DNA of 64,000 nt from an uncultured Saprospiraceae bacterium (GTDB lineage: Bacteria; Bacteroidota; Bacteroidia; Chitinophagales; Saprospiraceae): NCBI GenBank assembly GCA_964484205.1, contig CAZAEZ010000009.1, forward strand, positions 24,035 to 88,034. The letters run 5' to 3'. Below are positions 1-64,000 of this stretch, piece by piece (positions within the stretch are counted from its first letter, which is position 1; each line of letters opens with the position of its first letter). Made by a program: the position numbers and the translations under genes. The notes under the pieces were generated by a model. It was not told the origin of the DNA, ran no database searches, and worked only from the letters and a program-made list of their open reading frames with translations.

Positions 1-480
1 TTGGAAAACTTTGCCGTATCCGTCGACGCGGTGGAACAGCTTACCGGCCTCGACTTTTTCCACCGCCTGCCCGACAGTCTGGAAGCGGCGCTGGAAGCAG
101 GCCTCGACAAAGCCGGCTGGCTGCCCGAGCTGGCCCTGGGCGACGTGGAGCCGATAGTGCAGCCCGGTTTGCCGCGCAACCACTTCAACACCGTGGTGGC
201 CGGGCGCTACGTGGGTTCGGGTGAAGAAATAACCGTTTGCGGCACCGTCGTCGGCAGCCGCTACAGCCGGTCGGGCAACCTGTGGCTCAACCTCGACAAG
301 CAGTACCCCAACCAATTGTTCTCGGTTTTTATCCGGAAAGCCGACCTGGCAAATTTCAGCGAAGACCCGAAAGCCGCATACGAAAACCGGCAGCTGTGTT
401 TTACCGGCAAAGTCGAAAATTTCAACGGCACGCCCACGATGAACATCGACCGGGAGGAGCAGGTAAATTTGTATAAATAG
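1..480 (+). CDS. DNA/RNA non-specific endonuclease-like protein, C-terminal fragment (5' end outside window)
   Basis: Frame is open from base 1 to TAG 478-480. 'VEQLTGLDFFHRLPD' resembles the conserved end of NucA-type Endonuclease_NS domains. The following 'TVCGTVVG...GNLWLNLD...FTGKVENFNGTPTM' looks like an OB-fold tail. By-eye similarity only. Confidence 0.5.
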   Translation: MENFAVSVDAVEQLTGLDFFHRLPDSLEAALEAGLDKAGWLPELALGDVEPIVQPGLPRNHFNTVVAGRYVGSGEEITVCGTVVGSRYSRSGNLWLNLDKQYPNQLFSVFIRKADLANFSEDPKAAYENRQLCFTGKVENFNGTPTMNIDREEQVNLYK

Positions 481-482
481 CC

Positions 483-1046
483 CTACAGCTCCAGCCGCAA
501 CACCGGCCGTGTTTCCGAACGCCGGGCCACTTCGTGAAAGCCCGCCTGCAGGAATGCCGCTGCAATGCCCGTCCAGGCAAACACAGCGGGCATATTTTCC
601 TGTTTGGGTTCGACCGGGTAGGCCTCCAGGATGCGGGCGCCGTGGCGCCGCGCAAAGTCGGCCGCTGCGGCAATCATCCTGCCGCTCATGCCTTGCCGGC
701 GGTATTTTTTTTCGATAAACAGGCAGCTGATACTCCAAACCGGCTGATCGTCGACGGGTTTAAGGATGCGGGAACGTTCGAGGCCCGGAAAATCGGGCCG
801 GGGCCCCACCGAACACCAGGCTGCCGGAGCGCCGTCCACGAAACCGATAATGCCCGGTTGAGCGCCGTTTTCGACCAGCGACCGCATGGCGTCGCGGTTG
901 CCGGCGCCCTTGCCGGCTTCGTATTGTTGGCGCGGCAATCGCCAAAGCATACACCAGCATCCGCCGCAGGCGCCATTGGGACCAAACAGGGTGCTGAACG
1001 CCGTCCAGGTGTCCGGGGTGAGTGGGAGCCATGAAAATGTAGCCAT
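483..1046 (-). CDS. GNAT-family N-acetyltransferase
   Basis: 187-aa ORF with ATG at 1046. 'CLFIEKKYRRQGMSGRMIAAAADFARRHGARILEAYP' fits the GNAT motif A (R/Q-x-x-G-x-G/A) acetyl-CoA-binding region. Confidence 0.75.
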   Translation of the reverse strand: MATFSWLPLTPDTWTAFSTLFGPNGACGGCWCMLWRLPRQQYEAGKGAGNRDAMRSLVENGAQPGIIGFVDGAPAAWCSVGPRPDFPGLERSRILKPVDDQPVWSISCLFIEKKYRRQGMSGRMIAAAADFARRHGARILEAYPVEPKQENMPAVFAWTGIAAAFLQAGFHEVARRSETRPVLRLEL

Positions 1047-1149
1047 ATCAAAATTCCAATTCTCGGTTACCTTTGGAGTGGTTTGGGCGACCTCAAACGC
1101 GCCTTTTCATCAAGACCGGTTTTTTCCCGGCGTACAAGTTTAGGAGTTT

Positions 1150-3552
1150 ATGCAGAGTTTTTCGGAGGTAAAAAAATTTGGCACTGCGCCAGTGTTTTTC
1201 ACGGCAATTTCCACCATTCTGGGGGCGGTTATGTTTTTGCGTTTTGGCTTTGCAGTGGGCAATGTCGGCTTTTTGGGTACACTGGCTATAATTCTTATCG
1301 GGCATATGGTGACCATACCGACCGCCATGGCAATTGCCGAGATTGCCACCAATCAAAAAGTGGAAGGCGGCGGGGAATACTACATCGTTTCGCGTTCTTT
1401 CGGTTTGGTCATCGGCTCCACGATCGGGATTGCGCTGTACCTCTCGCAGGCGATCAGCGTGGCATTTTACATTATTGCCTTTACGGAGGCATTCAGTGCC
1501 TTGTTTGCCTGGGTCATTCAAACGTACACGCTTCCGTCCTGGCTGATCTGGCTGCTCGAGCAAAAACAAACGATCGGAATTCCGGCCCTGCTCGGCCTTA
1601 CCTACATCATGCTCACCAAAGGCGCCGACCTTGGGGTGAAAACGCTGTACGTGGTTGTGGCCACGCTCGGAATTGCACTGGCCGCTTTTTTCCTGGGGCA
1701 AACCGATTATGCCCAAACCACCGATTTTGACCCCATGGCCACCGTAACGGACGCCGTTAAAATGGACGAGCCCCAACTCGCCGGATTGGTCGACACCACC
1801 GCCACGACCATACTCCCGACGGATACAATCCGCCCGGATGCTTACGACGGTCCCACCATCGGCCCGGCTGCGGCCACACCACCGGCTGAGCCGCCGGTCA
1901 ACCCGCTCATCCCGATCGGATTTTTCACCGTGTTTGCCATTATTTTTCCCGCGTTTACGGGCATGACGGCCGGTGTGGGGCTCTCGGGCGACCTCAAAGA
2001 TCCCGGTCGGTCCCTCCCGCTGGGCACCATGGCCGCCACCCTCACCGGGATGGTCATCTACGTGTTTATTGCATACCAACTGGCCGTATCCGCCAGCCCC
2101 GCAGACCTTGCCGACACCTCAAAACTGGTGATGGCCGATATTGCCTGGCAGGGCTGGTGGCTGATCCCGATCGGGTTGGCCGCAGCCACGATCTCGTCGG
2201 CCCTGGGCTCCATCATGGTGGCGCCGCGAACGCTGCAAGCCATTGCGCGCGACCAGATTTTTCCCACGCCTAAAATAAATGAGTGGTTGTCGGAGGGCAA
2301 AGGGGCCAGCGACGAGCCGTTCAACTCCACGTTGGTGACGGTGGCCATCGCCGGGGCATTTATTTTGATGGGCGCGCTGGACATGGTTGCGCAAGTCATT
2401 TCCATGTTTTTTATGGTGACCTACGGCTCGCTGTGTTTGATCTCTTTTCTCAACCATTTTGCTGCCGACCCTTCGTACCGTCCGCGGTTCAAATCGCACT
2501 GGGTGATCTCGCTGTTTGGCGCCCTGGCTTGTTTCGGCCTGATGTTTTTTATGGAAAGCAGCTATGCGCTGTTGTCCATTATTGCCATGCTCGGACTTTA
2601 TTTTGCCATTACGCAATGGAACAAGGACAAACGCAGCGTTGCACTGATCTTTCAGGGCGTTATTTTCCAGTTCAGCCGGCAGTTGCAGGTTTTTTTACAA
2701 AAAGCCGAAAAAGAGCAAACCCGGAGTTGGCGCCCTTCGGCGGTGGCCGTTTCGGAACATTCGTTTCAGCGACTGGGCGCATTTCATTTGTTGCGCTGGA
2801 TTGCGCACAAGTATGGTTTTGGGACCTACATCCACCAGATTCACGATTATTTGTCGCGCGAAACCAATCAGCGGGCTCGCGAATGCAAGGAGCGCCTGAT
2901 TGAAATGGCGGAGTCGAGCCACAGCAATATTTACATTGACACGATGATCACGCCGTCGTACACGGCCGGGATTTCGCAGGTGATCCAACTCCCCGGCATA
3001 GCCGGCACGGAAAACAACCTGTTGATTTTTGAATTTTCAAAAAACAACCCTGCCGAGCTGGATAACATTCTCGACAATTTCAAACTGATCAAGTCGGTTG
3101 ATTTTGACATCATCGTGCTGGGCACGTCAGAGCGCGGGTATGGCCTGAAGCAGGAAATCCATATCTGGATCACCGCTTCCAATTACCAGAATGCGACGTT
3201 GATGATCCTGCTGGCTTACATCATCATGGGGCACAAGGAGTGGCGCCATGCGCAAATCAAGATTTTCGCCGTTTATCCGGAAGACACCATCGAAGCGGAA
3301 CGCAACCGGCTGTTTTTACTCATCCAGGCCGGGCAGTTGCCGATATCCCCGAATAATGTCGAGTTTATTGTGCGCACGCACGATACGAACACGGATTCCA
3401 TCATTGTGCAAAAGAGCCGGGATGCCGATTTGACCCTGGTTGGTTTCCGGACGGAAGCCGTAGACCGGAACGGCAAGGTCGTTTTTGAGGGCTATGAGTC
3501 GATCGGCAATATGTTGTTTGTGAATACTGCCAGTCAGAAGGAAATCAAATAA
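1150..3552 (+). CDS. APC-superfamily permease, cation-chloride cotransporter (SLC12)-like with long soluble C-terminal domain
   Basis: 800-aa ORF. Many hydrophobic helices fill the first ~520 aa, followed by a ~280-aa soluble domain as in CCC-type transporters. No competing ORF. Confidence 0.7.
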   Translation: MQSFSEVKKFGTAPVFFTAISTILGAVMFLRFGFAVGNVGFLGTLAIILIGHMVTIPTAMAIAEIATNQKVEGGGEYYIVSRSFGLVIGSTIGIALYLSQAISVAFYIIAFTEAFSALFAWVIQTYTLPSWLIWLLEQKQTIGIPALLGLTYIMLTKGADLGVKTLYVVVATLGIALAAFFLGQTDYAQTTDFDPMATVTDAVKMDEPQLAGLVDTTATTILPTDTIRPDAYDGPTIGPAAATPPAEPPVNPLIPIGFFTVFAIIFPAFTGMTAGVGLSGDLKDPGRSLPLGTMAATLTGMVIYVFIAYQLAVSASPADLADTSKLVMADIAWQGWWLIPIGLAAATISSALGSIMVAPRTLQAIARDQIFPTPKINEWLSEGKGASDEPFNSTLVTVAIAGAFILMGALDMVAQVISMFFMVTYGSLCLISFLNHFAADPSYRPRFKSHWVISLFGALACFGLMFFMESSYALLSIIAMLGLYFAITQWNKDKRSVALIFQGVIFQFSRQLQVFLQKAEKEQTRSWRPSAVAVSEHSFQRLGAFHLLRWIAHKYGFGTYIHQIHDYLSRETNQRARECKERLIEMAESSHSNIYIDTMITPSYTAGISQVIQLPGIAGTENNLLIFEFSKNNPAELDNILDNFKLIKSVDFDIIVLGTSERGYGLKQEIHIWITASNYQNATLMILLAYIIMGHKEWRHAQIKIFAVYPEDTIEAERNRLFLLIQAGQLPISPNNVEFIVRTHDTNTDSIIVQKSRDADLTLVGFRTEAVDRNGKVVFEGYESIGNMLFVNTASQKEIK

Positions 3553-3578
3553 GTTGTAAGCACTTGAAAAACAACAGC

Positions 3579-4535
3579 ATGGAGAAAAAACGCAGAAAAG
3601 CGCCCAGCCTCCTGGGGCAGTTTCTGAATAGTTTGCTGCGCCTTTTTTTCAGCCTCCCCACTTTTTTGGCTAAAGTACTTTTTAGCGTTGCCGGTTGGGG
3701 GAAGCGCCAGTTGGATAAGCTGATCAGCCTGAAGCAGCGATCGTACCTGCGTCGGGTTATTTTTAAAAGTGATACTCCGGAGGGTAAAAAGTTTGACACT
3801 ATCCTGATCTTCCTGATTACTACCAGTGTAGTTGCCGTTATTCTGGAAACGATCTCCGATTTCCACCAATCTAACTGGTGGATTTTCTTTATCCTGGAAT
3901 GGCTGTTCACCCTGATTTTTACCGTCGAGTATATTTTGCGGCTGTACAGTGCCCGCCATCCGGTGCGTTATGCGACTTCCTTTTTCGGTATGGTGGATTT
4001 GCTGGCGATCCTGCCGACGTATATCAGTGTATTTTTCATGGGGACCCAGCACCTGCTTATTGTGCGGGCCCTGCGGCTGCTGCGTATTTTCCGGATATTC
4101 AAAATGGGGCACTTCGTCAGCGAAGGCGCCGTAGTGCTGAGTGCCTTGCAGGCCAGCCGGACCAAAATTTATGTTTTTGTTTCCTTTGTGGTTCTGATGG
4201 CGATCATCATTGGGTCGATCATGTACATGGTGGAGGCGCCGCACAATCCGGCGTTTTCCAACATACCGGCCGGGATATACTGGGCGATCGTCACCCTGAC
4301 AACCGTCGGATACGGGGACATTACGCCACTTACTACTTTGGGGAAATTTTTGGCGACCCTGGTGATGATCCTGGGCTATGGTGTCATCGCCGTTCCGACG
4401 GGCATCGTGACCGCCGAAATCAGCGGCCGGGTGATGAATCTGAAGGATGTGGTGTTTAAGGAATGCCCCAAGTGCCGGCAGCCGGAACACCACACCGGAG
4501 CCGCTTTTTGCCATCGTTGCGGCACAAAATTGTAA
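3579..4535 (+). CDS. 6TM voltage-gated-type K+ channel with C-terminal zinc-ribbon
   Basis: K+ selectivity filter 'TLTTVGYGDITP'. S4-like 'RALRLLRIFRIFK'. C-terminal 'CPKCRQ...CHRCG'. The ORF track opens at TTG 3564; the first ATG is at 3579. Confidence 0.85.
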   Translation: MEKKRRKAPSLLGQFLNSLLRLFFSLPTFLAKVLFSVAGWGKRQLDKLISLKQRSYLRRVIFKSDTPEGKKFDTILIFLITTSVVAVILETISDFHQSNWWIFFILEWLFTLIFTVEYILRLYSARHPVRYATSFFGMVDLLAILPTYISVFFMGTQHLLIVRALRLLRIFRIFKMGHFVSEGAVVLSALQASRTKIYVFVSFVVLMAIIIGSIMYMVEAPHNPAFSNIPAGIYWAIVTLTTVGYGDITPLTTLGKFLATLVMILGYGVIAVPTGIVTAEISGRVMNLKDVVFKECPKCRQPEHHTGAAFCHRCGTKL

Positions 4536-4810
4536 CCCGGCACCTTGTTTTGCGTATAAAACCCGTGTCCAAGTGTTAAAACTGGGCATTTTGCATATGG
4601 CGGGCATTCTACTTACTTGTTTTGTGGCATAGTTTTGGGTTGAAATTAAATTTCATAATCCTGCCCCCCTCCAGGTGAAACAATCATATCCGCTAATCAA
4701 AAACCGTTATTTCACGCTTCGCATAAATGATTGTTACCCTACACACGTTTTCCGGTAGTCGCTTTTTTTCAAATGCAGGACCTAACGCGTGCCTGCTTGT
4801 CTGCCGGGTT

Positions 4811-5593
4811 ATGAAACATTCCGTTCAACTGGTTTTTCTGTTGCTTTTTTGCCTTGCCGGCCGGCTTTGCGCCCAGGGTGGCGATGCCGTTTGCAACAGC
4901 ATCTTTACGGCCGATTACGGTTGGATGCAGGATCAAACCGGCCTGGAGCATGGCTTTTTGCTCAACGGAAAATTCGGGGTTGGCTTTTGCGAATACCTTG
5001 AAATATGTGGGAAGTATCCCCAAGCCACGCAGTTGCCCGGTCTGGATCCGGTGCTTTGTTTCAAAAAAACGTCCGCTGGTTTTCACGGCCTGCGCCTCTT
5101 GCTCGAGCCTGCCATTGCCCGCCTGAATTTTCACCACGAACTACCTTACCGGAATACCTGGATGGCCGGCGCCTATGCCGGTGTCGACTTCAACCCGTAC
5201 CTGGGTTTTCGCGGCTTTATTTTCAAAGCCATGAACGACGGCAAGATCAAACTGGATTTTGATAAATTATACCTCTACGGCGGTGAGTTTCGCCTGCGCC
5301 CGAATATTGGGAAAGGCCTGACGCCGAGCCTGATGCTTGGAGGCGGTTATTTGCGGGTAAACGACCGGTACATCCCGCGCGACGGCGAATCCCGGGTGGG
5401 CAACCAGTTTTTTGCCCAGGGCGGTTTTGGCCTTATGATTCCAATTACCGATTGTCTGCACCTTGTGGGCGGCGCCCGGGCTGTTTTATCTTCAAATTCA
5501 AGTGCCGCTCAAAACCGCAGTGCGGTTCGCGCCAGTTGCATGTATAATTTCGGTATTAAACTGGCTATTGGGAGACGGGTGCATTATCCCTGA
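4811..5593 (+). CDS. hypothetical secreted / outer-membrane beta-barrel-like protein
   Basis: Internal ATG 4811 gives the signal peptide 'MKHSVQLVFLLLFCLAGRLCAQ'. The rest is G/aromatic-rich with alternating strands. No family recognised. Confidence 0.5.
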   Translation: MKHSVQLVFLLLFCLAGRLCAQGGDAVCNSIFTADYGWMQDQTGLEHGFLLNGKFGVGFCEYLEICGKYPQATQLPGLDPVLCFKKTSAGFHGLRLLLEPAIARLNFHHELPYRNTWMAGAYAGVDFNPYLGFRGFIFKAMNDGKIKLDFDKLYLYGGEFRLRPNIGKGLTPSLMLGGGYLRVNDRYIPRDGESRVGNQFFAQGGFGLMIPITDCLHLVGGARAVLSSNSSAAQNRSAVRASCMYNFGIKLAIGRRVHYP

Positions 5594-5620
5594 TTTTTTT
5601 AACTGGGGGTTGTTTAAATT

Positions 5621-5667
5621 AACAAGAGTCATCCCTAATTTTTTGGGGTGACTCTTGTTTTAATTTA
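5621..5667 (+). terminator. rho-independent terminator candidate after the 4811-5593 gene
   Basis: Stem aacaagagtca (5621-5631) pairs with tgactcttgtt (5649-5659) and is followed by ttttaattt. Confidence 0.6.
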
Positions 5668-5725
5668 ACGCATTGCTAAACACAAGCTGTAGGCCGGCCT
5701 TATCAGTTATTTGCAACTTTCCACG

Positions 5726-5767
5726 AAATAAAAATCCCGAATTTTTCAGTATTGAAAAATTCGGGAT
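5726..5767 (-). terminator. rho-independent terminator candidate of dnaK
   Basis: 13-bp stem atcccgaattttt / aaaaattcgggat (5734-5767), just downstream of the dnaK stop. On the minus strand it is followed by TTTTATTT. Confidence 0.65.
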
Positions 5768-5801
5768 GATTCATGTTTCAGGTCCGAACCGGAGGTTCGG
5801 G

Positions 5802-7718
5802 TTACTGTTTGACTTCTTCAAACTCTACATCTTGCGCATCACCGGCGCCGGCGCCGCCACCGTCAGGGCCTGCGGAGGCGCCGTCGGATGTGTTGCCGCT
5901 GTCGTTGCCGGCCGACTGCGTAGCCTGGTAAATTTCCTGGCTGGCAGCATTCCAGGCCTCGGTGAGCGTCTGGGTGGCTGTGTCGATCCGGTTGAGGTCT
6001 TCGGCCTTGTGCGCTTCACGCAGGTCGCCGAGGGCTTTCTCAATCGTTTCTTTATGGTTGGCCGGCACTTTGTCGCCAAACTCCTTGAGTTGTTTTTCCG
6101 TCTGGAAAATCAGCGTATCGGCCTGGTTGAGTTTTTCCACGCGTTCGCGGGTCTGCCGGTCGGCGTCGGCATTGGCTTCCGCTTCGGCCTTCATACGGGC
6201 AATCTCTTCTTTGGAGAGGCCGGTGCTGGCTTCAATGCGGATGTTTTGCTGTTTGCCGGTGCCTTTGTCGAGTGCGGTGACCGAGAGGATACCGTTGGCA
6301 TCGATGTCGAACGTGACTTCGACCTGCGGTACGCCACGCGGCGCCGGGGGAATACCGTCGAGAATGAAGCGGCCTACCGAGCGGTTGTCGCGCGCCATCG
6401 GGCGCTCACCCTGCAGCACGTGGATTTCCACCTGCGGCTGATTGTCGGACGCCGTCGAGTAGGTTTTCATCTTTTTCGTCGGCACGGTGGTGTTGGCTTC
6501 AATCACCACGTCGTACACGCCGCCCATGGTTTCGATACCCAGCGACAACGGCGTCACGTCGAGCAGGAGCACATCGGTCACAGAACCGCTCAACACACCG
6601 CCCTGAATGGCGGCGCCTACGGCTACCACCTCGTCGGGGTTCACCGTTTTGTTCGGTTTTTTACCGAAGAACTGCTCCACAGATTCCTGAATGCGCGGGA
6701 TACGCGTGGAACCACCCACAAGGATTACCTCGTCGATATCGCTGGCCTTGAGACCGGCATCTTTGAGCGCCATGCGGCAGGGTTCCAGTGTGCGCTGCAC
6801 CAGGCTGTCGACCATTTTTTCAAAAGCGGCCCGGCTGAGTTTTTTTACCAGGTGCTTGGGCACACCGTCGACGGCGGTGATGTACGGCAGGTTGATCTCC
6901 GTTTCCTGGCCGCTGGACAGTTCAATTTTGGCTTTTTCAGCGGCTTCCTTCAGGCGTTGCAAGGCCATCGGGTCTTTACGCAGGTCTACGTTTTCTTCTT
7001 TTTTGAACTCCGAAGCGAGCCATTCGATCACCACGTGGTCAAAGTCGTCGCCACCGAGGTGGGTATCGCCGTTGGTGGATTTCACCTCAAACACACCGCC
7101 ACCCAGTTCGAGGATGGAGATATCGAAGGTACCGCCACCAAGGTCGTACACGGCGATGGTCATGTCCTTGTCGCGCTTGTCGAGGCCATAGGCAAGGGCA
7201 GCCGCGGTGGGTTCGTTCACGATGCGCTTCACATCGAGGCCGGCAATGGCGCCTGCTTCTTTGGTGGCCTGGCGCTGCGAGTCGTTGAAGTAGGCCGGTA
7301 CCGTGATCACCGCTTCGGTGACCGGTTCGCCCAGGTAGTCTTCCGCAACTTTTTTCATTTTTTGCAGCACCATGGCAGAGATTTCCTGCGGCGTGTAATT
7401 GCGCCCGTCAATCTCGACACGGCAGGTATCGTTTTCGCCTTTAACAACTTTATACGGCACCCGGTCCACTTCGCTTGTGGATTCGCTGAAGCGCATGCCC
7501 ATAAAACGTTTGATGGACGAAACGGTGCGTTTCGGGTTGGTAATAGCCTGGCGTTTGGCGGGTGCGCCGATTTTGCGCTCGCCATTGTCCAAAAAGCCGA
7601 TCACCGATGGCGTCGTGCGGGCGCCTTCGTCGTTGGCAATCACAACGGGTTCGTTACCGACCATTGCGGCCACGCAGGAGTTTGTAGTTCCTAAGTCTAT
7701 TCCTATTATTTTTCCCAT
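5802..7718 (-). CDS. dnaK: molecular chaperone DnaK (Hsp70)
   Basis: '[17 protein letters not shown]', 'DLGGGTFD' and '[14 protein letters not shown]' are Hsp70 signatures. I take the start at the internal ATG (7718) that gives the canonical [11 protein letters not shown]-terminus. Confidence 0.98.
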
Positions 7719-8135
7719 AATCTTTAAAAGTTGGTTTGTGGGTTGTGGGTTACTGGTTACTGGTTGGATGGTTAGCACGTTTGGGAATGTGCATTCAGCC
7801 CATAAATAACAATGAATGTGCCATGCGGGGAAAACCTGACGGTTTGACAGGTTTAGGTTGGCAGCGTGTGTTTTTTTGGCAGAAAATATAGGTTAACGGT
7901 GACAGAGGGACACCTGCGGCCGGTAGTGTCGTTGATTTTCCCGGTTTCGCATGGAGACAAACAGGTCACGGCGCTTTGTGTTTTTTTTCAAAACATAATT
8001 CCAAAATTTAGTGAAAATGCTCAGCCGGGTGAAACAGAATTTTCCACGGAGCCTTTAATTATTCGAAAAATAATTTTTTAGGAAACTACCGGAAGCGGAT
8101 TAAAAAAATTTTAAAATCTGATAAAAATTATCAAA

Positions 8136-8143
8136 TACATTTG
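8136..8143 (+). promoter_or_regulatory. candidate Bacteroidota -7 promoter element (TAnnTTTG)
   Basis: tacatttg lies inside an AT-rich tract, about 177 nt upstream of the 8320 start. Motif match only. Confidence 0.2.
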
Positions 8144-8319
8144 TCACCGCGCGTAAGCCTGGCATCCTCTTAACAGGCCCGCATTTTTCAAGTTTACCGG
8201 TAGCATTGAAAACAATCGCATAGCCAAAAGCGCAACAGGCTATACGGGTAAATGCTATACGCCTAATCGAAATTTCTCAACCAATTTACTTACTGTTTTT
8301 AACCAAAATCACTCTTTTC

Positions 8320-10275
8320 ATGCTGCGATCTCTATTGCTAGTACCCGCCGTAGGCCTGCTTTTGTCGGGCAGTCTTTTTTCCCAACAACGCACTTGCGCC
8401 GCTCAGGAAATGCTACTCCAGCAACTGAAAGAAAACCCGGAACTCCAGCAAACACGCGATGCCATCGAACAACACACCAAACAATTCATCAGCAAGGGCG
8501 GCGCGACCGACCGCACGGTGGTTACCATCCCGGTGGTGGTACACGTTGTTTGGAACACCACGGCTGAAAACATCAGCGACGCGCGCATCCTGGCCCAACT
8601 CCAGGTGCTCAACGACGACTTCCGCCGCCTGAATGCCGATGCCGGCAACACGCCTTCAGGCTTTCAGGGTGTGGCTGCCGACTGCGAGGTTGAATTTTGC
8701 CTGGCCCAACGCGACCCCAGCGGCAATGCGACGACGGGCATCGTGCGCCGGCAAACCACGGTCACCTCTTTCGGTACCAGCGGCAACCCGGTTAAATTTA
8801 ACAGCTCCGGCGGCAGTAATGCCTGGCCCCGCGACCAGTACCTCAACCTCTGGGTTTGCGACCTGAGCAGCGGCCTGCTGGGCTACGCTCAATTCCCGGG
8901 CGGCGGCGCCAGCACCGACGGTGTGGTATGCGATTACCTCTACTTCGGCACAACGTCTACCGGCGCCCAACCGCCCTTCGATAAAGGCCGCACGGCCACC
9001 CACGAAGTCGGGCACTGGCTCAACTGCTACCACATCTGGGGCGACGACGGCTCCTCCTGCTCCGGCACCGACCAGGTATCCGACACCCCCAACCAGGCCG
9101 ATGAAAATTACGGCTGCCCGAGCTTCCCAACGGTCAGCTGCAGCAACGGGCCCAACGGCGACATGTTTATGAACTACATGGACTACACCGACGATGCCTG
9201 TATGAATATGTTCACCGCCGGGCAAAAAGGCCGCATGCAGGCCCTTTTCGGCGCCGGTGGCTTCCGGGCGCCACTGCTTTCCTCCCTGGGCTGTGTACCG
9301 CCCGGCGGCGGTGGCGGTTGCGGCACGCCGGGCAGCCTGGCAGCAAGCAGCATCACTCAAACAAGCGCCACAGTTAGCTGGGGCTCAGTTAGCGGAGCAT
9401 CCAACTACAACCTCCAGTACAAAGTGTCCACCTCGTCTACCTGGACCACCGTTTCGGGCATTGGCGGCACCTCGTACAACCTCACGGGCCTGAGCGCCGG
9501 CACCACCTACAACTACCAGGTGCAGGCGAATTGCAGCGGCACTACCGGCTCCTACTCCGGTGCGGCTTCGTTTACCACTAGTAGCGGCGGCGGCGGTTGC
9601 AGTGACACGTACGAGTCAAACAACAGCCGTAATCAGGCAAAAACGATCCCGGTCAACCAGGCCATTCAGGCGCTGATCGGTACGTCCAGCGACAACGACT
9701 ACTTCAAGTTCAACGTCACATCCAGCGCCCGGAACATCCGGATCGATCTGACCAACCTGCCTTACGATTATGACCTGCGCTTCTACCGCAACAGCAGCCA
9801 GGTGGCTATTTCACAAAATGCAGGCACTACGCCCGAACTGATCATTTACAACAACGCCAGCACGTCATACACGTACTACCCGCGGGTGTACGGCTACAAC
9901 GGCGCATTCAGCAGTTCGCAGTGCTATACCCTGCAGGTCAGTGTCAGCAGCAGTGCATGGCGGACCGACGGCAGCACCGACGGCCAGGTAACCACCCTGG
10001 AAGTACCGGTTGACCTGGAAGTGGACGGATTTGCCATGTGGCCCAACCCGGCGATGGAACAACTCACCGTGGATGTGCCGCTGGAGCGCGACAGCGACGT
10101 ACAGTTGACCATTTTCGACGCCGCAGGCAAAGCTGCCGTGCAGCAAAACCGGAGCATGGTGAAAGGTGAAAACCGCTTCGAACTCAGCTTGCAAACGCTG
10201 CACAACGGGGTGTACTTCGTACAAGTACGCAACGGCGACCAGACGCATACGCGGAAACTGGTGGTTCAGAAATAG
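8320..10275 (+). CDS. secreted M43 (pappalysin/cytophagalysin-like) zinc metalloprotease with FN3-like and PPC-like domains and a T9SS C-terminal sorting domain
   Basis: Signal peptide. '[16 protein letters not shown]' fits HExxHxxxxxH. '[20 protein letters not shown]...YNYQVQANC' is FN3-like. The C-terminus '[13 protein letters not shown]...[22 protein letters not shown]' is typical of Por_Secre_tail. Confidence 0.85.
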
Positions 10276-10282
10276 GACATTG

Positions 10283-10436
10283 CACCACGGAGGCATGGAG
10301 TACACGGAGATTTCCCTTTTCAACAGGTGAATCTCCGTGTAATCCGTGCCTCCGTAGTGTTTGGCAGACCGGGCGGGCACTCGTCCTACGGCTCAAAGCC
10401 GTAGGACGAGTAAAACGCCTCCGTGCCTCCGTGGTG
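10283..10436. repeat. family A palindromic intergenic element (caccacggaggcacggag ... ctccgtgcctccgtggtg), copy 1
   Basis: Outer inverted repeat at 10283-10300 / 10419-10436. It encloses two inner hairpins, including ctcgtcctacggc/gccgtaggacgag. It lies between convergent stop codons (10275 and 10446). Confidence 0.9.
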
Positions 10437-10445
10437 TTTAAAAAA

Positions 10446-11303
10446 CTACTTCTGCCCTCCAAGACAAAACCCCACACTCGCCGCCACCAATTCCCGCGCT
10501 GTGGCCGGCAAATCCGCCTCCGGATACGGGTGCCGCCCGCCAAACACATGATCGGCGCCTTCGATCAGGCGCAACTCCGCCGCCGGGTTCCAGGCCTGAA
10601 GCCTGCGCGCCGCTGAAGGCGGTACCGAGCTGTCGGCACTGCCGTGCAGGATTAGCATGGGAATAGTCAATTCGCGCAATGCCGCGGGTAAATCAAAACG
10701 CGCGGCATTTTTTTCAAAATCCTCATAAAGTTGAAAATACAGCGGCATTTGCTGGCCGGTGCGGGCGTTGGGGATGAATAACACCCCGTTTTTGCGCCAG
10801 GTTTCAATCAATTCGGGGCGGCCGTACCAAAGGAAATCCAGCCCGTCGACGGATGCCCAGGTAATAAGCCGGTGGATGCGGGCATCTTCCCGGGCTGCAA
10901 CGATGGCTATACCGCCACCGCGGCTATGCCCGATCAGGGTCAGGCGCGTCGGGTCGGTCGGGTATTGGCGTTGGGTTTCCGGCCGGTGCAGCCAGTCGAT
11001 GACGGCACGGATATCGGCCAATTCCCGGCTGTAGTTGTTTTGGCCGAAGGCTTCGAGATCGACAAAATCTTCGGGCTGCTCCGGTGTTACGCCGTTGTGC
11101 GAAAAATTGCAGCGCAAAAAAGCGATGCCGGCGGTAGCAAAGGCTTCTGCGGCCAGATGCCACCAGCCCCAATCCTTGAAGCCTTTGAAGCCGTGGAAAA
11201 AGACGGCAAGGGGCGGCGGGCTCGCGGGGTTTTCGGGGTAGTGCAGGTCCAGCAAGACGGGTTTGCCGGAGGCGGACGGGAGGCTGATGTTTGACTTGAC
11301 CAT
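10446..11303 (-). CDS. alpha/beta hydrolase (serine hydrolase fold)
   Basis: 285 aa. Nucleophile elbow 'GHSRGG'. 'LILHGSADSSVP' and a late 'GADHVF' are consistent with a Ser-Asp-His triad. Confidence 0.8.
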   Translation of the reverse strand: MVKSNISLPSASGKPVLLDLHYPENPASPPPLAVFFHGFKGFKDWGWWHLAAEAFATAGIAFLRCNFSHNGVTPEQPEDFVDLEAFGQNNYSRELADIRAVIDWLHRPETQRQYPTDPTRLTLIGHSRGGGIAIVAAREDARIHRLITWASVDGLDFLWYGRPELIETWRKNGVLFIPNARTGQQMPLYFQLYEDFEKNAARFDLPAALRELTIPMLILHGSADSSVPPSAARRLQAWNPAAELRLIEGADHVFGGRHPYPEADLPATARELVAASVGFCLGGQK

Positions 11304-11555
11304 AGTTCAAAGTTAGGGATTATGGGCTGGATGGATCGGGTTTTGCAGGGTAAAACAGCGTAGTCCGGTTACAGGCCCCGATTGGTTCAAGTGGTTCAAT
11401 TTTGATACTTTTGATCCGGTTTTTTAACGTGATGCCGCGTGCATTGTCGGCGTGACTTCGAGTCACGCCGACAATCAACCAATCACCTTTCAAACCAATT
11501 TCTATCCGGTTTAATCCCGGTTGCCCACCCCCGTCTGCTAACAAACAACCTGCAA

Positions 11556-13736
11556 ATGAAAAACGTACTTACACTGCTGTTTTTTGCCCTGCTCACTTTT
11601 TCCACCCAAGCCCAAAACAACTACGCCGAAGCCATCCAGCAAGGCGATGCCGCCCTGCGCCGCGGGCAGTACAAAACCGCGATCAACAAATATTTTGCGG
11701 CGGAGGCGTTTGACCCGTCGAAGAAGGCGGTGGTGCAGGGGAAGGTGAACAAGGCGTTTGATGCGATTGAGGGGTTGCGGCGGCAGGCGGAAAATGCGCT
11801 GAGTCAGGTAAAAGCCGAACAGGCAAAAACCAAAGAAGCGCTTCTGCAGGCTGAGCAGGCAAAAGGGGAAGCCCTGGCTGCGCAGGCCAAAACACAGGCC
11901 GCCCTGGCCAAAGCGGACAAACTGATTAATGCTTTTTACTTTTATGAAGACAAGTTTGCGCTGGCGTATAAGAACAACCGCTTTTATTTTATTGATAAAA
12001 ACGGCGATGAAATACCCAAACTCCGCCGTTGGGAAAAAGCCGAGCAGTTTGATGACAGGGGTTTCGCCAAAGTAAGCGACCGCGATAAAATTTACCTGCT
12101 GGATACCTTGGGAAACACATACCGTATTGCCTACGATGTTCAGGACCTGGAGCCGGAAGTTACCGCATTGGACCTGTCGGGCAAACGCCTCCCGGAAATC
12201 CCAGCCGTTGTTTTTCAGCATACGCAGTTGAAAATTCTATTCTTGTCGAACAACAAGTTGGAACGCTTGCCGCCACAGATCGGGAACTTGCAGGCCCTGA
12301 TCATCCTGGACTTGAATGAGAACAAACTCACGCAACTTCCGGATGAAATTGGGAGGCTAAAAAATCTAACTGCCTTAAGGGTATCAAAAAATACCCTGAA
12401 AACGCTTCCGGCCCAAATCGGGCAATTGAATCAACTGTCGGCGCTCAATTTATGGACAAACAATCTGGAAGACTTGCCACCTGAAATCGGCAACCTGTAC
12501 AACCTGGAACACTTGGATCTGGTTAACAACCAACTTGCAAGTATTCCACCGGCAATTGGAAATCTAAAGAAACTGACTGTTTTAAGTCTGTCTTTTAATG
12601 CCCTGACCACGCTGCCACTGGCGATCGGCACCTTGAGAAACCTGAAAACCCTCGACTTAACGAGCAACAAGCTGGAATATCTGCCGGATGAAATAGGCAA
12701 TCTGACTAATTTAACCCGCTTGAGAATAAGCAACAATAAATTCAACGTGCTGCCGCCGGCAATTTGCAAGTTGAAAAAATTAGTCGTACTCGACATCGGA
12801 AACAATGCACTGACTTCCCTCCCGCCGGATATCAAGGATTTGGAAAATCTGGAGGATTTGAATATTTGGAGTAACGACATCAGCAGCCTTCCGGGAGAAA
12901 TTTGTAGTTTAAACCAATTAGTCAAGTTGCAATTAGGGGCAAATCGTCTCAATGACCTGCCGGTAGAAATCGGGAATTTGCAAAATTTGGCAGTGCTCGA
13001 CCTGTGGGGAAACCCCATCGGCTATCTACCCGATCAACTTGGCGAGTTGAACCAATTAACCCAGCTTCGCCTGGCTGTAACCTCGTTTCTGGACTTTCCC
13101 AAGGCTATATCGATTATCGGAAAACTCACCAATTTGCACAATCTGAGACTCAATATTAGGGATCTGACAGCACTCCCACCCGAAATCGTTACCCTAAAAA
13201 ATCTCACCAGCCTGGACCTGGGTAACAACAACAAAATGGATATCACACAAGTATTGCTGGCCATTAAAGACCTCGATCAAATAACTGAATTAAATCTGAT
13301 CCTCAACGACTTAACCAGCCTGCCGCCTGAAATCGGCGACTTGGAGGGCTTGGAAGAATTGTATCTCGGGCACAATAGACTCACCCACCTACCCGCTGAA
13401 CTCAGTAAGCTTAAGAAACTGAACCGCCTGGATTTGAATTACAATAAAAATCTTGACTTACCAGCTGCATTAACTATCCTCCGGACGCTACCGCAATTTA
13501 CACGTTTGGATCTGGTCAATATTGACATAACAGAGCTTCCTGCCGAACTTGGGACCTTGGAGAATCTGACCAATCTTGATCTTAGTTTCATTGAAAACCT
13601 AAACCCCGGCCAGGCTCTGCAAGTTGTAAAACAACTTCCTAACCTGAAATATCTCAACCTTCAGGGCATCCCAATCCCCGAAGCCGACCGGGATGTCTTC
13701 AAACGAAGCTTGCCCCGCTGCGAAATCAACTTCTGA
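11556..13736 (+). CDS. secreted leucine-rich-repeat protein, paralog 1 (signal peptide, TPR-like hairpin, coiled-coil, WG-like repeats, about 21 LRRs)
   Basis: ATG 11556 gives 'MKNVLTLLFFALLTFSTQAQ'. A conserved module 'NNYAEAIQQGDAALRRGQYKTAINKYFAAEAFDPSKK' follows. 'FYFIDKNGDEIPKLRRWEKAEQFDDRGFAKV' is WG-repeat-like. Then come ~23-aa LxxLxxLxLxxNxLxxLPxxIGxL repeats to the C-terminus. Confidence 0.85.
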   Translation: MKNVLTLLFFALLTFSTQAQNNYAEAIQQGDAALRRGQYKTAINKYFAAEAFDPSKKAVVQGKVNKAFDAIEGLRRQAENALSQVKAEQAKTKEALLQAEQAKGEALAAQAKTQAALAKADKLINAFYFYEDKFALAYKNNRFYFIDKNGDEIPKLRRWEKAEQFDDRGFAKVSDRDKIYLLDTLGNTYRIAYDVQDLEPEVTALDLSGKRLPEIPAVVFQHTQLKILFLSNNKLERLPPQIGNLQALIILDLNENKLTQLPDEIGRLKNLTALRVSKNTLKTLPAQIGQLNQLSALNLWTNNLEDLPPEIGNLYNLEHLDLVNNQLASIPPAIGNLKKLTVLSLSFNALTTLPLAIGTLRNLKTLDLTSNKLEYLPDEIGNLTNLTRLRISNNKFNVLPPAICKLKKLVVLDIGNNALTSLPPDIKDLENLEDLNIWSNDISSLPGEICSLNQLVKLQLGANRLNDLPVEIGNLQNLAVLDLWGNPIGYLPDQLGELNQLTQLRLAVTSFLDFPKAISIIGKLTNLHNLRLNIRDLTALPPEIVTLKNLTSLDLGNNNKMDITQVLLAIKDLDQITELNLILNDLTSLPPEIGDLEGLEELYLGHNRLTHLPAELSKLKKLNRLDLNYNKNLDLPAALTILRTLPQFTRLDLVNIDITELPAELGTLENLTNLDLSFIENLNPGQALQVVKQLPNLKYLNLQGIPIPEADRDVFKRSLPRCEINF

Positions 13737-13830
13737 AAAATCTATACACTTTAACCCGAGGCGGTTCACCAACGTTACCTTTACGTGCATTGCAATAGCT
13801 GCCAGCCCAATACAAATCACAACTTTCGCC

Positions 13831-14970
13831 ATGCCACAAACCACCACCGCACCCCTAGCCCAGGTAAAATGGGACGATGTCCTCGACACCCTCGACGCCC
13901 AACGCTGCGTGCTCTTCCTCGGTAGCGGCGCCCTGCCCGCTCCCGGCGGCGGCCCGGTTGAAGCCGCCCTCAGCCAATGGCTCGACGCCAACAACCCCGA
14001 GCACCCGCACATCCAGGTGTACAACCCCGACGGTTTTTTGCTGCTGCGCAAACAACGCTACCGCCGCCACGTGGTGGCCGGCATGAAAGATTTTTACAGC
14101 CAGCCCTTTCCCGAGGCCGAAACGCTGTACAGCCGCATCGCCCGCCTGCCGTTTTCGATGGTGGTTACGCTTACGCCCGACAATATCCTGGCCCGCACCT
14201 TCGACGTGCTGGGGCTCGATTACCAGCCCGATTTTTACTTCCGCAACCGCAAGGCCGGCGACCAGTTTGAAAAACCCAGCCGTCAAAAACCCCTGCTCTA
14301 CAACCTCCTGGGCAACATTGAAGAGCCGGAAAGCCTCGTGCTCACCCACGGCGATTTTTTCGACTACCTCGAATCCGTCTTCCGCGGCAACAGCATGAAC
14401 CCCGAACTGAAAGACGAACTCGAAAGCATGGAACGCTACATTTTTCTCGGCCTGCCCTATGAAAAATGGTATTTCCAATTGCTGCTGCGCGTGCTCTCGT
14501 TGCACTCCGATAAACTCAAAGAGATCGAACGGCTGGCCCTGAAGGAATTTGAAGACCCCCGCCTGCACAAAATTTACACCGAGGAATTCAAGATCGAATT
14601 TTTCCCGGCCAGCGCCGAGGAGTTTATCGCCGAACTCTACCGGCGCTGCGACGCCGACGGAATGCTCAAAGCCCTGCCCGCCACCGACCCCGCCGAAGCC
14701 GGCATCCCCGATGCCACTGCCGAACAGCTCGAAAACATGCTGGCCGAAGCCAAAACCGACGAGGCCATGCTCCACCTGAAAGTGTTTCTCGACCGGCGCA
14801 AACCCCGCAGTTATACGCTGGCCAATGCACTCGTGGTACTGCGCAACCGCCGCAACCTGCTCCGCCAGCGCGAACTGCGCGGCACCATCGACTCGCGCGA
14901 CGCTTCCGTGGAAAACAACCAGATCGTTGAGCAACTTTTAGCGTTGATCGGACAAGCCAAAACCCTTTGA
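13831..14970 (+). CDS. divergent SIR2-like (SIR2_2-type) domain protein with C-terminal EAD1-like helical domain
   Basis: ATG 13831 is preferred; the 13693 start overlaps the previous gene. The order 'VLFLGSGA', 'VVTLTPDNILARTF', 'LLYNLLGNIEEPESLVLTHGDFFDY', 'IFLGLPYEKWYF' matches the SIR2_2 block order. The C-terminal 'ALVVLRNRRNLLRQRELRGTIDSRDASVENNQIVEQLLALI' matches the effector-associated-domain pattern as I remember it. Confidence 0.65.
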   Translation: MPQTTTAPLAQVKWDDVLDTLDAQRCVLFLGSGALPAPGGGPVEAALSQWLDANNPEHPHIQVYNPDGFLLLRKQRYRRHVVAGMKDFYSQPFPEAETLYSRIARLPFSMVVTLTPDNILARTFDVLGLDYQPDFYFRNRKAGDQFEKPSRQKPLLYNLLGNIEEPESLVLTHGDFFDYLESVFRGNSMNPELKDELESMERYIFLGLPYEKWYFQLLLRVLSLHSDKLKEIERLALKEFEDPRLHKIYTEEFKIEFFPASAEEFIAELYRRCDADGMLKALPATDPAEAGIPDATAEQLENMLAEAKTDEAMLHLKVFLDRRKPRSYTLANALVVLRNRRNLLRQRELRGTIDSRDASVENNQIVEQLLALIGQAKTL

Positions 14971-16721
14971 ACGCCATGGAAAACGATACGAAAAAACAAT
15001 CCACTCCGTACCGCTACCCCGGCGTTACGCCGTTCACCACCGAGCAAAGCAGCATCTTCTTCGGTCGCCAGCGCGATACCGACGAGCTCTACCGCCTTAT
15101 CCGCCGCGAGCCGCTGGTGGTGCTCTACGGTAAAAGCGGTCTGGGAAAAAGCTCGCTCATCAATGCCGGCATCATCCCCCGCTGCCGGGAAGAGGGCTCC
15201 CACAGTCCGATCATTGTGCGCTTCGGAGCCTGGACGGAGGGCGAATCCACCACGCCCCTCGAAGCCACCAAAATTGCGCTCACCGGCGGCAAAAAAGCCG
15301 AAACCTTTCTCGACCGCCTGCTACCCGATGACAACGCACTCTGGGCCTGCGCCAAAAGCCGCCAACTGGCCGCCACGGATGTCCAGGCGCGTCCGCTCCT
15401 GCTGTTCGACCAGTTTGAAGAATTGTTCAGTTACCCGGAAGCGGAAATCGCCGCCTTTCTCAGCGACCTGGTCGAGTTGCTCAACACCGGCATTCCCCTG
15501 CGTTTTCGCCGCATGGCCGAATCCGACGACACACTGACCGATGCCGACGAGGAGCGCCTCGAAGCGCCGCTGGATGCCCGCATTGTGTTTGCCATCCGCT
15601 CCGACCGCATGCACCTGCTCGACCGGCTAAAAGACCACCTGCCCATGGTGCTGCGCCATACCTTTGAACTCAAGGCGCTGTCGCAAAAAGACGCTACCGA
15701 TGCCATCGTGGAACCGGCACGCGCTGCGGGTGATTTCGCTACGGAAACGTTTGAATTCAGTCCGGAAGCCCTCACGGCCCTGCTGACCTACCTCGCCGAC
15801 GAGCAGGACAAGGAAGGCCGCGTGGAAGGTATTCTGCTCCAGATGCTTTGCGAACATTACGAACGCAAGCTGGTCGGCGGCAAGGGCCTGCGCCGGCTCG
15901 AACAGCAGCACACCGGCAACCCCGACCAGGTGGTGCAGCAGTATTACGAAGAAAAAATACAGGTTTTGCCCGCCGACCAGCAGTTGCCCGCCCGCCGCCT
16001 GATCGAAGACGGCCTGGTGTCGGAAGGCGAAGCCATGCGCCTCAGCCTGCACGAGAGTTTTATCATCCAGGAGTTTGGCGCCGAAAAAACCTTGCTCGAG
16101 CAGTTGGTCGACAGCCGCCTGCTGCGCTCCGAACCCTTCCTGCGCGGGGGCTATACCTACGAGCTCTCCCACGACCGCCTGGTGCCGCCTGTGCTCAAAG
16201 CCCGCAGCCAGCGCCGCGAAGAGGAAGCCCGCCTCGAAGCTGCGCGCCTCGAAACGGAGCGCCAGCGCAAGCTTGAAGAAGCGCAGCGGCAGGCCGAGCA
16301 GGAGCGGCAGTTGCGTCAGCAAGCCCAGGCCGGCGAGCGCCGCGCGCGGCAACGCACCCGGTTGGCGGCCGGGGTGTCGGCAGTGGCGCTGGTGCTGGCG
16401 GCGGTGGCTTTTTGGAGTTATTCGGAGGCCCAGCGGAATGCGAAGTTGGCTACAGAAAAAAGTGAAGAGGCGGAGGCCAGCCGAAAGCGGACAGAGGAGG
16501 CTTTGAAGCAGTCTAACCGGTTTTTAGCCAAGTCGGATAAACTCAATTTTGAAAATCTTGAAGGCCGGGTCCGTGTTATTTTGAATGGACGACTTTGCCC
16601 CCCCGAAAAATGGCTCATCGAAATGCAGGAAATTACCGGACGGCATCCCGATAGCCTTCAATTAAAAATACGATTGCAGGAACTTCAGACACTTCGTAAT
16701 CAAAACCCGGATTGCAGATGA
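14967..16721 (+). CDS. nSTAND-type P-loop NTPase with C-terminal coiled-coil, single TM helix and 101-aa tail (no repeat sensor)
   Basis: 'PYRYPGVTPFTTEQSSIFFGRQRDTDEL'. Walker A 'LYGKSGLGKSSLINAGIIP' (nt 15129-15155). Walker B-like 'LLLFDQFEELF'. An R/E/Q-rich coiled-coil. TM helix 'LAAGVSAVALVLAAVAFW' (~16362-16418). TTG 14967 overlaps the upstream TGA (14968-14970); an alternative ATG is at 14976. Confidence 0.8.
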   Translation: MNAMENDTKKQSTPYRYPGVTPFTTEQSSIFFGRQRDTDELYRLIRREPLVVLYGKSGLGKSSLINAGIIPRCREEGSHSPIIVRFGAWTEGESTTPLEATKIALTGGKKAETFLDRLLPDDNALWACAKSRQLAATDVQARPLLLFDQFEELFSYPEAEIAAFLSDLVELLNTGIPLRFRRMAESDDTLTDADEERLEAPLDARIVFAIRSDRMHLLDRLKDHLPMVLRHTFELKALSQKDATDAIVEPARAAGDFATETFEFSPEALTALLTYLADEQDKEGRVEGILLQMLCEHYERKLVGGKGLRRLEQQHTGNPDQVVQQYYEEKIQVLPADQQLPARRLIEDGLVSEGEAMRLSLHESFIIQEFGAEKTLLEQLVDSRLLRSEPFLRGGYTYELSHDRLVPPVLKARSQRREEEARLEAARLETERQRKLEEAQRQAEQERQLRQQAQAGERRARQRTRLAAGVSAVALVLAAVAFWSYSEAQRNAKLATEKSEEAEASRKRTEEALKQSNRFLAKSDKLNFENLEGRVRVILNGRLCPPEKWLIEMQEITGRHPDSLQLKIRLQELQTLRNQNPDCR

Positions 16722-16804
16722 AACTGTTTTCTGTTCTATTGATCGTTATTGGAATTTCCGGGTTGGCCCAGGCCCAAAACAACTACACCCTGGTTATCCT
16801 GTAG
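16718..16804 (+). pseudogene. orphan 28-codon signal-peptide remnant of the LRR paralog family
   Basis: ATG 16718 overlaps the NTPase stop (ATGA). It translates as 'MKLFSVLLIVIGISGLAQAQNNYT' then 'LVIL' and a stop. The 24-nt stretch cccaggcccaaaacaactacaccc is identical to the LRR3 5' region, and homology ends abruptly after it. Confidence 0.55.
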
Positions 16805-16898
16805 AGCAGCCCTATCCTTCGGTCGAAGGGGAAAAGCCGGCAACGTCTCCCAAATTTCAGAATCGGATTCTACCAAAACACCCCTAACTTTACAGGAC

Positions 16899-17204
16899 AT
16901 GAAAAATCCACCAACAGCCCAAGACTTCAGCAACTATCTTTTCTGGGATGTAGAAAAGAGCAAAATCGACTTTGACAAAAGCAAAGCCTACGTCATAGAG
17001 CGGGTGCTATCGCATGGCATGTTGACGGATTGGGATATGCTTAAAATAGTCTATGGCAAAGAAATTATTCGGGAGGTGGTTTTAAATTTACGTCATCTAG
17101 ACAAATATGCCCTGCATTTCTGCGCGGCCTATTTTGACGTACCACTCGAAAATTTCAGATGCTACAACTACGCGCAATCGAACCCCGTACACTGGGACTT
17201 CTAA
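16899..17204 (+). CDS. small conserved partner (putative antitoxin) of the AbiEii-type nucleotidyltransferase
   Basis: 101 aa from ATG 16899 ('MKNPPTAQDFSNYLFWDVEKSKIDFDKSKAYVIERVLSHGMLTDWDMLK'). It overlaps the downstream toxin gene by 46 nt. The role is assigned from position and recollection of similar Bacteroidota pairs. Confidence 0.55.
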   Translation: MKNPPTAQDFSNYLFWDVEKSKIDFDKSKAYVIERVLSHGMLTDWDMLKIVYGKEIIREVVLNLRHLDKYALHFCAAYFDVPLENFRCYNYAQSNPVHWDF

Positions 17205-17773
17205 AGGCATTGATGCAAGAGTCCGTCTTAGCTGATAATTTTTTAGTTGGCGGTACGGCATTGGCACTTCAATTGGGACACCGACTTTCTGTTGATCTGG
17301 ATTTATTTACCCATACGCCTTTTAGTGCTGAGGACCTGCTTGAAAAATTGCGCGAAAAATTTACGGTCCAACCACTTACAGTAACCAACACGATTTTTAT
17401 TGCCGTCATCGAAGGCATCAAGGTGGACTGCGTTCGGTTTAAGTATCCATTTGCTTTTCCAATTTTGGATACCGACGGTATCCGTTTTGCTGACATCCGG
17501 GATATTGCGGCAATGAAATTAGACGCTGTCGCTAAACGCGGAACCAAGAAAGATTTTATTGACATGTATTACTTGTTTGAGCGCTTTTCGCCTGCTCAAA
17601 TCCTGGAATGGTATGAGCAGATGTTTCAGCATTCGACAAGCTTGCATGTTATTCGAAGCCTGACCTACTTTGAGGATGCAGAGCAAACCGAAATGCCCGT
17701 CGTATTCGATAAAAAAACAACATGGGCCGCAGTTAAAAGTCGGATGGTCAACGTTGTCAGAAATAATTTTTAG
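17159..17773 (+). CDS. nucleotidyltransferase AbiEii/AbiGii toxin-family protein
   Basis: 'LVGGTALALQLGHRLSVDLDLF' (NTase G-x / DxD region) and 'DIAAMKLDAVAKRGTKKDFIDMYYL' are typical of the AbiEii (DUF1814) family. Confidence 0.75.
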   Translation: MLQLRAIEPRTLGLLKALMQESVLADNFLVGGTALALQLGHRLSVDLDLFTHTPFSAEDLLEKLREKFTVQPLTVTNTIFIAVIEGIKVDCVRFKYPFAFPILDTDGIRFADIRDIAAMKLDAVAKRGTKKDFIDMYYLFERFSPAQILEWYEQMFQHSTSLHVIRSLTYFEDAEQTEMPVVFDKKTTWAAVKSRMVNVVRNNF

Positions 17774-17777
17774 CAAC

Positions 17778-19301
17778 ATGAAGAAACTAACTGCCATGCT
17801 TTTTCTCGCCGTCCTGGCTTTCGCTGCCCAGGCCCAAAACAACTACTCCCAAGCCATCCAGCAAGGCGATGCCGCCCTGCGCCGTGGGGAATACAAAACG
17901 GCGATAAAAAAATACTTCGCGGCAGAGGCGTTCGATCCGTCGAAAAAGGATGTGGTGCAGCGGAAGGTGGAGGTTGCGTTTGACAAGATTGAGGCGCTGC
18001 GGGTGGAAGCGGAGCGGGCAAAAACAGAGGCTAAAGTTGCCTTGCAAAAGGCAGATAAACTCATAAATGCATTTTACTTCTATGCCGACCGGTTCGCATT
18101 GGCATTTAAGGCTGGTCAGTTTTACTTCATTGACAAAAATGGCGATGAAATTGAAATGCTTGGTCGTTGGGGAAAGGCAGAACAATTTGACTATGACGGG
18201 TTTGCAAAAGTTAGTGACAACAATACAACCTATTTGCTCGATACACTGGGCAATAAATTTCCGGCAGCATTTGATGTAAAAGATTTAAAGTCTGGAATAC
18301 TGGCATTGGATTTATCACACAAGGAATTAACAGAATTCCCCAAAGAAGTTTTTCAGCATAAACAGCTAAAGATTTTGCGATTGGGATTATGCAAATTGAC
18401 GCAACTGCCGGCGGAAATAGGGGTAATGAAAAGTTTGATTCGTTTAGATTTGGGAGGTAATAAATTGACGAGTTTGCCCCCGGCAATCGGACAATTGGAA
18501 AATTTAATCACGTTGCAGTTGAACTATAACGCCTTGACTTCTTTGCCCAACGAAATAGGGGGTTTAAAAAACTTAAGCACCCTGGATCTAAGAAATAATC
18601 AACTGCAACGTCTCCCCGAAGGATTTAAAGCGTTGGGGAAATTGCGTGCACTGGATTTGAGTATCAACCAGCTATCCAGTTTTCCAGTCGAAATATTAGG
18701 GTTAAAAAATTTACTCTTATTGGATTTGAGCGTCACCAAACTGCGTGATCTGCCCACCCAAATCAACAACTTGGAAAACTTATCATCGTTGGATTTAGGT
18801 TCTAATGCATTAACCAGCTTACCGGCTGAAATTGGAGGTCTGAAAAATTTACGCACTCTGGACCTATTCGAAAACCAATTGGGCAGCCTGCCGGCTCAAA
18901 TTGGGTTATTATCAAACCTGACATACTTAGGGTTAAATAGGAACCAGCTGATGTCTCTGCCTGCCGATATCGGGAAACTAAAAAATTTAACGGAACTGGA
19001 TTTGTTTGGAAATCCATTGAAAACATTGCCGCCACAAATTGGCGCATTAAAAAACCTGCGGAATCTGGATTTGGGGGGGTGTAAGCTTAGCCGTATTCCA
19101 CCGGAGATCGGAGGGGCAACAAACCTGGTCAGTCTAAATTTAATTTTTAATGAATTAACCAGCCTTCCTGAACAAATAGGGAACCTTAAAAATCTAAAGG
19201 AATTGTTTCTGAATGAAAACTATTTCCCGGATACAGAACTGGCAAAAATCAAGCGCCGCTTACCGGCCTGTGATATTAGTAGCTACCCGTTTACAGAGTA
19301 G
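17778..19301 (+). CDS. secreted leucine-rich-repeat protein, paralog 2
   Basis: ATG 17778 lies 4 nt after the AbiEii stop and gives 'MKKLTAMLFLAVLAFAAQAQ'. It has the same N-terminal module, WG-like repeats and about 14 LRRs. It ends 'AKIKRRLPACDISSYPFTE'. Confidence 0.85.
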   Translation: MKKLTAMLFLAVLAFAAQAQNNYSQAIQQGDAALRRGEYKTAIKKYFAAEAFDPSKKDVVQRKVEVAFDKIEALRVEAERAKTEAKVALQKADKLINAFYFYADRFALAFKAGQFYFIDKNGDEIEMLGRWGKAEQFDYDGFAKVSDNNTTYLLDTLGNKFPAAFDVKDLKSGILALDLSHKELTEFPKEVFQHKQLKILRLGLCKLTQLPAEIGVMKSLIRLDLGGNKLTSLPPAIGQLENLITLQLNYNALTSLPNEIGGLKNLSTLDLRNNQLQRLPEGFKALGKLRALDLSINQLSSFPVEILGLKNLLLLDLSVTKLRDLPTQINNLENLSSLDLGSNALTSLPAEIGGLKNLRTLDLFENQLGSLPAQIGLLSNLTYLGLNRNQLMSLPADIGKLKNLTELDLFGNPLKTLPPQIGALKNLRNLDLGGCKLSRIPPEIGGATNLVSLNLIFNELTSLPEQIGNLKNLKELFLNENYFPDTELAKIKRRLPACDISSYPFTE

Positions 19302-19368
19302 CGTAGCTCCACCGCTCTGAATTGAAAAACAGACACCAATGGAAACAACCTGGAAATTCGAACCTCCT

Positions 19369-20769
19369 ATGAAATTAATATCCTGTCTCCTGTTTTTATT
19401 TTTCCTGCCGCTCGCTGCCCAGGCCCAAAACAACTACACCCAGGCCATCCAGCAAGGCGATGCCGCCCTGCGCCGGGGTGAATACAAAACGGCGATAAAA
19501 AAATACTTCGCGGCGGAGGCCTTTGATCCCTCGAAAAAGGATGTGGTGCAGCGGAAAGTGGAAGTGGCGTTTGACAAGATTGAGGCGCTGCGGGTGGAAG
19601 CGGAGCGGGCATTTAAGCAGGTGAAGGCAGAGCAGGAGAAAACGCAGGCGGCTTTGGACAGGGCCGACAAACTGGTGGAGGCCTTTTATTTCTATGCCGG
19701 GCGCTTTGCGCTGGCTTACAACGATTACCACTACTATTTCATAGACAAAAATGGAAACCCGATAGAAAAACTGGGCTATTGGGATCAGGCCGGACAATTT
19801 ACCAATGAAGGCTTTGCCCGTGTTTCACCCTATGATGTGGACACCATTGTAACACGGGATACAACTACGTATGAAGAGCGCGTACAAATCCTACGGAATT
19901 CATCCTTAGACTATTTTTTAATAGACACGACAGGTAAAAAATACCTGGTTTCCACCGATGAGCCGGAGAAAGAGCCCGGCATTGCTGCGCTGGGTTTTAG
20001 TTTTAATCAGTTGAAGGAGTTTCCGGAAAAAATATTCAATTATCCCGCGCTTGAAATATTGGAGATCAATGGCAATGAAATCGAAAAAATTCCACCACAA
20101 ATTGGAACACTCAAACAGCTCCGGTTTTTATACCTGAGTCAAAACAACATAAACTCCCTGCCACCTGAAATTGGCGAATTAATCGATCTGGAACGCCTGT
20201 ATTTAAAAGGTAATGATTTGACAACCCTTCCTATAGAACTGGGCCGGTTAACCAAGTTAAAAATATTGGATTTAACGAATAACCCTGTACACGAAAGTGA
20301 AGTTGAGAAAATCCGGAAATTACTGCCTGACTGCCTGATTCGGGGCGGGTATTCGTTCGGAGCAATTTCCAGTCTGTATTGGAGTTCGAAGCGCTTTCGG
20401 GAAGCCTATGATTATATGAAAAAAGATCTCGAGGAAAAGGAGTATGCGTCTGATAACTGGTACGATTGGGAAACCTGGAGCTGGCGGGCAATGCATGCCG
20501 CGAAATATGAAGAAGCAATCCTGTATGCTCAAAAAGCCCTCGAGGTTAACTTTTTGGCAGAAGGTGTGCTCTCCTATCTTGCCCTCGGCTATCTGCTAAA
20601 CAACCAATGGCCTGAAGCCGAAAAAATTTATTTAAAATGGAAAGGGCGCTTTTGTCAGGGTACTTTTAAATACTGCGACAGGATTTTTTTGGAAGACATC
20701 GCCAAACTCGAAGCCGCCAACATCACCCACCCCGATTTTGAAAAAGTGCGGCAGCTATTCAAAAAATAG
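19369..20769 (+). CDS. secreted leucine-rich-repeat protein, paralog 3 (few LRRs plus W/Y-rich TPR-like C-terminal domain)
   Basis: 'MKLISCLLFLFFLPLAAQAQ' from ATG 19369 (alternative ATG 19339). The N-terminal module is identical in protein sequence to paralog 2 over ~54 aa. About 4 LRRs follow, then 'YEEAILYAQKALEVNFLAEGVLSYLALGYLLNNQWPEAEKIYLKW'. Confidence 0.8.
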   Translation: MKLISCLLFLFFLPLAAQAQNNYTQAIQQGDAALRRGEYKTAIKKYFAAEAFDPSKKDVVQRKVEVAFDKIEALRVEAERAFKQVKAEQEKTQAALDRADKLVEAFYFYAGRFALAYNDYHYYFIDKNGNPIEKLGYWDQAGQFTNEGFARVSPYDVDTIVTRDTTTYEERVQILRNSSLDYFLIDTTGKKYLVSTDEPEKEPGIAALGFSFNQLKEFPEKIFNYPALEILEINGNEIEKIPPQIGTLKQLRFLYLSQNNINSLPPEIGELIDLERLYLKGNDLTTLPIELGRLTKLKILDLTNNPVHESEVEKIRKLLPDCLIRGGYSFGAISSLYWSSKRFREAYDYMKKDLEEKEYASDNWYDWETWSWRAMHAAKYEEAILYAQKALEVNFLAEGVLSYLALGYLLNNQWPEAEKIYLKWKGRFCQGTFKYCDRIFLEDIAKLEAANITHPDFEKVRQLFKK

Positions 20770-20776
20770 ATTCAAC

Positions 20777-20893
20777 CACCACGGAGGCACGGAGCACACG
20801 GAGATTTTTCTCCTAAGAAAAAAGCAAAAATCCTGTCAATCCTGTCCAACTCAAAAAACCGCCAAAGTCGCCCCTCCTCCATGCCTCCGTAGT
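20777..20893. repeat. family A palindromic intergenic element, copy 2 (degenerate right arm)
   Basis: caccacggaggcacggagcacacggagat ... ctccatgcctccgtagtg, between convergent stops (20769 and 20903). Confidence 0.8.
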
Positions 20894-20902
20894 GAAAAAA
20901 AA

Positions 20903-21373
20903 CTACCGCCCCACCTCCTGCATATCCGAATAATAAATCAACTCCCACTCATCATTAAACTGCTTCATAAAACGCCGTTCCAGGCCATAGTTGGCCGCGG
21001 CATACCGAATGCGCTCGATGATCAGCTCATCGCTCAACACTTCCCAACTCCGTTTAAACTCGCTCGTGCTGAAATCCACCGGGCGGTGCATGACCCAGTC
21101 TTTGGGTTCCCAGGAAGTGGCGCGTTTCATCTGGTGCGTGCTGTCGACGGCAAACGACGCGTCGCCTTGCAGCGGCCAGGCGATATGCGCCATTTGGTAG
21201 AGGCTGTCGCGGTGAAATTTTTGATAAAACTCCATAAAATCCGAGGGCAGCTTCACCTCGGCGGCCTGCGTGGTTTGGGCCGCCTGATCGGGTATATTGG
21301 CGGAGGAAGGTGTTTGGTTGCGGCAGGCAAACAGGCCGGCCAGGGCAAGGAAAATCAATAGCGTACGCAGCAT
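20903..21373 (-). CDS. lipoprotein, DUF4348-like
   Basis: ATG 21373 gives 'MLRTLLIFLALAGLFAC' (lipobox). 'DFMEFYQKFHRDSLYQMAHIAWPL' resembles the DUF4348 family as I recall it. Confidence 0.6.
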   Translation of the reverse strand: MLRTLLIFLALAGLFACRNQTPSSANIPDQAAQTTQAAEVKLPSDFMEFYQKFHRDSLYQMAHIAWPLQGDASFAVDSTHQMKRATSWEPKDWVMHRPVDFSTSEFKRSWEVLSDELIIERIRYAAANYGLERRFMKQFNDEWELIYYSDMQEVGR

Positions 21374-21476
21374 GCAATGTTGTTTGACGATCATGGAAAA
21401 AGGCAAAAATAAACGACCGCTGTAAAACGCCGGTCACGCCGGTATATTTGCGGACTTTTATAATTTCTTGCGTCCG

Positions 21477-21842
21477 ATGAAAGGCCTCGCCACCATTGCC
21501 CTGCTCCTGCTTTCCAACGTGTTCATGACCTTTGCCTGGTACGGGCACCTGCGTTTTCAACACCTGTCTTTTTTTCAAAAAACCGGCCTCTTCGGCATCG
21601 TGCTGGCCTCCTGGCTGATCGCTTTTTTGGAGTATTGTTTCATGGTGCCGGCCAACCGCATGGGCTACCTCGGCAACGGCGGCCCCTTCACACTCGTCCA
21701 GCTCAAGGTGATCCAGGAAGTGATCACCCTGCTGGTTTTCACGCTGTTCACCCTTGTTTTTTTCAAAAATGAGCCCCTGAAATGGAACCATTTCGTCGGC
21801 TTTATCTTCCTCGTGTTGGCCGTTTATTTTATCCGGAAATAA
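21477..21842 (+). CDS. DMT-superfamily small membrane protein (DUF486-like)
   Basis: 'NVFMTFAWYGHLRF', 'FLEYCFMVPANRMGY' and 'QLKVIQEVITLLVF'. Four predicted TM helices. ATG 21477 is preferred over TTG 21468. Confidence 0.75.
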   Translation: MKGLATIALLLLSNVFMTFAWYGHLRFQHLSFFQKTGLFGIVLASWLIAFLEYCFMVPANRMGYLGNGGPFTLVQLKVIQEVITLLVFTLFTLVFFKNEPLKWNHFVGFIFLVLAVYFIRK

Positions 21843-21868
21843 CGAACTTAGCCGCAAACAACCCAAAC

Positions 21869-24800
21869 ATGCCACCGTCCACCGACCTGAACATCACCAT
21901 CATCTCCGCCGGCGCCGGCAGCGGCAAAACCTACACGCTCACCCAACGCATGGTGGCGCTGATGCAATCGGGCGTCCGCGCGCGGGGGATCATGGCTACC
22001 ACCTTCACCCAAAAAGCCGCCGCCGAACTACAGGAGCGCGTGCGCGCCCGCTTGCTCGAAACCGGCATGACGGAGGCCGCCAACGACCTCGGCAATGCGC
22101 TTATCGGCACGGTGCACAGCATCGGCGTGCGGCTGCTCCAGCGCTTCGCCTTCGAACTCGGCGTATCGCCACTGGTGGAGATCATCGCCGACGGCGACCA
22201 GCAGCGCATGTTCAACGAATCGCTCGCGCAGGTCCTCCACGAAGACCGCATCGCCACCATCAACCAACTGGCCGACCGGCTCGGGCTCACCAAAAAAACC
22301 GACCGCGACCCCTACGACTGGCGCCGCGACATCCGCGACATCACCGACGTGGCCCGCGCCAACAACTTCGAGCGGGCGGTTTTGGAAAAAAGCAAAAAAC
22401 TGTCCTGGGAAACTTTCGAGCAAATGCTCGGCCCCGCCGGTACCGACTCGGCCCAAACCTGGCACAACCGCCTGCTGAGCCATATCGACCAAACCGTCGC
22501 CGCCCTCGAAGCCAACGAAGCCGACGAAACCAAAACGACCCGCAACGCCATCGAAGACCTCCGCAACCTGCAAAACCAACTCAAGTGGCGTGGCGAACTC
22601 TACTGGCACGAATGGGTCAAGATCAGCAAGTTGTCGGTGGCCGTCAAAAGCCGCGACCTGTTCGAAGAACTCAAGGAGTTTGCCCGCAGCCACGACCGGC
22701 ACCCGCAGTTCCGGAGCGATATCCGCAATTTTATCGAGCACATCTTCGACTGCGCCATTGATGCCCTGACCGAGTATGAGCATTACAAGAAAAAACGCGG
22801 CCTGATCGACTACACCGACATGGAAACCTACGTGAGCCGCCTGCTCCGCATGGAACCCGTGCGGGCTGCCCTGCGCGGTGAACTGGACCTCCTGCTCGTC
22901 GATGAATTTCAGGACACCTCCCCCATCCAACTCGATATTTTCCTGCAACTCAGCCGCCTGGCCCGCCACTCCATCTGGGTCGGCGACCCCAAGCAAAGCA
23001 TCTACGGTTTTCGCGGCGCCGAACCCGCACTCATGCAGGCCATCATCCAGGCTACCGGCGGCGTGCAGCCCGAAAACGTGCTGGGCAAATCGTGGCGCAG
23101 CCGCCCGGACATCGTGTACACCGTGAACGCCATTTTTACCCGGGCATTCCCGGACTTGCCGGTGGAGCAGGTGGCTTTGGAACCGGCAAACCCCACCCCC
23201 GGCCCCTCCCCCCGGGGGGAGGGGGGCTCGCTCTCATCTTCTGCTGATGTTTCTGTGTCCGGTAGTCAACAAGCTTCCTTGTTTACGGAAGAACCACAAA
23301 AAAATCCAACCCAATCCACCGACCAAAACTCTGCCAGAGGGCAAGCCCCCCTCCCCCCGGGGGGAGGGGCCGGGGGTGGGGTCCTCCACTGGCACTTCCA
23401 AAACGAACTCGACCTCCGAAAAGTCCCCGGCAGCCCCTGGATGGAAAACTGTATCGCCGCCCGCATCCGGGTGCTGCTCGACCGGCAGACCCCCGTGTGG
23501 AACAAAAAACGCGACACCAGCCGTCCGGCCCGACCCGGCGACATCGCGGTGCTTTGCCGGACCAACTACGGCTGCGACGCTATGGCCGAGGCGCTCCACC
23601 GCGCGGGCCTGAAAGCCGCCATTGCACGGGCGGGCCTGCTCGAAACCCGGGAGGGCAAACTGGCGTTGGCCTGCCTCAAATACCTGCTTAATCCCTCCGA
23701 TGCCCTGAGCACCGCGGAAATTCTTACCCTCACCGGCGCCCTTAGCCTGGAGGAACTCGTCGATAGCCGGATCGACTACCTGGTTACACTCCAGGAGGGC
23801 TGGGACCCCGGCCGCTGGGCCACGGAGCACGATTTTATCCGCCGCCTCATGGACCTCCGGCCGCGCACCGCCGACCTGAGTGCCTCCGAAATTCTCAACC
23901 TGGCACTCGACGAACTGGACCTCCGCCGCCTGGCTGCCCGCTTCGGCAATGTGGCCCAGCGGCTCGACAACCTCGACCGCCTGCGCTACTACGCCCTCGA
24001 ATACGAATCGGCCTGCCAGCGCTTGCACGCTGCGGCCTCCCTGGGCGGTTTTTTGCTTTGGCTCGACGAACTGGCCCGCAGCGGGCAAGACCTTCAGGGC
24101 AGCGGCGAAAGCCCCGACGCTGTGCAGGTGCTCACCTACCACAAAAGCAAGGGGCTGGAGTTTCCCATCGCCATTTGCCACAACCTGAACAACACCCTCC
24201 GGGAAAAAGTGTGGGGCGTCAACCTCGTCGCCGAACGGGACGAACCCGATCTGGAGGATATTCTCGGCCACCGCTGGTTGCGCTTTTGGGTAAATCCGTA
24301 CAGCGACCAGTGGCGCGGCACCCCGCTCCAGGAAACCCTGGAAAGCAGCGATGTTTGGGCGGAAGCCTCCAAACAGGCCCGGGAAGAGGAAGCCCGCCTG
24401 CTCTACGTGGGCCTTACCCGCGCCCGCGATTACCTCGTTTTCCCAACCAATGTCAAAGGCACGCCCTGGCTCAACCGCGTGTTCAACGCCGGCAATGGCG
24501 AGATCAACACCCTCGAACCCGATAGCGACGAGACGCCGTTTATCTGGAAAAACCAGGTGGTGTACTGCGAAAACGAGCCGCTGTTCATGCCCGTGGATTT
24601 TCCGGAAGACCAATCGGTGGAAACCACCGTGCCCTTCCATCCGCCGCATGCCGGCAAACACCACCTCGACCGCCTGCCGTACCGCATCGACCTGCTGAAC
24701 GAATGGCCGCCCGGGTTTGATTACAACCTCGAAGAACCACAGGCTTTTTCCAACTGGCTGGAATTTCGCGGCGAGTACACCCCGGCGATCAACAAGGCCG

Positions 24801-25252
24801 TGCAAACCTTCCTGGCTACCGATGATCCGCAACTCGCCCCGGAACAACGCCGGGCACTTGCCGGGCTGCAATTGCAGCTGCGCGGCGTGACGGCGGCTTT
24901 GGATGCGGAAATGCTGGTCCGGCATTCCACGGCATTCCGGCAATTTGCCGAAAAACGGTTTGCACCGCAGCGTTGGTTGCCCAAGTTCCCGTTTGAAGGT
25001 CCGGCAGGCCGGCGCTGGCTAAAAATGGAAGTTGATTTAATGTTGGAAAATGCCGATACGGTTTACCTGCTTACCTTCGTACATTTTGCCGAAGGCATGA
25101 AAAAATGGAAGGAACAGGCGCGCTACGGCGCTCAAATGAGCGGTTGGCTGAGTCGGCTGGCACCGCAGGCTTTTCCGGGGAAGATGGTGGAATACTGGCT
25201 GGTTTATGCTTTGGAAGGGAGTGTGAGCCGAATTTCTACCGGCATGCAATAA
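21869..25252 (+). CDS. UvrD/Rep/AddA-like SF1 DNA helicase, long form
   Basis: Motifs seen: 'SAGAGSGKTYTL' (I), 'LLVDEFQDTS' (II), 'VGDPKQSIYGFRGA' (III), 'VLTYHKSKGLEFP' (V), 'LLYVGLTRARDYLVF' (VI). ATG 21869 is preferred because the earlier start overlaps the previous gene. Confidence 0.9.
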   Translation: MPPSTDLNITIISAGAGSGKTYTLTQRMVALMQSGVRARGIMATTFTQKAAAELQERVRARLLETGMTEAANDLGNALIGTVHSIGVRLLQRFAFELGVSPLVEIIADGDQQRMFNESLAQVLHEDRIATINQLADRLGLTKKTDRDPYDWRRDIRDITDVARANNFERAVLEKSKKLSWETFEQMLGPAGTDSAQTWHNRLLSHIDQTVAALEANEADETKTTRNAIEDLRNLQNQLKWRGELYWHEWVKISKLSVAVKSRDLFEELKEFARSHDRHPQFRSDIRNFIEHIFDCAIDALTEYEHYKKKRGLIDYTDMETYVSRLLRMEPVRAALRGELDLLLVDEFQDTSPIQLDIFLQLSRLARHSIWVGDPKQSIYGFRGAEPALMQAIIQATGGVQPENVLGKSWRSRPDIVYTVNAIFTRAFPDLPVEQVALEPANPTPGPSPRGEGGSLSSSADVSVSGSQQASLFTEEPQKNPTQSTDQNSARGQAPLPPGGGAGGGVLHWHFQNELDLRKVPGSPWMENCIAARIRVLLDRQTPVWNKKRDTSRPARPGDIAVLCRTNYGCDAMAEALHRAGLKAAIARAGLLETREGKLALACLKYLLNPSDALSTAEILTLTGALSLEELVDSRIDYLVTLQEGWDPGRWATEHDFIRRLMDLRPRTADLSASEILNLALDELDLRRLAARFGNVAQRLDNLDRLRYYALEYESACQRLHAAASLGGFLLWLDELARSGQDLQGSGESPDAVQVLTYHKSKGLEFPIAICHNLNNTLREKVWGVNLVAERDEPDLEDILGHRWLRFWVNPYSDQWRGTPLQETLESSDVWAEASKQAREEEARLLYVGLTRARDYLVFPTNVKGTPWLNRVFNAGNGEINTLEPDSDETPFIWKNQVVYCENEPLFMPVDFPEDQSVETTVPFHPPHAGKHHLDRLPYRIDLLNEWPPGFDYNLEEPQAFSNWLEFRGEYTPAINKAVQTFLATDDPQLAPEQRRALAGLQLQLRGVTAALDAEMLVRHSTAFRQFAEKRFAPQRWLPKFPFEGPAGRRWLKMEVDLMLENADTVYLLTFVHFAEGMKKWKEQARYGAQMSGWLSRLAPQAFPGKMVEYWLVYALEGSVSRISTGMQ
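23191..23381. repeat. 191-bp palindromic (MITE-like) element embedded in frame in the helicase CDS
   Basis: Perfect 36-bp terminal inverted repeats: ccccacccccggcccctccccccggggggagggggg (23191-23226) and its exact reverse complement (23346-23381). It translates as low-complexity 'PTPGPSPRGEGG...APLPPGGGAGGG'. Confidence 0.85.
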
Positions 25253-25310
25253 CTTGTTTACCTGTTCATGCGGATCAATGGGGGTAAATTTGCCCAAATC
25301 AACCATTTGA

Positions 25311-25454
25311 CTTGTCATGTCGGAGCGCAGCGGAGATACCTACACAAGTATAATTTGCAGGATGTACCGAAAAAACGGAGTTTGTAGCGTTTCTCAGTAC
25401 TTCAAAGATCATGGAACTTTTGTAGATGTCTCCGCTGCGCTACGACATGACAAG
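25311..25454. repeat. family B-related palindromic element (variant, flipped arm order)
   Basis: cttgtcatgtcggagcgcagcggagatacctaca ... tgtagatgtctccgctgcgctacgacatgacaag. It shares the ttgtcatgtcg / gagacatct modules of family B. Confidence 0.75.
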
Positions 25455-25628
25455 CGTCATGGGTGGATTTCGATTAGTTGCTCCCTGATTCGCATAATCC
25501 CTTTATAACCTACCAATGTATGCCGGTACCGGTTCGGTTAAAATTTAAAAACGATTGGATTCTGCGCGCATTGGCAAGCACATATGTGAAATTGGGAAAG
25601 TCAAATTGCGCACGGGCAGGCACTTGGG

Positions 25629-26963
25629 TTACGCCGCCACCATTTCCGCCCGCGGTTTCCAGTTCGTCATTTGCTCGGTGATAAAATCGAGCGCCTGGCT
25701 CCAGGCTTCTTGCAGCCGGTCGGTGTACAGCGCACCCATTTCCTCCCGGATCGTTTCGAGCAGCACTTCTTTGACGATGGGATAATACTCGGGCCGGACC
25801 CCGTAGCGCTCGTGACTTTTCCCCAGCGCTTTCAGGCCCATAACCAGAAACTCGGGACGGCTGAGCGAGTACACGATGCCGCCCAGCATGTGCGTGAGCA
25901 GGCGCCCCTGTGCAGCCATGTCGTTTTTGAACAGTGCCCGCACGCCCGGCGCCCGGGTAAATACTTTTTCGTAAAAGCGTTCGGCAAAGCGCTCCTCGTT
26001 CTTCAGGATCAGGTCGAGTGACGATTGCAGTTCGAGGTTCATGTCGGTTTTCAAAAAACCTTTTACTTCGTACAGTTCGGATTCAAAATCCTTGCCCGCC
26101 AATTGTTTGCGGAGCACTTTGCCGATATCGACCGTGTCTTCCGGCAAACTTTTCAGGATTGATTTGGAAATAAGAATCGTAGCGTCGGCCTCCTTGGTGC
26201 AGCCCTGGATGCGGCTGGCCATGTTGATGGGGTCGCCCAACACAGTAAACTGCCGGTGCTTGGGATGGCCGAGGTGGCCGATGAAGGCTTTGCCGAAATT
26301 GATGCCGATGCCGACCCGGAATTTCGTGTCAAAATCTTTGAGTTCGAACGCGTTGAGCCGCTCAATGGCGTATTGCATACCCAGGGCGGCGCGTACGGCA
26401 TCGTGGCAATTTTTTTCGCGCGACCCGCCGGAAGTGCCGAAAATGCCGATGATCTCGTCGCCGACGTACTGGTAAATGATGCCGTTGTTCATCAGGATGG
26501 GGTCGCCCAGCACGGTGTAAAACCGGTTGATCATGTGGGCCAGATCAAAGGGCAGGTTTTGCGACGTGAGGCGAGTAAAGTCGCGCATGTCGCAAAACAG
26601 GGTGGCGATGCTGCGCACCTCCGCCTCACCCTCGGGGATGGTTTCCAGTTGCAGTTTGTTGACTTCGGCGCTGGCCCAAACCAGGCGCTGGATCGCCACG
26701 TCGCCTTTGGGATAGCACTGGCAGGCCAGGCGGATGGAGGGGTCCCATTTGCGCAGGTGCGCGGTGTCACGCTCCAGTCCCGTGCGGGGCGAGAGATTCT
26801 GGTGCCCTTCGACAATCCGTATCCGGCAGGTGGTGCAGCGGCCGTTGCCGCCGCATTCGTGGAGGTGCGGGATTTTGTGTTGCAGGGAAATGTCGAGCAG
26901 GGTGGAATCCGGGTCATCGGATTCGACGAGTTGGTTGATACCGGTGTAGAGAATTTTTGCCAT
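25629..26963 (-). CDS. 2Fe-2S ferredoxin / class III adenylate-guanylate cyclase / globin fusion protein
   Basis: N-terminal 'CGGNGRCTTCRIRI ... LACQC' (plant-type Fer2 cysteines). Cyclase motifs 'ATLFCDMRDFTRL', 'GDEIIGIFG', 'RVGIGINFGKAFIGHLG', 'TVLGDPINMASRIQ'. C-terminal globin-like 'FAERFYEKVFTRAPGVRALF ... LGKSHERYGV'. Confidence 0.8.
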   Translation of the reverse strand: MAKILYTGINQLVESDDPDSTLLDISLQHKIPHLHECGGNGRCTTCRIRIVEGHQNLSPRTGLERDTAHLRKWDPSIRLACQCYPKGDVAIQRLVWASAEVNKLQLETIPEGEAEVRSIATLFCDMRDFTRLTSQNLPFDLAHMINRFYTVLGDPILMNNGIIYQYVGDEIIGIFGTSGGSREKNCHDAVRAALGMQYAIERLNAFELKDFDTKFRVGIGINFGKAFIGHLGHPKHRQFTVLGDPINMASRIQGCTKEADATILISKSILKSLPEDTVDIGKVLRKQLAGKDFESELYEVKGFLKTDMNLELQSSLDLILKNEERFAERFYEKVFTRAPGVRALFKNDMAAQGRLLTHMLGGIVYSLSRPEFLVMGLKALGKSHERYGVRPEYYPIVKEVLLETIREEMGALYTDRLQEAWSQALDFITEQMTNWKPRAEMVAA

Positions 26964-27167
26964 TTGACGTTGGTTTTGCGCTGAAACAGGAGGGAAACAA
27001 GTTTTCAGAATCGGTTGTCTTCGACAAACTTCGGCCCCGGGCCGGTCAAAACCGTGTGCAAATGATTGGTTGGCGGGTAGTCATGCGTAAAGCAACTGCT
27101 TCATTGAGCAACGCATTTAATGATGGACCATTCATCATTAAAAAACGTGAGTTTTGGATAGATTTTT

Positions 27168-27350
27168 CAGATGTCTCCCTCCGGTCGACATGACAAAGCA
27201 CTGATAATAAAAAAGTTAAACAGGTTTCTCGCTACGCTCGAAACTCCCCCAAGCGTAGTTGAAGTTTCGAGCGTAGCGAGAAACCTGATAAAACCAGTTT
27301 CTTAATAGCATTTTGTCATGTCGACCCCGCCCTGCGGGGGAGACATCTGA
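27168..27350. repeat. family B nested-palindrome element, copy 1
   Basis: Outer arms: cagatgtctccctccggtcgacatgacaa ... ttgtcatgtcgaccccgccctgcgggggagacatctga. Inner arms: caggtttctcgctacgctcgaaac ... gtttcgagcgtagcgagaaacctg. It lies in the divergent intergenic region 26964-27493. Confidence 0.9.
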
Positions 27351-27493
27351 AAACCATCTGATATAGCATTCTCTGTTGAAGTGAATTATCAATCCTATCC
27401 AAAAATCACGTTAAAAAAGCCTGCTGCTGGTTTTTTCAAACAGATATGAGCACATTTGCGGCGCGAAAAGCATACAAACAAACACGCATAGCT

Positions 27494-28087
27494 ATGAAAA
27501 AAGCACTCCTGATTCTTGCAGCAATCGTGGGGATATCCACGCTCACCTTTTCCCAGCGCGAAGAAACCCTGGCCAACAGTTCCGGCATCAAAGGCGGTTT
27601 CGGCGGCCCGTTTTTTATATTCAGCACAGCCGACGGCAATGCGGGCGGCGGCGCCGGCGGGGGTGGCGCGTTCATCATCAACGACTTTTTCATCGGGGGC
27701 TACGGCCAGGGCGAATCGTTTGGCCGACGGCGCTACAACAACCGCAACTACGACGTGACCCTGGGCTCCGGGGGCTTTTGGCTGGGCTATGCCTATCCGT
27801 CGCATAAAGTGCTTCATATCTACACTTCCCTCAAATTAGGTTGGGGGACGGCTGCCCTGCGGCGCCCGGGCGGCGACAACTTTGAAGACGATATAACCGA
27901 CGGCGTGTTTATGGTCGCGCCGGAGATCGGCGCCGAGGTGAACCTCTTGCACTGGTTCCGGCTGGCTTTTTCGGGCGGGTACCGGGTAGTGGGCGGCCTG
28001 CATGGCCTGCCCGGTTTTTCCACGAATGATTTTAACAGCCCTACGCTGGCGATTACGCTGCGGTTTGGGGCGTTTGGGTATAAGTGA
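27494..28087 (+). CDS. hypothetical outer-membrane beta-barrel-like protein (Gly-rich)
   Basis: ATG 27494 gives the signal peptide 'MKKALLILAAIVGISTLTFSQ'. G-rich alternating strands. Terminal 'LAITLRFGAFGYK' has an aromatic end. Confidence 0.55.
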   Translation: MKKALLILAAIVGISTLTFSQREETLANSSGIKGGFGGPFFIFSTADGNAGGGAGGGGAFIINDFFIGGYGQGESFGRRRYNNRNYDVTLGSGGFWLGYAYPSHKVLHIYTSLKLGWGTAALRRPGGDNFEDDITDGVFMVAPEIGAEVNLLHWFRLAFSGGYRVVGGLHGLPGFSTNDFNSPTLAITLRFGAFGYK

Positions 28088-28102
28088 AATCGGGCTAATC
28101 GG

Positions 28103-29411
28103 CTAATTTTGGATCAGGAGCTTATGCACGGCGCGTTCTTTGTTCCAGGTCAATTCCAGTACATACATGCCATTTGCCAGGCTGGGCGGGAGCTGTATGC
28201 CTGCTTCCAGTTCCGGTTTTGCAAGCAGGCTGCTCAGCACGGTACGACCCTGCATATCGCGAAGTGTCAGTTGCATTGTTTCCGGGAAACCGGTGTTGGG
28301 GAACTGGAAATAGACCATGCTTTGCCGAACCGGGTTGGGGTAGATTTTCAGCAATTGCGCCTGATTTTTTTCGACAAGGGAAGTTGTTTTGCTCAGCCGG
28401 ATTTTACCAATCAGCATATTATCCTGACCCAACTTACGATAGTAGCCGGAAATATATATGCTTTCCGAGTCCAGGGTATGGATCTGATTTATTTGATAAA
28501 GGGGGTTGGGGAGCCATTGTTGCGAGGTATAAATGCCTGCCATCCCAAAATATAGAGTCTGGAACACCGTTTTCCGTAAAACGCACCAGCCCAAAGTACG
28601 AATGGTCGCCTCCAGCCTCATCAACGATACCGAAATAGTACTGGTTTTGAATCTTGAGGATATCAACAACTTCTGCGGTGCCCGAAACGGAACCGATAGT
28701 TTCCAGGAAACGGCCGTTTTCGCCAAATGCCATGTCCGGGCTGCCATCCGGAAGCAATCGGATTAAAAAAGTGTACAGGGGTTCCGGGATAAGCCAGGTG
28801 GGTGTAACTGTGCCTGCCAACAGGATTTTATTGTCATTTTCGATGAATAGCGCCGTTGCGCGCCCTCTGCTTTGCGGCAGTTCCAACATGCCGTTAACCC
28901 CGAAACCGGGATCGGGCTGCCCGTCGGGCGACGTGAATATTGTGCGAGCAAAGATCGTCAACGTAGTAATTGCCCGGATAGGGACTGTACGAACCGCCAC
29001 TCAATATATACCCGGCGGAGTGACGCAACCACCCATCAAAACCCGGTCGGTATCGTACAGTGTTGCTGCCAGGCAACTGTCCTGCTGATAGCCCAGGTCA
29101 ATCCGGATTTGTCCTTCGGGCCCGGCAAGTGTATCGAATTGGCCGTCTTTAAGCAGCCGGACCAGGGCGAAATCGGTGCCTTCCAGACCGTGCGAGTAGC
29201 CGGCCAACAGAATTTTTCCATTTTCCAAAAACATGGACGCAACGCAACGGTCTTCCCGGCCTTCGAAATCGCAGCCTGTGACTGCCGGCCAGTATGTTCC
29301 TGTAATCCCCTCGAAAGAAGTTGGAACACCAAACGTGGAGTCCGGAACCTGGGCTGATGTGGCGAGTTGGAACAGGGTGGTTAGGAGTAAGGGGAGTGAG
29401 AAGTGTTTCAT
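28103..29411 (-). pseudogene. decayed T9SS cargo gene (delta-60/beta-propeller-like repeats plus Por C-terminal domain) with an in-frame TGA and a frameshift
   Basis: ORFs 29001-29411 and 28434-29000 are in the same frame, separated only by TGA (29001-29003). ORF 28103-28747 continues in another frame, with the switch near ~28540 ('GVPDSIFWDG' then 'AGIYTSQQ'). It starts with the signal peptide 'MKHFSLPLLLTTLFQLATSAQ' and ends with the T9SS tail 'KIYPNPVRQSMVYFQF...GMYVLELTWNKERAVHKLLIQN'. Confidence 0.65.
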
Positions 29412-29655
29412 GAGAAATTAGACGTTTAAATTGATCCCTACTCTGGTTGTTTTACCCGGCCATTTCGGTGCTACCGGGGGCTTTCAGGGGCGGATTAGGG
29501 CAGTAGTTCGCGCTACAGCCTTTTTTTTGTATAATTTCCCATCCCGACGAGAGCAACCTCGCTTCCGGCAGATATCATCCTCCCACTCAAGCCCAAGGCC
29601 CGAGTACAGAAAGGGTTACCAAAATCTGGCTGAAAAACTGGTTGAGAACCGGGGA

Positions 29656-29823
29656 TTAAGAGCGTGTTTAAATTTTCCTGCCGGAGGCAAAAAGAGCAGA
29701 TTTTAGAGGCAGGCGAATCTCATTTTTAGGTGCATAGCCGGGGTTCTGTGCCTAAAAATAGGTGAAGCATGGCGCTAAAAGATGCCTTTTTGGCCCGGTG
29801 AGGGAAATTTAAACACGCTCTAA
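29656..29823. repeat. unique long imperfect palindrome
   Basis: ttaagagcgtgtttaaattttcc ... ggaaatttaaacacgctctaa, with an inner hairpin atttttaggtgca...tgcctaaaaat. It lies in the 626-bp divergent intergenic region. Confidence 0.8.
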
Positions 29824-30037
29824 AGGTTTTCTTGCGCGGGATTAAACTTACCGGACAGAGGATTCCGGCCATAGTATAAATTGGATGGTTATCAAATGTA
29901 CAAATTCCCGCTTTATACCCCAAACTCAATTGTGTTAAACGTTCTCCCGGGGGGGATATCACTAAAAACCAATACTTTGAAATAATGTCAATTTTGAAAT
30001 ACACGCCGGCGCCCATGCCGAAAACAACCGACTGCGC

Positions 30038-30883
30038 ATGCAAAAACGCCTGACATTTGCCTGCTTCCTGCTGCTTTGCGTTGCCAGCCAACTCATCGCC
30101 CAACCCCTCACCGCCATCACCTACAACATCCGCTACGCCACTGAAAACGACGGCGCCGACGCCTGGTCAAAACGCCGCGACTTCCTGGCCGCCCAACTGC
30201 GCTTCCACAAACCCGATGTATTCGGCGTGCAGGAAGCCCTGAAACCCCAACTCGACTACCTGCTCGAACAATTGCCCGAATACGCCTGCGTGGGCGTGGG
30301 CCGCGACGACGGCCGGGAAGGCGGCGAATACTCCGCGCTTTTTTACCGTACCGACCGCTTCCGGGCGCTCGAATCCGGCACCTTCTGGCTCTCGGAAACG
30401 CCCGACAAGCCCTCCAAGGCCTGGGACGCCGCACTGCCCCGCATTTGCACCTGGGCACTGCTCGAAGACACGGCCTCCGGCCAAAAACTGCGGGTGTTCA
30501 ACACGCATTTCGACCACATCGGGCAACTGGCGCGGCAAAATTCAGCAGCCCTGATTTTGAAAAAAACCGTAGAAATGAACACCGGTGGCGAGCCGGTTGT
30601 CGTCATGGGCGATCTGAACAGTGAACCCGATGCCGACCCCATCGCCTTGCTGTCCGAAACGCTGCGCGATGCGCACGACCACAGCCTGGAGCCGCCCTTC
30701 GGCCCCGAAGGCACCTTCAACGGCTTCAAGTTCCATGAGCCGGTCAGTCGGCGGATCGATTACATTTTTGTGTCGCCCGGGCTCCGGGTGCTGCAATACG
30801 CCGTGCTGAGCGATTCGCGCGACTGCCATTACCCTTCCGATCACTTGCCGGTACTCGCGCGCCTGGATTGGGATCGGGATTAA
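30038..30883 (+). CDS. endonuclease/exonuclease/phosphatase (EEP) family protein, secreted
   Basis: Signal peptide. 'TYNIRY', 'DVFGVQEA', 'NTHFDH' and the terminal 'SDHLPVLARL' are EEP catalytic motifs. Confidence 0.85.
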   Translation: MQKRLTFACFLLLCVASQLIAQPLTAITYNIRYATENDGADAWSKRRDFLAAQLRFHKPDVFGVQEALKPQLDYLLEQLPEYACVGVGRDDGREGGEYSALFYRTDRFRALESGTFWLSETPDKPSKAWDAALPRICTWALLEDTASGQKLRVFNTHFDHIGQLARQNSAALILKKTVEMNTGGEPVVVMGDLNSEPDADPIALLSETLRDAHDHSLEPPFGPEGTFNGFKFHEPVSRRIDYIFVSPGLRVLQYAVLSDSRDCHYPSDHLPVLARLDWDRD

Positions 30884-30911
30884 ACTGATGCCCGATTTCC
30901 CAACCCGAACA

Positions 30912-31083
30912 GTGAAATCCGTGTGAATCCGCAAAGCGCCGAAGGCGAATCCGTGGTATCCGCGTTCTAATTTTTCTAAGAGCATGTTGGGAATGTATAA
31001 TTGTATATCCGAGCGCGTAGGAATAGAACGCCGATGAGGCGGATTCGCCTTCGGCGAAACACGGATTTTCGCGGATTTTGAAT
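30912..31083. repeat. long imperfect palindrome between convergent genes
   Basis: gtgaaatccgtgtgaatccgcaaagcgccgaaggcgaatccg ... cggattcgccttcggcgaaacacggattttcgcggattttgaat. The gccgaaggcg/cgccttcggc core also occurs inside family A copy 3. Confidence 0.75.
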
Positions 31084-31092
31084 TGGCAAGCC

Positions 31093-32211
31093 TCAGATTT
31101 TCAAAAACGTTCGCGTAGCCACCTGGCCGTTTTTTCCAAAAATGCGCACCCAGTGCAAACCCGGCGCCCAACGTCCGGCCGGTAAATCCACCTGCCGCTT
31201 GTGCTGTACGTGCTGTTCCGCGATCAGTTTACCAAACACATCAAAAATCTGCACGCACGCCAGCGGCGTTTCCAGCGATTCGATGTGCAGCACATCCCGG
31301 ACCGGCGAGGGGTACAGCCGCACCGGCAGCGGTGCAGGGGGGGTGGGGGCCGCCGACAATTCCTGGAACAGCACCACCTCGTCGACCAAAATATTGAAGA
31401 GGATAACCTGCTCCTTCGCATCGATCATAACCGGCCCGGCAACGTCAATTTTGAAATCCGTCCAAAAGGTGTCGGGCCGCACGATAATATCCTCGATGAT
31501 AAACTGCACCACACCCAACGGACGGGAATATGTCAGCGCCGGCTGGCCTTTCCCGGCAGCGCCGTATTCGACCCTGCCTGGCGGCACGGCGCGCGCATCG
31601 GCAAACCCGGTTGCACCGGCGGCAAACAAAAGATCGGTTACAGTGTCGGGGAAAAACACCACCGTCAGGCTGTCTTTTACCAGCATTTCGTCAAACTCAA
31701 GGGTAAATGCCACTCCCAGCGGCGATTCATCGACCGGCAGTCCGAGCGGGTGAACGTAGGAAATATGGAGCCGGAGCGTATCCTGCACCGTAGCCGTATC
31801 GGGCTCAAACGTGAACACCAGGCGGGGCAGGGCCGACAAAAAAGCGGTATCCGGTGGCGTCCAGGGCATGGGCGGCGGCTGGCTGTCCAGGTGTGTGCTG
31901 TCGTAGTTCAGTTGCAGTGCTTCCACATCTTCGGTGGTTACCAGCCCGTCGCCGTCGCAGTCGGAAAAGCCGTAATTGACCATCGTGCCGGGCAAGCCGC
32001 CGATCCAGAATTCGAAGGGCTTGAGCATCCAGTCGATGCCCTGAAAAGGCAGTTCGCGGGGCGGACCTTCCTGGCCGAAACTCAAGCCGATAGCCAGCAC
32101 ATCGAGGTGGTCCACACGGCCGTCGTTGTTGGCGTCGCCGGGGCGCAGGAGTTGGGCCTGGAGGCTAAGTGGAAAAAAGAGCAGCAAACAAAGACCTGTT
32201 TTCATAAGCAT
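31093..32211 (-). CDS. T9SS-secreted protein with dockerin-like Ca-binding repeats
   Basis: Signal peptide. 'GDANNDGRVDHLDVLAIG' and 'DCDGDGLVTTEDVEALQLN' are dockerin/EF-hand-like. The C-terminus 'RLYPSPVRDVLHIESL...GLHWVRIFGKNGQVATRTFLKI' is a Por sorting-domain pattern. Confidence 0.75.
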   Translation of the reverse strand: MLMKTGLCLLLFFPLSLQAQLLRPGDANNDGRVDHLDVLAIGLSFGQEGPPRELPFQGIDWMLKPFEFWIGGLPGTMVNYGFSDCDGDGLVTTEDVEALQLNYDSTHLDSQPPPMPWTPPDTAFLSALPRLVFTFEPDTATVQDTLRLHISYVHPLGLPVDESPLGVAFTLEFDEMLVKDSLTVVFFPDTVTDLLFAAGATGFADARAVPPGRVEYGAAGKGQPALTYSRPLGVVQFIIEDIIVRPDTFWTDFKIDVAGPVMIDAKEQVILFNILVDEVVLFQELSAAPTPPAPLPVRLYPSPVRDVLHIESLETPLACVQIFDVFGKLIAEQHVQHKRQVDLPAGRWAPGLHWVRIFGKNGQVATRTFLKI

Positions 32212-32256
32212 TGGGTTGAATTTGTTCCGAAAGTTAGCAATTTAGCGCCATACCGT

Positions 32257-33699
32257 ATGCACCAGAGCAAGCTCATCGATGTGTTGCGCCATTTTTCCAG
32301 CCGCCAACTGACCCGGTTCCGGGACTTTCTGGAGTCGCCGTATTTCAACCACTCGACTGAATTGGCGGTGTTTTTTGACTTTCTGGCCAAATATGCCCCC
32401 GACTTTCAACACCCGGCCCTGGAAAAAGCAGCCGTACTTCGGTCCTTCAAATCCGAAAAGCCGCTGACGGCCAAACGGCTGGTCTATTTCATGAACCAAC
32501 TGCAACAACTCGCCGAGGCATTTCTCGCAATCGAGTACTTTCGGGCCGATGATCTGGAAGAAGCCATGGCCCTGCTGCAGGTACTCGACCCCGATGCCCT
32601 GCCCCGGCACTACAAGTTCGCCCTGGACAAAGCGGTGCAAGCGCTGGAAAAAAATCCGCTCCGCAATGCCGCCTACTACCTCAACGCGTTCCGGCTCAAA
32701 GCCATCCGCTACGACCACACCGACCTGCAACAACACCAGTTCCATAAACCCCTGCAGGAAGCCTCCGACGCGCTCGACGATTTTTACCTGGTGGAAAAAC
32801 TGCGCTACGGCTGGGCCATGGCCGCCGGCGAATACGTGCTCAACGTGCGCTACCAATGGAACCTGGGCGACCGGGTACTGGACTACCTGTTGCAAAACGA
32901 TCCGCCGCTCAACCCTACCGCTCAAATCTATTTGGCCGGTATCCGGCTGGTGAAGGAGCCGGAAAACACAGCCCATTTTTTTCATTTAAAAAACCTGCTG
33001 GAACAGCATGAAAACCGCTTCAGCGAGCCGGAGCAAAAACAACTGTACACCGGGCTGCTGAACTACTGCACCCGCCGGATCAACCGGGAAAACGACCCGC
33101 AATTTTCTACGGAATACCTCGAAATCAATAAAAAACTATTGGCCAACGGCCTGCTGTTTGAAAACGGCGAACTCTCGCCCTGGCGGTTTATCAACCTCGT
33201 GAACACCGGCCTGCGCACCGGACAGACCACCTGGGTCGGCGATTTCATCCGCCAATACCGGAAGTATTTACCGGAAGTGTACGCCGACGACGTTACCCGG
33301 ATTGTGCGCGGCCAATACCACTACCACCTCGGCGAATACGGCCAGGCCCAGGTACTGCTCAACCAGGTCAATCCGCCCAATGTGCTGCTGGCCGTCACCA
33401 TTCGCAACCTGCTCGCCCGCATCTATTACGAAACCGGCGAAACAGAATTGCTGCTTTCCCACCTCGAAGCCTACCGGGTGTACCTCCTGCGCCAGGAACT
33501 GCTCAGCCCGCAAATGAAGCAGCAGGCCCGGCACTTTGTGGATTTCACCAGAAAACTGACTAAAATTGATAAGCCGGAGGCCGGGCAATTGCCCAAACTG
33601 AAAAAGATACTGCCCGCCACCGCAGAAATTTATCACCGCGACTGGCTGCTGGAGCAGATCGAGCGGAAAATGGAGGCTTTCGGTTTGGGGGCTAGTTAA
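32257..33699 (+). CDS. helical-repeat (TPR-like) protein of unknown function, paralog 1
   Basis: ATG 32257 ('MHQSKLIDVLRHFSSRQLTRFRDFLESPYFN'). The upstream part of the 832-aa track ORF is an antisense shadow of the 31093-32211 gene. Clear paralogy to 39483-40880 (shared 'SPY', 'NYCTRRIN/NFCIRRIN', 'LFENGELSPW/LLENGSLSRW', 'IYYE'). Confidence 0.75.
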   Translation: MHQSKLIDVLRHFSSRQLTRFRDFLESPYFNHSTELAVFFDFLAKYAPDFQHPALEKAAVLRSFKSEKPLTAKRLVYFMNQLQQLAEAFLAIEYFRADDLEEAMALLQVLDPDALPRHYKFALDKAVQALEKNPLRNAAYYLNAFRLKAIRYDHTDLQQHQFHKPLQEASDALDDFYLVEKLRYGWAMAAGEYVLNVRYQWNLGDRVLDYLLQNDPPLNPTAQIYLAGIRLVKEPENTAHFFHLKNLLEQHENRFSEPEQKQLYTGLLNYCTRRINRENDPQFSTEYLEINKKLLANGLLFENGELSPWRFINLVNTGLRTGQTTWVGDFIRQYRKYLPEVYADDVTRIVRGQYHYHLGEYGQAQVLLNQVNPPNVLLAVTIRNLLARIYYETGETELLLSHLEAYRVYLLRQELLSPQMKQQARHFVDFTRKLTKIDKPEAGQLPKLKKILPATAEIYHRDWLLEQIERKMEAFGLGAS

Positions 33700-33701
33700 T
33701 T

Positions 33702-33873
33702 CACCACGGAGGCACGGAGGACACGGAGTTTCGCCTTCGGCGAAAATTATCAAGACAGGATTTACAGGATTTTCAAGATTGCGGTGCTTAATCCTGTTGT
33801 TCATGTAAATCCTCGTCAAATTAAAAAATCCGCCGAAGGCGGAAAACTCCGTGCCCTCCGTGCCTCCGTGGTG
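33702..33873. repeat. family A palindromic intergenic element, copy 3
   Basis: caccacggaggcacggaggacacggag ... ctccgtgccctccgtgcctccgtggtg, with an inner tcgccttcggcga / tccgccgaaggcgga pair. It lies between convergent stops (33699 and 33886). Confidence 0.9.
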
Positions 33874-33885
33874 AAAAATCAAAAC

Positions 33886-36063
33886 TCAGGGCCGGGTCAC
33901 CAAACGCCCGCTGCGCACCTCCGTACCGGCTGCCAGTCGCCATATGTACACGCCGGCAACCGGGAACACCGATTCCGGCAAGTCCAGGGTTTGCAAACCC
34001 GGTGTCCCCGCAAAACTTCGGCTCCAAACCTGGCGCCCCTGCGCATCCCAAATCTCCAATTGGACCGGCATGGGCTCGGGGAGTTCCAGTGCCAGACGGG
34101 CGCCTTCAGTTGTGGGGTTGGGCTGGGGTTGACCGATCCGGATTGCCGCGGCCGGCGCCGGACTGAATTGCAGTTGCAAGTTCCGGGCTTCCGCCGTCCC
34201 GGTGAATGCTTCGGCGCGCAGGCGTCCGGCAGCAAGCTGGAACGCAGTTTTCAAATCCACTGGCGCCAGGGCGCGCAGGCGCAGCGTGCACAGCGTTTTT
34301 TCTTGAGAAAACAAGTGCGGGTCGGTGTCGAACCACAGCACATTGAGCAGCCCCGGGTGCGGTTGAAAGGTGGTTTGCGCATCCCAACCGGGCAAGTTGC
34401 CGGGCAACACCGCTTCCAAAACCAATTTTTCAGGATCGAACTGAAACCCGAACTGGAAACCCAGCCAGGCGCCCGTTTCCGCGAAGCGGATGGGCAATTC
34501 GATCGTTTCGCCGGCGGCAAGCAGCCGGGTCGGGAGGTTCAGATAAGCCACGGCGCGATCGTCGGGTTCCGGGGCGAAATTCGGGATGGCCGAACAGTTT
34601 ACATCGCCTGTTTTGATCGCCTGAAATTCGAAGTCGCCCACGATAGTGTCGTTCACGGTGAGGAGTTGTTTGATTTCCGGGAAAATCCCCTGGAAGGGAT
34701 TGTTGGGATTTGGGAAAACAAAATCCGCGTCTAAAAATCGCCAGGAGCTGTTGCTTGGAAACACATCATACACCCCGGTCAGCATCTTGCGCGACTCGAT
34801 AATGTCAAAAGTGGTAATGCTTCGGCTGTTGTTCACATCGGCAGCAACCATGGCGTACGGGTTTGACAAGGGCTCCAGGCCCAGGATGTGTTTGGAAACG
34901 GCAACCAGGTCGAGGATGTCTATGCCGTTCAAAGGGTCGTCATTTTTACTGACCGTCAGCCCCAGGTTTGAAATAACGGTATCGCGTTCGGCAACGTAAC
35001 ATCCATCCGAGTACAATTGCCAGAAGTCCGGAATCCACGGCGCCGGGTTACTCAGGGTAACGCCCGACACAACGGCTCCCGTGCACCACTGGCGGGCGCA
35101 CACCCGCGCGTTGATGTACACCTGAATGTTGCCGTCGCAAAATCCGGCGGCGTCTTCCACAATGAGCCAGGTTGTGCAGGAATCGACATTGCCGGCCAGG
35201 TCGCGCACCCAGAGTTCCACGGGTTGGCTGCCTAGATGGTTGCAATTGAACGTTGCGCTTTGCTGTGGGTTCCCCAGGCTGTCCAACGGAAACCCGGTAC
35301 CGGTACCGTCAATCCGAATTGCAATTTCCAGCATGATTCCGGGCGTAGTATTATCCTCGGCATATTGCAGGAAATCGGTAGCCCACAAGGTGATCATTCC
35401 CGTCGGCATAATATTGACGGAAAGGCCGTTGAGGCAAACAACCTGCGGCGCCTGGCAGTCCGCCACCTGAATTTCGTAGGTGCAGGTATCCACATCACCC
35501 AAGCCGTTCGACACCACCCATTTCACCAGGTGGTTGCCATAAGGTAACTGGGGTGTTTCGTAGTTTGAGGGTGCATCAGCCGTATTCCAGCGGATGCAGG
35601 CGGTGCGGTTGGCGGGACTGCCGCCGGTTTCAAGGGCAAACCGGAAAAGCGCTCCTGCAGGTACCTGCCGGGTGTCGAATGCCGCCGCCGTACCGCCGCT
35701 GTAGTTGGGATTTCCGGCGTTGCCGAAAAAGACCATTCCGGCAGGCGGCAGGTCGGCGCTGTTGACCACCGTTTCGCGGTCGCCGTCGCCGTCGAGGTCG
35801 AGAAAAAGGAGGTATTGGATATCGAGGTTGGCGCCGGCACAGGTATCAGCGGCCGAAAAGCAGAGCTCGGTTTCGCCTTCCGGCAAATTATTGGTCAGGT
35901 AGGTCGGGGCGGCAAAAAGTGCGTGGTTCCACTGCAGGGAATCGTTGGCCGTGGAATCGCAAAATACCACCGGCGTTGCCGGGCAGTTTTGCAGTTGCAG
36001 GCATTGACCGGCAAGGTTTTTTGCAAAAGCCAGGAGCAAGAGGATGTTCAGGATATTACGCAT
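33886..36063 (-). CDS. T9SS-secreted protein with dockerin-like and cohesin-like modules
   Basis: Signal peptide 'MRNILNILLLLAFAKNLAGQ'. 'LNGIDILDLVAVSKHILGLEPL...ADVNNSRSITTFDIIESRKMLTG' is dockerin-like. 'GETIELPIRFAETGAWLGFQFGFQFDPEKLVLEAV' is cohesin-like. It ends with the Por tail '...AGVYIWRLAAGTEVRSGRLVTRP'. Confidence 0.75.
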   Translation of the reverse strand: MRNILNILLLLAFAKNLAGQCLQLQNCPATPVVFCDSTANDSLQWNHALFAAPTYLTNNLPEGETELCFSAADTCAGANLDIQYLLFLDLDGDGDRETVVNSADLPPAGMVFFGNAGNPNYSGGTAAAFDTRQVPAGALFRFALETGGSPANRTACIRWNTADAPSNYETPQLPYGNHLVKWVVSNGLGDVDTCTYEIQVADCQAPQVVCLNGLSVNIMPTGMITLWATDFLQYAEDNTTPGIMLEIAIRIDGTGTGFPLDSLGNPQQSATFNCNHLGSQPVELWVRDLAGNVDSCTTWLIVEDAAGFCDGNIQVYINARVCARQWCTGAVVSGVTLSNPAPWIPDFWQLYSDGCYVAERDTVISNLGLTVSKNDDPLNGIDILDLVAVSKHILGLEPLSNPYAMVAADVNNSRSITTFDIIESRKMLTGVYDVFPSNSSWRFLDADFVFPNPNNPFQGIFPEIKQLLTVNDTIVGDFEFQAIKTGDVNCSAIPNFAPEPDDRAVAYLNLPTRLLAAGETIELPIRFAETGAWLGFQFGFQFDPEKLVLEAVLPGNLPGWDAQTTFQPHPGLLNVLWFDTDPHLFSQEKTLCTLRLRALAPVDLKTAFQLAAGRLRAEAFTGTAEARNLQLQFSPAPAAAIRIGQPQPNPTTEGARLALELPEPMPVQLEIWDAQGRQVWSRSFAGTPGLQTLDLPESVFPVAGVYIWRLAAGTEVRSGRLVTRP

Positions 36064-36082
36064 GTTTTTTCTTTTTTTTAAT

Positions 36083-36132
36083 GGCAGGGTTTCGGTTCGC
36101 GAACCTCGGCAGGGTTTCGAACCCTGCCGAGG
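36083..36132. repeat. hairpin / direct-repeat element between two co-directional T9SS cargo genes
   Basis: ggcagggtttcgg ... cctcggcagggtttcgaaccctgccgagg is a near-perfect palindrome. It lies between the stop at 36153 and the start at 36063 on the minus strand. Confidence 0.7.
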
Positions 36133-36152
36133 TTGAAGGTTAAGGTTAAAGG

Positions 36153-39053
36153 TTATTTCAACATCAATTTTCCACCAACAGCCCGCCCCTGCGCATTTTC
36201 CATTCTAAAAAAATACAAGCCCGCCGGGAGCCTGCCGCGTTCAAAACGGTAGCGCGCACCGGAAAAGTGATGTTGATGCATGAGTTGGCCGGTTGCATCG
36301 TACAGGCTGAAGCGGTAACTATCGGCTTCCGTCAGCTGAAATTCCGCAAAACTGGTCGCCGGATTCGGAGCAATGCGCAGGTCCAGGGCATCGGGAACGG
36401 GCGGATCCAGCGTGAACGTCAGCAGGGGGTAGCCGATGGTATGGAAATACGTGTTGGTGATAACCGGTTCGTTGAAGTCGAAGTCGATGGCGGCGGTATT
36501 TTCGAGGATCGTTCCCAACGGCAGGCCCGGGCGCTGTGCCATCCGGAAGGTTACAAAACCGTGCGATTCCGGTTCATTGGTCGTACTGTCGGGCAGCAAA
36601 ATATTTTCAAACGTAAAGCGCAGCGCGCCGGAGCCGCTCAACTGGAATTGGTAGGGATGGCTGGCCGGACCGGGGCGCACCGTTGCCGGATCAAGTTCGG
36701 CGGGCAGGGCATCGCGGATCACCACGAGGAAAGCCGTGTCGTTGCCGGTATTTTGAAAGCGGATCATGTACTCGACTTCCTGGCCAATTTCCAGGAAATG
36801 TTCGTCGCGCCAGCCCAGCGGGAAGCCGCGCTTATCGTTGGGGTCGAAGGAACCGACCACCTGCCCGCAATAAATATCGACAAAAGGATCGCCGGTGTTG
36901 AGGGCCAGTTGCTGGGCAAGGCCGGGGCCGTTCGACGGGCCGTTGCACAAGTCCACCGCAGCGGCAGGCATGCTGTTCCCCGGGTGACCGGGCCGCTGAC
37001 TGGAGCGGATGTAGTAGGAATTGCCGGTGGGATTAGTGATCGTGATCGTGCTGTCGGCGCCGGCATCGAGTTGGAGGGCGCCTTGCATGTACATGATCTG
37101 ATCTTCGATGATCACGTAGTTGACCGTGCCGTTCATGTCGCCGGCGCCGGTATTGGTGATGGTAAATTCAGCGGTACCGTTGCAACTAGCCTGCACCTCC
37201 ACATGCGAGCCGTCCCACAGCGGATCGGGGGGCAGGCAGCTGCTGTCGGGGGAAATATACGCCTCGGCGCAAATGGTTTGCCCGTTCACGGCGGCGCAGT
37301 CCAGCAGCACCTGCACCTGAAAATAGTCGCAGCCGCCGGACGGCAAATCGCCCAGGTCGAAGGTCAGGGTGTCGCCGTTTTGGCTTGCCAGGGGCAGAGT
37401 ACTACCCACGTAGCTGCACAGCGGGTCTAGCACGAGTTGTACGCTGGCATCGGTGGCTGTTTGGGTGCCGTTGTTGCAGTAATTGATGTAGTAGTTAAAA
37501 TTAACACAGCGCCGGATCGGCCCGGCCACCACTTCGACCTCCAGGTAGGGGCAATCCGCAGTGCTTTGGATGCCGATCGGCGGCGCCTGGATCACCTGGC
37601 CCGTACCGGGCACCACCACAACGACGGGCGTATCGCAAGCCGCCCAAAGATTTTCAAGGCCGGGAAACGGCCTGGCCGTGATGGTGTATGTGTCGGGGTC
37701 CAGAATAAAAGAGTAGTTGCCCGCCGGGGAAACAAACATGTACAAGGTGTCGCCCGACTGCCCGGCCGCCACAACGATAAAATTCGGTGGCGCCGGTTCA
37801 AGGCTGTCGGGGGCGCAATTCAAATTTTTATCCCAAAAAACCGAACCATGCAAACTGCTGAAAACCGTAAAAAAACCGCCGGTCCAGTCTGTTTTGATGA
37901 GCACCGCGTTTTCAACACTTACATCTGTTCCGGTGCGCCCGACCAGGGCAAATTGGTTATCGGAGGTATACAAGGCTGCCAGGGGCAGGTCGGGCAGGTT
38001 TGACTCGCGGGTCCAGGCCGAGTCGCCGTCTGCATTGAGTTTGAGCAGGTTTAGCTGATTATTGGGTAAGAGGTTGTCATCAATTTGCAGAAACGGGATA
38101 TATACATTTCCGCCCCCGTCCAGGATAAAACTCCGGATATACCTTGAATTACCGGCCGGCAAATTGTCCAGTATCTCCAGCGGTTCGCGGAACCAAATCT
38201 TTGTACCGGCGCCCGTTGTTTTTAACACCGCCGCTTTCGTCGGATTGGATTGTTTGGTTTCACCGAAAAGCAACAGATTGCCGTTTGGGTCAACTTTAAA
38301 ATCGAGCGCACTCTGGTAGCCTGGCTCGTTGTATTCCTGTTGCCAAAGTACGTTACCCTGTGCATCGGTACGCGCCATGAACAGATCGGAGCCGTCCATA
38401 ATGGAAGGGGCGTCGCGGCGTTCGCCGGCCACCGCCAGGTCGCCGTTGGGCATTTCCACCAGGCCGAGCGCCAGTTCCCGGCCGGCGTTGGGGTCGCCCA
38501 GGGTTTGCGTCCAAAGAATGGTTCCGGCAGCATCGAGGCGGAGCAATTGGATATGGGAATCCGATACCGGCACGAAAGTGCGTGCATCGCCTGCCAGGGC
38601 GTAGCCGCCGCCGGTAGTGGCCACGATGTCGCGAAAGCCGTTGGGCAGGGTTGGGTTTTCGAGCACTTTTTGCCACTGCGCAACCCCGGCGCCGTCGATT
38701 TTCAGCACCAGGTTGCGCAGTGCCGTGCCGTCGAAATAATTTTCGCAAAGCACGGCAAAACCACCGTCGGGTGCTGCACAAACCGCAATACCCCGGGCGC
38801 CGTTGAGGTTTTGGTGGGCGGCCCAGATGACAGTACCCGTGGCATCGGTGCGTTGCAAAAACAGCGAACTATCTGTGGCAATGCCGCCGACCATCAAAAA
38901 GCCGCCGTCGGCAGTTTCGGTAAAATCGGAACAGGAACTGGCGTCGGGGGAGTAGGTCTTGCGAAAGGATTGCCCGGCCAGTTGTGCGCCTAGTGAAAAG
39001 AGCAGGAGGATTAAAGCAGGGCGCAGGTGTTGTGGAAATACATTCATGATCAT
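36153..39053 (-). CDS. large T9SS-secreted repeat protein (beta-propeller-like N-terminal repeats, Ig-like/DUF11-like region, Por C-terminal domain)
   Basis: 966 aa. Signal peptide 'LILLLFSLGAQLAGQ'. Repeated 'DGGF/DGGY...G' propeller-like units. 'GSFDPNDK...YMIRFQNTGNDTA'. The C-terminus is 'APNPATSFAEFQL...GLYFFRMENAQGRAVGGKLMLK'. The start may be ATG 39047. Confidence 0.8.
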   Translation of the reverse strand: MIMNVFPQHLRPALILLLFSLGAQLAGQSFRKTYSPDASSCSDFTETADGGFLMVGGIATDSSLFLQRTDATGTVIWAAHQNLNGARGIAVCAAPDGGFAVLCENYFDGTALRNLVLKIDGAGVAQWQKVLENPTLPNGFRDIVATTGGGYALAGDARTFVPVSDSHIQLLRLDAAGTILWTQTLGDPNAGRELALGLVEMPNGDLAVAGERRDAPSIMDGSDLFMARTDAQGNVLWQQEYNEPGYQSALDFKVDPNGNLLLFGETKQSNPTKAAVLKTTGAGTKIWFREPLEILDNLPAGNSRYIRSFILDGGGNVYIPFLQIDDNLLPNNQLNLLKLNADGDSAWTRESNLPDLPLAALYTSDNQFALVGRTGTDVSVENAVLIKTDWTGGFFTVFSSLHGSVFWDKNLNCAPDSLEPAPPNFIVVAAGQSGDTLYMFVSPAGNYSFILDPDTYTITARPFPGLENLWAACDTPVVVVVPGTGQVIQAPPIGIQSTADCPYLEVEVVAGPIRRCVNFNYYINYCNNGTQTATDASVQLVLDPLCSYVGSTLPLASQNGDTLTFDLGDLPSGGCDYFQVQVLLDCAAVNGQTICAEAYISPDSSCLPPDPLWDGSHVEVQASCNGTAEFTITNTGAGDMNGTVNYVIIEDQIMYMQGALQLDAGADSTITITNPTGNSYYIRSSQRPGHPGNSMPAAAVDLCNGPSNGPGLAQQLALNTGDPFVDIYCGQVVGSFDPNDKRGFPLGWRDEHFLEIGQEVEYMIRFQNTGNDTAFLVVIRDALPAELDPATVRPGPASHPYQFQLSGSGALRFTFENILLPDSTTNEPESHGFVTFRMAQRPGLPLGTILENTAAIDFDFNEPVITNTYFHTIGYPLLTFTLDPPVPDALDLRIAPNPATSFAEFQLTEADSYRFSLYDATGQLMHQHHFSGARYRFERGRLPAGLYFFRMENAQGRAVGGKLMLK

Positions 39054-39124
39054 ACAGGTTTATTGATTCGTCTGATTCTTGACGGTACAAAAGTGCCGCA
39101 ATGCCCTGGCTTGGGCAAAGACAG

Positions 39125-39250
39125 TTTTTCAGGATTTTCAGATTTATTTTTTTAAGTTTTTTTTATTTTAAAATTGAAAATCAGTTTTTTATAAGAAATA
39201 ATTATCCGAATTTTCAGATTTTATTTATTTTGTATAGCTTTTGATAATTG
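39125..39250. promoter_or_regulatory. AT-rich divergent promoter region with direct repeats
   Basis: A markedly AT-rich ~125-bp tract in a GC-rich context. attttcagattt(a) is repeated at 39134 and 39209, and cagttttt at 39122 and 39182. It lies between divergent starts (39053 minus, 39483 plus). Confidence 0.3.
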
Positions 39251-39281
39251 TGCCGGGCGTGTTTCGCGTGTCTGCCCGTAG

Positions 39282-39453
39282 AGATGTCTCCCTCCGGTCG
39301 ACATGACAACGTATAGGCTGGCAATTTTTTTATCAGGTTTCTCGCTACGCTCGAAACTTCAACTGTGCTTGGGGAAGTTTTGAGCGTAGCGAGAAACCTG
39401 TTTGACTGTTTTGTTATCAATGTATTGTCATGTCGACCGGAGGGAGACATCTG
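39282..39453. repeat. family B nested-palindrome element, copy 2
   Basis: agatgtctccctccggtcgacatgacaa ... caggtttctcgctacgctcgaaac ... gagcgtagcgagaaacctg ... ttgtcatgtcgaccggagggagacatctg. It ends 29 nt before ATG 39483. Confidence 0.9.
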
Positions 39454-39482
39454 CAGAAATCTTTAAAAAATTCCCATCTCCC

Positions 39483-40880
39483 ATGCAAAACGCACCTGTA
39501 CTTCAAATTCTCCGCAGTTTGCCGCCAACCACGCTGAAATCTTTCGACAAATACATGGCCTCGCCCTACCTGGTGACCCATGCCGGCACGGCGCAGCTGT
39601 ACGACTACCTGCGCCCGCGGCTGCACGATGGGCCGGAAGGGGAACTCGACAAAGCAACAGTGGCGCGCGCGCTGGGCGAAACGCCCCGCCGGCTGTACCA
39701 CCTGACGAGTTATTTGCTGGAAGCGGTGGAACAATTTTTGGCGCTGGAATCCTGGAAAACAAGCTTGCACGACAGCCATGTACTGACGGTGGAAGCCCTG
39801 CGCAGGCTGCGGCTCGACGACCTGAGTGCCGGCATGCTGCGCTATGCCCGCAAACGCCTCGACGCCGATCCGCACCGGAGCGCCGAATATCACCGGGCCG
39901 GCTACCGGCTCCAACTGGAAGCCTTTCACCTTTCCCAACAACAGGGCCGCGCCAAAAGCCTCAACCTCCAGGAACTTTCCGATGCGCAGGATGTGGCGTT
40001 TATCACCGAAAAACTGCGCACGGGTTGCCTGCTGCTCAGCCACCAGGCAGTATCCAAACGCGCGTACGAAAAGGGCCTGCTCAACCAGGTGCTGACCTTT
40101 CTCGACGGGCACCCTTACCTGGAAATTCCTTCGGTGGCAGCGTTTTACCACGGCTATTACGCCCTGGCGGGCGATGCCGCCGGCGACCGGCATTTTCGCC
40201 GCCTCAAGGAAATTCTGCACACCCACGCCGAGGCATTCCCGGTGGCCGAGGTGCACGACCTGTACCTCATCGCAATCAATTTTTGCATCCGGCGGATAAA
40301 CAAGGCGGAAGTGCATTACTTCCGCGACGTATTCGACCTGTACCAGTCGGGGCTTCAGCACGGCGCTTTGCTGGAAAACGGCTCCCTGTCGCGCTGGACC
40401 TACACCAATATTGTGCTGGCGGCGCTGAACCTGCAGGAATACGACTGGACGTTCCGCTTTCTGCACGATTACGCGCCGCTGCTTCCGGCCAACCACCGCG
40501 AAGGCGCACTGAATTTCAACCTCGCCCGGTACTATTACGATACCGGCAACTACAGCGAAGCCATGCAGCACCTCCTGCGGATGGAATACGACGACGTGTT
40601 GCAAAACCTGGTGGCCAAAACCCTGCTCTGCAAAATTTACTATGAAAAAGAAGAATTCAGCGCGCTCGAAAACCAGTTGGACAGCATCGAAATTTACCTG
40701 CGCCGCAAAAAAGTGTTGGGTTACCACAAGGAAAATTACCTGGCCATCGTGCGTATGCTGCGCAAAATGCTGAGTCTGAAACCCGGAAGCAGCCCGGCAA
40801 CAGAAGCCATTCGCCGGCAAATCGAAAATGCGCCGGTGCTCACCGAACGGGAGTGGTTTCTCAAACAACTCCAGCGATGA
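39483..40880 (+). CDS. helical-repeat (TPR-like) protein of unknown function, paralog 2
   Basis: ATG 39483 ('MQNAPVLQILRSLPPTTLKSFDKYMASPYL'). The earlier part of the track ORF lies inside the family B repeat. Paralog of 32257-33699. Confidence 0.75.
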   Translation: MQNAPVLQILRSLPPTTLKSFDKYMASPYLVTHAGTAQLYDYLRPRLHDGPEGELDKATVARALGETPRRLYHLTSYLLEAVEQFLALESWKTSLHDSHVLTVEALRRLRLDDLSAGMLRYARKRLDADPHRSAEYHRAGYRLQLEAFHLSQQQGRAKSLNLQELSDAQDVAFITEKLRTGCLLLSHQAVSKRAYEKGLLNQVLTFLDGHPYLEIPSVAAFYHGYYALAGDAAGDRHFRRLKEILHTHAEAFPVAEVHDLYLIAINFCIRRINKAEVHYFRDVFDLYQSGLQHGALLENGSLSRWTYTNIVLAALNLQEYDWTFRFLHDYAPLLPANHREGALNFNLARYYYDTGNYSEAMQHLLRMEYDDVLQNLVAKTLLCKIYYEKEEFSALENQLDSIEIYLRRKKVLGYHKENYLAIVRMLRKMLSLKPGSSPATEAIRRQIENAPVLTEREWFLKQLQR

Positions 40881-40937
40881 TATGCGTACGGAGTTTTCTA
40901 TTTTTGCGCACATTTATAACCATTCCGCTTTCACGCT

Positions 40938-41408
40938 ATGCTCAAACCCGGTGATACCGCCCCAGATTTTACCCTGCGCGCCAGTGATAAATCCCAGATC
41001 AAACTGAGCGACTTTCGCGGCAAAAATGTGGTCTTACTCTTTTACCCCCTTGCATTTACCGGGGTTTGCACCAAAGAACTCAGCCTGATGCGCGACAGCC
41101 TGGCAGAATACGAGGCGCTCGACGCCCAACTGCTGGCTATTTCTGTCGACAGCATTTATGCCCTGGACAAATGGAAGCACGAGCTGGGCTTTAACTTTCC
41201 CATGCTCTCCGATTTCAACAAAACCGTGAGTAAAAAATACGATGCGCTCTACAAAACCTTTGTGTATGAAATGAAAGGCGTTTCCAAACGTTCAGCCTTT
41301 GTCATCGACAAAGACGGCGTGATCCGCTATGCAGAAGTACTGGAAAATGCCGGAGAATTACCGAACTTCGAGGCTGTGCGCAACGTTTTGAAAACTTTGA
41401 AAGGATAA
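40938..41408 (+). CDS. peroxiredoxin (AhpC/TSA-Bcp-like thiol peroxidase)
   Basis: 'GDTAPDFTL', '[18 protein letters not shown]' (peroxidatic Cys context) and '[11 protein letters not shown]'. Confidence 0.88.
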
Positions 41409-41413
41409 GTTGG

Positions 41414-41500
41414 AAGGTTACTGGTTAAAAGGTTTCTGGTTATTTATCATTCCGGGAAGGTTTGCAACCAGAAACCAGAAACCAGAAACCCTCTAACCTT
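41414..41500. repeat. imperfect palindrome built from tandem heptamers (aaccaga x3) immediately upstream of clpS
   Basis: aaggttactggttaaaaggtttctggtt ... aaccagaaaccagaaaccagaaaccctctaacctt. Confidence 0.75.
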
Positions 41501-41514
41501 AAACCCAAATAAAA

Positions 41515-41802
41515 ATGCCCAATCCACTCTGGGAAGAACAGGAAGACATATTGGTGGAAGACGACATTGGTTCAGACCTTCCGGCCCATATAATTGTGTT
41601 TAACGATGATGTCAATTCGTTCGACTGGGTCATCCATTGCTTCATGGAAATCCTCAAACATACCCACGAACAGGCCGAACAATTATCCATTATCATCCAC
41701 TTTAAGGGCAAGGCCACGGTAAAAACCGGCTCCAAAAAAGAACTGGTCCCCCTGTGCGAAGCCCTGCTCGACCGCGGCCTTTCTGCCGTGCTCGAAGACT
41801 AA
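41515..41802 (+). CDS. clpS: ATP-dependent Clp protease adaptor ClpS
   Basis: 95 aa. 'IIVFNDDVNSFDWVIHCFMEILKHTHEQAEQLSIIIHFKGKATV' matches the ClpS core. Confidence 0.9.
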   Translation: MPNPLWEEQEDILVEDDIGSDLPAHIIVFNDDVNSFDWVIHCFMEILKHTHEQAEQLSIIIHFKGKATVKTGSKKELVPLCEALLDRGLSAVLED

Positions 41803-41845
41803 AATTCCCCGCCAACATCCAACAGCTAATTGCCAACAGCCAATC

Positions 41846-42562
41846 ATGCCCGTTTACTGGCTCAATGAACACGAGTTATCCTTTCCGCACCCTGCCATGG
41901 CCGAGCCCAGCGGCCTGCTGGCTGTTGGCGGCGACCTGAGCCCCGACAGGCTGGTGCTGGCGTACCGGAACGGCATTTTCCCCTGGTTTGAGGCTGAAGG
42001 TAATTTCTACTGGTATTCCCCCGACCCCCGGTTTGTGTTGTTTCCCAAAGAATTGAACGTGCACAAAAGCATGCGTTCGGTGTTCAACCAGGGCAAATTC
42101 GAATACAGCCTGGATACCTGTTTTGAACAGGTTATCCGAACCTGCGCCGAGTCGCCGCGCAATGCCCAGGATGGCTCCTGGATTTCGGAGGCGTTCATTG
42201 AGGGCTACACCGAACTGCACCGCCAGGGCGTCGCGCATTCCATGGAAGTGTGGAGCGGTGGGAAACTGGTCGGCGGGCTGTACGGCCTTGCGCTGGGTCG
42301 GATTTTTTTCGGGGAAAGCATGTTTTCCCGCCAGGCCAATGCATCCAAGGCCGGTTTCATTACCCTGGTGCGGGCGCTGCAGGCGGCGGGTTTCTGGATG
42401 GTTGACTGCCAGCAGCAGACGCAGCACCTGCAAAGCCTGGGCGCCCGCAGCATCCAGCGGGAACTATTTTTGGACTACCTCGTTAAAAATGCATACGAAC
42501 GTTCCCTGGTCGGTTTTTGGGACTTGCAGTCCGGGCAACTGGCCCTGCGCACCGAACACTGA
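41846..42562 (+). CDS. aat: leucyl/phenylalanyl-tRNA--protein transferase
   Basis: 'LLAVGGDLSPDRLVLAYRNGIFPW', 'WYSPDPRFVLFP', 'GGLYGLALGRIFFGESMFS' and 'SKAGFITLV'. Confidence 0.92.
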   Translation: MPVYWLNEHELSFPHPAMAEPSGLLAVGGDLSPDRLVLAYRNGIFPWFEAEGNFYWYSPDPRFVLFPKELNVHKSMRSVFNQGKFEYSLDTCFEQVIRTCAESPRNAQDGSWISEAFIEGYTELHRQGVAHSMEVWSGGKLVGGLYGLALGRIFFGESMFSRQANASKAGFITLVRALQAAGFWMVDCQQQTQHLQSLGARSIQRELFLDYLVKNAYERSLVGFWDLQSGQLALRTEH

Positions 42563-42619
42563 TTTGGATTTGGTACTTAATTTGCGGTAGTTCCCCCGGG
42601 TTTTCGATGTGCCGCGCCC

Positions 42620-42707
42620 CATACTACTGGACATTTTGTTTTTCGGACGCGCTCAGACCTTCCAGGTTTGCGAAACCTGGAAGGTCTAAGAAATGTCCAG
42701 TAGTATG
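42620..42707. mobile_element. family C MITE, copy 1 (88 bp, 17-bp TIRs, 9-bp TSD)
   Basis: TIRs catactactggacattt / aaatgtccagtagtatg. Internal 15-bp-stem hairpin agaccttccaggttt-gcg-aaacctggaaggtct. It is flanked directly by identical gccgcgccc at 42611-42619 and 42708-42716. Confidence 0.85.
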
Positions 42708-42770
42708 GCCGCGCCCCCACTCCCGCACTTGTAGCGGGGCCATCAACTTAAACAACCTGAGGGGATGTAC

Positions 42771-42882
42771 ACTTTTAACTTTTCAAATTAGACTTTAAAC
42801 TTTTGACTTTATTGAGCCCTTACTAGCGGGAAAACTGTCTTGAAAGTCAAAAGTTAAATTTGAAAAGTCAAAAGTTAAAAGT
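42771..42882. repeat. AT-rich imperfect palindrome (acttttaacttttcaaatt... / ...aaagtcaaaagttaaaagt)
   Basis: The arms are built from reiterated (a)cttttRa units. It lies upstream of the M23 peptidase gene. Confidence 0.7.
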
Positions 42883-42961
42883 TTTATAGCCTAATAATTC
42901 GGCTATACCCCACTCCCGCTCTTTTGAACAACCCCTTCGCCTGCTCAAAAACTTGATTGCT

Positions 42962-44719
42962 ATGTGGAACATGCCATTGCGTACACTTCTGGGTTTGATC
43001 GGACTTCTACCGGCCTTTTCTTTTGGTCATCCGGATAAGGCGGCGGTAGTCGTTCCCGATGAGCCTTTTCCCAAAGATTATTTCCTCATGCCCGTGAGCA
43101 CCGCCGCCATCCGGTTATCCGGCACTTTCGGCGAACTGCGGGCCAACCATTTTCATACCGGCATCGATATCAGCAATATTTCGGGCCAGGCCGGGCAGGC
43201 TATTTTTGCCGCCGCCGACGGCTTTATCGACCGGGTCAAAGTGGGTGGGAGCGGCTACGGCAAGGCGCTTTACATCAAACATCCCAACGGCTACACCACG
43301 GTGTACGGGCACCTCGACAAGTTCACGCCGGCCGTTGAAAAATATGTGCAGGAAACCCAGTACAAACGCGAACGTTTCGAGGTTGACCTGTTTCCCAAAG
43401 ACGGATTGTATCCGGTAAAAAAAGGCCAGGAGATCGGGCGCATGGGAAACACCGGCAGTTCGGGCGGCCCGCACCTGCATTTTGAGATCCGCCGATCGGC
43501 CAATCAAAAACCGTTGAATCCGCTGCTGTTCGGGCTAAACATCCCCGACGCCGTGCCGCCGCTGTTGCGCGACATGCGGGTGTATTTTCTAAACCCGAAC
43601 CGGGAGGTGCAATCCAGCCTGCCGTTCCCCATCCAACAACGGCCCGACGGCACCTATGGTGTGCCGGGCGATACCGTGCGGCTTCCCGCCTGGCGGGTCG
43701 GATTCGGGCTGCGCTCCTACGACCAGTCGACCGGGAATACCCACAACAAAAACGGTCTGTTTGCGCTCACCTTACTGGCTAACGACGAACTGGCCTATGC
43801 CTGGAAAGCCGATGAACTGGACTTCGACGAAACCCGCTACCTCAACGCGCATACCGACTACGCCGCCTATGAAACGAATGGCGCCATGTACCAGCGCTGT
43901 TTTGCCTTGCCCGGCGACCGACACGCCAATTTTACCCGCACCGAAAGCCTGGGCGCCGTACCGCTGTACAAAGAAATTCCAACCAAAATTACCGTGAAAG
44001 CAGCCGACGCCTCCGGCAACCAGTCCACCGTGGTGTTCTGGGCCTACCGCGGCGAACCCGAGCCCCAACCGCAACACCCCGACTGTATCGAACTGCCCTT
44101 CGATGTGGAAAACCACATCGACATGGAAGGTTTTTCGATGACCATCCCGAAAGGCGGCCTGTACGAAACCCTCTATTTTCAGTACAGCAGCAGCCCCCGA
44201 CCACCCGGAACCTACTCGGCCTTGCACCGGGCGCACCAAGGCACCACGCCCTTGCACAAATACTGCACCCTGCGTTTGCGCCCCGAGGAACTGCCGGACA
44301 ACCTGCGCGAAAAAGCCGTCGTTGCCCGGTACCGCACACGCAGCCGCCCGGTCAATTGCGGCGGCAGTTGGGATGGCGACTGGCTGGTTACCCGGGTCCG
44401 CGATTTTGACGACTATTGCATCATGGTCGACACCACGCCGCCGACCATCAAGCCCGTGGTGTTCAGCGTGGATATGCGCCGAAAAAAAACCATGGCTTTT
44501 CGCATCTACGACGACTTCATCACCGATGCGCGCGCCGAAAGCCTCCGCTACCGGGGCACGGTGGATGGCAAATGGGTACTCTTCGAATTTGACCGGAAAC
44601 GGGCGCGGCTCACGCATGTTTTCGACGGGCGTATTCAACCCGGCGAACACAAACTGCGCCTGGTGGTAACCGACGACCGGGGAAATGAATCGGTGTACGA
44701 GCGGAATTTTGTACGATGA
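42962..44719 (+). CDS. M23-family metallopeptidase (LytM/lysostaphin-type)
   Basis: 'HFHTGIDI', 'GHLDKF' and 'GNTGSSGGPHLHFEIR'. N-terminal signal-like segment. ATG 42962 is preferred over TTG 42953. Confidence 0.88.
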   Translation: MWNMPLRTLLGLIGLLPAFSFGHPDKAAVVVPDEPFPKDYFLMPVSTAAIRLSGTFGELRANHFHTGIDISNISGQAGQAIFAAADGFIDRVKVGGSGYGKALYIKHPNGYTTVYGHLDKFTPAVEKYVQETQYKRERFEVDLFPKDGLYPVKKGQEIGRMGNTGSSGGPHLHFEIRRSANQKPLNPLLFGLNIPDAVPPLLRDMRVYFLNPNREVQSSLPFPIQQRPDGTYGVPGDTVRLPAWRVGFGLRSYDQSTGNTHNKNGLFALTLLANDELAYAWKADELDFDETRYLNAHTDYAAYETNGAMYQRCFALPGDRHANFTRTESLGAVPLYKEIPTKITVKAADASGNQSTVVFWAYRGEPEPQPQHPDCIELPFDVENHIDMEGFSMTIPKGGLYETLYFQYSSSPRPPGTYSALHRAHQGTTPLHKYCTLRLRPEELPDNLREKAVVARYRTRSRPVNCGGSWDGDWLVTRVRDFDDYCIMVDTTPPTIKPVVFSVDMRRKKTMAFRIYDDFITDARAESLRYRGTVDGKWVLFEFDRKRARLTHVFDGRIQPGEHKLRLVVTDDRGNESVYERNFVR

Positions 44720-44724
44720 TGTTG

Positions 44725-44865
44725 ATTTACGATTTTGGAATTACGAATTACGATTGGTTCACCTTTCCGGGTTTGGGCAGATCATTGCCTGATGTAGTGT
44801 TTGAATAAATTGAAAACCTACACATCCCGGAAAGGTGAACCAATCGTAATTCGTAATTCGTAAAT
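44725..44865. repeat. long palindrome with tandem attacga heptamers in its arms
   Basis: atttacgattttggaattacgaattacgattggttcacctttccggg ... cccggaaaggtgaaccaatcgtaattcgtaattcgtaaat. It starts 6 nt after the M23 stop. Confidence 0.85.
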
Positions 44866-44914
44866 GCATAAAAAGGCGGGCCCCGGCGCAGACAGAGGGT
44901 CTGACCGGGGCCCG
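44866..44914 (-). terminator. GC-rich hairpin terminator candidate for the GT2 gene (possibly bidirectional)
   Basis: cgggccccgg (44877-44886) pairs with ccggggcccg (44905-44914), with an inner cagac/gtctg pair. On the minus strand it is followed by CCTTTTTAT. It lies 3 nt from the GT2 stop. Confidence 0.6.
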
Positions 44915-44917
44915 TAA

Positions 44918-46054
44918 TTACTTCCATGAGATTAGATCATCCGAGTAGATTAAAACGCGCGGCACTAAAACCGCGTAGTAGATAGCCAGAAATGCGTCGA
45001 GCAGCGGAAACCAAATTAAAAGATGCGCTTCGCGTAGCCGGCAAAGAATTTTCCGATGAATCGGTAAGGCGGAGGCCATCCGAACGGCATAAAAAGCAAC
45101 AGAAATTATGCCAAAATTGGTCGGCAAGAGTACAATCAGTAAAAAATAGTGCAGGAAATGTGTTAATGCCAGTAGCCCGAGCAGCAAGCGGTGGCGCAGG
45201 CGGTAATGTGGCCCGGCGCGGAGATGCCGTTTTTTTTGACGCCACCAGTTGCGCCAGTTTTTTTCCCCTTCGGAAAAAACAAATGCTTCGGGGGCCAGGC
45301 AGATCGCCGTGTTTTTATTGTTGGCGGCGGCATTGACGAACAAATCGTCGTCGCCGGATGGCAAGGCGGCATGCGCTGAAAAACCGCCCACCTGCCCGAA
45401 AAGGTGCCGGCGCCAGGCCAGGTTGCGGCCGACGCCCATGTAGGGTTGCCCGGCCAGGGCAAACGAAAAGTATTGCGTGGCGGTGTGCACCGTTTCAAAC
45501 CGGATCCATTTGTTCAGCAAGCCGGGTTCCGGCCGGTACGGGCCGTAGCCCAGCACAATTTCCGCATCTTGTTTTTTCAAAAAACATTCGGCCATACGGC
45601 GCAGCCACTGCGGGCTCGCGGGCCGGCAATCGGCATCCGAAAACACCAAATGCTCATGCCGCGCCACGGCGATCCCCCGGGCGAGGGCCTGTTTTTTCCC
45701 GGGAGCGGTTTTGGGTCCGGTGTGGAGCACGTGCAGGTGCGGATATTTTTTTTGCAGTGCCTGCAAAACAAGCGGCGTATCGTCGGCAGAATCGTCGTCG
45801 ATGACGAGCACCTCAAAGTCCGGGTATTGTTGTTCCAACACGGCCGGCAGGTTGGCCGCCAGGTTGACGGCTTCATTGCGCGCACAAATCAGTACGGAAA
45901 CCGGCGGAAGTCGGGTTGTGTCAACCTGTTCCGCACCCGAAAATGCCGGCTGGCGGAAAGCCAGGCGGGCAAACAGCCCCCACCACACCACCAACTGCAC
46001 CGCAGTGGCCGTGGCAAACACACCGAATAAAACTACCCAGAACCCGATCGCCAT
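44918..46054 (-). CDS. family 2 glycosyltransferase (membrane-associated)
   Basis: 'VSVLICARNEAVNL...YPDFEVLVIDDDSADDT' is the GT2 DxD region. 'FSDADC'. N- and C-terminal TM helices. Confidence 0.85.
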   Translation of the reverse strand: MAIGFWVVLFGVFATATAVQLVVWWGLFARLAFRQPAFSGAEQVDTTRLPPVSVLICARNEAVNLAANLPAVLEQQYPDFEVLVIDDDSADDTPLVLQALQKKYPHLHVLHTGPKTAPGKKQALARGIAVARHEHLVFSDADCRPASPQWLRRMAECFLKKQDAEIVLGYGPYRPEPGLLNKWIRFETVHTATQYFSFALAGQPYMGVGRNLAWRRHLFGQVGGFSAHAALPSGDDDLFVNAAANNKNTAICLAPEAFVFSEGEKNWRNWWRQKKRHLRAGPHYRLRHRLLLGLLALTHFLHYFLLIVLLPTNFGIISVAFYAVRMASALPIHRKILCRLREAHLLIWFPLLDAFLAIYYAVLVPRVLIYSDDLISWK

Positions 46055-46091
46055 TTTTCACCAATAAATTAGAATTCCGCAACTTTGCCGC

Positions 46092-46134
46092 AATATCTCA
46101 ATATCTCAATATCTCAATATCCCAATATCTCAAT
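46092..46134. repeat. tandem octamer array (AATATCTC x5, fourth unit AATATCCC)
   Basis: Read directly: aatatctc aatatctc aatatctc aatatccc aatatctc aat. It lies in the 88-bp divergent region between the GT2 start (46054) and the cmk start (46143). Confidence 0.95.
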
Positions 46135-46142
46135 TCCCCAGC

Positions 46143-46838
46143 ATGCAACTAATCATCGCCATAGACGGCCACTCCTCCTGCGGAAAAAGCACCCTGGCAA
46201 AAGGCCTGGCAAAAGCCCTGCACTATGCCTACCTGGACACCGGCGCCATGTACCGGGCGGTGACCTTGTATTTTCTGGATAAAGGAATAGACCACAACAA
46301 CCCCGACGCCGTAGACGAGGCCCTGCGGCATATTGAGATCCATTTTGAGCGCATTCAGGGCAAAAACCACACCTTTTTAAATGGCACGGACGTCGAACGG
46401 GACATTCGGGAAATGCGCGTGAGCGCCCTGGTCAGCCCGGTATCCACCATTTCTGCCGTGCGCCGCGCGATGGTAGCCCAGCAAAAAGCCATGGGGCGCC
46501 GGCGCGGCATTGTGGCCGACGGCCGCGATATCGGCACCGTAGTGTTCCCCGATGCCGAAGTGAAAATTTTCCTGACCGCCGATGTGGATGTGCGCACCAG
46601 CCGCCGTCACCTGGAACTGGCCGCCCGCGGTATCGACGCCGACTGGGATTCCATCCGGAAAAACCTGCTCGAACGCGACGAGATCGACTCCACACGGGCA
46701 GATAGTCCGCTCCGAAAAGCCGACGATGCCGTGGTGATCGACAACACCCTGCTCTCCGAAGAAGAACAACTGGAAATGGCGCTCGACATGGTGTATGCCC
46801 GGATGACTACAGCCCGGAAGCAGAAAGTCGCTAAATAG
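46143..46838 (+). CDS. cmk: cytidylate kinase
   Basis: 'IIAIDGHSSCGKSTLAKGLAKALHYAYLDTGAMYRA' is the P-loop and CMP-kinase signature. 'GRDIGTVVFPDAEVKIFLTA'. Confidence 0.95.
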   Translation: MQLIIAIDGHSSCGKSTLAKGLAKALHYAYLDTGAMYRAVTLYFLDKGIDHNNPDAVDEALRHIEIHFERIQGKNHTFLNGTDVERDIREMRVSALVSPVSTISAVRRAMVAQQKAMGRRRGIVADGRDIGTVVFPDAEVKIFLTADVDVRTSRRHLELAARGIDADWDSIRKNLLERDEIDSTRADSPLRKADDAVVIDNTLLSEEEQLEMALDMVYARMTTARKQKVAK

Positions 46839-46843
46839 CGCAC

Positions 46844-47611
46844 TTACTCCTGCACCACCGTCGCATGCAACACATACCCGCTGGGGCCGTCATCGCCCGG
46901 ATCGGCTTGCGCCAGGTAGATGCTTGTTTGTACGAAAACCCGGTAGTTTTTGCCGCCTTTTTTAAAAGAAACGGGCTCGCCGGGTAGCACTTCCACCGAC
47001 CCGGAATCGGTGACCAACAGAACCGGCACATCCACCAGCGCATTTCCCTCCGGTATTTCCTTCAGGGCTTGCTGCCGCAGGAGCGGCCGGCCGTCGTCTT
47101 GCAAAGCCAGGGGCTTCCCGGCGGTTTGCCAGATGTACGCGAGGGCCATTCGACCGTCGAGGTTCAGTTGCAGTTGTTCGTCGGCCGAAACCGGCGAACT
47201 GCGGTACTGCATGGCCAGGCTGCCGGTTTGATCTTTCAGGTTTTTCATATTGGGCGACATACGCTCCACGGCATCCAGTTGCAACGCAACGGTTTCCTGT
47301 TTTTCGGAGGTAAAAACCAGCTGATTTTCGCCGGCGGCGGAAACCCGGCCGCGGGCTTTAAAATCGCCGGCGCTAAAACCCTGCGGCAGGCGCACGATGC
47401 GCACATCGGGCACTTCGGCATCGGCCGGCTTCGTACCCGGAACGGTTTCCGGCGGGATGCTGTCGTAGTGCAGAAAATTGTCGTGCTCCACGGCGGCTAC
47501 GTTTTTGAAGGCCGGATCGACGTCGGCCCCCGGTTGTTTTTGTTGCTGGCAGGCCGGCATAAGAATAGCGCCTGTCAGAAGAAGGATATACATTGCGATA
47601 ATCGGTTTCAT
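46844..47611 (-). CDS. hypothetical lipoprotein
   Basis: 'MKPIIAMYILLLTGAILMPAC' has a lipobox. No recognised domain. It is co-directional with, and 27 nt downstream of, the metalloprotease gene. Confidence 0.6.
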   Translation of the reverse strand: MKPIIAMYILLLTGAILMPACQQQKQPGADVDPAFKNVAAVEHDNFLHYDSIPPETVPGTKPADAEVPDVRIVRLPQGFSAGDFKARGRVSAAGENQLVFTSEKQETVALQLDAVERMSPNMKNLKDQTGSLAMQYRSSPVSADEQLQLNLDGRMALAYIWQTAGKPLALQDDGRPLLRQQALKEIPEGNALVDVPVLLVTDSGSVEVLPGEPVSFKKGGKNYRVFVQTSIYLAQADPGDDGPSGYVLHATVVQE

Positions 47612-47638
47612 ATCGGTGTGTTTTTATGGTTTTTCAGA

Positions 47639-49246
47639 TCAGTTGTTGTTCCAGCGCGAACCGGCAGCGGTGAAATTCAACCGCATATTCCCCCATTCGT
47701 TGTAGTTGATGTGGATGTCGGTATTGTCGCTGTCGTTTGTACTTGGGTTGGTATTGACGGTCACGGGGTTTTGCAAGGTGCCGTTGCTGTTAAAGTCGAT
47801 CCCGGTATTGTTGCAGATACCGGCATTTTCGTTGACGGCATTTTCATTGATGCTGCGCAACATGCCCCGCGAAAAGGAATGCACCGCCGGGGCATCCGCC
47901 GTGAGGTCGCAGTCGATGGAAATTCCGGGGAACTGGTACCGGTAGTTCATCGTGGATTCCTGGTTGGGCTTGAAAGTTTCGTTCGCGTCGACGGCCCCGT
48001 TGTCGATACCGCCGTGGCGCAGGGCCAGGTTGTGTCCCAGCTCATGGATGAAGGTCCCCACCTGCGCGGCGCGGTTGTTCCAGTTGCTGAAAGTAGCAAA
48101 CGTTACCATGAAGTCGTTGCCCCAAATTTCGCCGCGCCCCGAGCTGCCGTTTGGCCGGGCCCGGCCGAAAATGCCGTAGTGGAAAATATTCAGCCTGTCG
48201 GCATCAAAGTTGTTGTTTTTGTAGGTAAAAAAGTCGGTATAGCCGGTAGCCGGATTAGCCCCGAAATCCATCGTCGTGTGCGCTGCCAACGTTTGACCGC
48301 CGTTGGCAAAAGCGCCGCCCTGCCCCCGGTCGATGTGTATGCTGACGCCGGCTGAACCATCCGGATTGAGCACCGGGGCATTGGCAAAAACCGCTTCAAT
48401 ATCGCCCCAAATAGTGTTCAGCGGTTGCCCTGCGGCGGTCCAGTCGACTTCAACGAGGATGTCTTTGCGCTTCGGATTGCAGCCCATAGCAGCCAGGTCG
48501 ATGGTAGCGCCGCCGGGCGCCGGGTAGCCCGTGGTTTCCCAGGTGTCGAGCAGGCCGTCGTTGTCGCTATCCAATGTGGCGGCGCTCGCCGGCAGGGTGT
48601 AGGTGGTGTTGTTCGTCAGGCCGTCGGTGTTCCGGACCGAGATATTGAGCGTACTGCCCAGCGTTTGATCCGTTAAAAACACCAGCAGTCCGCCGTAGTG
48701 GTACACCGGGTAGTTAAACGTGGATGCCGCGCGGGTGTTGAAGTAATCGCTGGCAATGGCGCTGTACAACACCGAAGTTTGGTCCGTGCCGTTTACCGTC
48801 ACCACCGCCTTTGCATCCACATTAGCCACCGAGAGCAACAGGAACAAGTCGGCCAGGCCGCCGCCTTTTTCATTGAAATAATTGATCGTCGTCTCTTCGA
48901 TCCGGGGCGCCGGCCAGGCGCCGGAAAGTGCGTTTACCGTAAAATTGAAGCTCGAAGCGGACGTCCCGCCTGCATTGCGAAGTTTCACGGGATGGCTGCC
49001 GGTGCCGGCGCTTGCCGGAATTTGGAAGTACCGGGCAGTGAGCAGTGCGTGATCGGCCAGCTGCTCCGAGCCCAGGCCGGCATCCCACACGACGGAGGCA
49101 AAGGTGAGCGAACTCCCCTGGACGTTGACAATCTGGCGGGCAAAACCCGAGCCAGGCGTTATTCCGGTAATTTCCGGCGGATTACAGCCCCGGCAGCCCA
49201 ACAGGAGTACCAAGGCCAGCCACAGTAAAGCATAAATCGGTTTCAT
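47639..49246 (-). CDS. secreted/lipoprotein zinc metalloprotease-like protein with N-terminal IPT/TIG-like domain
   Basis: ATG 49246 gives 'MKPIYALLWLALVLLLGC'. 'ITGITPGSGFARQIVNVQGSSL' is IPT-like. 'DSDNDGLLDTWE'. 'FIHELGHNLALRHGG' fits HExxHxxxxxH. Confidence 0.75.
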   Translation of the reverse strand: MKPIYALLWLALVLLLGCRGCNPPEITGITPGSGFARQIVNVQGSSLTFASVVWDAGLGSEQLADHALLTARYFQIPASAGTGSHPVKLRNAGGTSASSFNFTVNALSGAWPAPRIEETTINYFNEKGGGLADLFLLLSVANVDAKAVVTVNGTDQTSVLYSAIASDYFNTRAASTFNYPVYHYGGLLVFLTDQTLGSTLNISVRNTDGLTNNTTYTLPASAATLDSDNDGLLDTWETTGYPAPGGATIDLAAMGCNPKRKDILVEVDWTAAGQPLNTIWGDIEAVFANAPVLNPDGSAGVSIHIDRGQGGAFANGGQTLAAHTTMDFGANPATGYTDFFTYKNNNFDADRLNIFHYGIFGRARPNGSSGRGEIWGNDFMVTFATFSNWNNRAAQVGTFIHELGHNLALRHGGIDNGAVDANETFKPNQESTMNYRYQFPGISIDCDLTADAPAVHSFSRGMLRSINENAVNENAGICNNTGIDFNSNGTLQNPVTVNTNPSTNDSDNTDIHINYNEWGNMRLNFTAAGSRWNNN

Positions 49247-49402
49247 CTGGATGTATCGATTTTGGTTATAAAAAAAGGTGTTCAAAATTAGTCAAAAACG
49301 GCCACTATTCCAAGTGCGCGTTGCCGCGTGCAAAGCCTGTCGGCAAACAAGAGAATCCCGCAAGGCTGTTCGGAATTCGACAGATTGCCGTAATTTCACG
49401 GT

Positions 49403-49795
49403 ATGAAGAACGATGCCATTCCCCGCAGTCTTTTTTTCCTGGCCGGCGCCGCGTCGGGCCTTGCGCTGGGATATTACCTGCATACTGAAAAAGGTCGTGC
49501 CTTGCGCGAACATCTCAACGAAAACTGGGAAAATTGGCTGGAAACCATCGGCGAACAAGCCCAGGAGCAGCTAAATGTTTTGCTTCAAAACCTGAACCAG
49601 GTACTTGAAGACAGCGCGTTGTTTTCCGACATGCCGGAAGAACCCGATGCGGAAGAGCCAGACGACGACCACGATTTTGCCGATGAAGTTTTGGAGCAAG
49701 TTGACCTTGCCGAAAGCGCTTTCGAGGCCGGCATGGCCAAAGCCAGGACCAGCCTCCAACAAAAACTTGCCAAAGCCGGGCTGGCAAGCGACTGA
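49403..49795 (+). CDS. YtxH-domain protein
   Basis: 'LFFLAGAASGLALGYYLHTEKGRALREHL' is a typical YtxH N-terminus, followed by an acidic helical tail. Confidence 0.7.
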   Translation: MKNDAIPRSLFFLAGAASGLALGYYLHTEKGRALREHLNENWENWLETIGEQAQEQLNVLLQNLNQVLEDSALFSDMPEEPDAEEPDDDHDFADEVLEQVDLAESAFEAGMAKARTSLQQKLAKAGLASD

Positions 49796-49829
49796 CGCCC
49801 CACACGAACCAACCGCTAATACCACGTTT

Positions 49830-50180
49830 ATGAAAGATACAGAACAACTTTTCGAGTCGGCCGGTGAAACCGCCGAATACGCCAAACAATACCTGAAATT
49901 ACAGCTGGATTACTTTCGCCTCGAAACGGCGGAACAGGTAGCCAAGGTCAGCGCCACGCTGATCGCCTCTGCCGTAGTGGTCATGTTTGCCTTACTGGCC
50001 CTGGTTATGCTGAGTTTGGCCGCCGGTTTTTACCTTGGCCGGCTTTGGGATTCGTACGTGCTGGCCTTTGTGGCCATTGCCGGTTTTTACGCCTTGCTGG
50101 CCGTGATCGTACTGATCCTGAAAGAACGCTGGCTCACCAACATCATCCTGACGAGCGTGATCCGTTCTTTTTTCAAATGA
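49830..50180 (+). CDS. phage-holin-family (Holin-X-like) small membrane protein
   Basis: ATG 49830 ('MKDTEQLFESAGETAEYAKQYLKLQLDYFRLETAEQ'), followed by two TM helices. This is the usual architecture next to YtxH genes in Bacteroidota. Confidence 0.6.
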   Translation: MKDTEQLFESAGETAEYAKQYLKLQLDYFRLETAEQVAKVSATLIASAVVVMFALLALVMLSLAAGFYLGRLWDSYVLAFVAIAGFYALLAVIVLILKERWLTNIILTSVIRSFFK

Positions 50181-50191
50181 ACCATTGACTT

Positions 50192-50635
50192 ATGTTGAAT
50201 ACGATAAAAAATCTGGACGATCTGTTGGCCGAAAAAGCGCGCCTGCAGGCTCAAATAGACCTGGTGCAGGGCGAGATGACCCTGAGCTCGCGCCGGACGC
50301 GGGAAGTTTTCCAAAAAGTCCTGGAAGACAAACTGAACATTCCCAAACAACTGGGACAACTCTTCCAGGGCAGTCCGCAAGAGTCGGTGCAAAGTTCCGT
50401 GATCGGCGCAATCGGCAAAGTGGCCGGGCTGGGCTCGTGGTGGAGCGGTTTGCTGTCGGCCTTTGTGCCCATGGTCATCGATTTTGTGGCCGGACAGATC
50501 AAACGCCGGAAAGAACGCCGGGCAGAAACCCCGGCCCCGGAAAGCGAAGCGGCCCCTTCAAAAGCCAAACCGAAACGCCGAAACCCGTTTAAACGAAAAA
50601 AAACAACGCCGCCTGCCGAGCCGGACACGCTCTGA
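50192..50635 (+). CDS. hypothetical protein with coiled-coil N-terminus, hydrophobic segment and lysine/arginine-rich tail
   Basis: 147-aa ORF, 11 nt after the previous stop. No recognised domain. Confidence 0.5.
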   Translation: MLNTIKNLDDLLAEKARLQAQIDLVQGEMTLSSRRTREVFQKVLEDKLNIPKQLGQLFQGSPQESVQSSVIGAIGKVAGLGSWWSGLLSAFVPMVIDFVAGQIKRRKERRAETPAPESEAAPSKAKPKRRNPFKRKKTTPPAEPDTL

Positions 50636-50674
50636 ACCGCGCAATTTCCACCATCCAACACCTGATATCCACAC

Positions 50675-51484
50675 ATGCTTGCAAAACTGTTTTTAGAGCT
50701 GACCGAATACGCCTTTTTCCGCCGTTTGGTATGGAAACCCATTTATGAACTGTTGGCCCGGGTACTGCCCTTGTCCGAATGGCAATTTATGAACTACGGC
50801 TACACCCCCATGCCGGAAGAAGCGCCGCTCGAATTGGAAACTGCCGACGAATTGCAGCGCTACCCCCTGCAATTGTACCATTACCTGGCGTCAAGAGCTG
50901 CCGTGGCCGGCAAGGAAGTGCTTGAGGTCGGCAGCGGACGCGGCGGCGGCGCCCATTACATCGCCAAGTACCTGCATCCCAAGCGGATGGTCGGCATGGA
51001 CCTGGCAAAAAATGCCGTGCAATTTGCGCAGAAAAACTTCAAACGCCCCAACCTGGAATACCAGCAGGGCAACGCCGAAGCCCTGCCTTTCCCCGATGCC
51101 AGTTTTGATGTGGTGATCAACGTCGAATCCAGCCATGCGTACGGTTCGGTGCCCAACTTCCTGCGCGAAGTCCGGCGCGTACTGCGGCCCGGCGGGGTTT
51201 TTCTGATCACCGACATGCGCGGCGAGCCGGGCCTGCAACTGCTCTGCGAACAGCTCAACAACTCGGGCCTGAAACTCCAGGAAGAAACCGACATTACCCG
51301 GAATGTGGTGCTGGCCATCGAAACCGAAGAACCCGTGAAAAAAGAACGCATCCGGCGGCTGGTGCCGAAATGGCTGGTGCCGGCTTTTGAAGAATTTGCC
51401 GGCGTGAAAAATTCCGCCATCCACCGGGATCTGAACAGCCGGGATTTGATCTATTACCGGTGGAAATTGGTAAAAAGTGCCTGA
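50675..51484 (+). CDS. class I SAM-dependent methyltransferase
   Basis: 'VLEVGSGRGGGAHYIA' is motif I. 'FDVVINVESSHAY' and 'LRPGGVFLITD'. Confidence 0.85.
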   Translation: MLAKLFLELTEYAFFRRLVWKPIYELLARVLPLSEWQFMNYGYTPMPEEAPLELETADELQRYPLQLYHYLASRAAVAGKEVLEVGSGRGGGAHYIAKYLHPKRMVGMDLAKNAVQFAQKNFKRPNLEYQQGNAEALPFPDASFDVVINVESSHAYGSVPNFLREVRRVLRPGGVFLITDMRGEPGLQLLCEQLNNSGLKLQEETDITRNVVLAIETEEPVKKERIRRLVPKWLVPAFEEFAGVKNSAIHRDLNSRDLIYYRWKLVKSA

Positions 51485-51486
51485 GG

Positions 51487-52005
51487 CTACGAGCGGTTAC
51501 AAACAAATTCGAGGTTTTCCGAATCATAGATCACCCGTTTCCCGACCGGCACAAACCCGCATTTCAACAGCACTTTTTGCGAAGCCAGGTTTTCAGGGGC
51601 TACCACCGCCTTGAGCAGGTCGACGCCAAAACGCGCAAATCCGTATTGCCCCAGCGCCAGCGTCAGTTCGGTGGCCAATCCCTGCCCCCAATAGTCCCGC
51701 GCGATCAGGTAGCCTACCTCCAGGTCGTTGCCGGGCTGATATTCCAGGTGTCGCAGCACGCACAGCGCCACAATCGGGCCATCGGGTTTGAGTGCGCCCA
51801 AAAAAGTGCCCAGCCCGGGGTTTTCGGCGGCGTAGTTTTCCATCATTTCGATGCGGGATTTTATTATGCCCGTATCCGTTTCGGCCGGGCGGATGAAGCG
51901 CATCATTTCGGGATCGCTTTGCATGGAATAAAAAAAATCAAAATCGGCCATCGTGAGCGGCCGTAGGCGCAGGCGGGTTGTTTCCAGAATAAAATTTTCG
52001 GACAT
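51487..52005 (-). CDS. GNAT-family N-acetyltransferase (RimJ/RimL-like)
   Basis: ATG 52005 gives 'MSENFILETTRLRLRPLTMADFDFFYSMQSDPEMMRF'. 'YWGQGLATELTLAL' is motif A. Confidence 0.8.
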   Translation of the reverse strand: MSENFILETTRLRLRPLTMADFDFFYSMQSDPEMMRFIRPAETDTGIIKSRIEMMENYAAENPGLGTFLGALKPDGPIVALCVLRHLEYQPGNDLEVGYLIARDYWGQGLATELTLALGQYGFARFGVDLLKAVVAPENLASQKVLLKCGFVPVGKRVIYDSENLEFVCNRS

Positions 52006-52164
52006 AACAGGCAGGCGGTTTAACGCCAGATAAAAGTAGCTATTGACGCCGTTTTTGCCCGGTTTTTGTCCATTTAAAAAATTACCCGTGGCGGGGTGCG
52101 CTAAGTTTGAATAAAATGGGACTGGCAAAAATCCGTTTTAATCGTCCGGTAAAACACGAAAACT

Positions 52165-53565
52165 ATGAAAAACGCCCTGTTTATACTCTGCCTCACCTGT
52201 TGCGTTGGCCTGAACGCCCAAACGGTGGCGTTCAAAAATGTCAATGTCATTCCCATGGATGGCGACTATATGCGCTCCTTGCAAACGGTGCTGGTTGAAA
52301 ACGGTGTGATCACGCAAATGGGCGAAGTTGGCGACATAAAAATTCCCAGGCAGGCCAAAATCATCGACGGCACCGGAAAATACCTGATGCCCGGCCTGAT
52401 GGACATGCACGTGCATTTTTTCACCGAACAGGGCATTGCACCAAAATTTATGTCCCAGGAAACAAAAATCATGCTGGCCAACGGCGTCACCACCGCGCGG
52501 ATCATGTGCGGCGATTCGCAATACCTGGCGCTGAAAAAACAACTCGACCGGGGGCGCATCCCGGGGCCGGAACTCGTGGTAGTGAGCCCCCAACTGGTGG
52601 GCAAATGGCCCTTCCAGGGACCGTTTTTCGGGATGATCGCCGACACGCCGGAAAAAGCCCGCGCGGCAGTGCGGGAGTTTAAAGCGCAGGGATATGCCGC
52701 CCTGAAAATCACGTTTTTCGTGCAGCCCGATGTGTACGAGGCGGCCGTTGAAACAGCCCGGTCCGTGGGTCTGCCCGTCACGGGTCACGTTGGCCCCGAT
52801 GTAGGCCTGGACCGCGCCCTGGTTGCCGGCCAGCAAATTGAACACCTCGATGAATTTCTGGAGCAACTGCTGCCGGATACGGTCCAGCGGCGCATCAGTG
52901 TTTCCGGCACCAGTGTCTGGGATAAAAAAAGGGCCTGGCCGACGGTCGATTTGCTGGATGTGAGCAAAATTCCGGCACTGGTCCAACGGGTCAAAAAAGC
53001 CGGCATTTCGGTAACGCCCACCCACTATTTTTTGCACAGTTCATTCGGGTACGGGCAAAGTGAGGACAGCATACGCGCCCTGCCCGATTTTGACTACATC
53101 CCCGCTTCGCTGAAACCCGATCGCTTCAAGGCGCGGGAATATTTCTGGACCGATCCGCCACCCGAGGCGCTCCGCGAGCGCTACGTCAGCCTGCGCCAGC
53201 ACCTGACCCGGGCCCTGTACACCGCCGGCGTGCCGCTGCTTTGCGGCTCCGATTCGCCGGAGTGGTTCCTGGTTTCGGGTTTTGCGGTGCACAACGAACT
53301 GCAGGCGATGGTAGATGCCGGGCTTCCGCCTTTTGCGGCGCTCGAAACAGCTACCGTCAACCCGGCGCGCTACCTGGGCATAGCCGAGCAAAAAGGAACG
53401 ATCGCGGTGGGCAAAACGGCCGATTTATTGTTGCTGACCGCCAATCCGCTCGACGACATTGCCAATACCCGGAAGATCGACGGGGTTTTTCACCAGGGGA
53501 AATTTTACGATCGAAAAACACTGGATAAACTGTTGAAGGAAGCGCGGATATTGGGGAAACAGTAA
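52165..53565 (+). CDS. secreted amidohydrolase-family metallohydrolase
   Basis: Signal peptide. 'LMPGLMDMHVHF' is the HxH metal motif. 'GHVGPD' and 'GSDSP' occur late in the sequence. Confidence 0.85.
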   Translation: MKNALFILCLTCCVGLNAQTVAFKNVNVIPMDGDYMRSLQTVLVENGVITQMGEVGDIKIPRQAKIIDGTGKYLMPGLMDMHVHFFTEQGIAPKFMSQETKIMLANGVTTARIMCGDSQYLALKKQLDRGRIPGPELVVVSPQLVGKWPFQGPFFGMIADTPEKARAAVREFKAQGYAALKITFFVQPDVYEAAVETARSVGLPVTGHVGPDVGLDRALVAGQQIEHLDEFLEQLLPDTVQRRISVSGTSVWDKKRAWPTVDLLDVSKIPALVQRVKKAGISVTPTHYFLHSSFGYGQSEDSIRALPDFDYIPASLKPDRFKAREYFWTDPPPEALRERYVSLRQHLTRALYTAGVPLLCGSDSPEWFLVSGFAVHNELQAMVDAGLPPFAALETATVNPARYLGIAEQKGTIAVGKTADLLLLTANPLDDIANTRKIDGVFHQGKFYDRKTLDKLLKEARILGKQ

Positions 53566-53621
53566 TTTGGGGTATTATTGCCGGGTATTTGCCTTGGCAA
53601 TCTGAATTCAGCAATTCCACC

Positions 53622-55724
53622 ATGTCCACCATCCAACCCACCGCGCTCGCCGACAAACTCAGCCAAATGGACATCTTCCACTCCATTCCGGGGGATATCC
53701 TGCTGCACCTGGCGGCGCAGTGCCGGATCGAAGTGTTTGAGCCGCATGCGGTGGTGTTCCACAAAGACGAGCCCGGCCAGGCGCTATACCTGATTTTGGA
53801 AGGTTCCGCGCGGGTGCACGACGGCGATTTCACCGTGGCCAACATGAAGGCCGGCACTTGTTTCGGCGAGATGGCCCTGCTGGACGAAGGGCCGCGCTCA
53901 ATGTCGGTAAGCGTCAACGAGCTGAGCCGCCTGGCGCGCATCGACCGCGATGTGTTTTTTGACGTACTCGGCGATTATCCCGGCGTCATGCAAAAAATTG
54001 TGGGTATGCTGACCCGCCGCCTGCGGTTTCAAACCGACAAAACCCTGGAGCAACTCCGCCGCCGCGAGGAGGAATTGTCCAACCAGGTGGCCGCGCGCAC
54101 GGCCGAGTTGATGCAGCAAAAAGAAGAAGCCGAGCAACTGCGCGCCAAAGCCGAAGCCGAAAAAAAAGAAGCCGAAAAACAACGCCTGCGCGCCGAGCAA
54201 AGCGAGCGCGCCGAGCAACAATTTCTGGCCAACATGAGCCATGAAATCCGCACGCCCATGAACGCCGTGATGGGAATGACGAATTTGCTGTTGCAAAAAA
54301 ATCCGCGCGAAGATCAACTCCGCTACCTGCACAGCATCCGCCAGTCGTCTGAAGCGCTACTGGTCATTCTCAACGACATTCTGGACATTTCCAAAATACA
54401 GGCCGGCAAGTTGGAACTGGAGTTCACCGACCTCCGCGTCGACGCTATTCTGGAGCAGGTGCGCACCACCCTGCAATTTCGCGCCGAGGAGAAGGGCCTC
54501 AGCCTGGAGGTTATTTACGACCCGGAAATACCGCCGGTGCTTATTGGCGACCCCGTGCGTTTGCAACAGGTGTTGCTGAACCTGGCGGGCAATGCGGTGA
54601 AATTTACAGAAAAAGGCCGGGTAAGCATGCTGGCGCGTTTGGTAAAAAAACAGGCCAAACGCGCCCGGATTTATTTCGAAGTGCGCGATACCGGAATCGG
54701 CATGTCGCCCCGGCAACTCGACGTGGTATTTGAGAGTTTTCGCCAGGCTTCCGGCGACACCACCCGCAAATACGGGGGCACCGGTCTGGGACTTACGATT
54801 TCAAAACAGCTGGTTGAACAATTTGGCGGCAGCCTGGACGTCAGCAGCAGCCCCGGCGAAGGTTCTGTTTTCTGGTTTGAAATTGAGCTGGAAATCGGGA
54901 AGGAAACAACGGCAAAGCCCGAGGAACCGGTTCTGGACGCCAAGGAAGCCCTGCGGGGGTTGCGCATTTTATTGGCCGAAGACAATGCCTTCAACCGGAT
55001 CGTGGCGGTGGAAACCCTCGAAATGCTCATCCCGGAAGTACGGGTGCATACCGCCGAAAACGGGCGGGAGGCGGTAGACGCTTTCCTGGCACACACGTTC
55101 GATGTGGTGCTCATGGATGTGACCATGCCGGTGATGGACGGCCTCGAGGCCACGCAAGCCATCCGGGCAGCCGACAGCCCGGCCAGGGATATTCCGGTGA
55201 TCGCATTTACGGCTTCGGTCACCAAAAAGGAAGTCCGGCGCTGCCTGAACAACGGCATGAACGCCTGTGTGCCCAAGCCCTTCAAAGAATCCGAACTGCT
55301 CCAGGCCTTGCTCACTGCGATGGCGCCCGGGCGGGCAGCGGCCATTCCGAAAGAGCCCGAAAAACAGGTAGTTGACGACGGTTCGGACCGCCTGGCTTTT
55401 TTAAAAAACCTCACCGGAAACAACCCGGCCCGCATTCAAAAATACCTGGGGCTGTACCTTGAATCCGTGAGCGCCGGGTTGCCCCGCATCGAGGCTGCCC
55501 TGGCAGTCGGCGACCGGGAGGAATTGCGGCGGGTGGTGCATACCGTTAAACCGCAGTTTCGCATGTTGGGCATGGAAAAAATGGCCGAACTGGCGCAAAC
55601 TATTGAAACACAAGCGGTGGAAGGTATTGATCTGGATACCCTGCCGGAAAATGTGGAACGGTTGCTGGCTGAAATCCGCGATTCCATTCAACTATTTGAG
55701 GCATACCTGGAATCGGCAGACTAA
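53622..55724 (+). CDS. hybrid sensor histidine kinase with N-terminal cyclic-nucleotide-binding domain, receiver and HPt domains
   Basis: cNMP-binding 'GQALYLILEGSARV...GTCFGEMALL'. A coiled-coil. HisKA 'FLANMSHEIRTPMNAV'. HATPase 'DTGIGM...GGTGLGLTI'. REC 'ILLAEDNAFN...VLMDVTMPVMDG'. HPt 'HTVKPQFRMLG'. ATG 53622. Confidence 0.88.
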   Translation: MSTIQPTALADKLSQMDIFHSIPGDILLHLAAQCRIEVFEPHAVVFHKDEPGQALYLILEGSARVHDGDFTVANMKAGTCFGEMALLDEGPRSMSVSVNELSRLARIDRDVFFDVLGDYPGVMQKIVGMLTRRLRFQTDKTLEQLRRREEELSNQVAARTAELMQQKEEAEQLRAKAEAEKKEAEKQRLRAEQSERAEQQFLANMSHEIRTPMNAVMGMTNLLLQKNPREDQLRYLHSIRQSSEALLVILNDILDISKIQAGKLELEFTDLRVDAILEQVRTTLQFRAEEKGLSLEVIYDPEIPPVLIGDPVRLQQVLLNLAGNAVKFTEKGRVSMLARLVKKQAKRARIYFEVRDTGIGMSPRQLDVVFESFRQASGDTTRKYGGTGLGLTISKQLVEQFGGSLDVSSSPGEGSVFWFEIELEIGKETTAKPEEPVLDAKEALRGLRILLAEDNAFNRIVAVETLEMLIPEVRVHTAENGREAVDAFLAHTFDVVLMDVTMPVMDGLEATQAIRAADSPARDIPVIAFTASVTKKEVRRCLNNGMNACVPKPFKESELLQALLTAMAPGRAAAIPKEPEKQVVDDGSDRLAFLKNLTGNNPARIQKYLGLYLESVSAGLPRIEAALAVGDREELRRVVHTVKPQFRMLGMEKMAELAQTIETQAVEGIDLDTLPENVERLLAEIRDSIQLFEAYLESAD

Positions 55725-55792
55725 AACTGCCCATCCGGCTGGTGTTTGACATTGAAAAGAAGTTTCTACCTTCGCTCAAAATCTTGGAAACT

Positions 55793-56173
55793 ATGGCTGA
55801 TCAAAAAAAGAAAATATTTGTCGTAGACGATGATAAAATGTTCTGCACCATGCTGGCAGACCATCTTGAGGATCAGGGCTCGTACGCGGTAACCAGCTTC
55901 GGCACCGGTGAAGAATGCCTGGAACAGCTCGATGCCGCCCCCGATGCCATTATCCTGGATTATTACCTGGACTCTAATGTGCCCGGCGCCAAAAACGGCC
56001 TCGAGATCCTGCAAATCATCCATAAGAAAAGCCCGGATCTGAAGGTGATCATGCTCTCCTCCCAGGAGCACTACGGCATCGCGTTGCAAACTATCGCCAG
56101 CGGTGCGGTGTACTACGTGATCAAAGACCTGAAGTCTTTTCAGGAAATCGACAGCATTTTGGAAGAGCTGTAA
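55793..56173 (+). CDS. stand-alone response regulator (receiver domain only)
   Basis: ATG 55793 gives 'MADQKKKIFVVDDDKMF'. 'IILDYYLD' carries the phospho-acceptor Asp context. 'VIMLSSQE'. Confidence 0.85.
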   Translation: MADQKKKIFVVDDDKMFCTMLADHLEDQGSYAVTSFGTGEECLEQLDAAPDAIILDYYLDSNVPGAKNGLEILQIIHKKSPDLKVIMLSSQEHYGIALQTIASGAVYYVIKDLKSFQEIDSILEEL

Positions 56174-56262
56174 GCACCCGCTTAACATGCCCTGTTTTTG
56201 TACAAAAAAGAGGCTGTTTCATAAGTCGAAAACCTAAAATGCCCGCCGTAGAATATTTTATT

Positions 56263-56321
56263 CACCACAGAGACACGGAGGGCACGAAGAATTAAACTCC
56301 GTGCCCTCCGTGTCTCCGTGG
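56263..56321. repeat. family A element, copy 4 (simple hairpin form)
   Basis: caccacagagacacggagggcacg ... ctccgtgccctccgtgtctccgtggt. It lies downstream of the response regulator and upstream of metK, in a terminator-like position. Confidence 0.85.
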
Positions 56322-56448
56322 TTAAAATTTGGAATCGTCTGGGGCCGGTTGTTACAAAATAAGTTGCTGCAAGCCCCCCTGGAATAGAACGGGAAGCCCC
56401 CGTTCATCCCCCCTTATTCTTCAGATGGATTTTAGTAAAGGAAGCTCT

Positions 56449-56456
56449 ACCTTTGC
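56449..56456 (+). promoter_or_regulatory. candidate -7 promoter element (TAnnTTTG) for metK
   Basis: tacctttg lies ~135 nt upstream of ATG 56591. Motif match only. Confidence 0.2.
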
Positions 56457-56590
56457 GCGGCTTTTTTGCGCCTTGGGTAATAAAAGTGCCCAAAACAGGG
56501 CTGCCCGGGGCCTGCGAAGCCCAACACAATACCTGAAACATTCCGCCCGCATAAAGGCACCCGGCGGAAAACAAAACACAAGACTACGTC

Positions 56591-57838
56591 ATGCCATATT
56601 TATTCACTTCCGAGTCTGTTTCTGAAGGCCATCCCGATAAAATTGCCGATCAGATCAGCGATGCTATCCTCGACGAGTTTCTCCGGCAGGATCCCAACGC
56701 CAAAGTGGCCTGCGAAACCCTGGTGACCACCGGCCTGGTGGTTGTAGCCGGTGAAGTGCGCTCCAACGCCTATGTCGATGTGCAGGAAACTGCCCGCAAG
56801 GCCATCGAACGCATCGGGTACACCCGCGCCGAATACCAGTTTGAGGCCAAAAGTTGCGGCGTGATCAGCGCCATCCACGAACAAAGCCCGGATATCGCCC
56901 AGGGCGTCGATGTCGGCAAAAACGAACAAGACCAGGGCGCCGGCGACCAGGGCATGATGTTCGGCTATGCCACCAACGAAACCGACAATTACATGCCGCT
57001 TGGCCTCGACCTGGCCCACCGCATTCTGCGCGAACTCGCCGCCATCCGGCACGAAGGCAAAAAAATGAAGTACCTGCGGCCCGATGCCAAAAGCCAGGTA
57101 ACGATCGAATATACCGACAAGGATGTGCCCAAGCGCATCGACACGATCGTGGTGAGCACCCAGCACGACGAAGAGGCCACCCAGGAACGCATTGCAGCCG
57201 ATATTCAGAAAATTGTAATTCCCCGCGTCAAAAAAAATCTGCCGCCGCGCCTGCAAAAATTGTTCACGAACTCCATCCGCTATTACATCAACCCGACAGG
57301 CAAATTCGTGATCGGCGGCCCCCACGGCGACACCGGTCTCACCGGCCGGAAGATCATCGTGGATACCTACGGCGGCAAAGGCGCCCACGGCGGTGGCGCA
57401 TTCAGCGGAAAAGACGCCTCCAAAGTAGACCGTTCGGCAGCCTACGCCACCCGCCACATTGCCAAAAACCTGGTGGCTGCCGGCTTGTGCAAGCAGGCAT
57501 TGGTGCAGGTCGCCTATGCGATCGGGGTTTCCAAACCCGTTGGACTGTTTGTCAATACCTTCGGAACCTGCACCGTGAAAGGCCTGAGCGATGGTGAAAT
57601 TGCAACCAAACTGCTGGAAATTTTCGACCTCCGCCCGGCAGCCATTGTTAAGCGTTTCGGCTTGAAAAATCCGATTTTCGGTGAAACGGCAGCCTACGGC
57701 CATTTTGGACGCGAACCGGAAAAAAAGACCATTTCGATTGGCCTGAACGGCAAATCTGAAAAACGGGAAGTGGAAACATTTACCTGGGAAAAACTTGATG
57801 CCGTTGCGGACATCCGGAAGGCATTTGGGCTTGCTTGA
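56591..57838 (+). CDS. metK: S-adenosylmethionine synthetase
   Basis: '[24 protein letters not shown]', '[12 protein letters not shown]' and '[19 protein letters not shown]'. Confidence 0.98.
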
Positions 57839-57856
57839 TCCATTTCACGCCTGTCT

Positions 57857-57902
57857 CCGGCGGGCAGATGCCGTTTTGCAAAAGCAACGGCCTGCCCGCC
57901 GG
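57857..57902 (+). terminator. long GC-rich hairpin after metK (terminator candidate, no clear T-tract)
   Basis: ccggcgggcag (57857-57867) pairs with ctgcccgccgg (57892-57902). An inner ccgtt/aacgg pair is also present. Confidence 0.45.
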
Positions 57903-58039
57903 TGTGCATCCCTGCCTCCGCAATTTGTTACCTTTAACGCCGTTTTTCGTACATAAAACGCAAATGCAGCAACCTTGGCAGGCTTAATAAACACTGCCGG
58001 AACTGCCGGCATCAATCCTTCAACTAAACACACGATCTA

Positions 58040-58558
58040 ATGATTCGCAAGACATCTCTTTTTCTGTTTGTACTTCTGATCAGCACTTTTAGCTTGTCCG
58101 GTCAAACAGAACCATCCAAATACGGCCATATGAATCTGGGTAATCTGCTCGACGGATTGCCGGAAACGGCAAAGGCCGAGGCTACGCTGCGCGTTTTTGC
58201 CGACAGCCTCAACCAAAAGGACAGTGTGATGACCATGGCATTCCAGGAAGCGTACCTGCTTCTGAAAAAAGAATACGACGAGGGCGGGCTCACACCGATA
58301 CAAGTCCAGGAACGGCAGGCAGCACTTGAAAAGCAGCGCCAGGAAATCCAGAAATATGAAGAGGAGGCTCAAGCCATGCTCGAATCCCGACGCGGTGAAC
58401 TTCTGGATCCCATCCTCACCCGGGTAAACGAGGCGATAAAAGCCGTAGCCAAAGAAAACGGCTTCCTTATGATTTTTGATGTCAGCAGCGGTTCGATGTT
58501 GTTCGCGGCCGAGACGATTGACGTTACTCCGTTGGTCAAAACCAAACTGGGGATTTGA
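58040..58558 (+). CDS. OmpH/Skp-family [11 protein letters not shown] chaperone
   Basis: Signal peptide. A long coiled-coil 'QERQAALEKQRQEIQKYEEEAQAMLESRRGELLDPILTRVNEAIKAVAKENGF' is typical of OmpH. Confidence 0.85.
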   Translation: MIRKTSLFLFVLLISTFSLSGQTEPSKYGHMNLGNLLDGLPETAKAEATLRVFADSLNQKDSVMTMAFQEAYLLLKKEYDEGGLTPIQVQERQAALEKQRQEIQKYEEEAQAMLESRRGELLDPILTRVNEAIKAVAKENGFLMIFDVSSGSMLFAAETIDVTPLVKTKLGI

Positions 58559-58605
58559 ATATGCGATTTTTTGCGAACACCCGCCCTGCGGCTTCGTACG
58601 TAAAC

Positions 58606-58780
58606 CAGATGTCTCCCTACGGTCGACATGACAACCAGCATTTTTTTACTGGTTATCAGGTTTCTCGCTACGCTCGAAACTTCCACAACGCCTGGTGTCG
58701 TTTCGAGCGTAGCGAGAAACCTGATGAAATTAAATTTTTAATCTTGCACCTTGTCATGTCGACCGTAGGGAGACATCTGA
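58606..58780. repeat. family B nested-palindrome element, copy 3
   Basis: cagatgtctccctacggtcgacatgacaa ... caggtttctcgctacgctcgaaac ... gtttcgagcgtagcgagaaacctg ... ttgtcatgtcgaccgtagggagacatctga. Confidence 0.9.
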
Positions 58781-58993
58781 GGCACTAAACACATACACGA
58801 CTTCAGCCGCAGGACGGGTAAATTTTGGTGCAGATGCACTAGCCGGGGCATCCGGTGCGGATTCCTGGTTTTTCTTTTGTGGTAAAACGCCACGGTTCTC
58901 CCAAAAAGCCAAAAAGCAATACTTTTACACCTTCCTCCCGGGCAGCACCCTGAAGCCCGGGATTGTTTTATACCAGAAACATATCATTCTACG

Positions 58994-61900
58994 ATGACTG
59001 CTTTCAAAACGCTGAATAATCTAACCGGTTGGCTTGTTTTTGCCGTGGCTGCGCTTGTTTTAGGCGCTGCCGCCGAACCTACAGGCAGTTTGTGGGACTG
59101 TGGCGAGTTTATCGCCGGGGCTTATAAACTACAGGTGGTGCACCCCCCCGGGGCGCCTATTTTCCTCCTGGTCGGCCGCCTGTTTGCCTGGGTTGGGCAA
59201 ATGGTATCGGACGACCCCGCCACCATTGCCTACGCTGTAAACCTGCTCTCTGCCTTGTGTACCGCTTTCGGGGCAATGTTTATTTGCTGGAGCGCCACCA
59301 TCCTGGCCCGCCTGACCCTGGCTGGTCGCGATGGTGAATTAACGCAAGGGCAGGCCATTGCCAGCCTGGGCGCCGGACTGGTTGCCGGGCTCACCATGGC
59401 CTTTGCTTCTTCGGTTTGGTTTTCCGCTGTGGAAGGTGAGGTGTACGCCATGTCGACCTTTTTTACCTGTCTAACCTTGTGGGCGGTACTCAAATGGTAC
59501 CAGTTGCCCGATACCGCCGACGCTGACCGCTGGCTGGTTTTTGCGTTTTATTCGGTAGCGCTCTCGATCGGGGTGCACCTGCTGAGCCTGCTGACCTTTC
59601 CAGCGCTGGCGATGTTTTATTATTTTAAAAAAGCAAAAAAACCGACGGTGCTCAACACCCTGCTGGCTGCCGGGGTGGGGGTGGCGTTCATTGTTGGACT
59701 CCAATATTTTATCATCGCGGGGATTCCACGGCTTTGGGCCACCTTCGACCGCTTTATGGTCAATGGCCTGGGAATGCCGTTTCACACGGGCATTATCCTG
59801 GTGTTCCTGCTTTTTGGCGGTGTGCTCTGGTATGGTTTGCGCCGGGCCGAGCGCACCGGCAATGGCCTGCTGCAACGCCTGGTTGTTGCTGTCGGTGTGG
59901 TGGTGATTGCCTATACGGCCTTTGGCATGGTGGTCATCCGGGCCAATGCCAACCCGCCGATCAACATGAACGATCCCTCCGACGCCACCCGCCTGCTGCC
60001 TTACCTCAACCGCGAGCAGTACGGCGAACGCCCGCTGTTGCGCGGCCCAAGTTTCGACGCCAAACCTGTCGGCCTGAAAACGGAAGAGCGCTGGGGCCGT
60101 GTCGACGACCACTATGAAATTGTTGACGAAAAAATTGACTACGAATACGCCTCCTCCAGCAAAACCCTGTTTCCCCGCATGGGCGACTATTCGCAGGGGC
60201 GGCCGGACCTGTACCGCCGCTGGATCGACAAGCCCACCGGCACACCCACGTTTGGCGACAACATCGAATTTTTCCTGAAATACCAACTGGGCTGGATGTA
60301 CTGGCGCTATTTCATGTGGAATTTTGCCGGCCGGCAAAACGGCGAACAGGGCTTTTATTCCTGGGATCCCAGCTCCGGAAACTGGGTCAGCGGCATCGAT
60401 TTTCTCGATGAAGGCCGGATCGGGAACCAGGACGAACTGCCCGAGTTTATGGCCAACGATCAGGCGCGCAACCACTACTACCTCATTCCGTTTCTCCTGG
60501 GCCTGGTCGGTATGTTTTTTCACTATCGAAGCCGCCCGCGCGATTTTGCCGCGTTGTTTGCCTTGTTTATCATTACGGGTATCGGCATCACGGTGTATTC
60601 CAACCAGCCACCCAACGAGCCCCGCGAACGGGATTACGTGCTCGTCGGCTCTATTTTCACCTATGCCATTTGGATCGGGCTGAGTATTCCCGCGCTGTTT
60701 ACCCTGTTGAGCGAGCGGGTAAAACTGCCGGGCGTGGCTGCTGCCGGTGCGGTTAGTTTGCTGGCCTTGTCGGCGCCTCTGTTGATGGTCACCGAGAACT
60801 GGGATGATCACAGCCGGGCCGACCACTACGCCAGCCGCGACTATGCGAGCAACTTCCTAAACTCCTGCGCGCCCAACGCCATTATTTTCACCTACGGCGA
60901 CAACGATACATACCCGCTCTGGTACTGCCAGGAGGTGGAAGGGATACGGACGGATGTCCGGGTGGTCAACCTTTCCCTGATTGCGGTGGACTGGTATATC
61001 GACCAGTTGCGCCGCAAGGTGAACGATTCGCCGGCCATCGAAATGAGTATTCCGCAGGAAAAACTGCGTGGGTACAAGCGCATCCAGGTGCCGTTTTACG
61101 CACCGTCGGGCGCCGAACCGGAAATGGCGCTGCAACAAATCCTGAAGTTTATCGCCGAAGACCATCCGTTGCCGGCGCAGGGCGGGCGCGATTTTGACTC
61201 GTACGTGCCGACGCACAATGTGCATATCCCGGTCAACAAGCAGACGATGATCGCCAACGGCTTGCTTTCGGCAGCCGACAGCAATGTGGTGGATACCATC
61301 CGGTTCAATCTGGGCGACCGGAGTTTCCTGATCAAAGACGACATTGCCATTCTCGACATCGTGGCGTCGAACTTCGACAAACGCCCCATTTACTGGGCCG
61401 TCACCACCCGGGAGGAAAAACTGCTGGGCCTGGCGGATTACACCCAATTGGAGGGCCTCAGCCTGCGCCTGGTGCCATTTTATTCGCCCGGCGACGGCCG
61501 GAGTTACGGCATCATTGGTAGTGGCCGCGTCGCGTCGGACATTGCCTACGACAACATTATGAACAAATGGCAGTGGGGCAATTTTGACAAGGAGCGCTTG
61601 TATGTCAACCGCTCGTATATGCCGAGTTTGCAAACCATGCGTGTCGGGATGATCCGCATCGGCCGCCAATTGGTCACGGAAGGCAAACTGGATAAAGCCG
61701 AGGCTTTGGCCGATAAATATTTTGCTGTTTTCCCGGACTTCAACTTCCCCTACGATCAGTTTTCCGCCTACATGGCCGATATCTACGCCCGCGCGGGTGC
61801 GAATGAAAAGGCCAGGGAGAAGATTCGGGCTATTGCGAAAACGCAGGAGGCGATCATGCGCTTCCACAAGTCGCAGACACCGGAATTTCAGCGCGGTTAC

Positions 61901-62050
61901 GAGCAGGATTTCCGCTTTGCTGCCAACGCAGCGCAAACGCTGATCGGCATTGCGCAATTTATGCAGGATACCCAATTGAGGGGCGAACTGGAAAACCAGT
62001 TCAATCCTTACCTGCCGGCTGCACCGGGCGTACCGCCGCTGCCGCAGTAA
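58994..62050 (+). CDS. DUF2723-family polytopic membrane glycosyltransferase-like protein with TPR-like C-terminus
   Basis: 1018 aa. 'EPTGSLWDCGEFIAGAYKLQVVHPPGAPIFLLVGRLF' is the characteristic DUF2723 N-terminus. Many TM helices, then a soluble C-terminal half. Confidence 0.85.
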   Translation: MTAFKTLNNLTGWLVFAVAALVLGAAAEPTGSLWDCGEFIAGAYKLQVVHPPGAPIFLLVGRLFAWVGQMVSDDPATIAYAVNLLSALCTAFGAMFICWSATILARLTLAGRDGELTQGQAIASLGAGLVAGLTMAFASSVWFSAVEGEVYAMSTFFTCLTLWAVLKWYQLPDTADADRWLVFAFYSVALSIGVHLLSLLTFPALAMFYYFKKAKKPTVLNTLLAAGVGVAFIVGLQYFIIAGIPRLWATFDRFMVNGLGMPFHTGIILVFLLFGGVLWYGLRRAERTGNGLLQRLVVAVGVVVIAYTAFGMVVIRANANPPINMNDPSDATRLLPYLNREQYGERPLLRGPSFDAKPVGLKTEERWGRVDDHYEIVDEKIDYEYASSSKTLFPRMGDYSQGRPDLYRRWIDKPTGTPTFGDNIEFFLKYQLGWMYWRYFMWNFAGRQNGEQGFYSWDPSSGNWVSGIDFLDEGRIGNQDELPEFMANDQARNHYYLIPFLLGLVGMFFHYRSRPRDFAALFALFIITGIGITVYSNQPPNEPRERDYVLVGSIFTYAIWIGLSIPALFTLLSERVKLPGVAAAGAVSLLALSAPLLMVTENWDDHSRADHYASRDYASNFLNSCAPNAIIFTYGDNDTYPLWYCQEVEGIRTDVRVVNLSLIAVDWYIDQLRRKVNDSPAIEMSIPQEKLRGYKRIQVPFYAPSGAEPEMALQQILKFIAEDHPLPAQGGRDFDSYVPTHNVHIPVNKQTMIANGLLSAADSNVVDTIRFNLGDRSFLIKDDIAILDIVASNFDKRPIYWAVTTREEKLLGLADYTQLEGLSLRLVPFYSPGDGRSYGIIGSGRVASDIAYDNIMNKWQWGNFDKERLYVNRSYMPSLQTMRVGMIRIGRQLVTEGKLDKAEALADKYFAVFPDFNFPYDQFSAYMADIYARAGANEKAREKIRAIAKTQEAIMRFHKSQTPEFQRGYEQDFRFAANAAQTLIGIAQFMQDTQLRGELENQFNPYLPAAPGVPPLPQ

Positions 62051-62077
62051 ATTTGGATGTTATCATTAAAAATCCCG

Positions 62078-62122
62078 GGTTTTTCCATTGCGAATCACCC
62101 GGGATTTTTTTTGTCAGGCTGT
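62078..62122 (+). terminator. rho-independent terminator of the DUF2723 gene
   Basis: Stem aaaaatcccgggt ... acccgggat, followed by a run of eight T. Confidence 0.8.
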
Positions 62123-62337
62123 TTTCTCGATGGCATTTGGGATGCGCCGGTTTTAAGGAAATGGAGAAATGAAGCACACTACTGGACATTTTTTGTCAGT
62201 TGCGAGAAAAATGGAAACAAAGCGCTGCGGACGCACCATTCTTTTCTATACTTCAATATACGCTGCTGTTTTTATGTATCGAAGTGCTTTGTGGATAATG
62301 GACCGAAGTAACGCCCACTTCACGATTTATAATACCG

Positions 62338-62672
62338 GATTCCTCCCCCGCAGGGCGGGGTCGGAATGCCAAGGTCTTGGGAAAGAACGTGGGGGCGGTA
62401 GATTTCGGAAGTGGCTGTATTGCGGCGCCCCCAAGCGTAACCCTTGGCATACTACTGGACATTTTGTTTTTCGGACGCGCTCAGACCTTCCAGGTTTGCG
62501 AAACCTGGAAGGTCTAACGGAAATGTCCAGTAGTATGAACCCTTGGTTTTTTTACGATCATTTTGGCTTCTATGGGAGGGGTAACGAAGTGTTTCTTTTG
62601 CAATATCTGTCACCCCTCCCTTTTGTGTTCGCAGCACATGTCATTCCGACCCCGCCCTGCGGGGGAGGAATC
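62338..62672. repeat. family B-related composite element bounded by 31-bp perfect inverted repeats, carrying a nested family C MITE
   Basis: gattcctcccccgcagggcggggtcggaatg (62338-62368) is the exact reverse complement of 62642-62672. The arms share the cgaccccgccctgcggggga core with family B copy 1. Confidence 0.8.
62448..62537. mobile_element. family C MITE, copy 2 (90 bp, 9-bp TSD), nested in the composite repeat
   Basis: Same 17-bp TIRs and internal hairpin as copy 1. It is flanked by identical aacccttgg at 62439-62447 and 62538-62546. A solo TIR-like cacactactggacattt lies at 62174-62190. Confidence 0.85.
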
Positions 62673-62876
62673 TGAATTTATTCTAATCGGGAAGTTGTTT
62701 TTCAGGCGTTTCTAAGTTGACAATATCAGGCGTAATGCCACACCGACAATAGTGCAACCACACGGCTGTTTTTAAAATTCCCCTTATGCATGGCAAATCC
62801 GGTTTACACAAAAAAAGCGCCACCCCAATAAAGGAATGGCGCTCAAAAAAAGTCGTTCAAAATAAAGCGGTGGAGC

Positions 62877-64000
62877 TTAGTCCACAACAATCATCTTCTT
62901 CGTTGCACTGTGCGCAGGCGTTTCCAATTGATAGAAAAGCACGCCGGAAGTCAGGTCGCTGCGATTGATTGTTACGGTGTTCAGCCCCTTGCCGTACGAG
63001 CCGTTCAGCACTTTCACCAGGCGGCCTTCGGCATTGCTGATGGTCAGTGTGGCCGTTGTGGCTTCCGGCAGGTTGAAGGAAATCATCGTTTGTTCACGCA
63101 CCGGGTTCGGCGTGTTTTGCAGGAGTTCGAAACCGGCGCCGGCTACTACGGTGCCGTTCGCGCCGTTGAAACGGAAGGCAATGTCGTACGGTTCGCCATC
63201 GGCTTTGTACGCTTCGGCCCGGGTGATGCGGCTGCTCATGCCAAGCAATTGGCTGAGTATTCCGGATTTCGTGGCGCGGAAACGCGCAGCAAAACCGGCT
63301 GCGCCATCCACCGATACGGTAACGGCCGCATCCTTGGCAAACACACCAAAGTTGTTGGCCGACTGGTTGTCGCCCGGCAACAGTTCGAGCAGTTCAAGCC
63401 CGCCGGTGTTCAGGGTAAACTGGTATCCGGCGAAATCTGCACCGGTAGCAAAATCAACCGTGAACAGCTCACCGGCTTTCACGCTGCGGTCGGCAATGTC
63501 GATAAACAAGGTGCCGGCGGAGCGGTCGTCGCTGGAGGTCAGGTTGGCCTGTGCGTTGCCGTTCACGTCGCCGATTTTTACGGCTACGAAATCGCTGGCA
63601 AACTGGTTCGCCTGTACATCAACCACCGATTTTGTTTCCGGGAATACTTCCTGGAACGGGTTGTCCGGGTTGGGGAACGTATAGGCTTTATCCACAAAAC
63701 GCCAGCTGCTGTTACTTGGCAATTCCGAATACAGGCCAAGGATCAGTTTCCGCAATTCGACAATGTCAAACGTTGTGATCGAGCGGCTGCTGTTGGCATC
63801 GGCGGCGATCATTTTGTACGAATTGCCGAGCGGCTCCAGGCCCAGGATGTGCTTGTTGATCAACACCAGGTCGAAGGTAGAAACGCCGTTCAGGTGGTCG
63901 TTGTCTTTTGTCGGTGTCAGGGTGTAGTTGGACGCCATCGGAATGGCATTGGTGAACGCAAAGAGACCGGTAGCATCCGACATGTTAAACATGGAAAAGG
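62877..64000 (-). CDS. T9SS-secreted dockerin-like/cohesin-like protein, paralog of 33886-36063 (N-terminus outside window)
   Basis: 'LNGVSTFDLVLINKHILGLEPL...ADANSSRSITTFDIVELRKLILG' and 'SNSSWRFVDKAYTFPNPDNPFQEVFPE' align with the 33886-36063 protein from about its residue 355. The Por tail is 'NTPNPVREQTMISFNL...GVLFYQLETPAHSATKKMIVVD'. The frame is still open at the window edge. Confidence 0.75.
   Translation of the reverse strand, partial: FSMFNMSDATGLFAFTNAIPMASNYTLTPTKDNDHLNGVSTFDLVLINKHILGLEPLGNSYKMIAADANSSRSITTFDIVELRKLILGLYSELPSNSSWRFVDKAYTFPNPDNPFQEVFPETKSVVDVQANQFASDFVAVKIGDVNGNAQANLTSSDDRSAGTLFIDIADRSVKAGELFTVDFATGADFAGYQFTLNTGGLELLELLPGDNQSANNFGVFAKDAAVTVSVDGAAGFAARFRATKSGILSQLLGMSSRITRAEAYKADGEPYDIAFRFNGANGTVVAGAGFELLQNTPNPVREQTMISFNLPEATTATLTISNAEGRLVKVLNGSYGKGLNTVTINRSDLTSGVLFYQLETPAHSATKKMIVVD

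Follow-up and report, generated by a model that had tools for sequence, protein, structure and literature searches.

Seven genes and one gene remnant lie on the + strand of the window, i.e., the whole 64-kb stretch of DNA that was analysed, and all were found co-directional and where the preliminary description had placed them. They comprise three LRR genes, a SIR2_2+EAD11 gene, an nSTAND1 NTPase gene, and a DUF6922/AbiEii pair, together with a 28-aa remnant of an LRR gene. LRR1 (11556–13736, 726 aa) is located 5' of the SIR2-like gene (13831–14970, 379 aa), which is followed by the NTPase ORF (14967/14976–16721), the remnant directly downstream of it (16718–16804), DUF6922 (16899–17204), AbiEii (17159/17213–17773), LRR2 (17778–19301, 507 aa), and LRR3 (19369–20769, 466 aa). 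The junctions reported earlier were confirmed for LRR1 to the SIR2-like gene (94 nt), AbiEii to LRR2 (4 nt), and LRR2 to LRR3 (67 nt), as was the ATGA common to the NTPase stop and the remnant start. Two reported overlaps depend on the start codon: that of the SIR2-like and NTPase genes exists only with the possible TTG start at 14967, the database gene calls using ATG 14976, which leaves a 5-nt gap; that of 46 nt within the AbiE pair holds only with ATG 17159, and the public gene call begins at 17213. GC3 is 0.71–0.75 for the SIR2-like and NTPase genes, 0.47–0.57 for the LRR genes, and 0.44–0.51 for DUF6922/AbiEii. PADLOC recognised no known defence system in the window except AbiEii (1e-9).

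The NTPase, its partner, and the candidate exported sensors

The NTPase matches Pfam nSTAND1 (E 4.6e-39), and its Walker A (GKSGLGKSS) and Walker B (LLLFDQFEE) motifs can be read in the sequence. In its cytoplasmic part (14976–16361), an NBD-HD-WHD core leads into a long coiled-coil helix, and Foldseek searches with the AF2 model (pLDDT 87.7) matched Orc1/Cdc6, sso1545, Apaf-1, NLRP, ZAR1, NLRC4, MalT, CED-4, and Avs4. Next comes a single TM helix (LAAGVSAVALVLAAVAFWS, aa 466–484, positions 16362–16418, Kyte-Doolittle mean 2.14), and then a 100-aa tail predicted to be periplasmic (16419–16721), comprising a coiled coil and a class-A TPR-like hairpin with two Cys; AF2 places a helix at 470–537 and the hairpin at 544–576. 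The earlier reading of an nSTAND-type NTPase with a coiled coil, one TM helix, and a tail, thus, stands. Signal peptides and TM helices were called by rules. An equivalent TM helix is found in 73 of the 82 NTPase ORFs examined, most of the others being cut by contig ends. The number of K+R in 15 aa averages 5.66 before this helix versus 2.74 after it, and is higher before in 65 of 73 cases, so that, under the positive-inside rule, the tail is predicted to lie outside the cytoplasm, in agreement with the topology proposed at the outset.

The SIR2-like protein matches Pfam SIR2_2 (9.7e-7, above its cut-off) and EAD11 (4.4e-16). Its AF2 model (pLDDT 85.8) has, as top Foldseek matches, the SIR2 domains of KomC, ThsA, DSR2, and AVAST5 (E ~1e-8), and both the STAND and the SIR2-like homology first recognised from the sequence alone are, therefore, confirmed by Pfam and fold searches. 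EAD11 is absent from the NTPase itself, and no second EAD11 protein was found within the 64 kb. The SIR2 fold is present without the canonical catalytic Asn and His, and this is family-wide. In alignment, ThsA N112 corresponds here to T115, and ThsA H152 to L160; among 70 members, all of which match SIR2_2, the former position is Thr, Ser, or Leu in 57 and Asn in only 4, while the latter is Leu, Phe, or Met, and His in none. The GAG loop is degenerate (G-P-E), and the family conserves polar residues of its own (D117, N158, S168, T172, and D175). At the C-terminus, 54 of the 70 members carry EAD11 and 10 carry TIR.

The three LRR proteins, the only such paralogues in the 64-kb window, carry predicted n-h-c Sec signal peptides with cleavage between AQA and Q, and none of them has a lipobox or a T9SS C-terminal domain. 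LRR1 (Pfam LRR_14 1.2e-61, LRR_8 9e-49; N-module HMM 8e-32) is made up of a signal peptide, a class-A N-module (TPR-like hairpin and coiled coil), a WG-like beta module, and an LRR solenoid. LRR2 (LRR_14 1.3e-40; N-module HMM 1.5e-31) also combines a class-A N-module, a WG-like module, and LRRs; the gene that comes right after the NTPase in a related locus (L002) is 65% identical to it. LRR3 (LRR_4 3.4e-16; N-module HMM 2.3e-31) combines a class-A N-module with a short LRR array, and its C-terminal domain, which is TPR-like, has counterparts in other sensors (L007, L010, and L048); its 5' 209 nt are 93% identical to those of LRR2. The remnant is that of a fourth sensor paralogue, and its 28 codons (MKLFSVLLIVIGISGLAQAQNNYTLVIL, then a stop) encode a signal peptide and AQAQNNYT, as in the paralogues, with which it has only ~34 nt in common, spanning the signal-peptide cleavage region (copies at 11604, 16766, 17826, and 19417). 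In 29 other loci this slot holds the N-module gene; in the present strain, all that occupies the canonical sensor position is this dead remnant.

Related loci and strain comparison

The survey covered 82 non-redundant related loci, and NTPases with a C-terminal extension of at least 230 aa were classed as long or fused. This class holds 24 NTPases, a few of which have no identified sensor domain; in the fused proteins, the sensor comes right after the TM helix, and is a WG-LRR, WD40, TPR, or FGE-lectin domain. The single-polypeptide STAND-TM-coiled-coil-WG-LRR versions anticipated by the preliminary description do exist (P0026, P0029, P0059, P0085, and P0120; L073, L078, and L082). Such fused nSTAND1-CC-TM-CC-WG-LRR proteins align to LRR1 from ‘ADKLINAFYFY’ through the C-terminal ‘LPxCxI’, LRR1 being homologous to the post-TM part of P0026 and P0029. 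Of 44 assessable short NTPases, 29 are directly followed by an N-module gene, and two more have one upstream; the association of SIR2-like/NTPase pairs with this sensor family, thus, extends beyond the present locus. In these 29 cases, from distant genera, the downstream gene begins at −65 to +75 nt, frequently with a 4-nt overlap; in two loci (L031 and L036), the sole sensor gene precedes the SIR2-like gene, as LRR1 does. The sensors exported in trans share an N-terminal hairpin/coiled-coil module, joined to WD40, WG, LRR, FGE, or TPR domains, and this N-module was never seen in the fused NTPases of the 82 loci. Split and fused forms are interleaved, the nearest neighbour belonging to the other category in 23 of 68 cases, at up to 69% core identity.

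The class of the NTPase tail and that of the N-module covary independently of core similarity (A/A in 5 loci, B/B in 14, and mixed in none), with a class-A count that includes the three closest loci, which are not mutually independent, and with tail and sensor genes that adjoin on the DNA, so that co-transfer rather than binding could account for the pattern. Both the tail and the N-module are TPR-like hairpins (hhalign match weak, P 3e-4, probability 39%), and the tail is proposed as the docking site for the sensor N-modules. In 80 of 85 loci, the NTPase is preceded by a homologous SIR2-like gene; in one (L049), the SIR2-like part is fused to nSTAND1. In other loci, genes for EAD11-caspase, EAD11-CHAT, EAD11-trypsin, and EAD11-TIR proteins adjoin the system. 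Most hosts are Bacteroidota with a filamentous or gliding habit.

Comparison with the orthologous locus of a syntenic strain (L001) reveals mosaic evolution. The flanking genes, the SIR2-like gene, and the NTPase core show 93–94% protein identity (93.5% for the core), versus 47.9% for the NTPase tail, and nucleotide identity falls from ~92% to 54–63% at ~16400, a breakpoint at the TM/tail boundary. In LRR1, the N-terminal part is 88–90% identical at the nucleotide level, and the LRR part 56–68%. Between strains, the parts on the periplasmic side have been exchanged, and those in the cytoplasm remain ~93% identical. Fragments of LRR genes and an IS200 transposase are also present in the L001 locus, and close strains differ in LRR copy number and content.

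The preliminary description had listed the AbiEii pair, here DUF6922 (Pfam 1.3e-17) and AbiEii (Pfam 4.4e-17), in the island read as a candidate conflict system. The pair does not belong to that system: the orthologous loci L001 (85% identical) and L002 (78% identical) lack it, as do the other surveyed loci, and a phmmer search recovered it from the window and the window's duplicate (L004) alone. It is a strain-specific insertion and an independent module, outside the STAND system, and its insertion destroyed the downstream sensor gene, whose former place it occupies.

A proposed transmembrane STAND system and the alternatives

With fair probability, the locus is a single representative of a modular, transmembrane type of STAND signalling system that is found in Bacteroidota and exports its sensors as separate proteins. 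The system has three constant parts (sensor, transducer, and SIR2-like-EAD11 protein) and, in many genomes, a fourth, the EAD11 effectors. The sensor would be an extracytoplasmic repeat or lectin domain, here the three LRR paralogues, and the transducer the nSTAND1 NTPase, with its core in the cytoplasm and a coiled coil leading through the single TM helix to the ~100-aa periplasmic tail; the SIR2-like-EAD11 protein would sit on the cytoplasmic side. The sensor appears to act in cis in many relatives, fused past the TM helix, and in trans in this lineage, where its N-module would dock non-covalently on the NTPase tail. Binding of a periplasmic ligand, presumably from an invader or competitor, would then be signalled inwards via the TM-flanking helices, making the STAND core oligomerise at the membrane in an ATP-dependent manner and thereby cluster the SIR2-like partner, whose EAD11 may recruit EAD11-tagged effectors, such as the caspase, CHAT, trypsin, or TIR proteins of other genomes; the window itself contains no such effector. 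The survey, topology, and folds support the split NLR-like machine first proposed, with its STAND NTPase, SIR2-like partner, and exported LRR sensors; the physical contact between tail and LRR proteins is one that we infer. The system appears widespread but undescribed, combining an NLR-type ATPase switch in the inner membrane with separate exported LRR sensors.

As the EAD11 of the SIR2-like protein is matched elsewhere by neighbouring EAD11-effector proteins, this constant cytoplasmic partner of the NTPase is probably an adaptor and, given the family-wide lack of Asn and His, probably not an NADase effector. It is rather unlikely that the SIR2-like protein is itself the effector, in a system that would be a membrane-anchored relative of the Avs5/AVAST5, DSR, and ThsA-like SIR2-STAND defences and would kill by depleting NAD+, with EAD11 as a mere assembly aid. 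Its fold, its closest structural matches among defence NADases, and the SIR2_2 match of every member fit this reading, the conserved polar residues could form a different active site, and the window holds no separate effector; nevertheless, the loss of both ThsA residues, the altered GAG loop, the replacement of EAD11 by TIR in some members, and the adjoining EAD11-tagged proteases and TIR proteins elsewhere suggest a delegated output. The notion that the LRR genes are unrelated neighbours, such as internalin-like envelope adhesins brought by chance into a variable island, is highly improbable. Their GC3 departs from the values of the SIR2-like gene and the NTPase gene, close strains are not alike in the number and content of their LRR genes, and NCBIfam and Pfam give only generic LRR similarity, but homology to the fused proteins spans the whole post-TM region, N-module genes directly follow short NTPases in distant genera, fused forms lack the N-module, tail and N-module classes covary, and the remnant start overlaps the NTPase stop.

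With its coupled sensor gene reduced to a 28-codon remnant and its tail replaced, the copy in the window may be undergoing decay or have been rewired. That the family is real and this copy non-functional, the AbiE insertion having killed the coupled sensor and left the other LRR genes as leftovers, is unlikely: besides the remnant and the replaced tail, the IS200 transposase and LRR fragments of L001 speak for it, but the ORFs of the SIR2-like protein, NTPase, LRR1, LRR2, and LRR3 are intact, the class-A tail is nominally compatible with all three class-A N-modules, the only sensor gene of L031 and L036 lies upstream of the SIR2-like gene, and the SIR2-like and NTPase core is conserved to the same level as the flanking housekeeping genes. 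The transmembrane STAND system is very probably a conflict or cell-death system, and a putative immune role is suggested by its domain vocabulary. A function other than anti-phage defence is a real, if lesser, possibility, be it surveillance of the envelope, a reaction to predators or to the toxins of competitors, or self/non-self signalling, which filamentous Saprospiria might use for kin recognition or programmed cell death. The sensors are predicted to be periplasmic, whereas characterised bacterial STAND sensors (Avs and bNACHT) recognise cytoplasmic phage proteins; the filamentous or gliding habit of most hosts and the PADLOC result point the same way, as does the link between nSTAND1/EAD systems and a multicellular habit drawn by Kaur et al. 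(PMC8195603, PMC7159879). Nevertheless, the TIR, caspase, CHAT, and trypsin vocabulary, the cassette-like sensor diversification, and the AbiE neighbour are typical of counter-invader systems.

Relation to described systems

The closest described systems are the nSTAND1 conflict systems (EAD/effector + nSTAND1 + FGS) of Kaur, Iyer, Burroughs & Aravind (eLife 2021, PMC8195603), which share the NTPase family (Pfam nSTAND1) and the arrangement of an upstream effector/EAD gene and an NTPase with a C-terminal sensor. EAD11 was defined in that work, and listed on LRR-AP-GTPase-COR proteins. Its source data contain nSTAND1+TM+BetaPropeller 278 times (for example, ‘TIR+DrHyd-> nSTAND1+TM+BetaPropeller’), nSTAND1+TM+TPR 22 times, nSTAND1+TM+FGS 4 times, and ‘nSTAND1+TM+LRR’ 0 times. 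In the main text, FGS/NPCBM sensors are taken to be intracellular, and a topology outside the cytoplasm is not discussed; no description of a trans-encoded exported sensor with a dedicated N-module was found in that paper, and the SIR2-like partner is linked to nSTAND1 here and not there. The fused nSTAND1+TM+propeller form is, therefore, already catalogued, but the split, LRR-bearing, SIR2-like-linked form is not.

Avs5/AVAST5, ThsA, DSR2, and KomC also pair a SIR2-fold domain with a STAND NTPase. However, these are soluble proteins of the cytoplasm in which SIR2 and the sensor or STAND form one polypeptide, and they retain the catalytic Asn and His, whereas the present SIR2-like protein is separate and lacks both residues, the STAND protein is membrane-anchored, and the sensor is predicted to be extracytoplasmic; PADLOC gave no Avs match in the window. 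With eukaryotic TLRs, the system would share the LRR ectodomain, the one TM helix, and death-fold-like/TIR signalling in the cytoplasm, a layout also comparable to plant LRR receptor-like proteins; with NLRs, it shares STAND and LRR parts, and with the Myddosome and inflammasome, the proposed recruitment of caspase or TIR effectors via an adaptor. What differs is that the cytoplasmic module is a STAND NTPase, not TIR or a kinase, and that the LRRs are on a separate polypeptide. This Toll-like-receptor layout built from NLR parts is no more than an analogy of layout, with no shared ancestry of the whole architecture implied.

DUF6922 and the AbiEii nucleotidyltransferase form a putative type IV toxin-antitoxin/abortive-infection module. 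The term ‘toxin pair’, taken as two toxins, was rejected, Pfam giving DUF6922 plus AbiEii. As in AbiE (AbiEi/AbiEii), an AbiEii-family nucleotidyltransferase lies beside a small upstream partner gene, but this partner is DUF6922 rather than an AbiEi-type antitoxin.

NTPase core, topology and SIR2-like partner

The NTPase (14967/14976-16721, + strand) matches Pfam nSTAND1 over aa 17-441 with 135.6 bits (gathering cut-off 27.1; E 4.6e-39), and its Walker A (GKSGLGKSS) and Walker B (LLLFDQFEE) motifs are invariant in the homologue alignment. The AF2 model (pLDDT 87.7) contains an NBD-HD-WHD core with structural matches to Orc/Cdc6, Apaf-1, NLRP, ZAR1, NLRC4, MalT, CED-4 and Avs4, so that the STAND identity proposed in the preliminary description is borne out by profile, motifs and fold. 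Beyond the core, residues 400-461 are modelled as one long helix; after a break of low confidence, a second one (470-537) includes the TM segment, and a hairpin ends the chain. The protein indeed lacks the usual C-terminal repeat sensor: it stops 100 aa past the TM helix, without a repeat domain, where homologues carry LRR, WD40, TPR or FGE domains on the same polypeptide. Its likeness to NLRs, which combine NACHT/NB-ARC and LRRs in one cytoplasmic protein, is functional or architectural only, as the NTPase belongs to the nSTAND1 clade and the LRRs lie on separate exported proteins.

Of 82 NTPase ORFs in the best-hit survey, 73 have a hydrophobic helix behind the core, and most of the others are truncated by contig ends; the TM and signal-peptide survey relies on simple hydrophobicity rules applied to own ORF calls. 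Lys and Arg within 15 residues average 5.66 before this helix and 2.74 after it, with more before than after in 65 of the 73. This bias fits an N-in/C-out topology, and a P-loop NTPase has to face the cytoplasm as well; a cytoplasmic tail, which would have spoken against a machine split across the inner membrane, is not what these simple rules predict. The tail was also considered as a cryptic EAD11 and gave no Pfam or HMM match.

Of 85 loci in the best-hit survey, 80 have a SIR2-like ORF directly 5' of the NTPase. The window's protein (13831-14970, + strand) scores 29.4 bits against Pfam SIR2_2 (cut-off 24.5), a profile that matches all 70 upstream relatives, and its AF2 model reaches a pLDDT of 85.8. 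With Foldseek, its SIR2 fold is nearest to the defence NADases KomC, ThsA, DSR2 and AVAST5 (E ~1e-8 to the first three, with a target-normalised TM-score of ~0.6), confirming the homology suspected earlier. Nevertheless, the canonical SIR2 catalytic Asn/His pair and GAG loop are missing. In profile alignments, ThsA catalytic N112 corresponds to T115 (T36, S14, L7 and N4 among the 70 relatives) and H152 to L160 (L36, F23 and M5, with His in 0/70), and the GAG NAD-binding loop reads G-P-E. The domain may have a non-canonical enzymatic role; the SIR2 fold appears, most likely, to have been repurposed as a constant adaptor that binds the NTPase and would recruit effectors through a C-terminal EAD11.

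EAD11 is recognised on the window's SIR2-like protein with 59.1 bits. Among the 70 upstream SIR2-like proteins, 54 carry a C-terminal EAD11, 10 a TIR domain instead and one EAD7, and at one locus nSTAND1, SIR2-like domain and EAD11 are fused as a single protein. At several other loci, extra EAD11 proteins (EAD11-caspase, EAD11-CHAT, EAD11-trypsin and EAD11-TIR) adjoin the system; the 64-kb window contains no second EAD11 copy and no further LRR paralogue or SIR2-like gene. This arrangement agrees with the EAD principle put forward by Kaur et al. (PMC8195603), who reported EAD11 on LRR-AP-GTPase-COR proteins. In two Acidobacteriota loci (L070 and L072), the short NTPase contains two hydrophobic segments, and the gene behind it encodes a cytoplasmic EAD11-TIR protein rather than an exported sensor; these loci represent a branch of the family that is wired differently.

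Fused and putative split sensors

An alignment-based scan of species-representative genomes revealed a large family of at least 556 related loci, of which the best 80 matches (not a random sample) were analysed by own ORF calls, phmmer and HMMs. In long NTPases, the TM helix is followed by an FGE-sulfatase (C-type-lectin-like) domain, WD40 propellers, TPR or WG-LRR. The single-polypeptide STAND-TM-coiled-coil-WG-LRR forms that the preliminary description proposed to look for do exist: P0026 and P0029, for instance, align with LRR1 (11556-13736, + strand) from its coiled coil 'ADKLINAFYFY...' through the C-terminal 'LPxCxI'. Short NTPases, including the window's, end ~80-170 residues past the TM helix. 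The 82 non-redundant best-hit loci comprise 24 long forms, 29 short forms with a gene encoding the N-terminal module of exported sensors (N-module), 15 short forms without a detected one, and 14 that could not be judged. In the 29 loci, this sensor-type gene starts -65 to +75 nt 3' of the NTPase, the kind of recurrent neighbourhood that had been anticipated. The window is one of these 15, as are the IS-disrupted L005 and the loci L031 and L036, in which a sensor gene lies 5' of the SIR2-like gene; several of the remaining ones have downstream signal-peptide proteins with divergent N-termini.

The trans sensors share a signal peptide and a ~75-aa module, composed of a helical hairpin ('GDxAxxxGxYxxAIxKYxAAxxxxP') and a coiled coil, followed by WD40, WG (16 repeats), LRR, FGE or TPR, which are the sensor types fused in long NTPases. 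The module has zero occurrences in fused NTPases of the 82 best-hit loci, and is thus seen only where the receptor is split. A homologue search with the module of LRR2 (aa 1-141) returned 29 short fragments only, uninformative on architectures. Because split and fused forms are interleaved by core similarity, the nearest neighbour being of the other type in 23 of 68 cases (e.g., L083 versus L071, 69%), repeated fission, fusion or cassette replacement is indicated in this family.

LRR1, LRR2 (17778-19301) and LRR3 (19369-20769), all on the + strand, are Pfam LRR arrays whose N-termini read MK.., a hydrophobic core, and AQA/QNNY, an SPase I site with Gln at +1. Gln at +1 after SPase I cleavage is the Q-rule of Bacteroidetes. 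The three signal peptides contain no Cys and no lipobox, and the proteins have no Por_Secre_tail match. Given the AQA/Q signal peptide and with a lipoprotein fate (no lipobox) and a T9SS fate (no C-terminal domain) both ruled out, the LRR proteins are likely exported and retained in the envelope. LRR3 additionally carries a ~135-aa C-terminal TPR-like domain without Pfam match (aa 330-466; 20360-20769), which recurs at the C-terminal end of other exported sensors and one fused NTPase (L007, L010, L048).

In short NTPases, the tail is built of a coiled coil with a TPR-like hairpin behind it, and matching this hairpin to that of the N-module by profile-profile comparison gave a weakly positive result (P 3e-4, probability 39%). 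Both elements fall into two classes, A and B, with '...HPDS...' and '...IDSxN...' in the tails, and 'KYFAAEAFDP' and 'YNAAxxCxP' in the N-modules, respectively. Tail and N-module are paired A/A in 5 cases, B/B in 14 and mixed in none, as raw counts that ignore phylogeny; relative to the window, class-A members have core identities of 100, 93, 86, 56, 43 and 37%, with class B interspersed. The window's tail and the N-modules of LRR1, LRR2 and LRR3 are all class A. It is quite probable that the LRR proteins are trans-acting sensors of the window's NTPase; that they dock on its tail via the N-module is an evenly balanced proposal. The directly coupled sensor gene has been lost here. Class-A tails (~16590-16715 in the window) also have two conserved cysteines (AGGCP...NxNC), and all WG-LRR sensors, fused or split, terminate in the conserved 'LPxCxI', with a single Cys. 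Disulfides at these positions, possibly intermolecular, would fit an extracytoplasmic location.

Comparison with L001, a syntenic locus, separates conserved from variable parts. Protein identity is 93-94% for the flanking genes, 94.5% for the SIR2-like protein and 93.5% for the NTPase core; the NTPase tail is 47.9% identical. Nucleotide identity drops from ~92% to 54-63% at ~16400, the TM/tail boundary, and in LRR1 the repeat region is 56-68% identical versus 88-90% for the N-terminal part. Because tail and LRR repeats diverge while core, SIR2-like protein and flanks remain ~93-94% identical, the predicted extracytoplasmic parts appear to have been exchanged or diversified, with the cytoplasmic machinery conserved.

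Possible signalling and relation to described systems

Ligand binding could make the STAND protein oligomerise, whereupon effectors would be recruited via EAD11 and the cell would die or arrest; this sequence of events is proposed tentatively and by analogy. More speculative still is the wider reading of a Bacteroidota extracytoplasmic pattern-recognition pathway, in which interchangeable LRR, WD40, WG, FGE or TPR sensors would act on a membrane-spanning STAND switch via a two-piece TPR-like connector, and a catalytically dead SIR2-like/EAD11 adaptor would form a signalosome recruiting EAD11-tagged caspase, CHAT, trypsin or TIR. Several paralogous sensors would then share one transducer, and cassettes of sensor plus tail would be swapped between strains. 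The role may be anti-phage immunity or another envelope-level conflict or self/non-self sensing, as these data fit either.

Kaur et al. 2021 (PMC8195603) introduced the nSTAND1 clade for STAND-FGS conflict systems, whose lectin sensors they describe as intracellular. Their source data list 278 string occurrences of nSTAND1+TM+BetaPropeller, 22 with TPR and 4 with FGS, as well as two-gene 'TIR+DrHyd -> nSTAND1+TM+BetaPropeller' loci, and contain no nSTAND1+TM+LRR and no SIR2-nSTAND1 link. Apart from these catalogue entries and a remark by Doré et al. on a possible extracytoplasmic location of some DGR-diversified lectin targets, no literature on TM-STAND proteins with extracytoplasmic sensors was found, and full-text searches gave no description of the split form. 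The split TM-STAND with exported sensors, as predicted by computation only, would thus be new, nSTAND1+TM fusions being already catalogued by Kaur et al. Avs and bNACHT, the experimentally characterised STAND/NLR-like immune proteins of bacteria that the literature searches brought up, all sense their triggers in the cytoplasm, whereas the sensor of the proposed family would be outside it and separate from the switch. If true, this would extend bacterial NLR-like signalling to envelope-level threats, and TLR/Myddosome or receptor-plus-helper-NLR signalling would have a counterpart in bacteria, directly parallel in layout. It would also constitute a simple, genetically modular model of how a ligand signal reaches a STAND oligomerisation switch across a membrane, rewirable by swapping a tail-plus-sensor cassette.

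Locus organisation and related strains

Every gene between 11.5 and 20.8 kb of the window is on the + strand, and the junctions given in the preliminary description are correct, except that two overlaps hold only under particular start codons: in public gene calls, the NTPase begins at ATG 14976 and AbiEii at 17213. The public NTPase form has 581 aa; an exact database look-up of the 584-aa TTG-start form gave no match. The gene remnant seen earlier is a 28-codon ORF (16718-16804, + strand), whose start overlaps the NTPase stop in ATGA and whose signal peptide ends in AQAQNNYT, as in the three LRR proteins; it shares only ~34 nt with the LRR paralogues and diverges after the signal peptide. PADLOC-DB v2 profiles recognised nothing in the locus except AbiEii. 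The STAND, SIR2-like and LRR proteins fit none of its catalogued systems, with marginal matches to ThsA (0.0021) and mad8 (4e-4) and zero matches for the LRR proteins. NCBIfam gave generic LRR matches below threshold only, and none for the SIR2-like protein and NTPase. A promoter/terminator scan, with a sigma-70 consensus unsuited to Bacteroidota, performed like shuffled sequence.

The nearest NTPases are those of Lewinellaceae/Saprospiraceae MAGs. L001/L005, from a Lewinellaceae MAG (85% identity), shares synteny with the window: in L001, the T9SS M43 peptidase and hydrolase also present in the window precede two LRR genes, SIR2-EAD11, nSTAND1, an IS200 transposase and LRR gene fragments. In L002, a 78% relative, the order is LRR, SIR2-EAD11, nSTAND1, LRR, LRR. 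The DUF6922 (16899-17204) and AbiEii (17159-17773) genes, both + strand and Pfam-matched, are missing from L001 and L002; of the surveyed loci, the window and its duplicate L004 were the sole ones with a phmmer match to the pair. Its absence elsewhere indicates a strain-specific insertion at the site of the downstream sensor gene; the pair had been counted as part of the locus, and is ruled out as a component of the STAND system by the orthologous loci without it. The AbiEii nucleotidyltransferase is recognised by Pfam and PADLOC, but its upstream partner is DUF6922 instead of the AbiEi antitoxin of the known system, and an AbiEi profile search gave no match.

Over 11556-20769 and flanks, codon composition differs strongly within one co-directional block, a contrast that L001 and L002 also show: the SIR2-like gene, the NTPase and flanking genes have a GC3 of 0.71-0.75, compared with 0.47-0.57 in LRR1, LRR2 and LRR3 and 0.44-0.51 in the AbiE pair. 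A 209-nt segment in the 5' part of LRR2 (17812-18020) and LRR3 (19403-19611) is 93% identical versus ~49% over the rest of the two proteins, pointing to a gene conversion event that recently affected the N-module. An ORF at 8320-10275 has a 94% identical ortholog in L001, recorded with Pfam Peptidase_M43, fn3 and Por_Secre_tail (T9SS), in support of the window being of Bacteroidota origin. Short palindromes of the type GACCTCGGAGAGGTC are repeated in intergenic positions 3' of the NTPase stop in L001 (11740-12000), where they adjoin the IS200-type Y1 transposase gene, and in L002 (4520-4610). Finally, the window holds a 46-nt inverted repeat at 23190-23382 (96% complementary, 101 nt between arms), with the palindrome CCCTCCCCCCGGGGGGAGGG in each arm. 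It sits in a 1156-aa helicase-like (UvrD/AddA-like) ORF (21782-25252), is translated as 'PTPGPSPRGEGG' on both strands, and has the appearance of a MITE/REP-like insertion into coding sequence.

Follow-up and report, generated by a model that had tools for sequence, protein, structure and literature searches.

To our knowledge, every characterised defence sirtuin (ThsA, DSR1/2, SIR2-HerA, SIR2-APAZ, Avs5 and KomC), together with human FAM118A/B, is an NADase that depends on an Asn/His pair. ThsA loses its NADase activity in the N112A and H152A mutants (10.1101/2024.09.18.613514), FAM118 activity is lost with the equivalent mutations (PMC12700824), and one study holds the catalytic residues to be conserved throughout the immune sirtuin subfamily. 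For nSTAND1 conflict systems, the published scheme places one copy of an effector-associated domain (EAD) on the N-terminus of the NTPase (PMC8195603). In the window, by which we mean the whole 64,000-nucleotide stretch of Saprospiraceae DNA that was analysed, a SIR2-derived protein without the canonical Asn and His carries an EAD11 tail and is encoded just ahead of an nSTAND1 NTPase. From its sequence and predicted structure, we tentatively favour the reading that this protein may serve a membrane-spanning STAND receptor system as an adaptor or output subunit that derives from a sirtuin and is not catalytic. The features on which the analysis draws are the following.

11556..13736, + strand: secreted LRR protein 1, putative outward-facing sensor subunit (Pfam LRR_14, LRR_8)
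13831..14970, + strand: SIR2-like-EAD11 protein, 379 aa (ORF; Pfam SIR2_2 and EAD11; AlphaFold2 pLDDT 88.9)
13864..14670, + strand: SIR2-derived Rossmann-type domain, ~aa 12-280 (Foldseek, hhalign, SeThsA profile alignment)
13921-13935, + strand: first loop of the SIR2-derived domain, G31-S-G33-A-L35
14173-14175, + strand: T115 of the same domain, at the catalytic Asn position
14179-14181, + strand: D117 of the same domain
14308-14310, + strand: L160 of the same domain, at the catalytic His position
Further key positions of the same domain: N158, H173 and G207-L-P209
14716..14955, + strand: EAD11 helical adaptor domain, aa 296-375 (Pfam PF19964; four helices predicted)
14976..16721, + strand: nSTAND1 NTPase, 581 aa (Pfam nSTAND1, E = 4.6e-39)
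15129-15155, + strand: Walker A of the nSTAND1 NTPase, aa 52-60
16362-16421, + strand: single transmembrane helix of the nSTAND1 NTPase, aa 463-482 (hydropathy scan)
16749..17773, + strand: DUF6922 + AbiEii toxin-antitoxin-like pair, between the nSTAND1 and LRR protein 2 genes (Pfam)
17778..19301, + strand: secreted LRR protein 2, paralogue of LRR protein 1, putative sensor subunit (Pfam; 209-nt repeat family)
19369..20769, + strand: secreted LRR protein 3, a further paralogue, putative sensor subunit (Pfam; repeat analysis)

The mechanical ORF of the SIR2-like gene spans 13693-14970, and the ATG at 13831 gives the 379-aa product. The longer ORF from 13693 was rejected, as homologue starts lie near 13831 and the added 5' part would run into the upstream LRR gene, which ends at 13736. 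A 359-aa ORF lies antisense to the gene at 13855-14934; it was taken for a by-product of G+C-rich coding sequence. A hydropathy scan of the protein found no hydrophobic segment or transmembrane window, and we predict it to be cytoplasmic.

A SIR2_2-like domain had been proposed from the letters alone in a first-pass annotation, which listed the blocks VLFLGSGA, FSMVVTLTPDNILARTF, KPLLYNLLGNIEEPESLVLTHGDFFDY and YIFLGLPYEKWYF; all four are present in the ORF in the order given, and the domain assignment held up. Pfam SIR2_2 (PF13289) matches residues 117-227 with E = 9.7e-7 and 29.4 bits, the cut-off being 24.5, and hhalign against four canonical SIR2_2 proteins gives a probability of 94.8% (E = 1.2e-8, 252 columns). 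The AlphaFold2 model of the 379-aa protein (pLDDT 88.9, pTM 0.86) agrees. When this model was compared with the PDB using Foldseek, the top match was 8btp (BcThsA, E = 3e-9), followed by KomC/HAM-SIR2, SeThsA, DSR2 and Avs5, with E-values from 3e-9 to 1e-6 and a probability of 1.00. The query-normalised TM-score is ~0.47, because the query also includes EAD11, and the pairwise identity to ThsA in the Foldseek alignment is ~15%. NCBIfam gave no match to the protein, the PADLOC match to ThsA was marginal (15.5 bits), and the N-terminal 99 residues, searched alone against PDB sequences, returned chance-level matches only. Judged by profiles and predicted model, the SIR2 homology of the protein is beyond chance, and its fold is predicted to be the defence-type, Zn-less SIR2 fold.

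In a profile-profile alignment with B. cereus ThsA, 'TLTPD' lies opposite 'TTNYD', so that T115 corresponds to N112 and D117 to D114, and 'YNLLG' lies opposite 'YKMHG', with L160 corresponding to H152. The canonical Asn and His are thus missing, as the first-pass annotation had read by eye. Could this be an artefact of alignment, the protein being an ordinary SIR2 NADase? The weakness of the Pfam match (29.4 bits) and the ~15% identity to ThsA leave room for such an error. However, three independent alignments (phmmer, profile against PDB with SeThsA 7uxt, and profile-profile against the four canonical proteins) agree on one mapping. In addition, the two motifs fall exactly at the ends of predicted strands 110-113 and 155-158 in the AlphaFold2 model, and of the His and Asn residues no more than two positions from a motif, N158 alone is conserved across 264 family proteins. 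We consider an alignment artefact very improbable.

Among the same 264 family proteins, the catalytic-His position is occupied by Leu (152), Phe (65), Met (27) or Val (6) and never by His (0/264), and the catalytic-Asn position by Thr (139), Ser (43) or Asn (41). By these alignments, the Asn/His loss is family-wide and not particular to this protein. The nucleotide-binding motifs have changed as well. Where GAGxS and GxS are expected, the protein reads G-S-G-A-L and G-L-P, with both Ser replaced, and it therefore lacks the combination of GAGxS dinucleotide-binding loop and GxS motif. In the wider family, the first loop is mostly G-P-E/D, the second Gly being often Glu or Asp and the loop Ser aromatic; the GAGxS Ser position is Tyr in 110 and Phe in 71 of the 264 proteins, and the GxS Ser position Pro in 173, Lys in 21 and Asp in 17. 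The loss of both Ser speaks no less against canonical NAD binding than against catalysis.

Three nearby residues were considered as substitutes. H173, in 'LTHGDF', had been named in the first-pass annotation as a His that might overturn its own claim; it lies opposite Lys in ThsA 'LIKDDY', 42/264 relatives have Tyr in its place, and it was rejected as a relocated catalytic His. N118 was rejected as a substitute Asn at a position that varies in the family. N158 is conserved, yet lies opposite ThsA K150, and is retained solely under the enzyme reading that follows.

Several polar positions are strongly conserved, D117 in 252/264 and N158 in 237/264 proteins and also S168, D175, W213 and R220, and they sit at the C-terminal edge of the predicted β-sheet, the ligand-binding side of a Rossmann fold. 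This arrangement would also fit a remodelled active site. The protein might then be an effector enzyme with a rebuilt site (D117, N158, D67, S168, D175) that cleaves NAD+, another nucleotide or a glycoside, the cleavage beginning once nSTAND1 clusters it. Conservation is high among the polar residues past β-2 and β-3 and in a hairpin peculiar to the family, and position 158, two residues ahead of the canonical His position, is His in 10/264 proteins, both of which favour such an enzyme. Against it, the family has no invariant candidate general base: residues at the His position are hydrophobic throughout, Tyr can stand in for H173, the Asn position holds Thr, Ser or Asn, and D117 itself is not strictly invariant (252/264). 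Both NAD-contacting Ser of the canonical motifs are gone, the literature searched holds no precedent, and one study reports the catalytic residues to be conserved across immune sirtuins. We regard this reading as doubtful, with a bearing of the locus structure on it that is taken up below.

The C-terminal tail matches Pfam EAD11 (PF19964) with E = 4.4e-16 and 59.1 bits against a cut-off of 26, covering model positions 2-78 of 80, and AlphaFold2 predicts helices at 297-305, 309-321, 328-350 and 355-377. The first-pass annotation was therefore right in seeing an effector-associated domain there, and its type needs correcting from EAD1, for which Pfam gave no match in the protein at E <= 1. In the HHpred table of the authors who described these domains, EAD11 retrieves itself alone (PMC8195603, Supplementary file 1), and thus no relationship with EAD1 or with Death-like domains is documented for it. 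The proteins on which EAD11 was originally annotated are LRR-AP-GTPase-COR proteins of Haliscomenobacter, which has both SIR2-like-EAD11 and Roco-EAD11 proteins; EAD11 is missing from the nSTAND1 source table and listed only for AP-GTPase proteins (PMC8195603). A homologue search for architectures, using an alignment of N-terminal EAD11 domains, returned one match. Within the 64-kb window, a six-frame EAD11 profile search found only the SIR2-like gene, with no second EAD11 and no cryptic copy in the LRR proteins.

The nSTAND1 gene begins 6 nt past the SIR2-like stop codon. The Pfam nSTAND1 match begins at residue 17 when translation is taken from the TTG and at residue 14 when it is taken from the ATG at 14976. 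Further along come a cytoplasmic coiled coil, the transmembrane helix, preceded by RRARQRTR, and a ~100-aa tail that is predicted to face outward; this tail, like the LRR proteins, has conserved Cys residues. The counterpart of the NTPase, P0275, has 581 aa and is 100% identical. The NTPase had been said to show no EAD that would match the SIR2-like protein, and this was borne out: Pfam finds none on it, the six-frame EAD11 search none either, hhalign of nSTAND1 partners against EAD11 gives a probability of 0.2%, and none of the best 120 nSTAND1 orthologues carries EAD11 (0 of 120). The partner of the SIR2-like protein, which had been called unclear on these grounds, is probably nSTAND1, judging by the relatives. 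In 71/80 loci nSTAND1 lies directly downstream of the SIR2-like-EAD11 gene, making it the constant operon partner, and in P0126 nSTAND1 is naturally fused to two SIR2-like-EAD11 units, which lie C-terminal to the NTPase. Tandem SIR2-like-EAD11 repeats occur in both P0126 and P0132.

The clade comprises at least 639 clusters at 50% identity (E <= 1e-30), and its named sources are nearly all filamentous Saprospiraceae or Lewinellaceae. Other EAD11 proteins lie within 7 kb in 8/80 loci, with EAD11 joined to CHAT, Peptidase_C14, TIR_2 and others, and the remaining 72/80 have no other candidate effector within 7 kb. A second EAD11 copy was found in those 8/80 related loci and in L095, and a SIR2-like-EAD11-AAA_21 fusion is adjoined by a 247-aa EAD11 protein. 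These counts bear on the enzyme reading, in whose favour the SIR2-like domain fills the EAD-linked 'effector' slot and its gene is the sole candidate output gene in most loci.

Upstream of the SIR2-like gene, LRR protein 1 consists of a signal peptide, an N-module with TPR-like and coiled-coil parts, a WG repeat and LRRs. Its N-module recurs in the formylglycine-generating-enzyme-type lectin (FGS) and PD40 sensors that related loci encode as separate genes, and a WG + LRR module of its type is fused behind the nSTAND1 transmembrane helix in P0290. Two more nSTAND1 relatives, P0303 and P0331, bear LRRs, those of P0331 again behind the transmembrane helix. LRR protein 3 has fewer LRRs and a TPR-like C-terminus. 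L006, the closest relative, has no DUF6922/AbiEii pair at this position, and the pair is for this reason assigned, by gene comparison, to an insertion outside the system. Across related loci three types of sensor occur: LRRs, a PD40 propeller, and an FGS lectin accompanied by a diversity-generating retroelement (DGR). The sensor is either fused or separate with a signal peptide; split and fused versions resemble each other with E = 1e-73 for FGS and E = 1.5e-24 for PD40. L001 and L009 have FGS sensors with DGR reverse transcriptases. In the 64-kb window, the search for a DGR found no reverse transcriptase, Avd, HRDC or FGS.

Under the adaptor or output-subunit reading, a cue, of the surface or otherwise, would be bound by the LRR proteins and lead to NTP-dependent oligomerisation of nSTAND1, which would cluster the SIR2-derived subunit. 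That subunit would act as a scaffold, NAD+ hydrolysis by the sirtuin mechanism being gone, and its EAD11 domains would join homotypically, among themselves and, where the genome encodes these, with EAD11-tagged caspase, CHAT, TIR or Roco-type proteins. With no other candidate effector in 72/80 loci, a pure scaffold role would leave most systems without a visible output. The published 'EAD principle', by which the EAD-fused domain is usually the effector, also weighs against a scaffold, as does the G-S-G kept in the first loop of the window protein. Extending the same idea to the whole pseudo-sirtuin clade, as an adaptor of bacterial transmembrane STAND receptors whose EAD11 recruits caspase, CHAT and TIR executioners, is a weaker proposal. 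Its full form, in which outward LRR, lectin or propeller sensors would signal through the membrane to the NTPase and so nucleate SIR2-derived scaffolds, is similarly speculative.

P0235 and P0261 are fusions of a TIR domain and the SIR2-like domain, with TIR in the place of EAD11 in P0261, and L087 encodes an EAD11-TIR protein. In Thoeris, TIR domains produce ADPR-derived signals. One could accordingly imagine the degenerate SIR2 pocket as a ligand sensor or regulator that binds NAD+ or an ADP-ribose-derived signal uncleaved and gates nSTAND1 or EAD11 assembly, a role in line with the NAD/nucleotide-binding adaptor suggested in the first-pass annotation. D117, the Asp of TxNxD, is kept and the cleft is conserved, and the SIR2-like units of P0126 follow the NTPase, at the C-terminal place that a sensor usually takes. 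However, the G-P-E/D loop with an aromatic residue for Ser in most of the family disfavours a canonical dinucleotide pose, the systems already own dedicated outward-facing sensors, and the TIR fusions are rare (2/150 representatives). We think a sensing role unlikely, and continue with the scaffold as the preferred account.

With 639 or more clusters at 50% identity and His in 0/264 of the proteins examined, the clade stands as an exception among immune sirtuins, and the family-wide loss of this His indicates a second, non-canonical use of the SIR2 fold in conflict systems. Labels such as 'SIR2 family protein' from automated annotation would mispredict NAD+ depletion here. The loci also suggest an unusual receptor layout, in which a membrane helix would let a STAND NTPase read a sensor outside the cytoplasm, and this sensor is exchanged among LRR, PD40 and DGR-diversified lectin modules. 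Should the scaffold reading be true, a defined system of two to three genes would suffice to test EAD-mediated assembly in bacteria; if the adaptor reading of the clade is true, it would be a bacterial counterpart, built on another NAD-enzyme fold, of receptor-adaptor-effector cascades such as Toll-like receptor signalling.

How does the system compare with those already described? The best structural matches, of the same fold, are the ThsA-type defence sirtuins (SIR2_2, 'SIRim': ThsA, DSR2, KomC and the SIR2 of Avs5), with which the protein shares the Asp of TTNYD, the Gly of HG, the T..D(Y/F) motif, the Gly of GxS and an immune-type NTPase context. Unlike them, it lacks the catalytic Asn/His and both NAD-contacting Ser, and it ends in an EAD11 tail and is encoded as a polypeptide of its own instead of being fused N-terminally to the NTPase. 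Thoeris (ThsA/ThsB) differs further, since neither the protein nor its neighbours provide a SLOG or Macro sensor or a ThsB TIR gene. As in Avs5, a SIR2 domain is paired with a STAND NTPase; however, Avs5 has a catalytic SIR2 N-terminal to its STAND module, whereas here the genes are separate, the NTPase is nSTAND1, the His is missing, and the sole fusion observed (P0126) places the SIR2-like units C-terminal to the NTPase.

By analogy only, the SIR2-derived domain may be likened to the inactive TIR scaffolds of animal Toll-like receptor signalling, where an NAD-processing fold serves as an assembly module, and, again only as an analogy, the whole to a membrane receptor with outward LRRs above such a module. 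In contrast to the Toll-like receptor case, a STAND NTPase takes the place of the receptor, the fold bears no relation to TIR, and the bacterial arrangement is a prediction from sequence.

There is also a likeness in overall design to nSTAND1 conflict systems (PMC8195603), including DGR-targeted nSTAND1-CLec (PMC10907252), which likewise have nSTAND1, a variable sensor and an EAD-linked partner. As in nSTAND1-FGS/EAD systems, relatives carry FGS and DGR reverse transcriptases and the hosts are filamentous bacteria; the window version differs from nSTAND1-FGS systems in having separately secreted LRR proteins and no DGR. It departs from the published nSTAND1 scheme (PMC8195603) in that the NTPase has no EAD, which is found instead on a constant SIR2-derived partner, and from published nSTAND1 systems in that its NTPase is predicted to span the membrane, with the sensor outside.

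The SIR2-like-EAD11 gene lies within an ORF called at 13693-14970, and we took the ATG at 13831 as its start because 64 aligned homologues have corresponding N-termini and a start there keeps the gene clear of its upstream neighbour (end at 13736).

Features of the locus, in window coordinates, and Pfam domains of the SIR2-like-EAD11 protein
11556-13736, 17778-19301 and 19369-20769: three genes for LRR proteins flanking the pair
13693-14970, + strand: ORF as called
13831-14970, + strand: SIR2-like-EAD11 gene from the ATG, 379-aa product
14976-16721: nSTAND1 NTPase, the next gene, 581 aa (nSTAND1 match E = 4.6e-39)
aa 117-227: SIR2_2 (PF13289), 29.4 bits against a cut-off of 24.5
aa 296-375: EAD11 (PF19964), E = 4.4e-16

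The motif strings quoted in the first-pass annotation all occur in the protein in the order stated there. Its C-terminal tail, which had been called EAD1-type, is instead EAD11, and EAD1 gave no Pfam match in the protein even at E <= 1. No NCBIfam model matched, and PADLOC returned only a ThsA match at 15.5 bits. An antisense ORF of 359 aa (13855-14934, - strand), entirely within the gene, is regarded as a probable side effect of the G+C-rich coding sequence.

An AlphaFold2 model of the protein, with 65 sequences as input, had a mean pLDDT of 88.9 and a pTM of 0.86. Foldseek matched it in the PDB to ThsA (8btp, 7uxt, 6lhx, 8wc0), KomC/HAM-SIR2, DSR2 and Avs5, with E from 3e-9 to about 1e-6 and a probability of 1.00; these entries include DSR2 as H171A and KomBC as H146N. 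The four classical loops that contact the nucleotide each lie at the end of a model strand (26-30, 110-113, 155-158 and 202-206). The predicted fold is that of a defence-type sirtuin, and the SIR2_2-like domain proposed at first pass is upheld by both Pfam and Foldseek.

Residues were mapped with three alignments: phmmer against SeThsA, the family profile against the PDB, and hhalign profile-profile against four canonical, plasmid-borne SIR2_2 proteins, including the annotated B. cereus thsA (probability 94.8%, E = 1.2e-8, 252 columns). All three gave one concordant mapping, in which four canonical NAD-site features are lost.

Canonical positions in the window protein and in B. cereus ThsA
T-L-T115-P-D117 against T-T-N112-Y-D114: Thr in place of the catalytic Asn
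Y-N158-L-L160-G against Y-K-M-H152-G: Leu in place of the catalytic His
G31-S-G-A-L35 against G-A-G-L-S: Leu in place of the loop Ser
G207-L-P209 against G-F-S: Pro in place of the motif Ser

The absence of the canonical Asn and His, as first noted by eye, therefore stands, and because the three alignments concur it is very improbable that the apparent loss is an alignment artefact. In ThsA, N112A and H152A abolish NADase activity (10.1101/2024.09.18.613514), and FAM118A/B likewise depend on the equivalent residues (PMC12700824). None of 264 family proteins has His at the catalytic His position (Leu in 152, Phe in 65, Met in 27, Val in 6, and others), while the Asn position holds Thr in 139, Ser in 43 and Asn in 41, the loop Ser position Tyr in 110 and Phe in 71, and the GxS Ser position Pro in 173, Lys in 21 and Asp in 17. 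The first loop is mostly G-P-E/D among the 150 most divergent representatives. Judged from these sequences, loss of the catalytic pair spans the family, beyond the window protein alone. The His of 'LTHGDF' (H173) was ruled out as an active-site His: it falls opposite a ThsA Lys and alternates with Tyr (H208, Y42).

Conserved in the family instead are G31, D67, P107, P116-D117, P154, Y157-N158, G161, S168, T172, D175, G207, W213, Y214 and R220. Polar residues are conserved along the edge of the sheet where ligands bind, and most loci have no other effector gene; both points would suit a domain that remains an enzyme through a rebuilt active site, a reading that we consider possible though doubtful. 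Other EAD11-tagged executioner-type proteins are encoded in some related loci. A domain that senses a ligand without hydrolysing it is improbable.

When 1.84 billion representatives were searched exhaustively with the profile, 3479 proteins scored E <= 1e-3, 639 of them E <= 1e-30; the best 150, bar a few fusions, are about 350-400 aa and covered across both domains. Scanning one genome per species gave 80 loci, almost all from Saprospiraceae, Lewinellaceae, Haliscomenobacter and Phaeodactylibacter, with two or three loci in several genomes. The nearest are in Lewinellaceae MAGs (94-95% identity).

In 71 of these 80 loci an nSTAND1 domain starts <=700 nt past the SIR2-like stop codon, and the remainder are contig ends or fragments. 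The window NTPase (100% identical to P0275) was first described as showing no matching EAD, and this is borne out. The match to the Pfam nSTAND1 model sets in at residue 17 if translation is taken from the TTG and at residue 14 if from the ATG at 14976, leaving no space for an EAD at the N-terminus. Searching all six frames of the 64-kb window with the family EAD11 profile recovered the SIR2-like gene alone, EAD11 scored a probability of 0.2% against the nSTAND1 partners in hhalign, and among the 120 best nSTAND1 orthologues there is no EAD11 or SIR2_2 annotation. Physical coupling of the two proteins is supported by P0126 (locus L094), a natural fusion of nSTAND1 with two tandem SIR2-like-EAD11 units. 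Caspase, CHAT, AAA and vWA genes adjoin this fusion.

Additional EAD11 proteins lie <=7 kb from the SIR2-like gene in 8 of the 80 loci, with Pfam-confirmed architectures: EAD11 with CHAT (L033), with Peptidase_C14 (caspase) and, as a second protein, a 447-aa product ending in EAD11 (both L040), with TIR_2 (L087), and small proteins with coiled-coil or transmembrane segments (L066, L077, L082, L076). P0138 (L095) joins the SIR2-like-EAD11 unit to an AAA_21/AAA_15 ATPase, and an EAD11 protein of 247 aa comes after it; P0132 has such units in tandem, P0235 has TIR fused ahead of the SIR2-like domain, and in P0261 TIR substitutes for EAD11. EAD11 is also annotated C-terminally on LRR-AP-GTPase-COR proteins such as Haliscomenobacter Halhy_6666 and Halhy_6692 (PMC8195603, Figure 6-source data 1), and Haliscomenobacter carries the SIR2-like-EAD11/nSTAND1 pair as well. 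EAD11 is therefore a shared adaptor, and its sole constant carrier across the related loci is the SIR2-derived protein.

The nSTAND1 protein has one hydrophobic helix (aa 463-482), with RRARQRTR ahead of it and a coiled coil and then a short tail behind it. From this layout the NTPase part is predicted to be cytoplasmic and the tail outward. The region past the helix differs between relatives: an FGS lectin domain in L001, with an adjoining diversity-generating retroelement (DGR), and in L004, with none <=7 kb; a PD40-like propeller in L008; LRRs in P0290, P0303 and P0331. In other loci the sensor module has its own gene and a signal peptide; the separate FGS of L009 matches the fused C-terminus of L001 (E = 1e-73) and the separate PD40 of L005 matches L008 (E = 1.5e-24). 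Separate LRR, FGS and PD40 proteins have in common a TPR-like and coiled-coil N-terminal module (29-45% identity over 51-100 aa). In its C-terminal part P0290 is laid out like the three window LRR proteins (WG, LRR and 'LPxC'). L006 and L007, the closest relatives, also have these LRR proteins flanking the pair.

DGR genes lie directly 3' of the FGS sensor in L001 (Haliscomenobacter hydrossis, 14369-16197; HRDC, RVT_1, bAvd) and L009 (a Saprospiraceae MAG, 12321-13988; HRDC, RVT_1), where the outward-facing sensor is probably hypermutated; neither retroelement nor FGS domain was found in the window. A 209-nt direct repeat family (11590-11798, 17812-18020, 19403-19611; 79-93% nucleotide identity) encodes the TPR-like module of the three LRR paralogues, and the 93% identity of the two downstream copies suggests recent duplication or gene conversion. 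The nSTAND1 tail (16600-16721) has two conserved Cys, in 'RLCPPEKW' and, at the extreme end, 'NPDCR'. Of the three secreted LRR proteins, two carry a single Cys close to the C-terminus ('LPRCEINF', 13700-13736; 'LPACDISS', 19260-19301), unlike LRR3, which ends '...VRQLFKK'. The pattern recurs in L006 and P0290, and a putative disulfide between sensor and receptor is possible.

Between nSTAND1 and LRR2 (16749-17773) are two overlapping genes, one for a DUF6922 protein (E = 1.3e-17) and one for an AbiEii nucleotidyltransferase toxin (E = 4.4e-17); L006 has only a 95-nt gap there, which suggests that a toxin-antitoxin-type pair was inserted recently. Elsewhere, a 443-aa protein (25629-26963, - strand) joins 2Fe-2S ferredoxin, adenylate/guanylate cyclase catalytic and globin domains, an architecture unusual for a cyclase that would sense redox state or a gas, and a secreted Peptidase_M43 with fn3 and type IX secretion C-terminal sorting domains (8320-10275) fits a Bacteroidota host.

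We tentatively favour a reading in which the SIR2-derived domain is no longer a sirtuin-type NADase and would serve the receptor as an assembly or adaptor subunit in the cytoplasm, making homotypic contacts through EAD11. Neither a SIR2 clade without the His nor the pairing of SIR2-like-EAD11 with nSTAND1 was described in the literature searched, and 'EAD11' is absent from the source table for nSTAND1 in Kaur et al. 2021 (PMC8195603). In fold, the closest known entities are the ThsA-type immune sirtuins, from which the window protein differs in lacking the catalytic features of a functional SIR2_2 NADase. In gene context, they are the nSTAND1/EAD conflict systems (Kaur et al., 2021), and the window system departs from that published scheme because its NTPase carries no EAD.

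Follow-up and report, generated by a model that had tools for sequence, protein, structure and literature searches.

What informs a STAND NTPase that carries no sensor of its own? In those bacterial STAND/NLR-like defence proteins that have been characterised, phage proteins are recognised within the cell by a covalently attached sensor. The locus described here lies in a stretch of 64,000 nucleotides (hereafter the window) from an uncultured Saprospiraceae bacterium and encodes an NTPase of the nSTAND1 family whose polypeptide has neither sensor repeats nor a sensor domain: past its single transmembrane (TM) helix there is only a tail of 101 aa. A first-pass annotation of this DNA had called the protein sensor-less, which is right for the polypeptide and wrong for the system: on balance we think it probable that the NTPase is the hub of a split, transmembrane, NLR-like STAND conflict system, composed of secreted sensors that would dock on the NTPase and an effector with SIR2 and EAD11 domains.

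Systems of this general kind were described by Kaur, Iyer, Burroughs and Aravind as nSTAND1 conflict systems (eLife 2021, PMC8195603). The present locus shares with them the NTPase family (PF20703), an effector gene upstream of the NTPase, an EAD11 domain on the effector, and the use of repeat and FGS domains as presumed invader sensors; it differs in having SIR2-EAD11 as effector and an NTPase that lacks a corresponding EAD (the EAD principle itself is treated in eLife 2020, PMC7159879). The supplementary table of PMC8195603 already lists 412 'nSTAND1+TM...' architectures, for example 'TIR+DrHyd-> nSTAND1+TM+BetaPropeller' and 'CASPASE+nSTAND1+TM*-> SIG+Pentapeptide->', and published tables also contain LRR+AP-GTPase+COR+EAD11 proteins in Haliscomenobacter. 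The main text of PMC8195603 takes the lectin sensors to be intracellular and does not discuss TM topology, short-tail forms, sensors secreted in trans, or an N-terminal adaptor on sensors.

Table 1. Features of the locus (nucleotide positions in the window; aa, residues of the NTPase).
Feature	Position	Strand	Evidence
LRR1 sensor: signal peptide MKNVLTLLFFALLTFSTQAQ, NTPR (nt 11613-11792), coiled-coil, WG repeats, LRR array	11556..13736	+	Pfam LRR_14 1.9e-61
SIR2-EAD11 gene (presumed effector)	13831..14970	+	likely start ATG 13831, 379 aa
SIR2_2 domain	~14179-14508	+	Pfam 1.3e-6
EAD11 domain	~14716-14955	+	Pfam 4.4e-16
nSTAND1 NTPase gene	14976..16721	+	581 aa from ATG 14976; identical 581-aa protein P0001 in database
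STAND NTPase core, predicted cytoplasmic	15015..16289	+	Pfam nSTAND1, AlphaFold2, Foldseek
Walker A GKSGLGKSS	15129-15155 (aa 55-63)	+	motif intact
Walker B LLLFDQFEE	15396-15422 (aa 144-152)	+	motif intact
R/E/Q-rich stalk helix running into membrane, predicted cytoplasmic	16203..16361 (aa 413-465)	+	composition; AlphaFold2 helix 400-466
Single TM helix LAAGVSAVALVLAAVAFW	16362..16415	+	Kyte-Doolittle mean 2.14
101-aa Cys-tail, stalk helix + two-helix hairpin	16416..16718	+	alignment, AlphaFold2, hhalign
Sensor-gene stump MKLFSVLLIVIGISGLAQAQNNYT, ATGA-coupled to NTPase, 28 codons	16718..16804	+	broken at ~nt 16790
Inserted cassette, DUF6922 protein + AbiEii-family nucleotidyltransferase	16749..17773	+	Pfam DUF6922 1.3e-17, AbiEii 4.4e-17; PADLOC AbiEii 1e-9
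LRR2 sensor: signal peptide, NTPR (nt 17835-18014), coiled-coil, WG, LRR	17778..19301	+	
LRR3 sensor: signal peptide, NTPR (nt 19426-19605), coiled-coil, WG, short LRR	19369..20769	+	

The open reading frame of the NTPase extends over 14967-16721 in the window. Its TTG at 14967 overlaps the stop codon of the SIR2 gene (TGA, 14968-14970), from which translational coupling of the two genes had been proposed. We rejected this TTG as the start in favour of the ATG (Table 1), which is used in the database copy and in all close homologues and lies 5 nt past the SIR2 stop, a spacer constant in close homologues; the TTG/TGA overlap is real, but with the ATG start the two genes are packed tightly without overlapping. 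The Pfam match to PF20703 covers residues 14-438 of 581 at 135.6 bits (4.5e-39; curated cut-off 27.1 bits), and both Walker motifs are invariant or nearly so among 74 homologues. The AlphaFold2 model (pLDDT 91.1) has an NBD followed by helical and winged-helix parts, a predicted fold of the ORC/Cdc6-STAND type, and Foldseek matches it with probability 1.00 to Orc1/Cdc6, Apaf-1, ZAR1, NLRC4, NLRP3, CED-4 and MalT. A sequence search of the PDB returned a single marginal hit (Arl13B, E 0.007), and PADLOC gave no defence-system match for the NTPase, its sole hit (mad8, E 4e-4) being at the level of the P-loop.

Beyond the core, the order of charged coiled-coil, hydrophobic helix and tail given by the first-pass annotation was confirmed, the tail measuring exactly 101 residues. 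The stalk segment contains 15 R, 11 E and 10 Q among its 53 residues, and the TM helix, which in almost all relatives lies 30-80 residues past the NTPase core, fits a predicted N-in/C-out topology, with five K/R before it (RRARQRTR on the N side) and three after. In the AlphaFold2 model residues 400-537 form one nearly unbroken helix, with a single interruption at 467-469. The protein is thus predicted to hold its NTPase core in the cytoplasm, to cross the membrane once by this long helix, and to expose about 100 residues outside as a stalk and a hairpin. The tail has two cysteines that are invariant in the tail alignment, C61 and C100 (nt 16596-16598 and 16713-16715), and is hence termed the Cys-tail; it is modelled with a pLDDT of 94.8 (helices 4-57, 64-76 and 80-96). 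Its homologues, by hhalign (probability 96%, E 3e-9), are the short tails found on other nSTAND1 proteins. As modelled, it is a compact, confidently folded, real domain of a conserved short-tail family and no remnant. A Foldseek search of the PDB with the Cys-tail model gave nothing at E<1, so we do not class it as a TPR, and a Pfam search up to E 10 with the C-terminal 181 aa of the NTPase gave noise only.

An earlier suggestion was that the tail is a degenerate fission leftover of the coiled-coil/WG N-module of the neighbouring LRR proteins, or else a coiled-coil partner of that module, because the tail reads FLAKSDKL (nt 16521-16544) and the LRR proteins ALAKADKL, ALQKADKL and ALDRADKL. FLAKSDKL and ALAKADKL do agree literally at six of eight positions; in addition, the charged helix after the TM helix in fused relatives runs into KADKLINAFYFY, and the juxtamembrane segment AGWQYFEADKAKQ is common to the fused protein P0026 and the Cys-tail proteins P0013/P0014. 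The profile-profile comparison that had been advised as a check, run here with hhalign, finds no similarity between the tail family and the LRR N-module (CC/WG) family (probability 1.8% over 5 columns), and BLASTP aligns the two at E = 0.10 with a 7-residue gap. At the position of FLAKSDKL the tail homologues read AAKSRLEF, AAKERIKF or AAKALLEF, and the 'ADKL' match is thus confined to one tail sequence. With a motif that is not conserved within its own family, and a tail that has its own family and its own fold, homology to the LRR N-module is not supported, and we find this explanation hardly credible, whether as leftover or as coiled-coil contact.

The three LRR proteins are exported, as their predicted signal peptides indicate, and each carries a constant, TPR-like N-terminal module (NTPR) ahead of a coiled-coil, WG repeats and an LRR array that varies; in LRR1 our own HMMs detect the NTPR at 1e-26, the WG repeats at 5e-46 and the LRRs at 4e-97. 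A signal peptide stands at the start of all NTPR proteins. Paralogues from the same locus are 81% identical in the NTPR vs 49% elsewhere (16 of 17 pairs follow this pattern), and the NTPRs of LRR2 and LRR3 are separated by 10 synonymous differences and one non-synonymous difference, next to signal peptides that are only 55% identical in DNA; by these comparisons the NTPR appears to be the constant part of the sensors. A profile search of 5.8 billion proteins found the NTPR in only four short proteins, and the three looked up all lie beside nSTAND1 genes. The C-terminal 96 aa of LRR3 are 52% identical to the nSTAND1 tail of P0048, a domain that thus occurs in both settings. Likeness to tetratricopeptide-like helical hairpins is found in the NTPR, as a weak Pfam match to TPR_11 (E 0.004), and in tails without the cysteines, which resemble the NTPR (hhalign 34% over 35 TPR-like columns, a score at which we claim no common origin of tail and NTPR). 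The Cys-tail differs, having neither a Pfam match nor a significant PDB fold match and scoring only 0.4% against the NTPR (hhalign), and tail and NTPR are each a single hairpin with no repeat array.

A search for full-length fused homologues, likewise advised, was successful (P0026, P0029, P0037, P0058 and P0084). In P0029, residues 9-433 are 63% identical to the NTPase core of the window and residues 457-966 match LRR1 at 47% identity (E 2e-125) over the part that begins with 'ALAKADKL' and runs to its C-terminal end, with the TM helix between, so that one chain covers the NTPase and then the LRR1 body as in a Rosetta-stone protein; compared with fusions of this type, the Cys-tail, signal peptide and NTPR belong to the split form only. 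The body fused directly past the TM helix in relatives is either CC-WG-LRR or a lectin domain of the FGE-sulfatase type. The proposed fission of a STAND-TM-CC-WG-LRR protein therefore survives insofar as fused homologues exist, though not with the tail as its remnant.

We then compared the two arrangements in the loci of 116 complete TM-bearing relatives, gathered with a full-length alignment, counting tails of 125 aa or less as short (53) and tails of >250 aa as long (40). A downstream gene encoding a signal peptide, an NTPR and a variable sensor abuts 43 of the 53 short-tail NTPases, mostly at gaps of -60 to +40 nt, and is found elsewhere in the locus in five more; no long-tail (fused) NTPase has an abutting signal-peptide-NTPR gene (0/40; Fisher p = 3.5e-17 for loci that are not phylogenetically independent, uncorrected for phylogeny). 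Split and fused arrangements are mutually exclusive. Since the same sensors are fused to the hub in relatives, without any overlap of the two arrangements, the LRR sensors appear to be secreted into the periplasm apart from it. Nor do homologues generally end in the same way without an LRR-type neighbour, an outcome that would have spoken against any pairing: ten of 11 independent Cys-tail loci have an NTPR-sensor gene beside the NTPase, and L003 alone has none.

In the window itself the sensor genes do not abut the NTPase, and other genes lie between, as might be expected if the LRR proteins were unremarkable Saprospiraceae proteins, secreted or on the cell surface, that just happen to lie near a SIR2 + nSTAND1 module, with the tail a functionless stub; the two-gene module by itself in L003 would agree with this. 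The separation is secondary, because a sensor-gene stump still overlaps the end of the NTPase gene (Table 1) and intact genes with the same ATGA overlap are present in L165 (NTPase 94% identical) and L089. The AbiEii cassette is absent from the matching junction in both, and L001 has an IS200-type Y1_Tnp gene at its position. From these junctions, the cassette appears to lie outside the system, to have truncated the ancestral sensor gene and to separate the NTPase from its sensors, of which three intact genes are left nearby. Together with adjacency in 43 of 53 short-tail loci across many genera, and with the conserved tail, its invariant cysteines and its high-confidence fold, this largely refutes a coincidental neighbourhood, which we regard as very unlikely.

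On its other side the NTPase is tied to the SIR2 gene, which is directly upstream in 132 of 155 relatives and whose orthologues have 379-382 aa. This upstream gene combines SIR2_2 with EAD11, as expected of an EAD-type effector. The NTPase has no EAD11 in Pfam, and no TM-type NTPase in the scanned loci matched our own EAD11 HMM, the sole NTPase with a match being a SIR2-EAD11 fusion in L043; the homotypic link expected between NTPase and SIR2-EAD11 is therefore missing, which counts against our model. The 64-kb window contains no further EAD11 proteins, and extra EAD11 ORFs are present in L009, L030, L042, L043, L060, L063 and L067. PADLOC and PDB sequence searches returned nothing for the SIR2 protein, and PADLOC no match for the LRR proteins. 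A role in defence is suggested by the context of the family, for an NTPase, a SIR2 protein and LRR proteins that match no PADLOC model.

The correspondence between tails and NTPRs bears on whether hub and sensors touch. The class of the tail agrees with the class of the NTPR in 64 of 64 sensors: cysteine is absent from all 13 NTPR modules of Cys-tail loci, and each of the 51 from loci with other tails has a cysteine pair. The agreement extends to sensors several kb from the tail (LRR1 of the window, L028, L032, L044) and across sensor types, with WG-LRR, FGS and others occurring with both classes, while tail class switches seven times on the NTPase-core tree (6-7 in 100 bootstraps). The DNA coding for tail and NTPR is adjacent, and the matching could partly reflect co-inheritance of one recombination block, against which only about ten distal sensors argue. 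The pairing of the NTPase with an LRR protein, which the first-pass annotation had raised, is thereby supported indirectly, by gene order, by split/fused complementarity and by matched classes, though not through the ADKL coiled-coil; the LRR protein's candidate for this contact is instead the TPR-like NTPR that directly follows the signal peptide.

The same genes could form one operon without any docking of NTPR on tail. The short-tail NTPase would then itself be a membrane or periplasm sensor, or a membrane-tethered switch, and the NTPR proteins would act in parallel, as decoys, titrated inhibitors, co-regulated effectors or adhesins, with the NTPR serving for oligomerisation or sorting. Fused proteins lend this some weight: an NTPR-like unit is kept between TM helix and sensor in L064, L039 and L041 and is present in the fused tail of L115, where docking in trans is unneeded, and the NTPR may accordingly have a role other than docking. 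There are also short-tail NTPases with no NTPR gene in the locus (L097, L098, L102, L121) or, in the complete 8.9-Mb genome of L003, within 10 kb, and the resemblance of tail to NTPR is only weakly TPR-like. Against this, the exclusivity of 0/40 vs 43/53 and the fusion protein P0029 are what one function divided over two chains would produce, and class matching in 64 of 64 sensors, over 6-7 switches and several sensor types, is hard to explain if the chains make no contact. We judge parallel action unlikely, though deserving of weight, and favour the docking model.

In the docking model, secreted sensors would dock through the NTPR on the NTPase tail in the periplasm, and one hub could so serve several interchangeable sensors (three here). 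Binding of a periplasmic ligand, perhaps a phage component or another invader-derived molecule, would cluster or re-orient the stalks; this change would permit NTP-dependent oligomerisation of the cytoplasmic STAND modules, and the oligomer would switch on the co-transcribed SIR2-EAD11 protein, leading to degradation of NAD+ and to growth stop or cell death.

The Avs families and bacterial NACHT proteins (Kibby et al., bioRxiv 10.1101/2022.07.19.500537) likewise join a STAND core to a sensor made of repeats or a lectin and to an effector that kills the cell (SIR2 in some families). Each of those proteins is one polypeptide whose sensor lies in the cytoplasm and binds phage proteins; here the roles of effector, switch and sensor fall to three separate gene products, of which the sensor, as predicted from the genes, is exported.

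Among eukaryotes, comparable systems include Toll-like receptors, plant LRR receptor-like proteins with SOBIR1/BAK1, and sensor/helper NLR pairs. In eukaryotic surface LRR receptors an LRR sensor outside the cytoplasm relays its signal through one TM helix to a death or immunity module within it, and in these eukaryotic systems the chain that senses can be separated from the chain that signals, with one hub shared by several sensors. To our knowledge, eukaryotic NLR NTPases are cytosolic and never membrane-coupled to extracellular LRRs, and we know of no homology between eukaryotic LRR receptors and the system of the window beyond the LRR and STAND folds; the resemblance would be one of functional analogy only.

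The STAND switch described here is connected to the far side of the cytoplasmic membrane, and its sensor is, in many genomes, a separate exported protein. If docking is true, invaders could be detected before or during their crossing of the envelope, the abundant 'sensor-less' nSTAND1+TM entries in public catalogues would be explained, and a small adaptor pair would allow several sensors that diversify rapidly to be used by one hub, a modular arrangement known elsewhere from the receptor/co-receptor systems of plants and animals. The model defines a testable pair of domains, of ~100 aa and 60 aa, with natural cognate and non-cognate classes. More tentatively, and with some doubt, we propose that some Bacteroidota may possess an innate-immune-like surveillance of the periplasm, in which interchangeable secreted LRR, C-type-lectin-like FGS, beta-propeller and other sensors would plug into a membrane-spanning STAND hub through small, helical, co-evolving tail/NTPR adaptors, and the hub would fire a cytoplasmic SIR2 NADase. 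If so, this surveillance would be the extracytoplasmic counterpart of the EAD principle, and the first known NLR-type switch driven by detachable extracellular receptors.

The open reading frame (ORF) that the first-pass annotation had taken for a STAND NTPase gene is borne out as such: its product matches Pfam PF20703 (nSTAND1) over residues 14-438 with 135.6 bits (cut-off 27.1), and its Walker A (GKSGLGKSS) and Walker B (LLLFDQFEE) motifs are both intact. The full-length AlphaFold2 model (74-sequence alignment) has a pLDDT of 91.1, and its core resembles the structures of Orc1/Cdc6, Apaf-1, ZAR1, NLRC4, NLRP3, CED-4 and MalT. The three parts described after the core, an R/E/Q-rich segment, a hydrophobic helix and a tail of 101 residues, are likewise present, and the model contains a helix at 400-537 (ATG numbering) whose sole break is at 467-469, followed by two short helices. 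An arginine-rich flank (RRARQRTR) sits N-terminal to the hydrophobic helix, indicating that the NTPase is cytoplasmic and the tail outside. The TTG at 14967 does overlap the stop of the upstream gene, as had been noticed, but judging from homologues it is probably not the NTPase start: an identical protein of 581 aa in a public collection (P0001) and all close homologues begin at an ATG (14976 here) whose distance from that stop is always 5 nt.

Features of the window discussed in the text
Feature	Position (nt)	Strand	Remarks
LRR1	11556-13736	same as NTPase	
SIR2_2+EAD11 gene	13831-14970	same as NTPase	directly precedes NTPase
nSTAND1 NTPase ORF	14967-16721		
R/E/Q-rich segment of NTPase	16203-16361		aa 413-465, after core
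Hydrophobic helix LAAGVSAVALVLAAVAFW	16362-16415		after R/E/Q-rich segment; exactly 101 residues then remain
28-codon ORF (MKLFSVLLIVIGISGLAQAQNNYTLVIL*)	16718-16804		5' stump of sensor gene
DUF6922 + AbiEii pair	16749-17773	same as NTPase	directly follows NTPase
LRR2	17778-19301	same as NTPase	
LRR3	19369-20769	same as NTPase	
LRR3, last ~96 residues	20479-20766		
207-aa ORF	20738-21361		overlaps LRR3 end; no Pfam or PADLOC match
UvrD/REP-type helicase	21782-25252		1156 aa; after 207-aa ORF
Ferredoxin-cyclase-globin protein	25629-26963	-	444 aa
Large ORF	31201-33699		832 aa; no Pfam match at E<=1e-4
Large ORF	33886-36063	-	725 aa; no Pfam match at E<=1e-4
Large ORF	39417-40913	-	498 aa; no Pfam match at E<=1e-4

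The tail, here called the Cys-tail, is conserved as a unit, and two of its cysteines are invariant (in ...GGCP... and ...NPNC-end). Its model (pLDDT 94.8) consists of a 54-residue stalk helix and a two-helix hairpin; no significant match was found in Pfam or among PDB folds. The tail shares homology with the short tails, lacking cysteine, that other nSTAND1 proteins carry (hhalign 96%, E 3e-9). The first-pass annotation had proposed that the tail is homologous to, or pairs as a coiled coil with, the N-terminal modules of the three leucine-rich-repeat sensor paralogues (LRR1, LRR2 and LRR3), on the strength of an 'ADKL' stretch (FLAKSDKL in the tail; ALAKADKL, ALQKADKL and ALDRADKL in the LRR proteins). 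This similarity is at chance level: the BLASTP alignment has an E of 0.10 and contains a gap of 7 residues, an hhalign comparison of 14 aligned tails with 9 aligned LRR N-modules reaches 1.8% probability over 5 columns, and in the tail's own family the columns of FLAKSDKL read AAKSRLEF, AAKERIKF or AAKALLEF. The stretch was accordingly dropped as a signal of homology. A juxtamembrane 'AGWQYFEADKAKQ' is nearly identical between an LRR-fused NTPase (P0026) and two Cys-tail NTPases (P0013 and P0014), which hints that recombination took place inside the post-TM helix.

A search of 5.8 billion proteins yielded 1039 relatives of the NTPase, and almost all of the best 120 of these have a TM helix 30-80 residues past the core. 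The part beyond the helix varies, being a short tail (65-135 aa, Cys or TPR-like type), an FGE-sulfatase (FGS), a CC-WG-LRR region or another large domain. The homologue P0029 (966 aa) is 63% identical to the window's NTPase up to the TM helix, and its ectodomain is 47% identical to LRR1 (E 2e-125) in an alignment that starts at 'ALAKADKL', spans WG and LRR and reaches the C-terminal ...LPxCEIxF; with these two matches, the full-length fused homologue that had been sought exists. P0029 lacks exactly three elements of the split pair, in which the sensor is separate from the NTPase: the tail, the signal peptide and the TPR-like module that follows it in the sensors (NTPR). Among other architectures, one locus (L043, 7360-9705) joins an nSTAND1 core and SIR2-EAD11 in one polypeptide that has no TM helix and lies directly upstream of a TM-type nSTAND1. 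Distant relatives of ~30% identity from soil and peat metagenomes (L128-L162) all have a post-TM ectodomain of ~600-700 aa, which matches no HMM built for the locus scan; a SIR2 gene is still upstream in most of them.

Gene order was compared across 160 loci (80 from GTDB genomes and 80 from metagenomes), in which all stop-to-stop ORFs were scanned with HMMs built for this analysis. In 132 of 155 non-identical cases, the gene immediately upstream of the NTPase is a SIR2 gene. Among NTPases that are complete, bear a TM helix and are followed by 500 nt or more of sequence (n=116), 43 of the 53 with a tail of at most 125 aa are abutted downstream by a same-strand signal-peptide-NTPR gene, and in five others such a gene occurs at another place in the locus, versus 0 of the 40 with a tail of more than 250 aa (Fisher p = 3.5e-17, not corrected for phylogeny, the loci not being phylogenetically independent). 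Some fused or mid-length tails contain NTPR-like units as well. Among the downstream proteins, 10 carry WG-LRR, 2 carry FGS and 29 have unidentified domains of 400-1800 aa. Nor do homologues generally end in this tail without such a neighbour, as the first-pass annotation had considered: nearly all Cys-tail loci have an NTPR sensor alongside (L002, L015, L061, L086, L089, L092, L100 and L165, as well as L004, where an insertion separates the two), the exception being L003, an example of an orphan hub. A fragmented locus, L164 (4586-7535), holds many short ORFs, among them fragments of nSTAND1 and of WD40/beta-propeller and one with NTPR; it represents either a system turned pseudogene or an assembly rich in errors, and suggests that the NTPR can head beta-propeller sensors too.

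In the window, each LRR protein has a classical signal peptide ending in AQAQ, then the NTPR (QNNYxxAIQQGDAALRRGxYKTAIxKYFAAEAFDPSKK...), a coiled coil, WG repeats and LRRs. An ATG at 16718 overlaps the NTPase stop (TGA, 16719-16721) as ATGA and opens MKLFSVLLIVIGISGLAQAQNNYT, a signal peptide with the first NTPR residues, in a frame that is interrupted near nt 16790, at the start of the DUF6922/AbiEii cassette. Intact sensor genes with the same ATGA overlap are found in L165, whose NTPase is 94% identical to the window's and has the same tail, and in L089; the present separation of NTPase and LRR genes is thus secondary. The junction in L001/L004 (85% identical) harbours an IS200-type transposase gene. 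The window's inserted genes, DUF6922 and an AbiEii-family nucleotidyltransferase, form a toxin-antitoxin-like pair that sits precisely between the NTPase gene and the sensor genes. With its short length of 204 aa, the AbiEii ORF is possibly truncated.

Tail and NTPR also correspond by class: cysteine is absent from 13 of 13 NTPR modules in Cys-tail loci, and 51 of 51 in cysteine-free-tail loci have a cysteine pair, the first just ahead of the module and the second within 'xC[ND]P'. Because tail and NTPR DNA are adjacent, co-inheritance contributes to this matching; the rule is also kept by non-adjacent sensors (the window's LRR1, upstream of SIR2, those of L028, L032 and L044, and, in L015 and L089, sensors two and three), whatever the sensor type. 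In a neighbour-joining tree built from the NTPase cores, Cys-tails are scattered, with 7 changes of tail class by Fitch parsimony (6-7 in all 100 bootstraps), and in L005 the core is 70% identical to the window's, yet both tail and NTPR belong to the other class. Judged by sequence identity, the NTPR is the constant part of the sensors: within-locus paralogues have a median identity of 81% in the NTPR against 49% elsewhere (16 of 17 pairs). Over 60 NTPR codons LRR2 and LRR3 differ by 10 synonymous changes and 1 non-synonymous change, and identity is as low as 55% in the signal-peptide DNA that immediately precedes these codons, which indicates purifying selection rather than recent conversion. 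The end of LRR3 matches the tail of P0048, an nSTAND1 protein distinct from the window's (52% identity, E 6e-24), and is another module common to sensors and hub tails. Farther along the window, a protein with 2Fe-2S ferredoxin, adenylate/guanylate cyclase and globin domains represents an unusual redox- or gas-sensing cyclase architecture.

The nSTAND1 family was named by Kaur et al. 2021 (PMC8195603), who described NTPase-FGS systems and, in contrast to the present reading, treated their lectin domains as intracellular sensors. In the supplementary tables of that work, 412 architectures are of the form 'nSTAND1+TM...', one of them being 'CASPASE+nSTAND1+TM*-> SIG+Pentapeptide->'; the tables also place EAD11 on Haliscomenobacter LRR+AP-GTPase+COR proteins. 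TM-type bacterial NACHT proteins are mentioned as possible signal sensors by Kibby et al. (bioRxiv 10.1101/2022.07.19.500537). The literature searched holds no description of short-tail hubs paired with secreted sensors, of the NTPR adaptor or of split/fused complementarity; PADLOC has no model for the system's proteins, and no EAD11 partner for the effector was found on the NTPase by Pfam or HMM scan.

Taking together the P0029 fusion, the strict exclusivity of split and fused forms and the matched classes of tail and NTPR, as expected when one receptor divides into two re-associating chains, we hypothesize that the membrane NTPase is the hub of a split STAND receptor. This model builds on the observed architecture, export signals, gene order and co-variation. 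The secreted sensors would dock onto the NTPase tail through the NTPR, and binding of a putative ligand would drive clustering, which would be transmitted along the trans-membrane stalk to the NTPase; the NTPase would presumably oligomerise and would then activate the SIR2-EAD11 NADase, presumably leading to NAD+ depletion.
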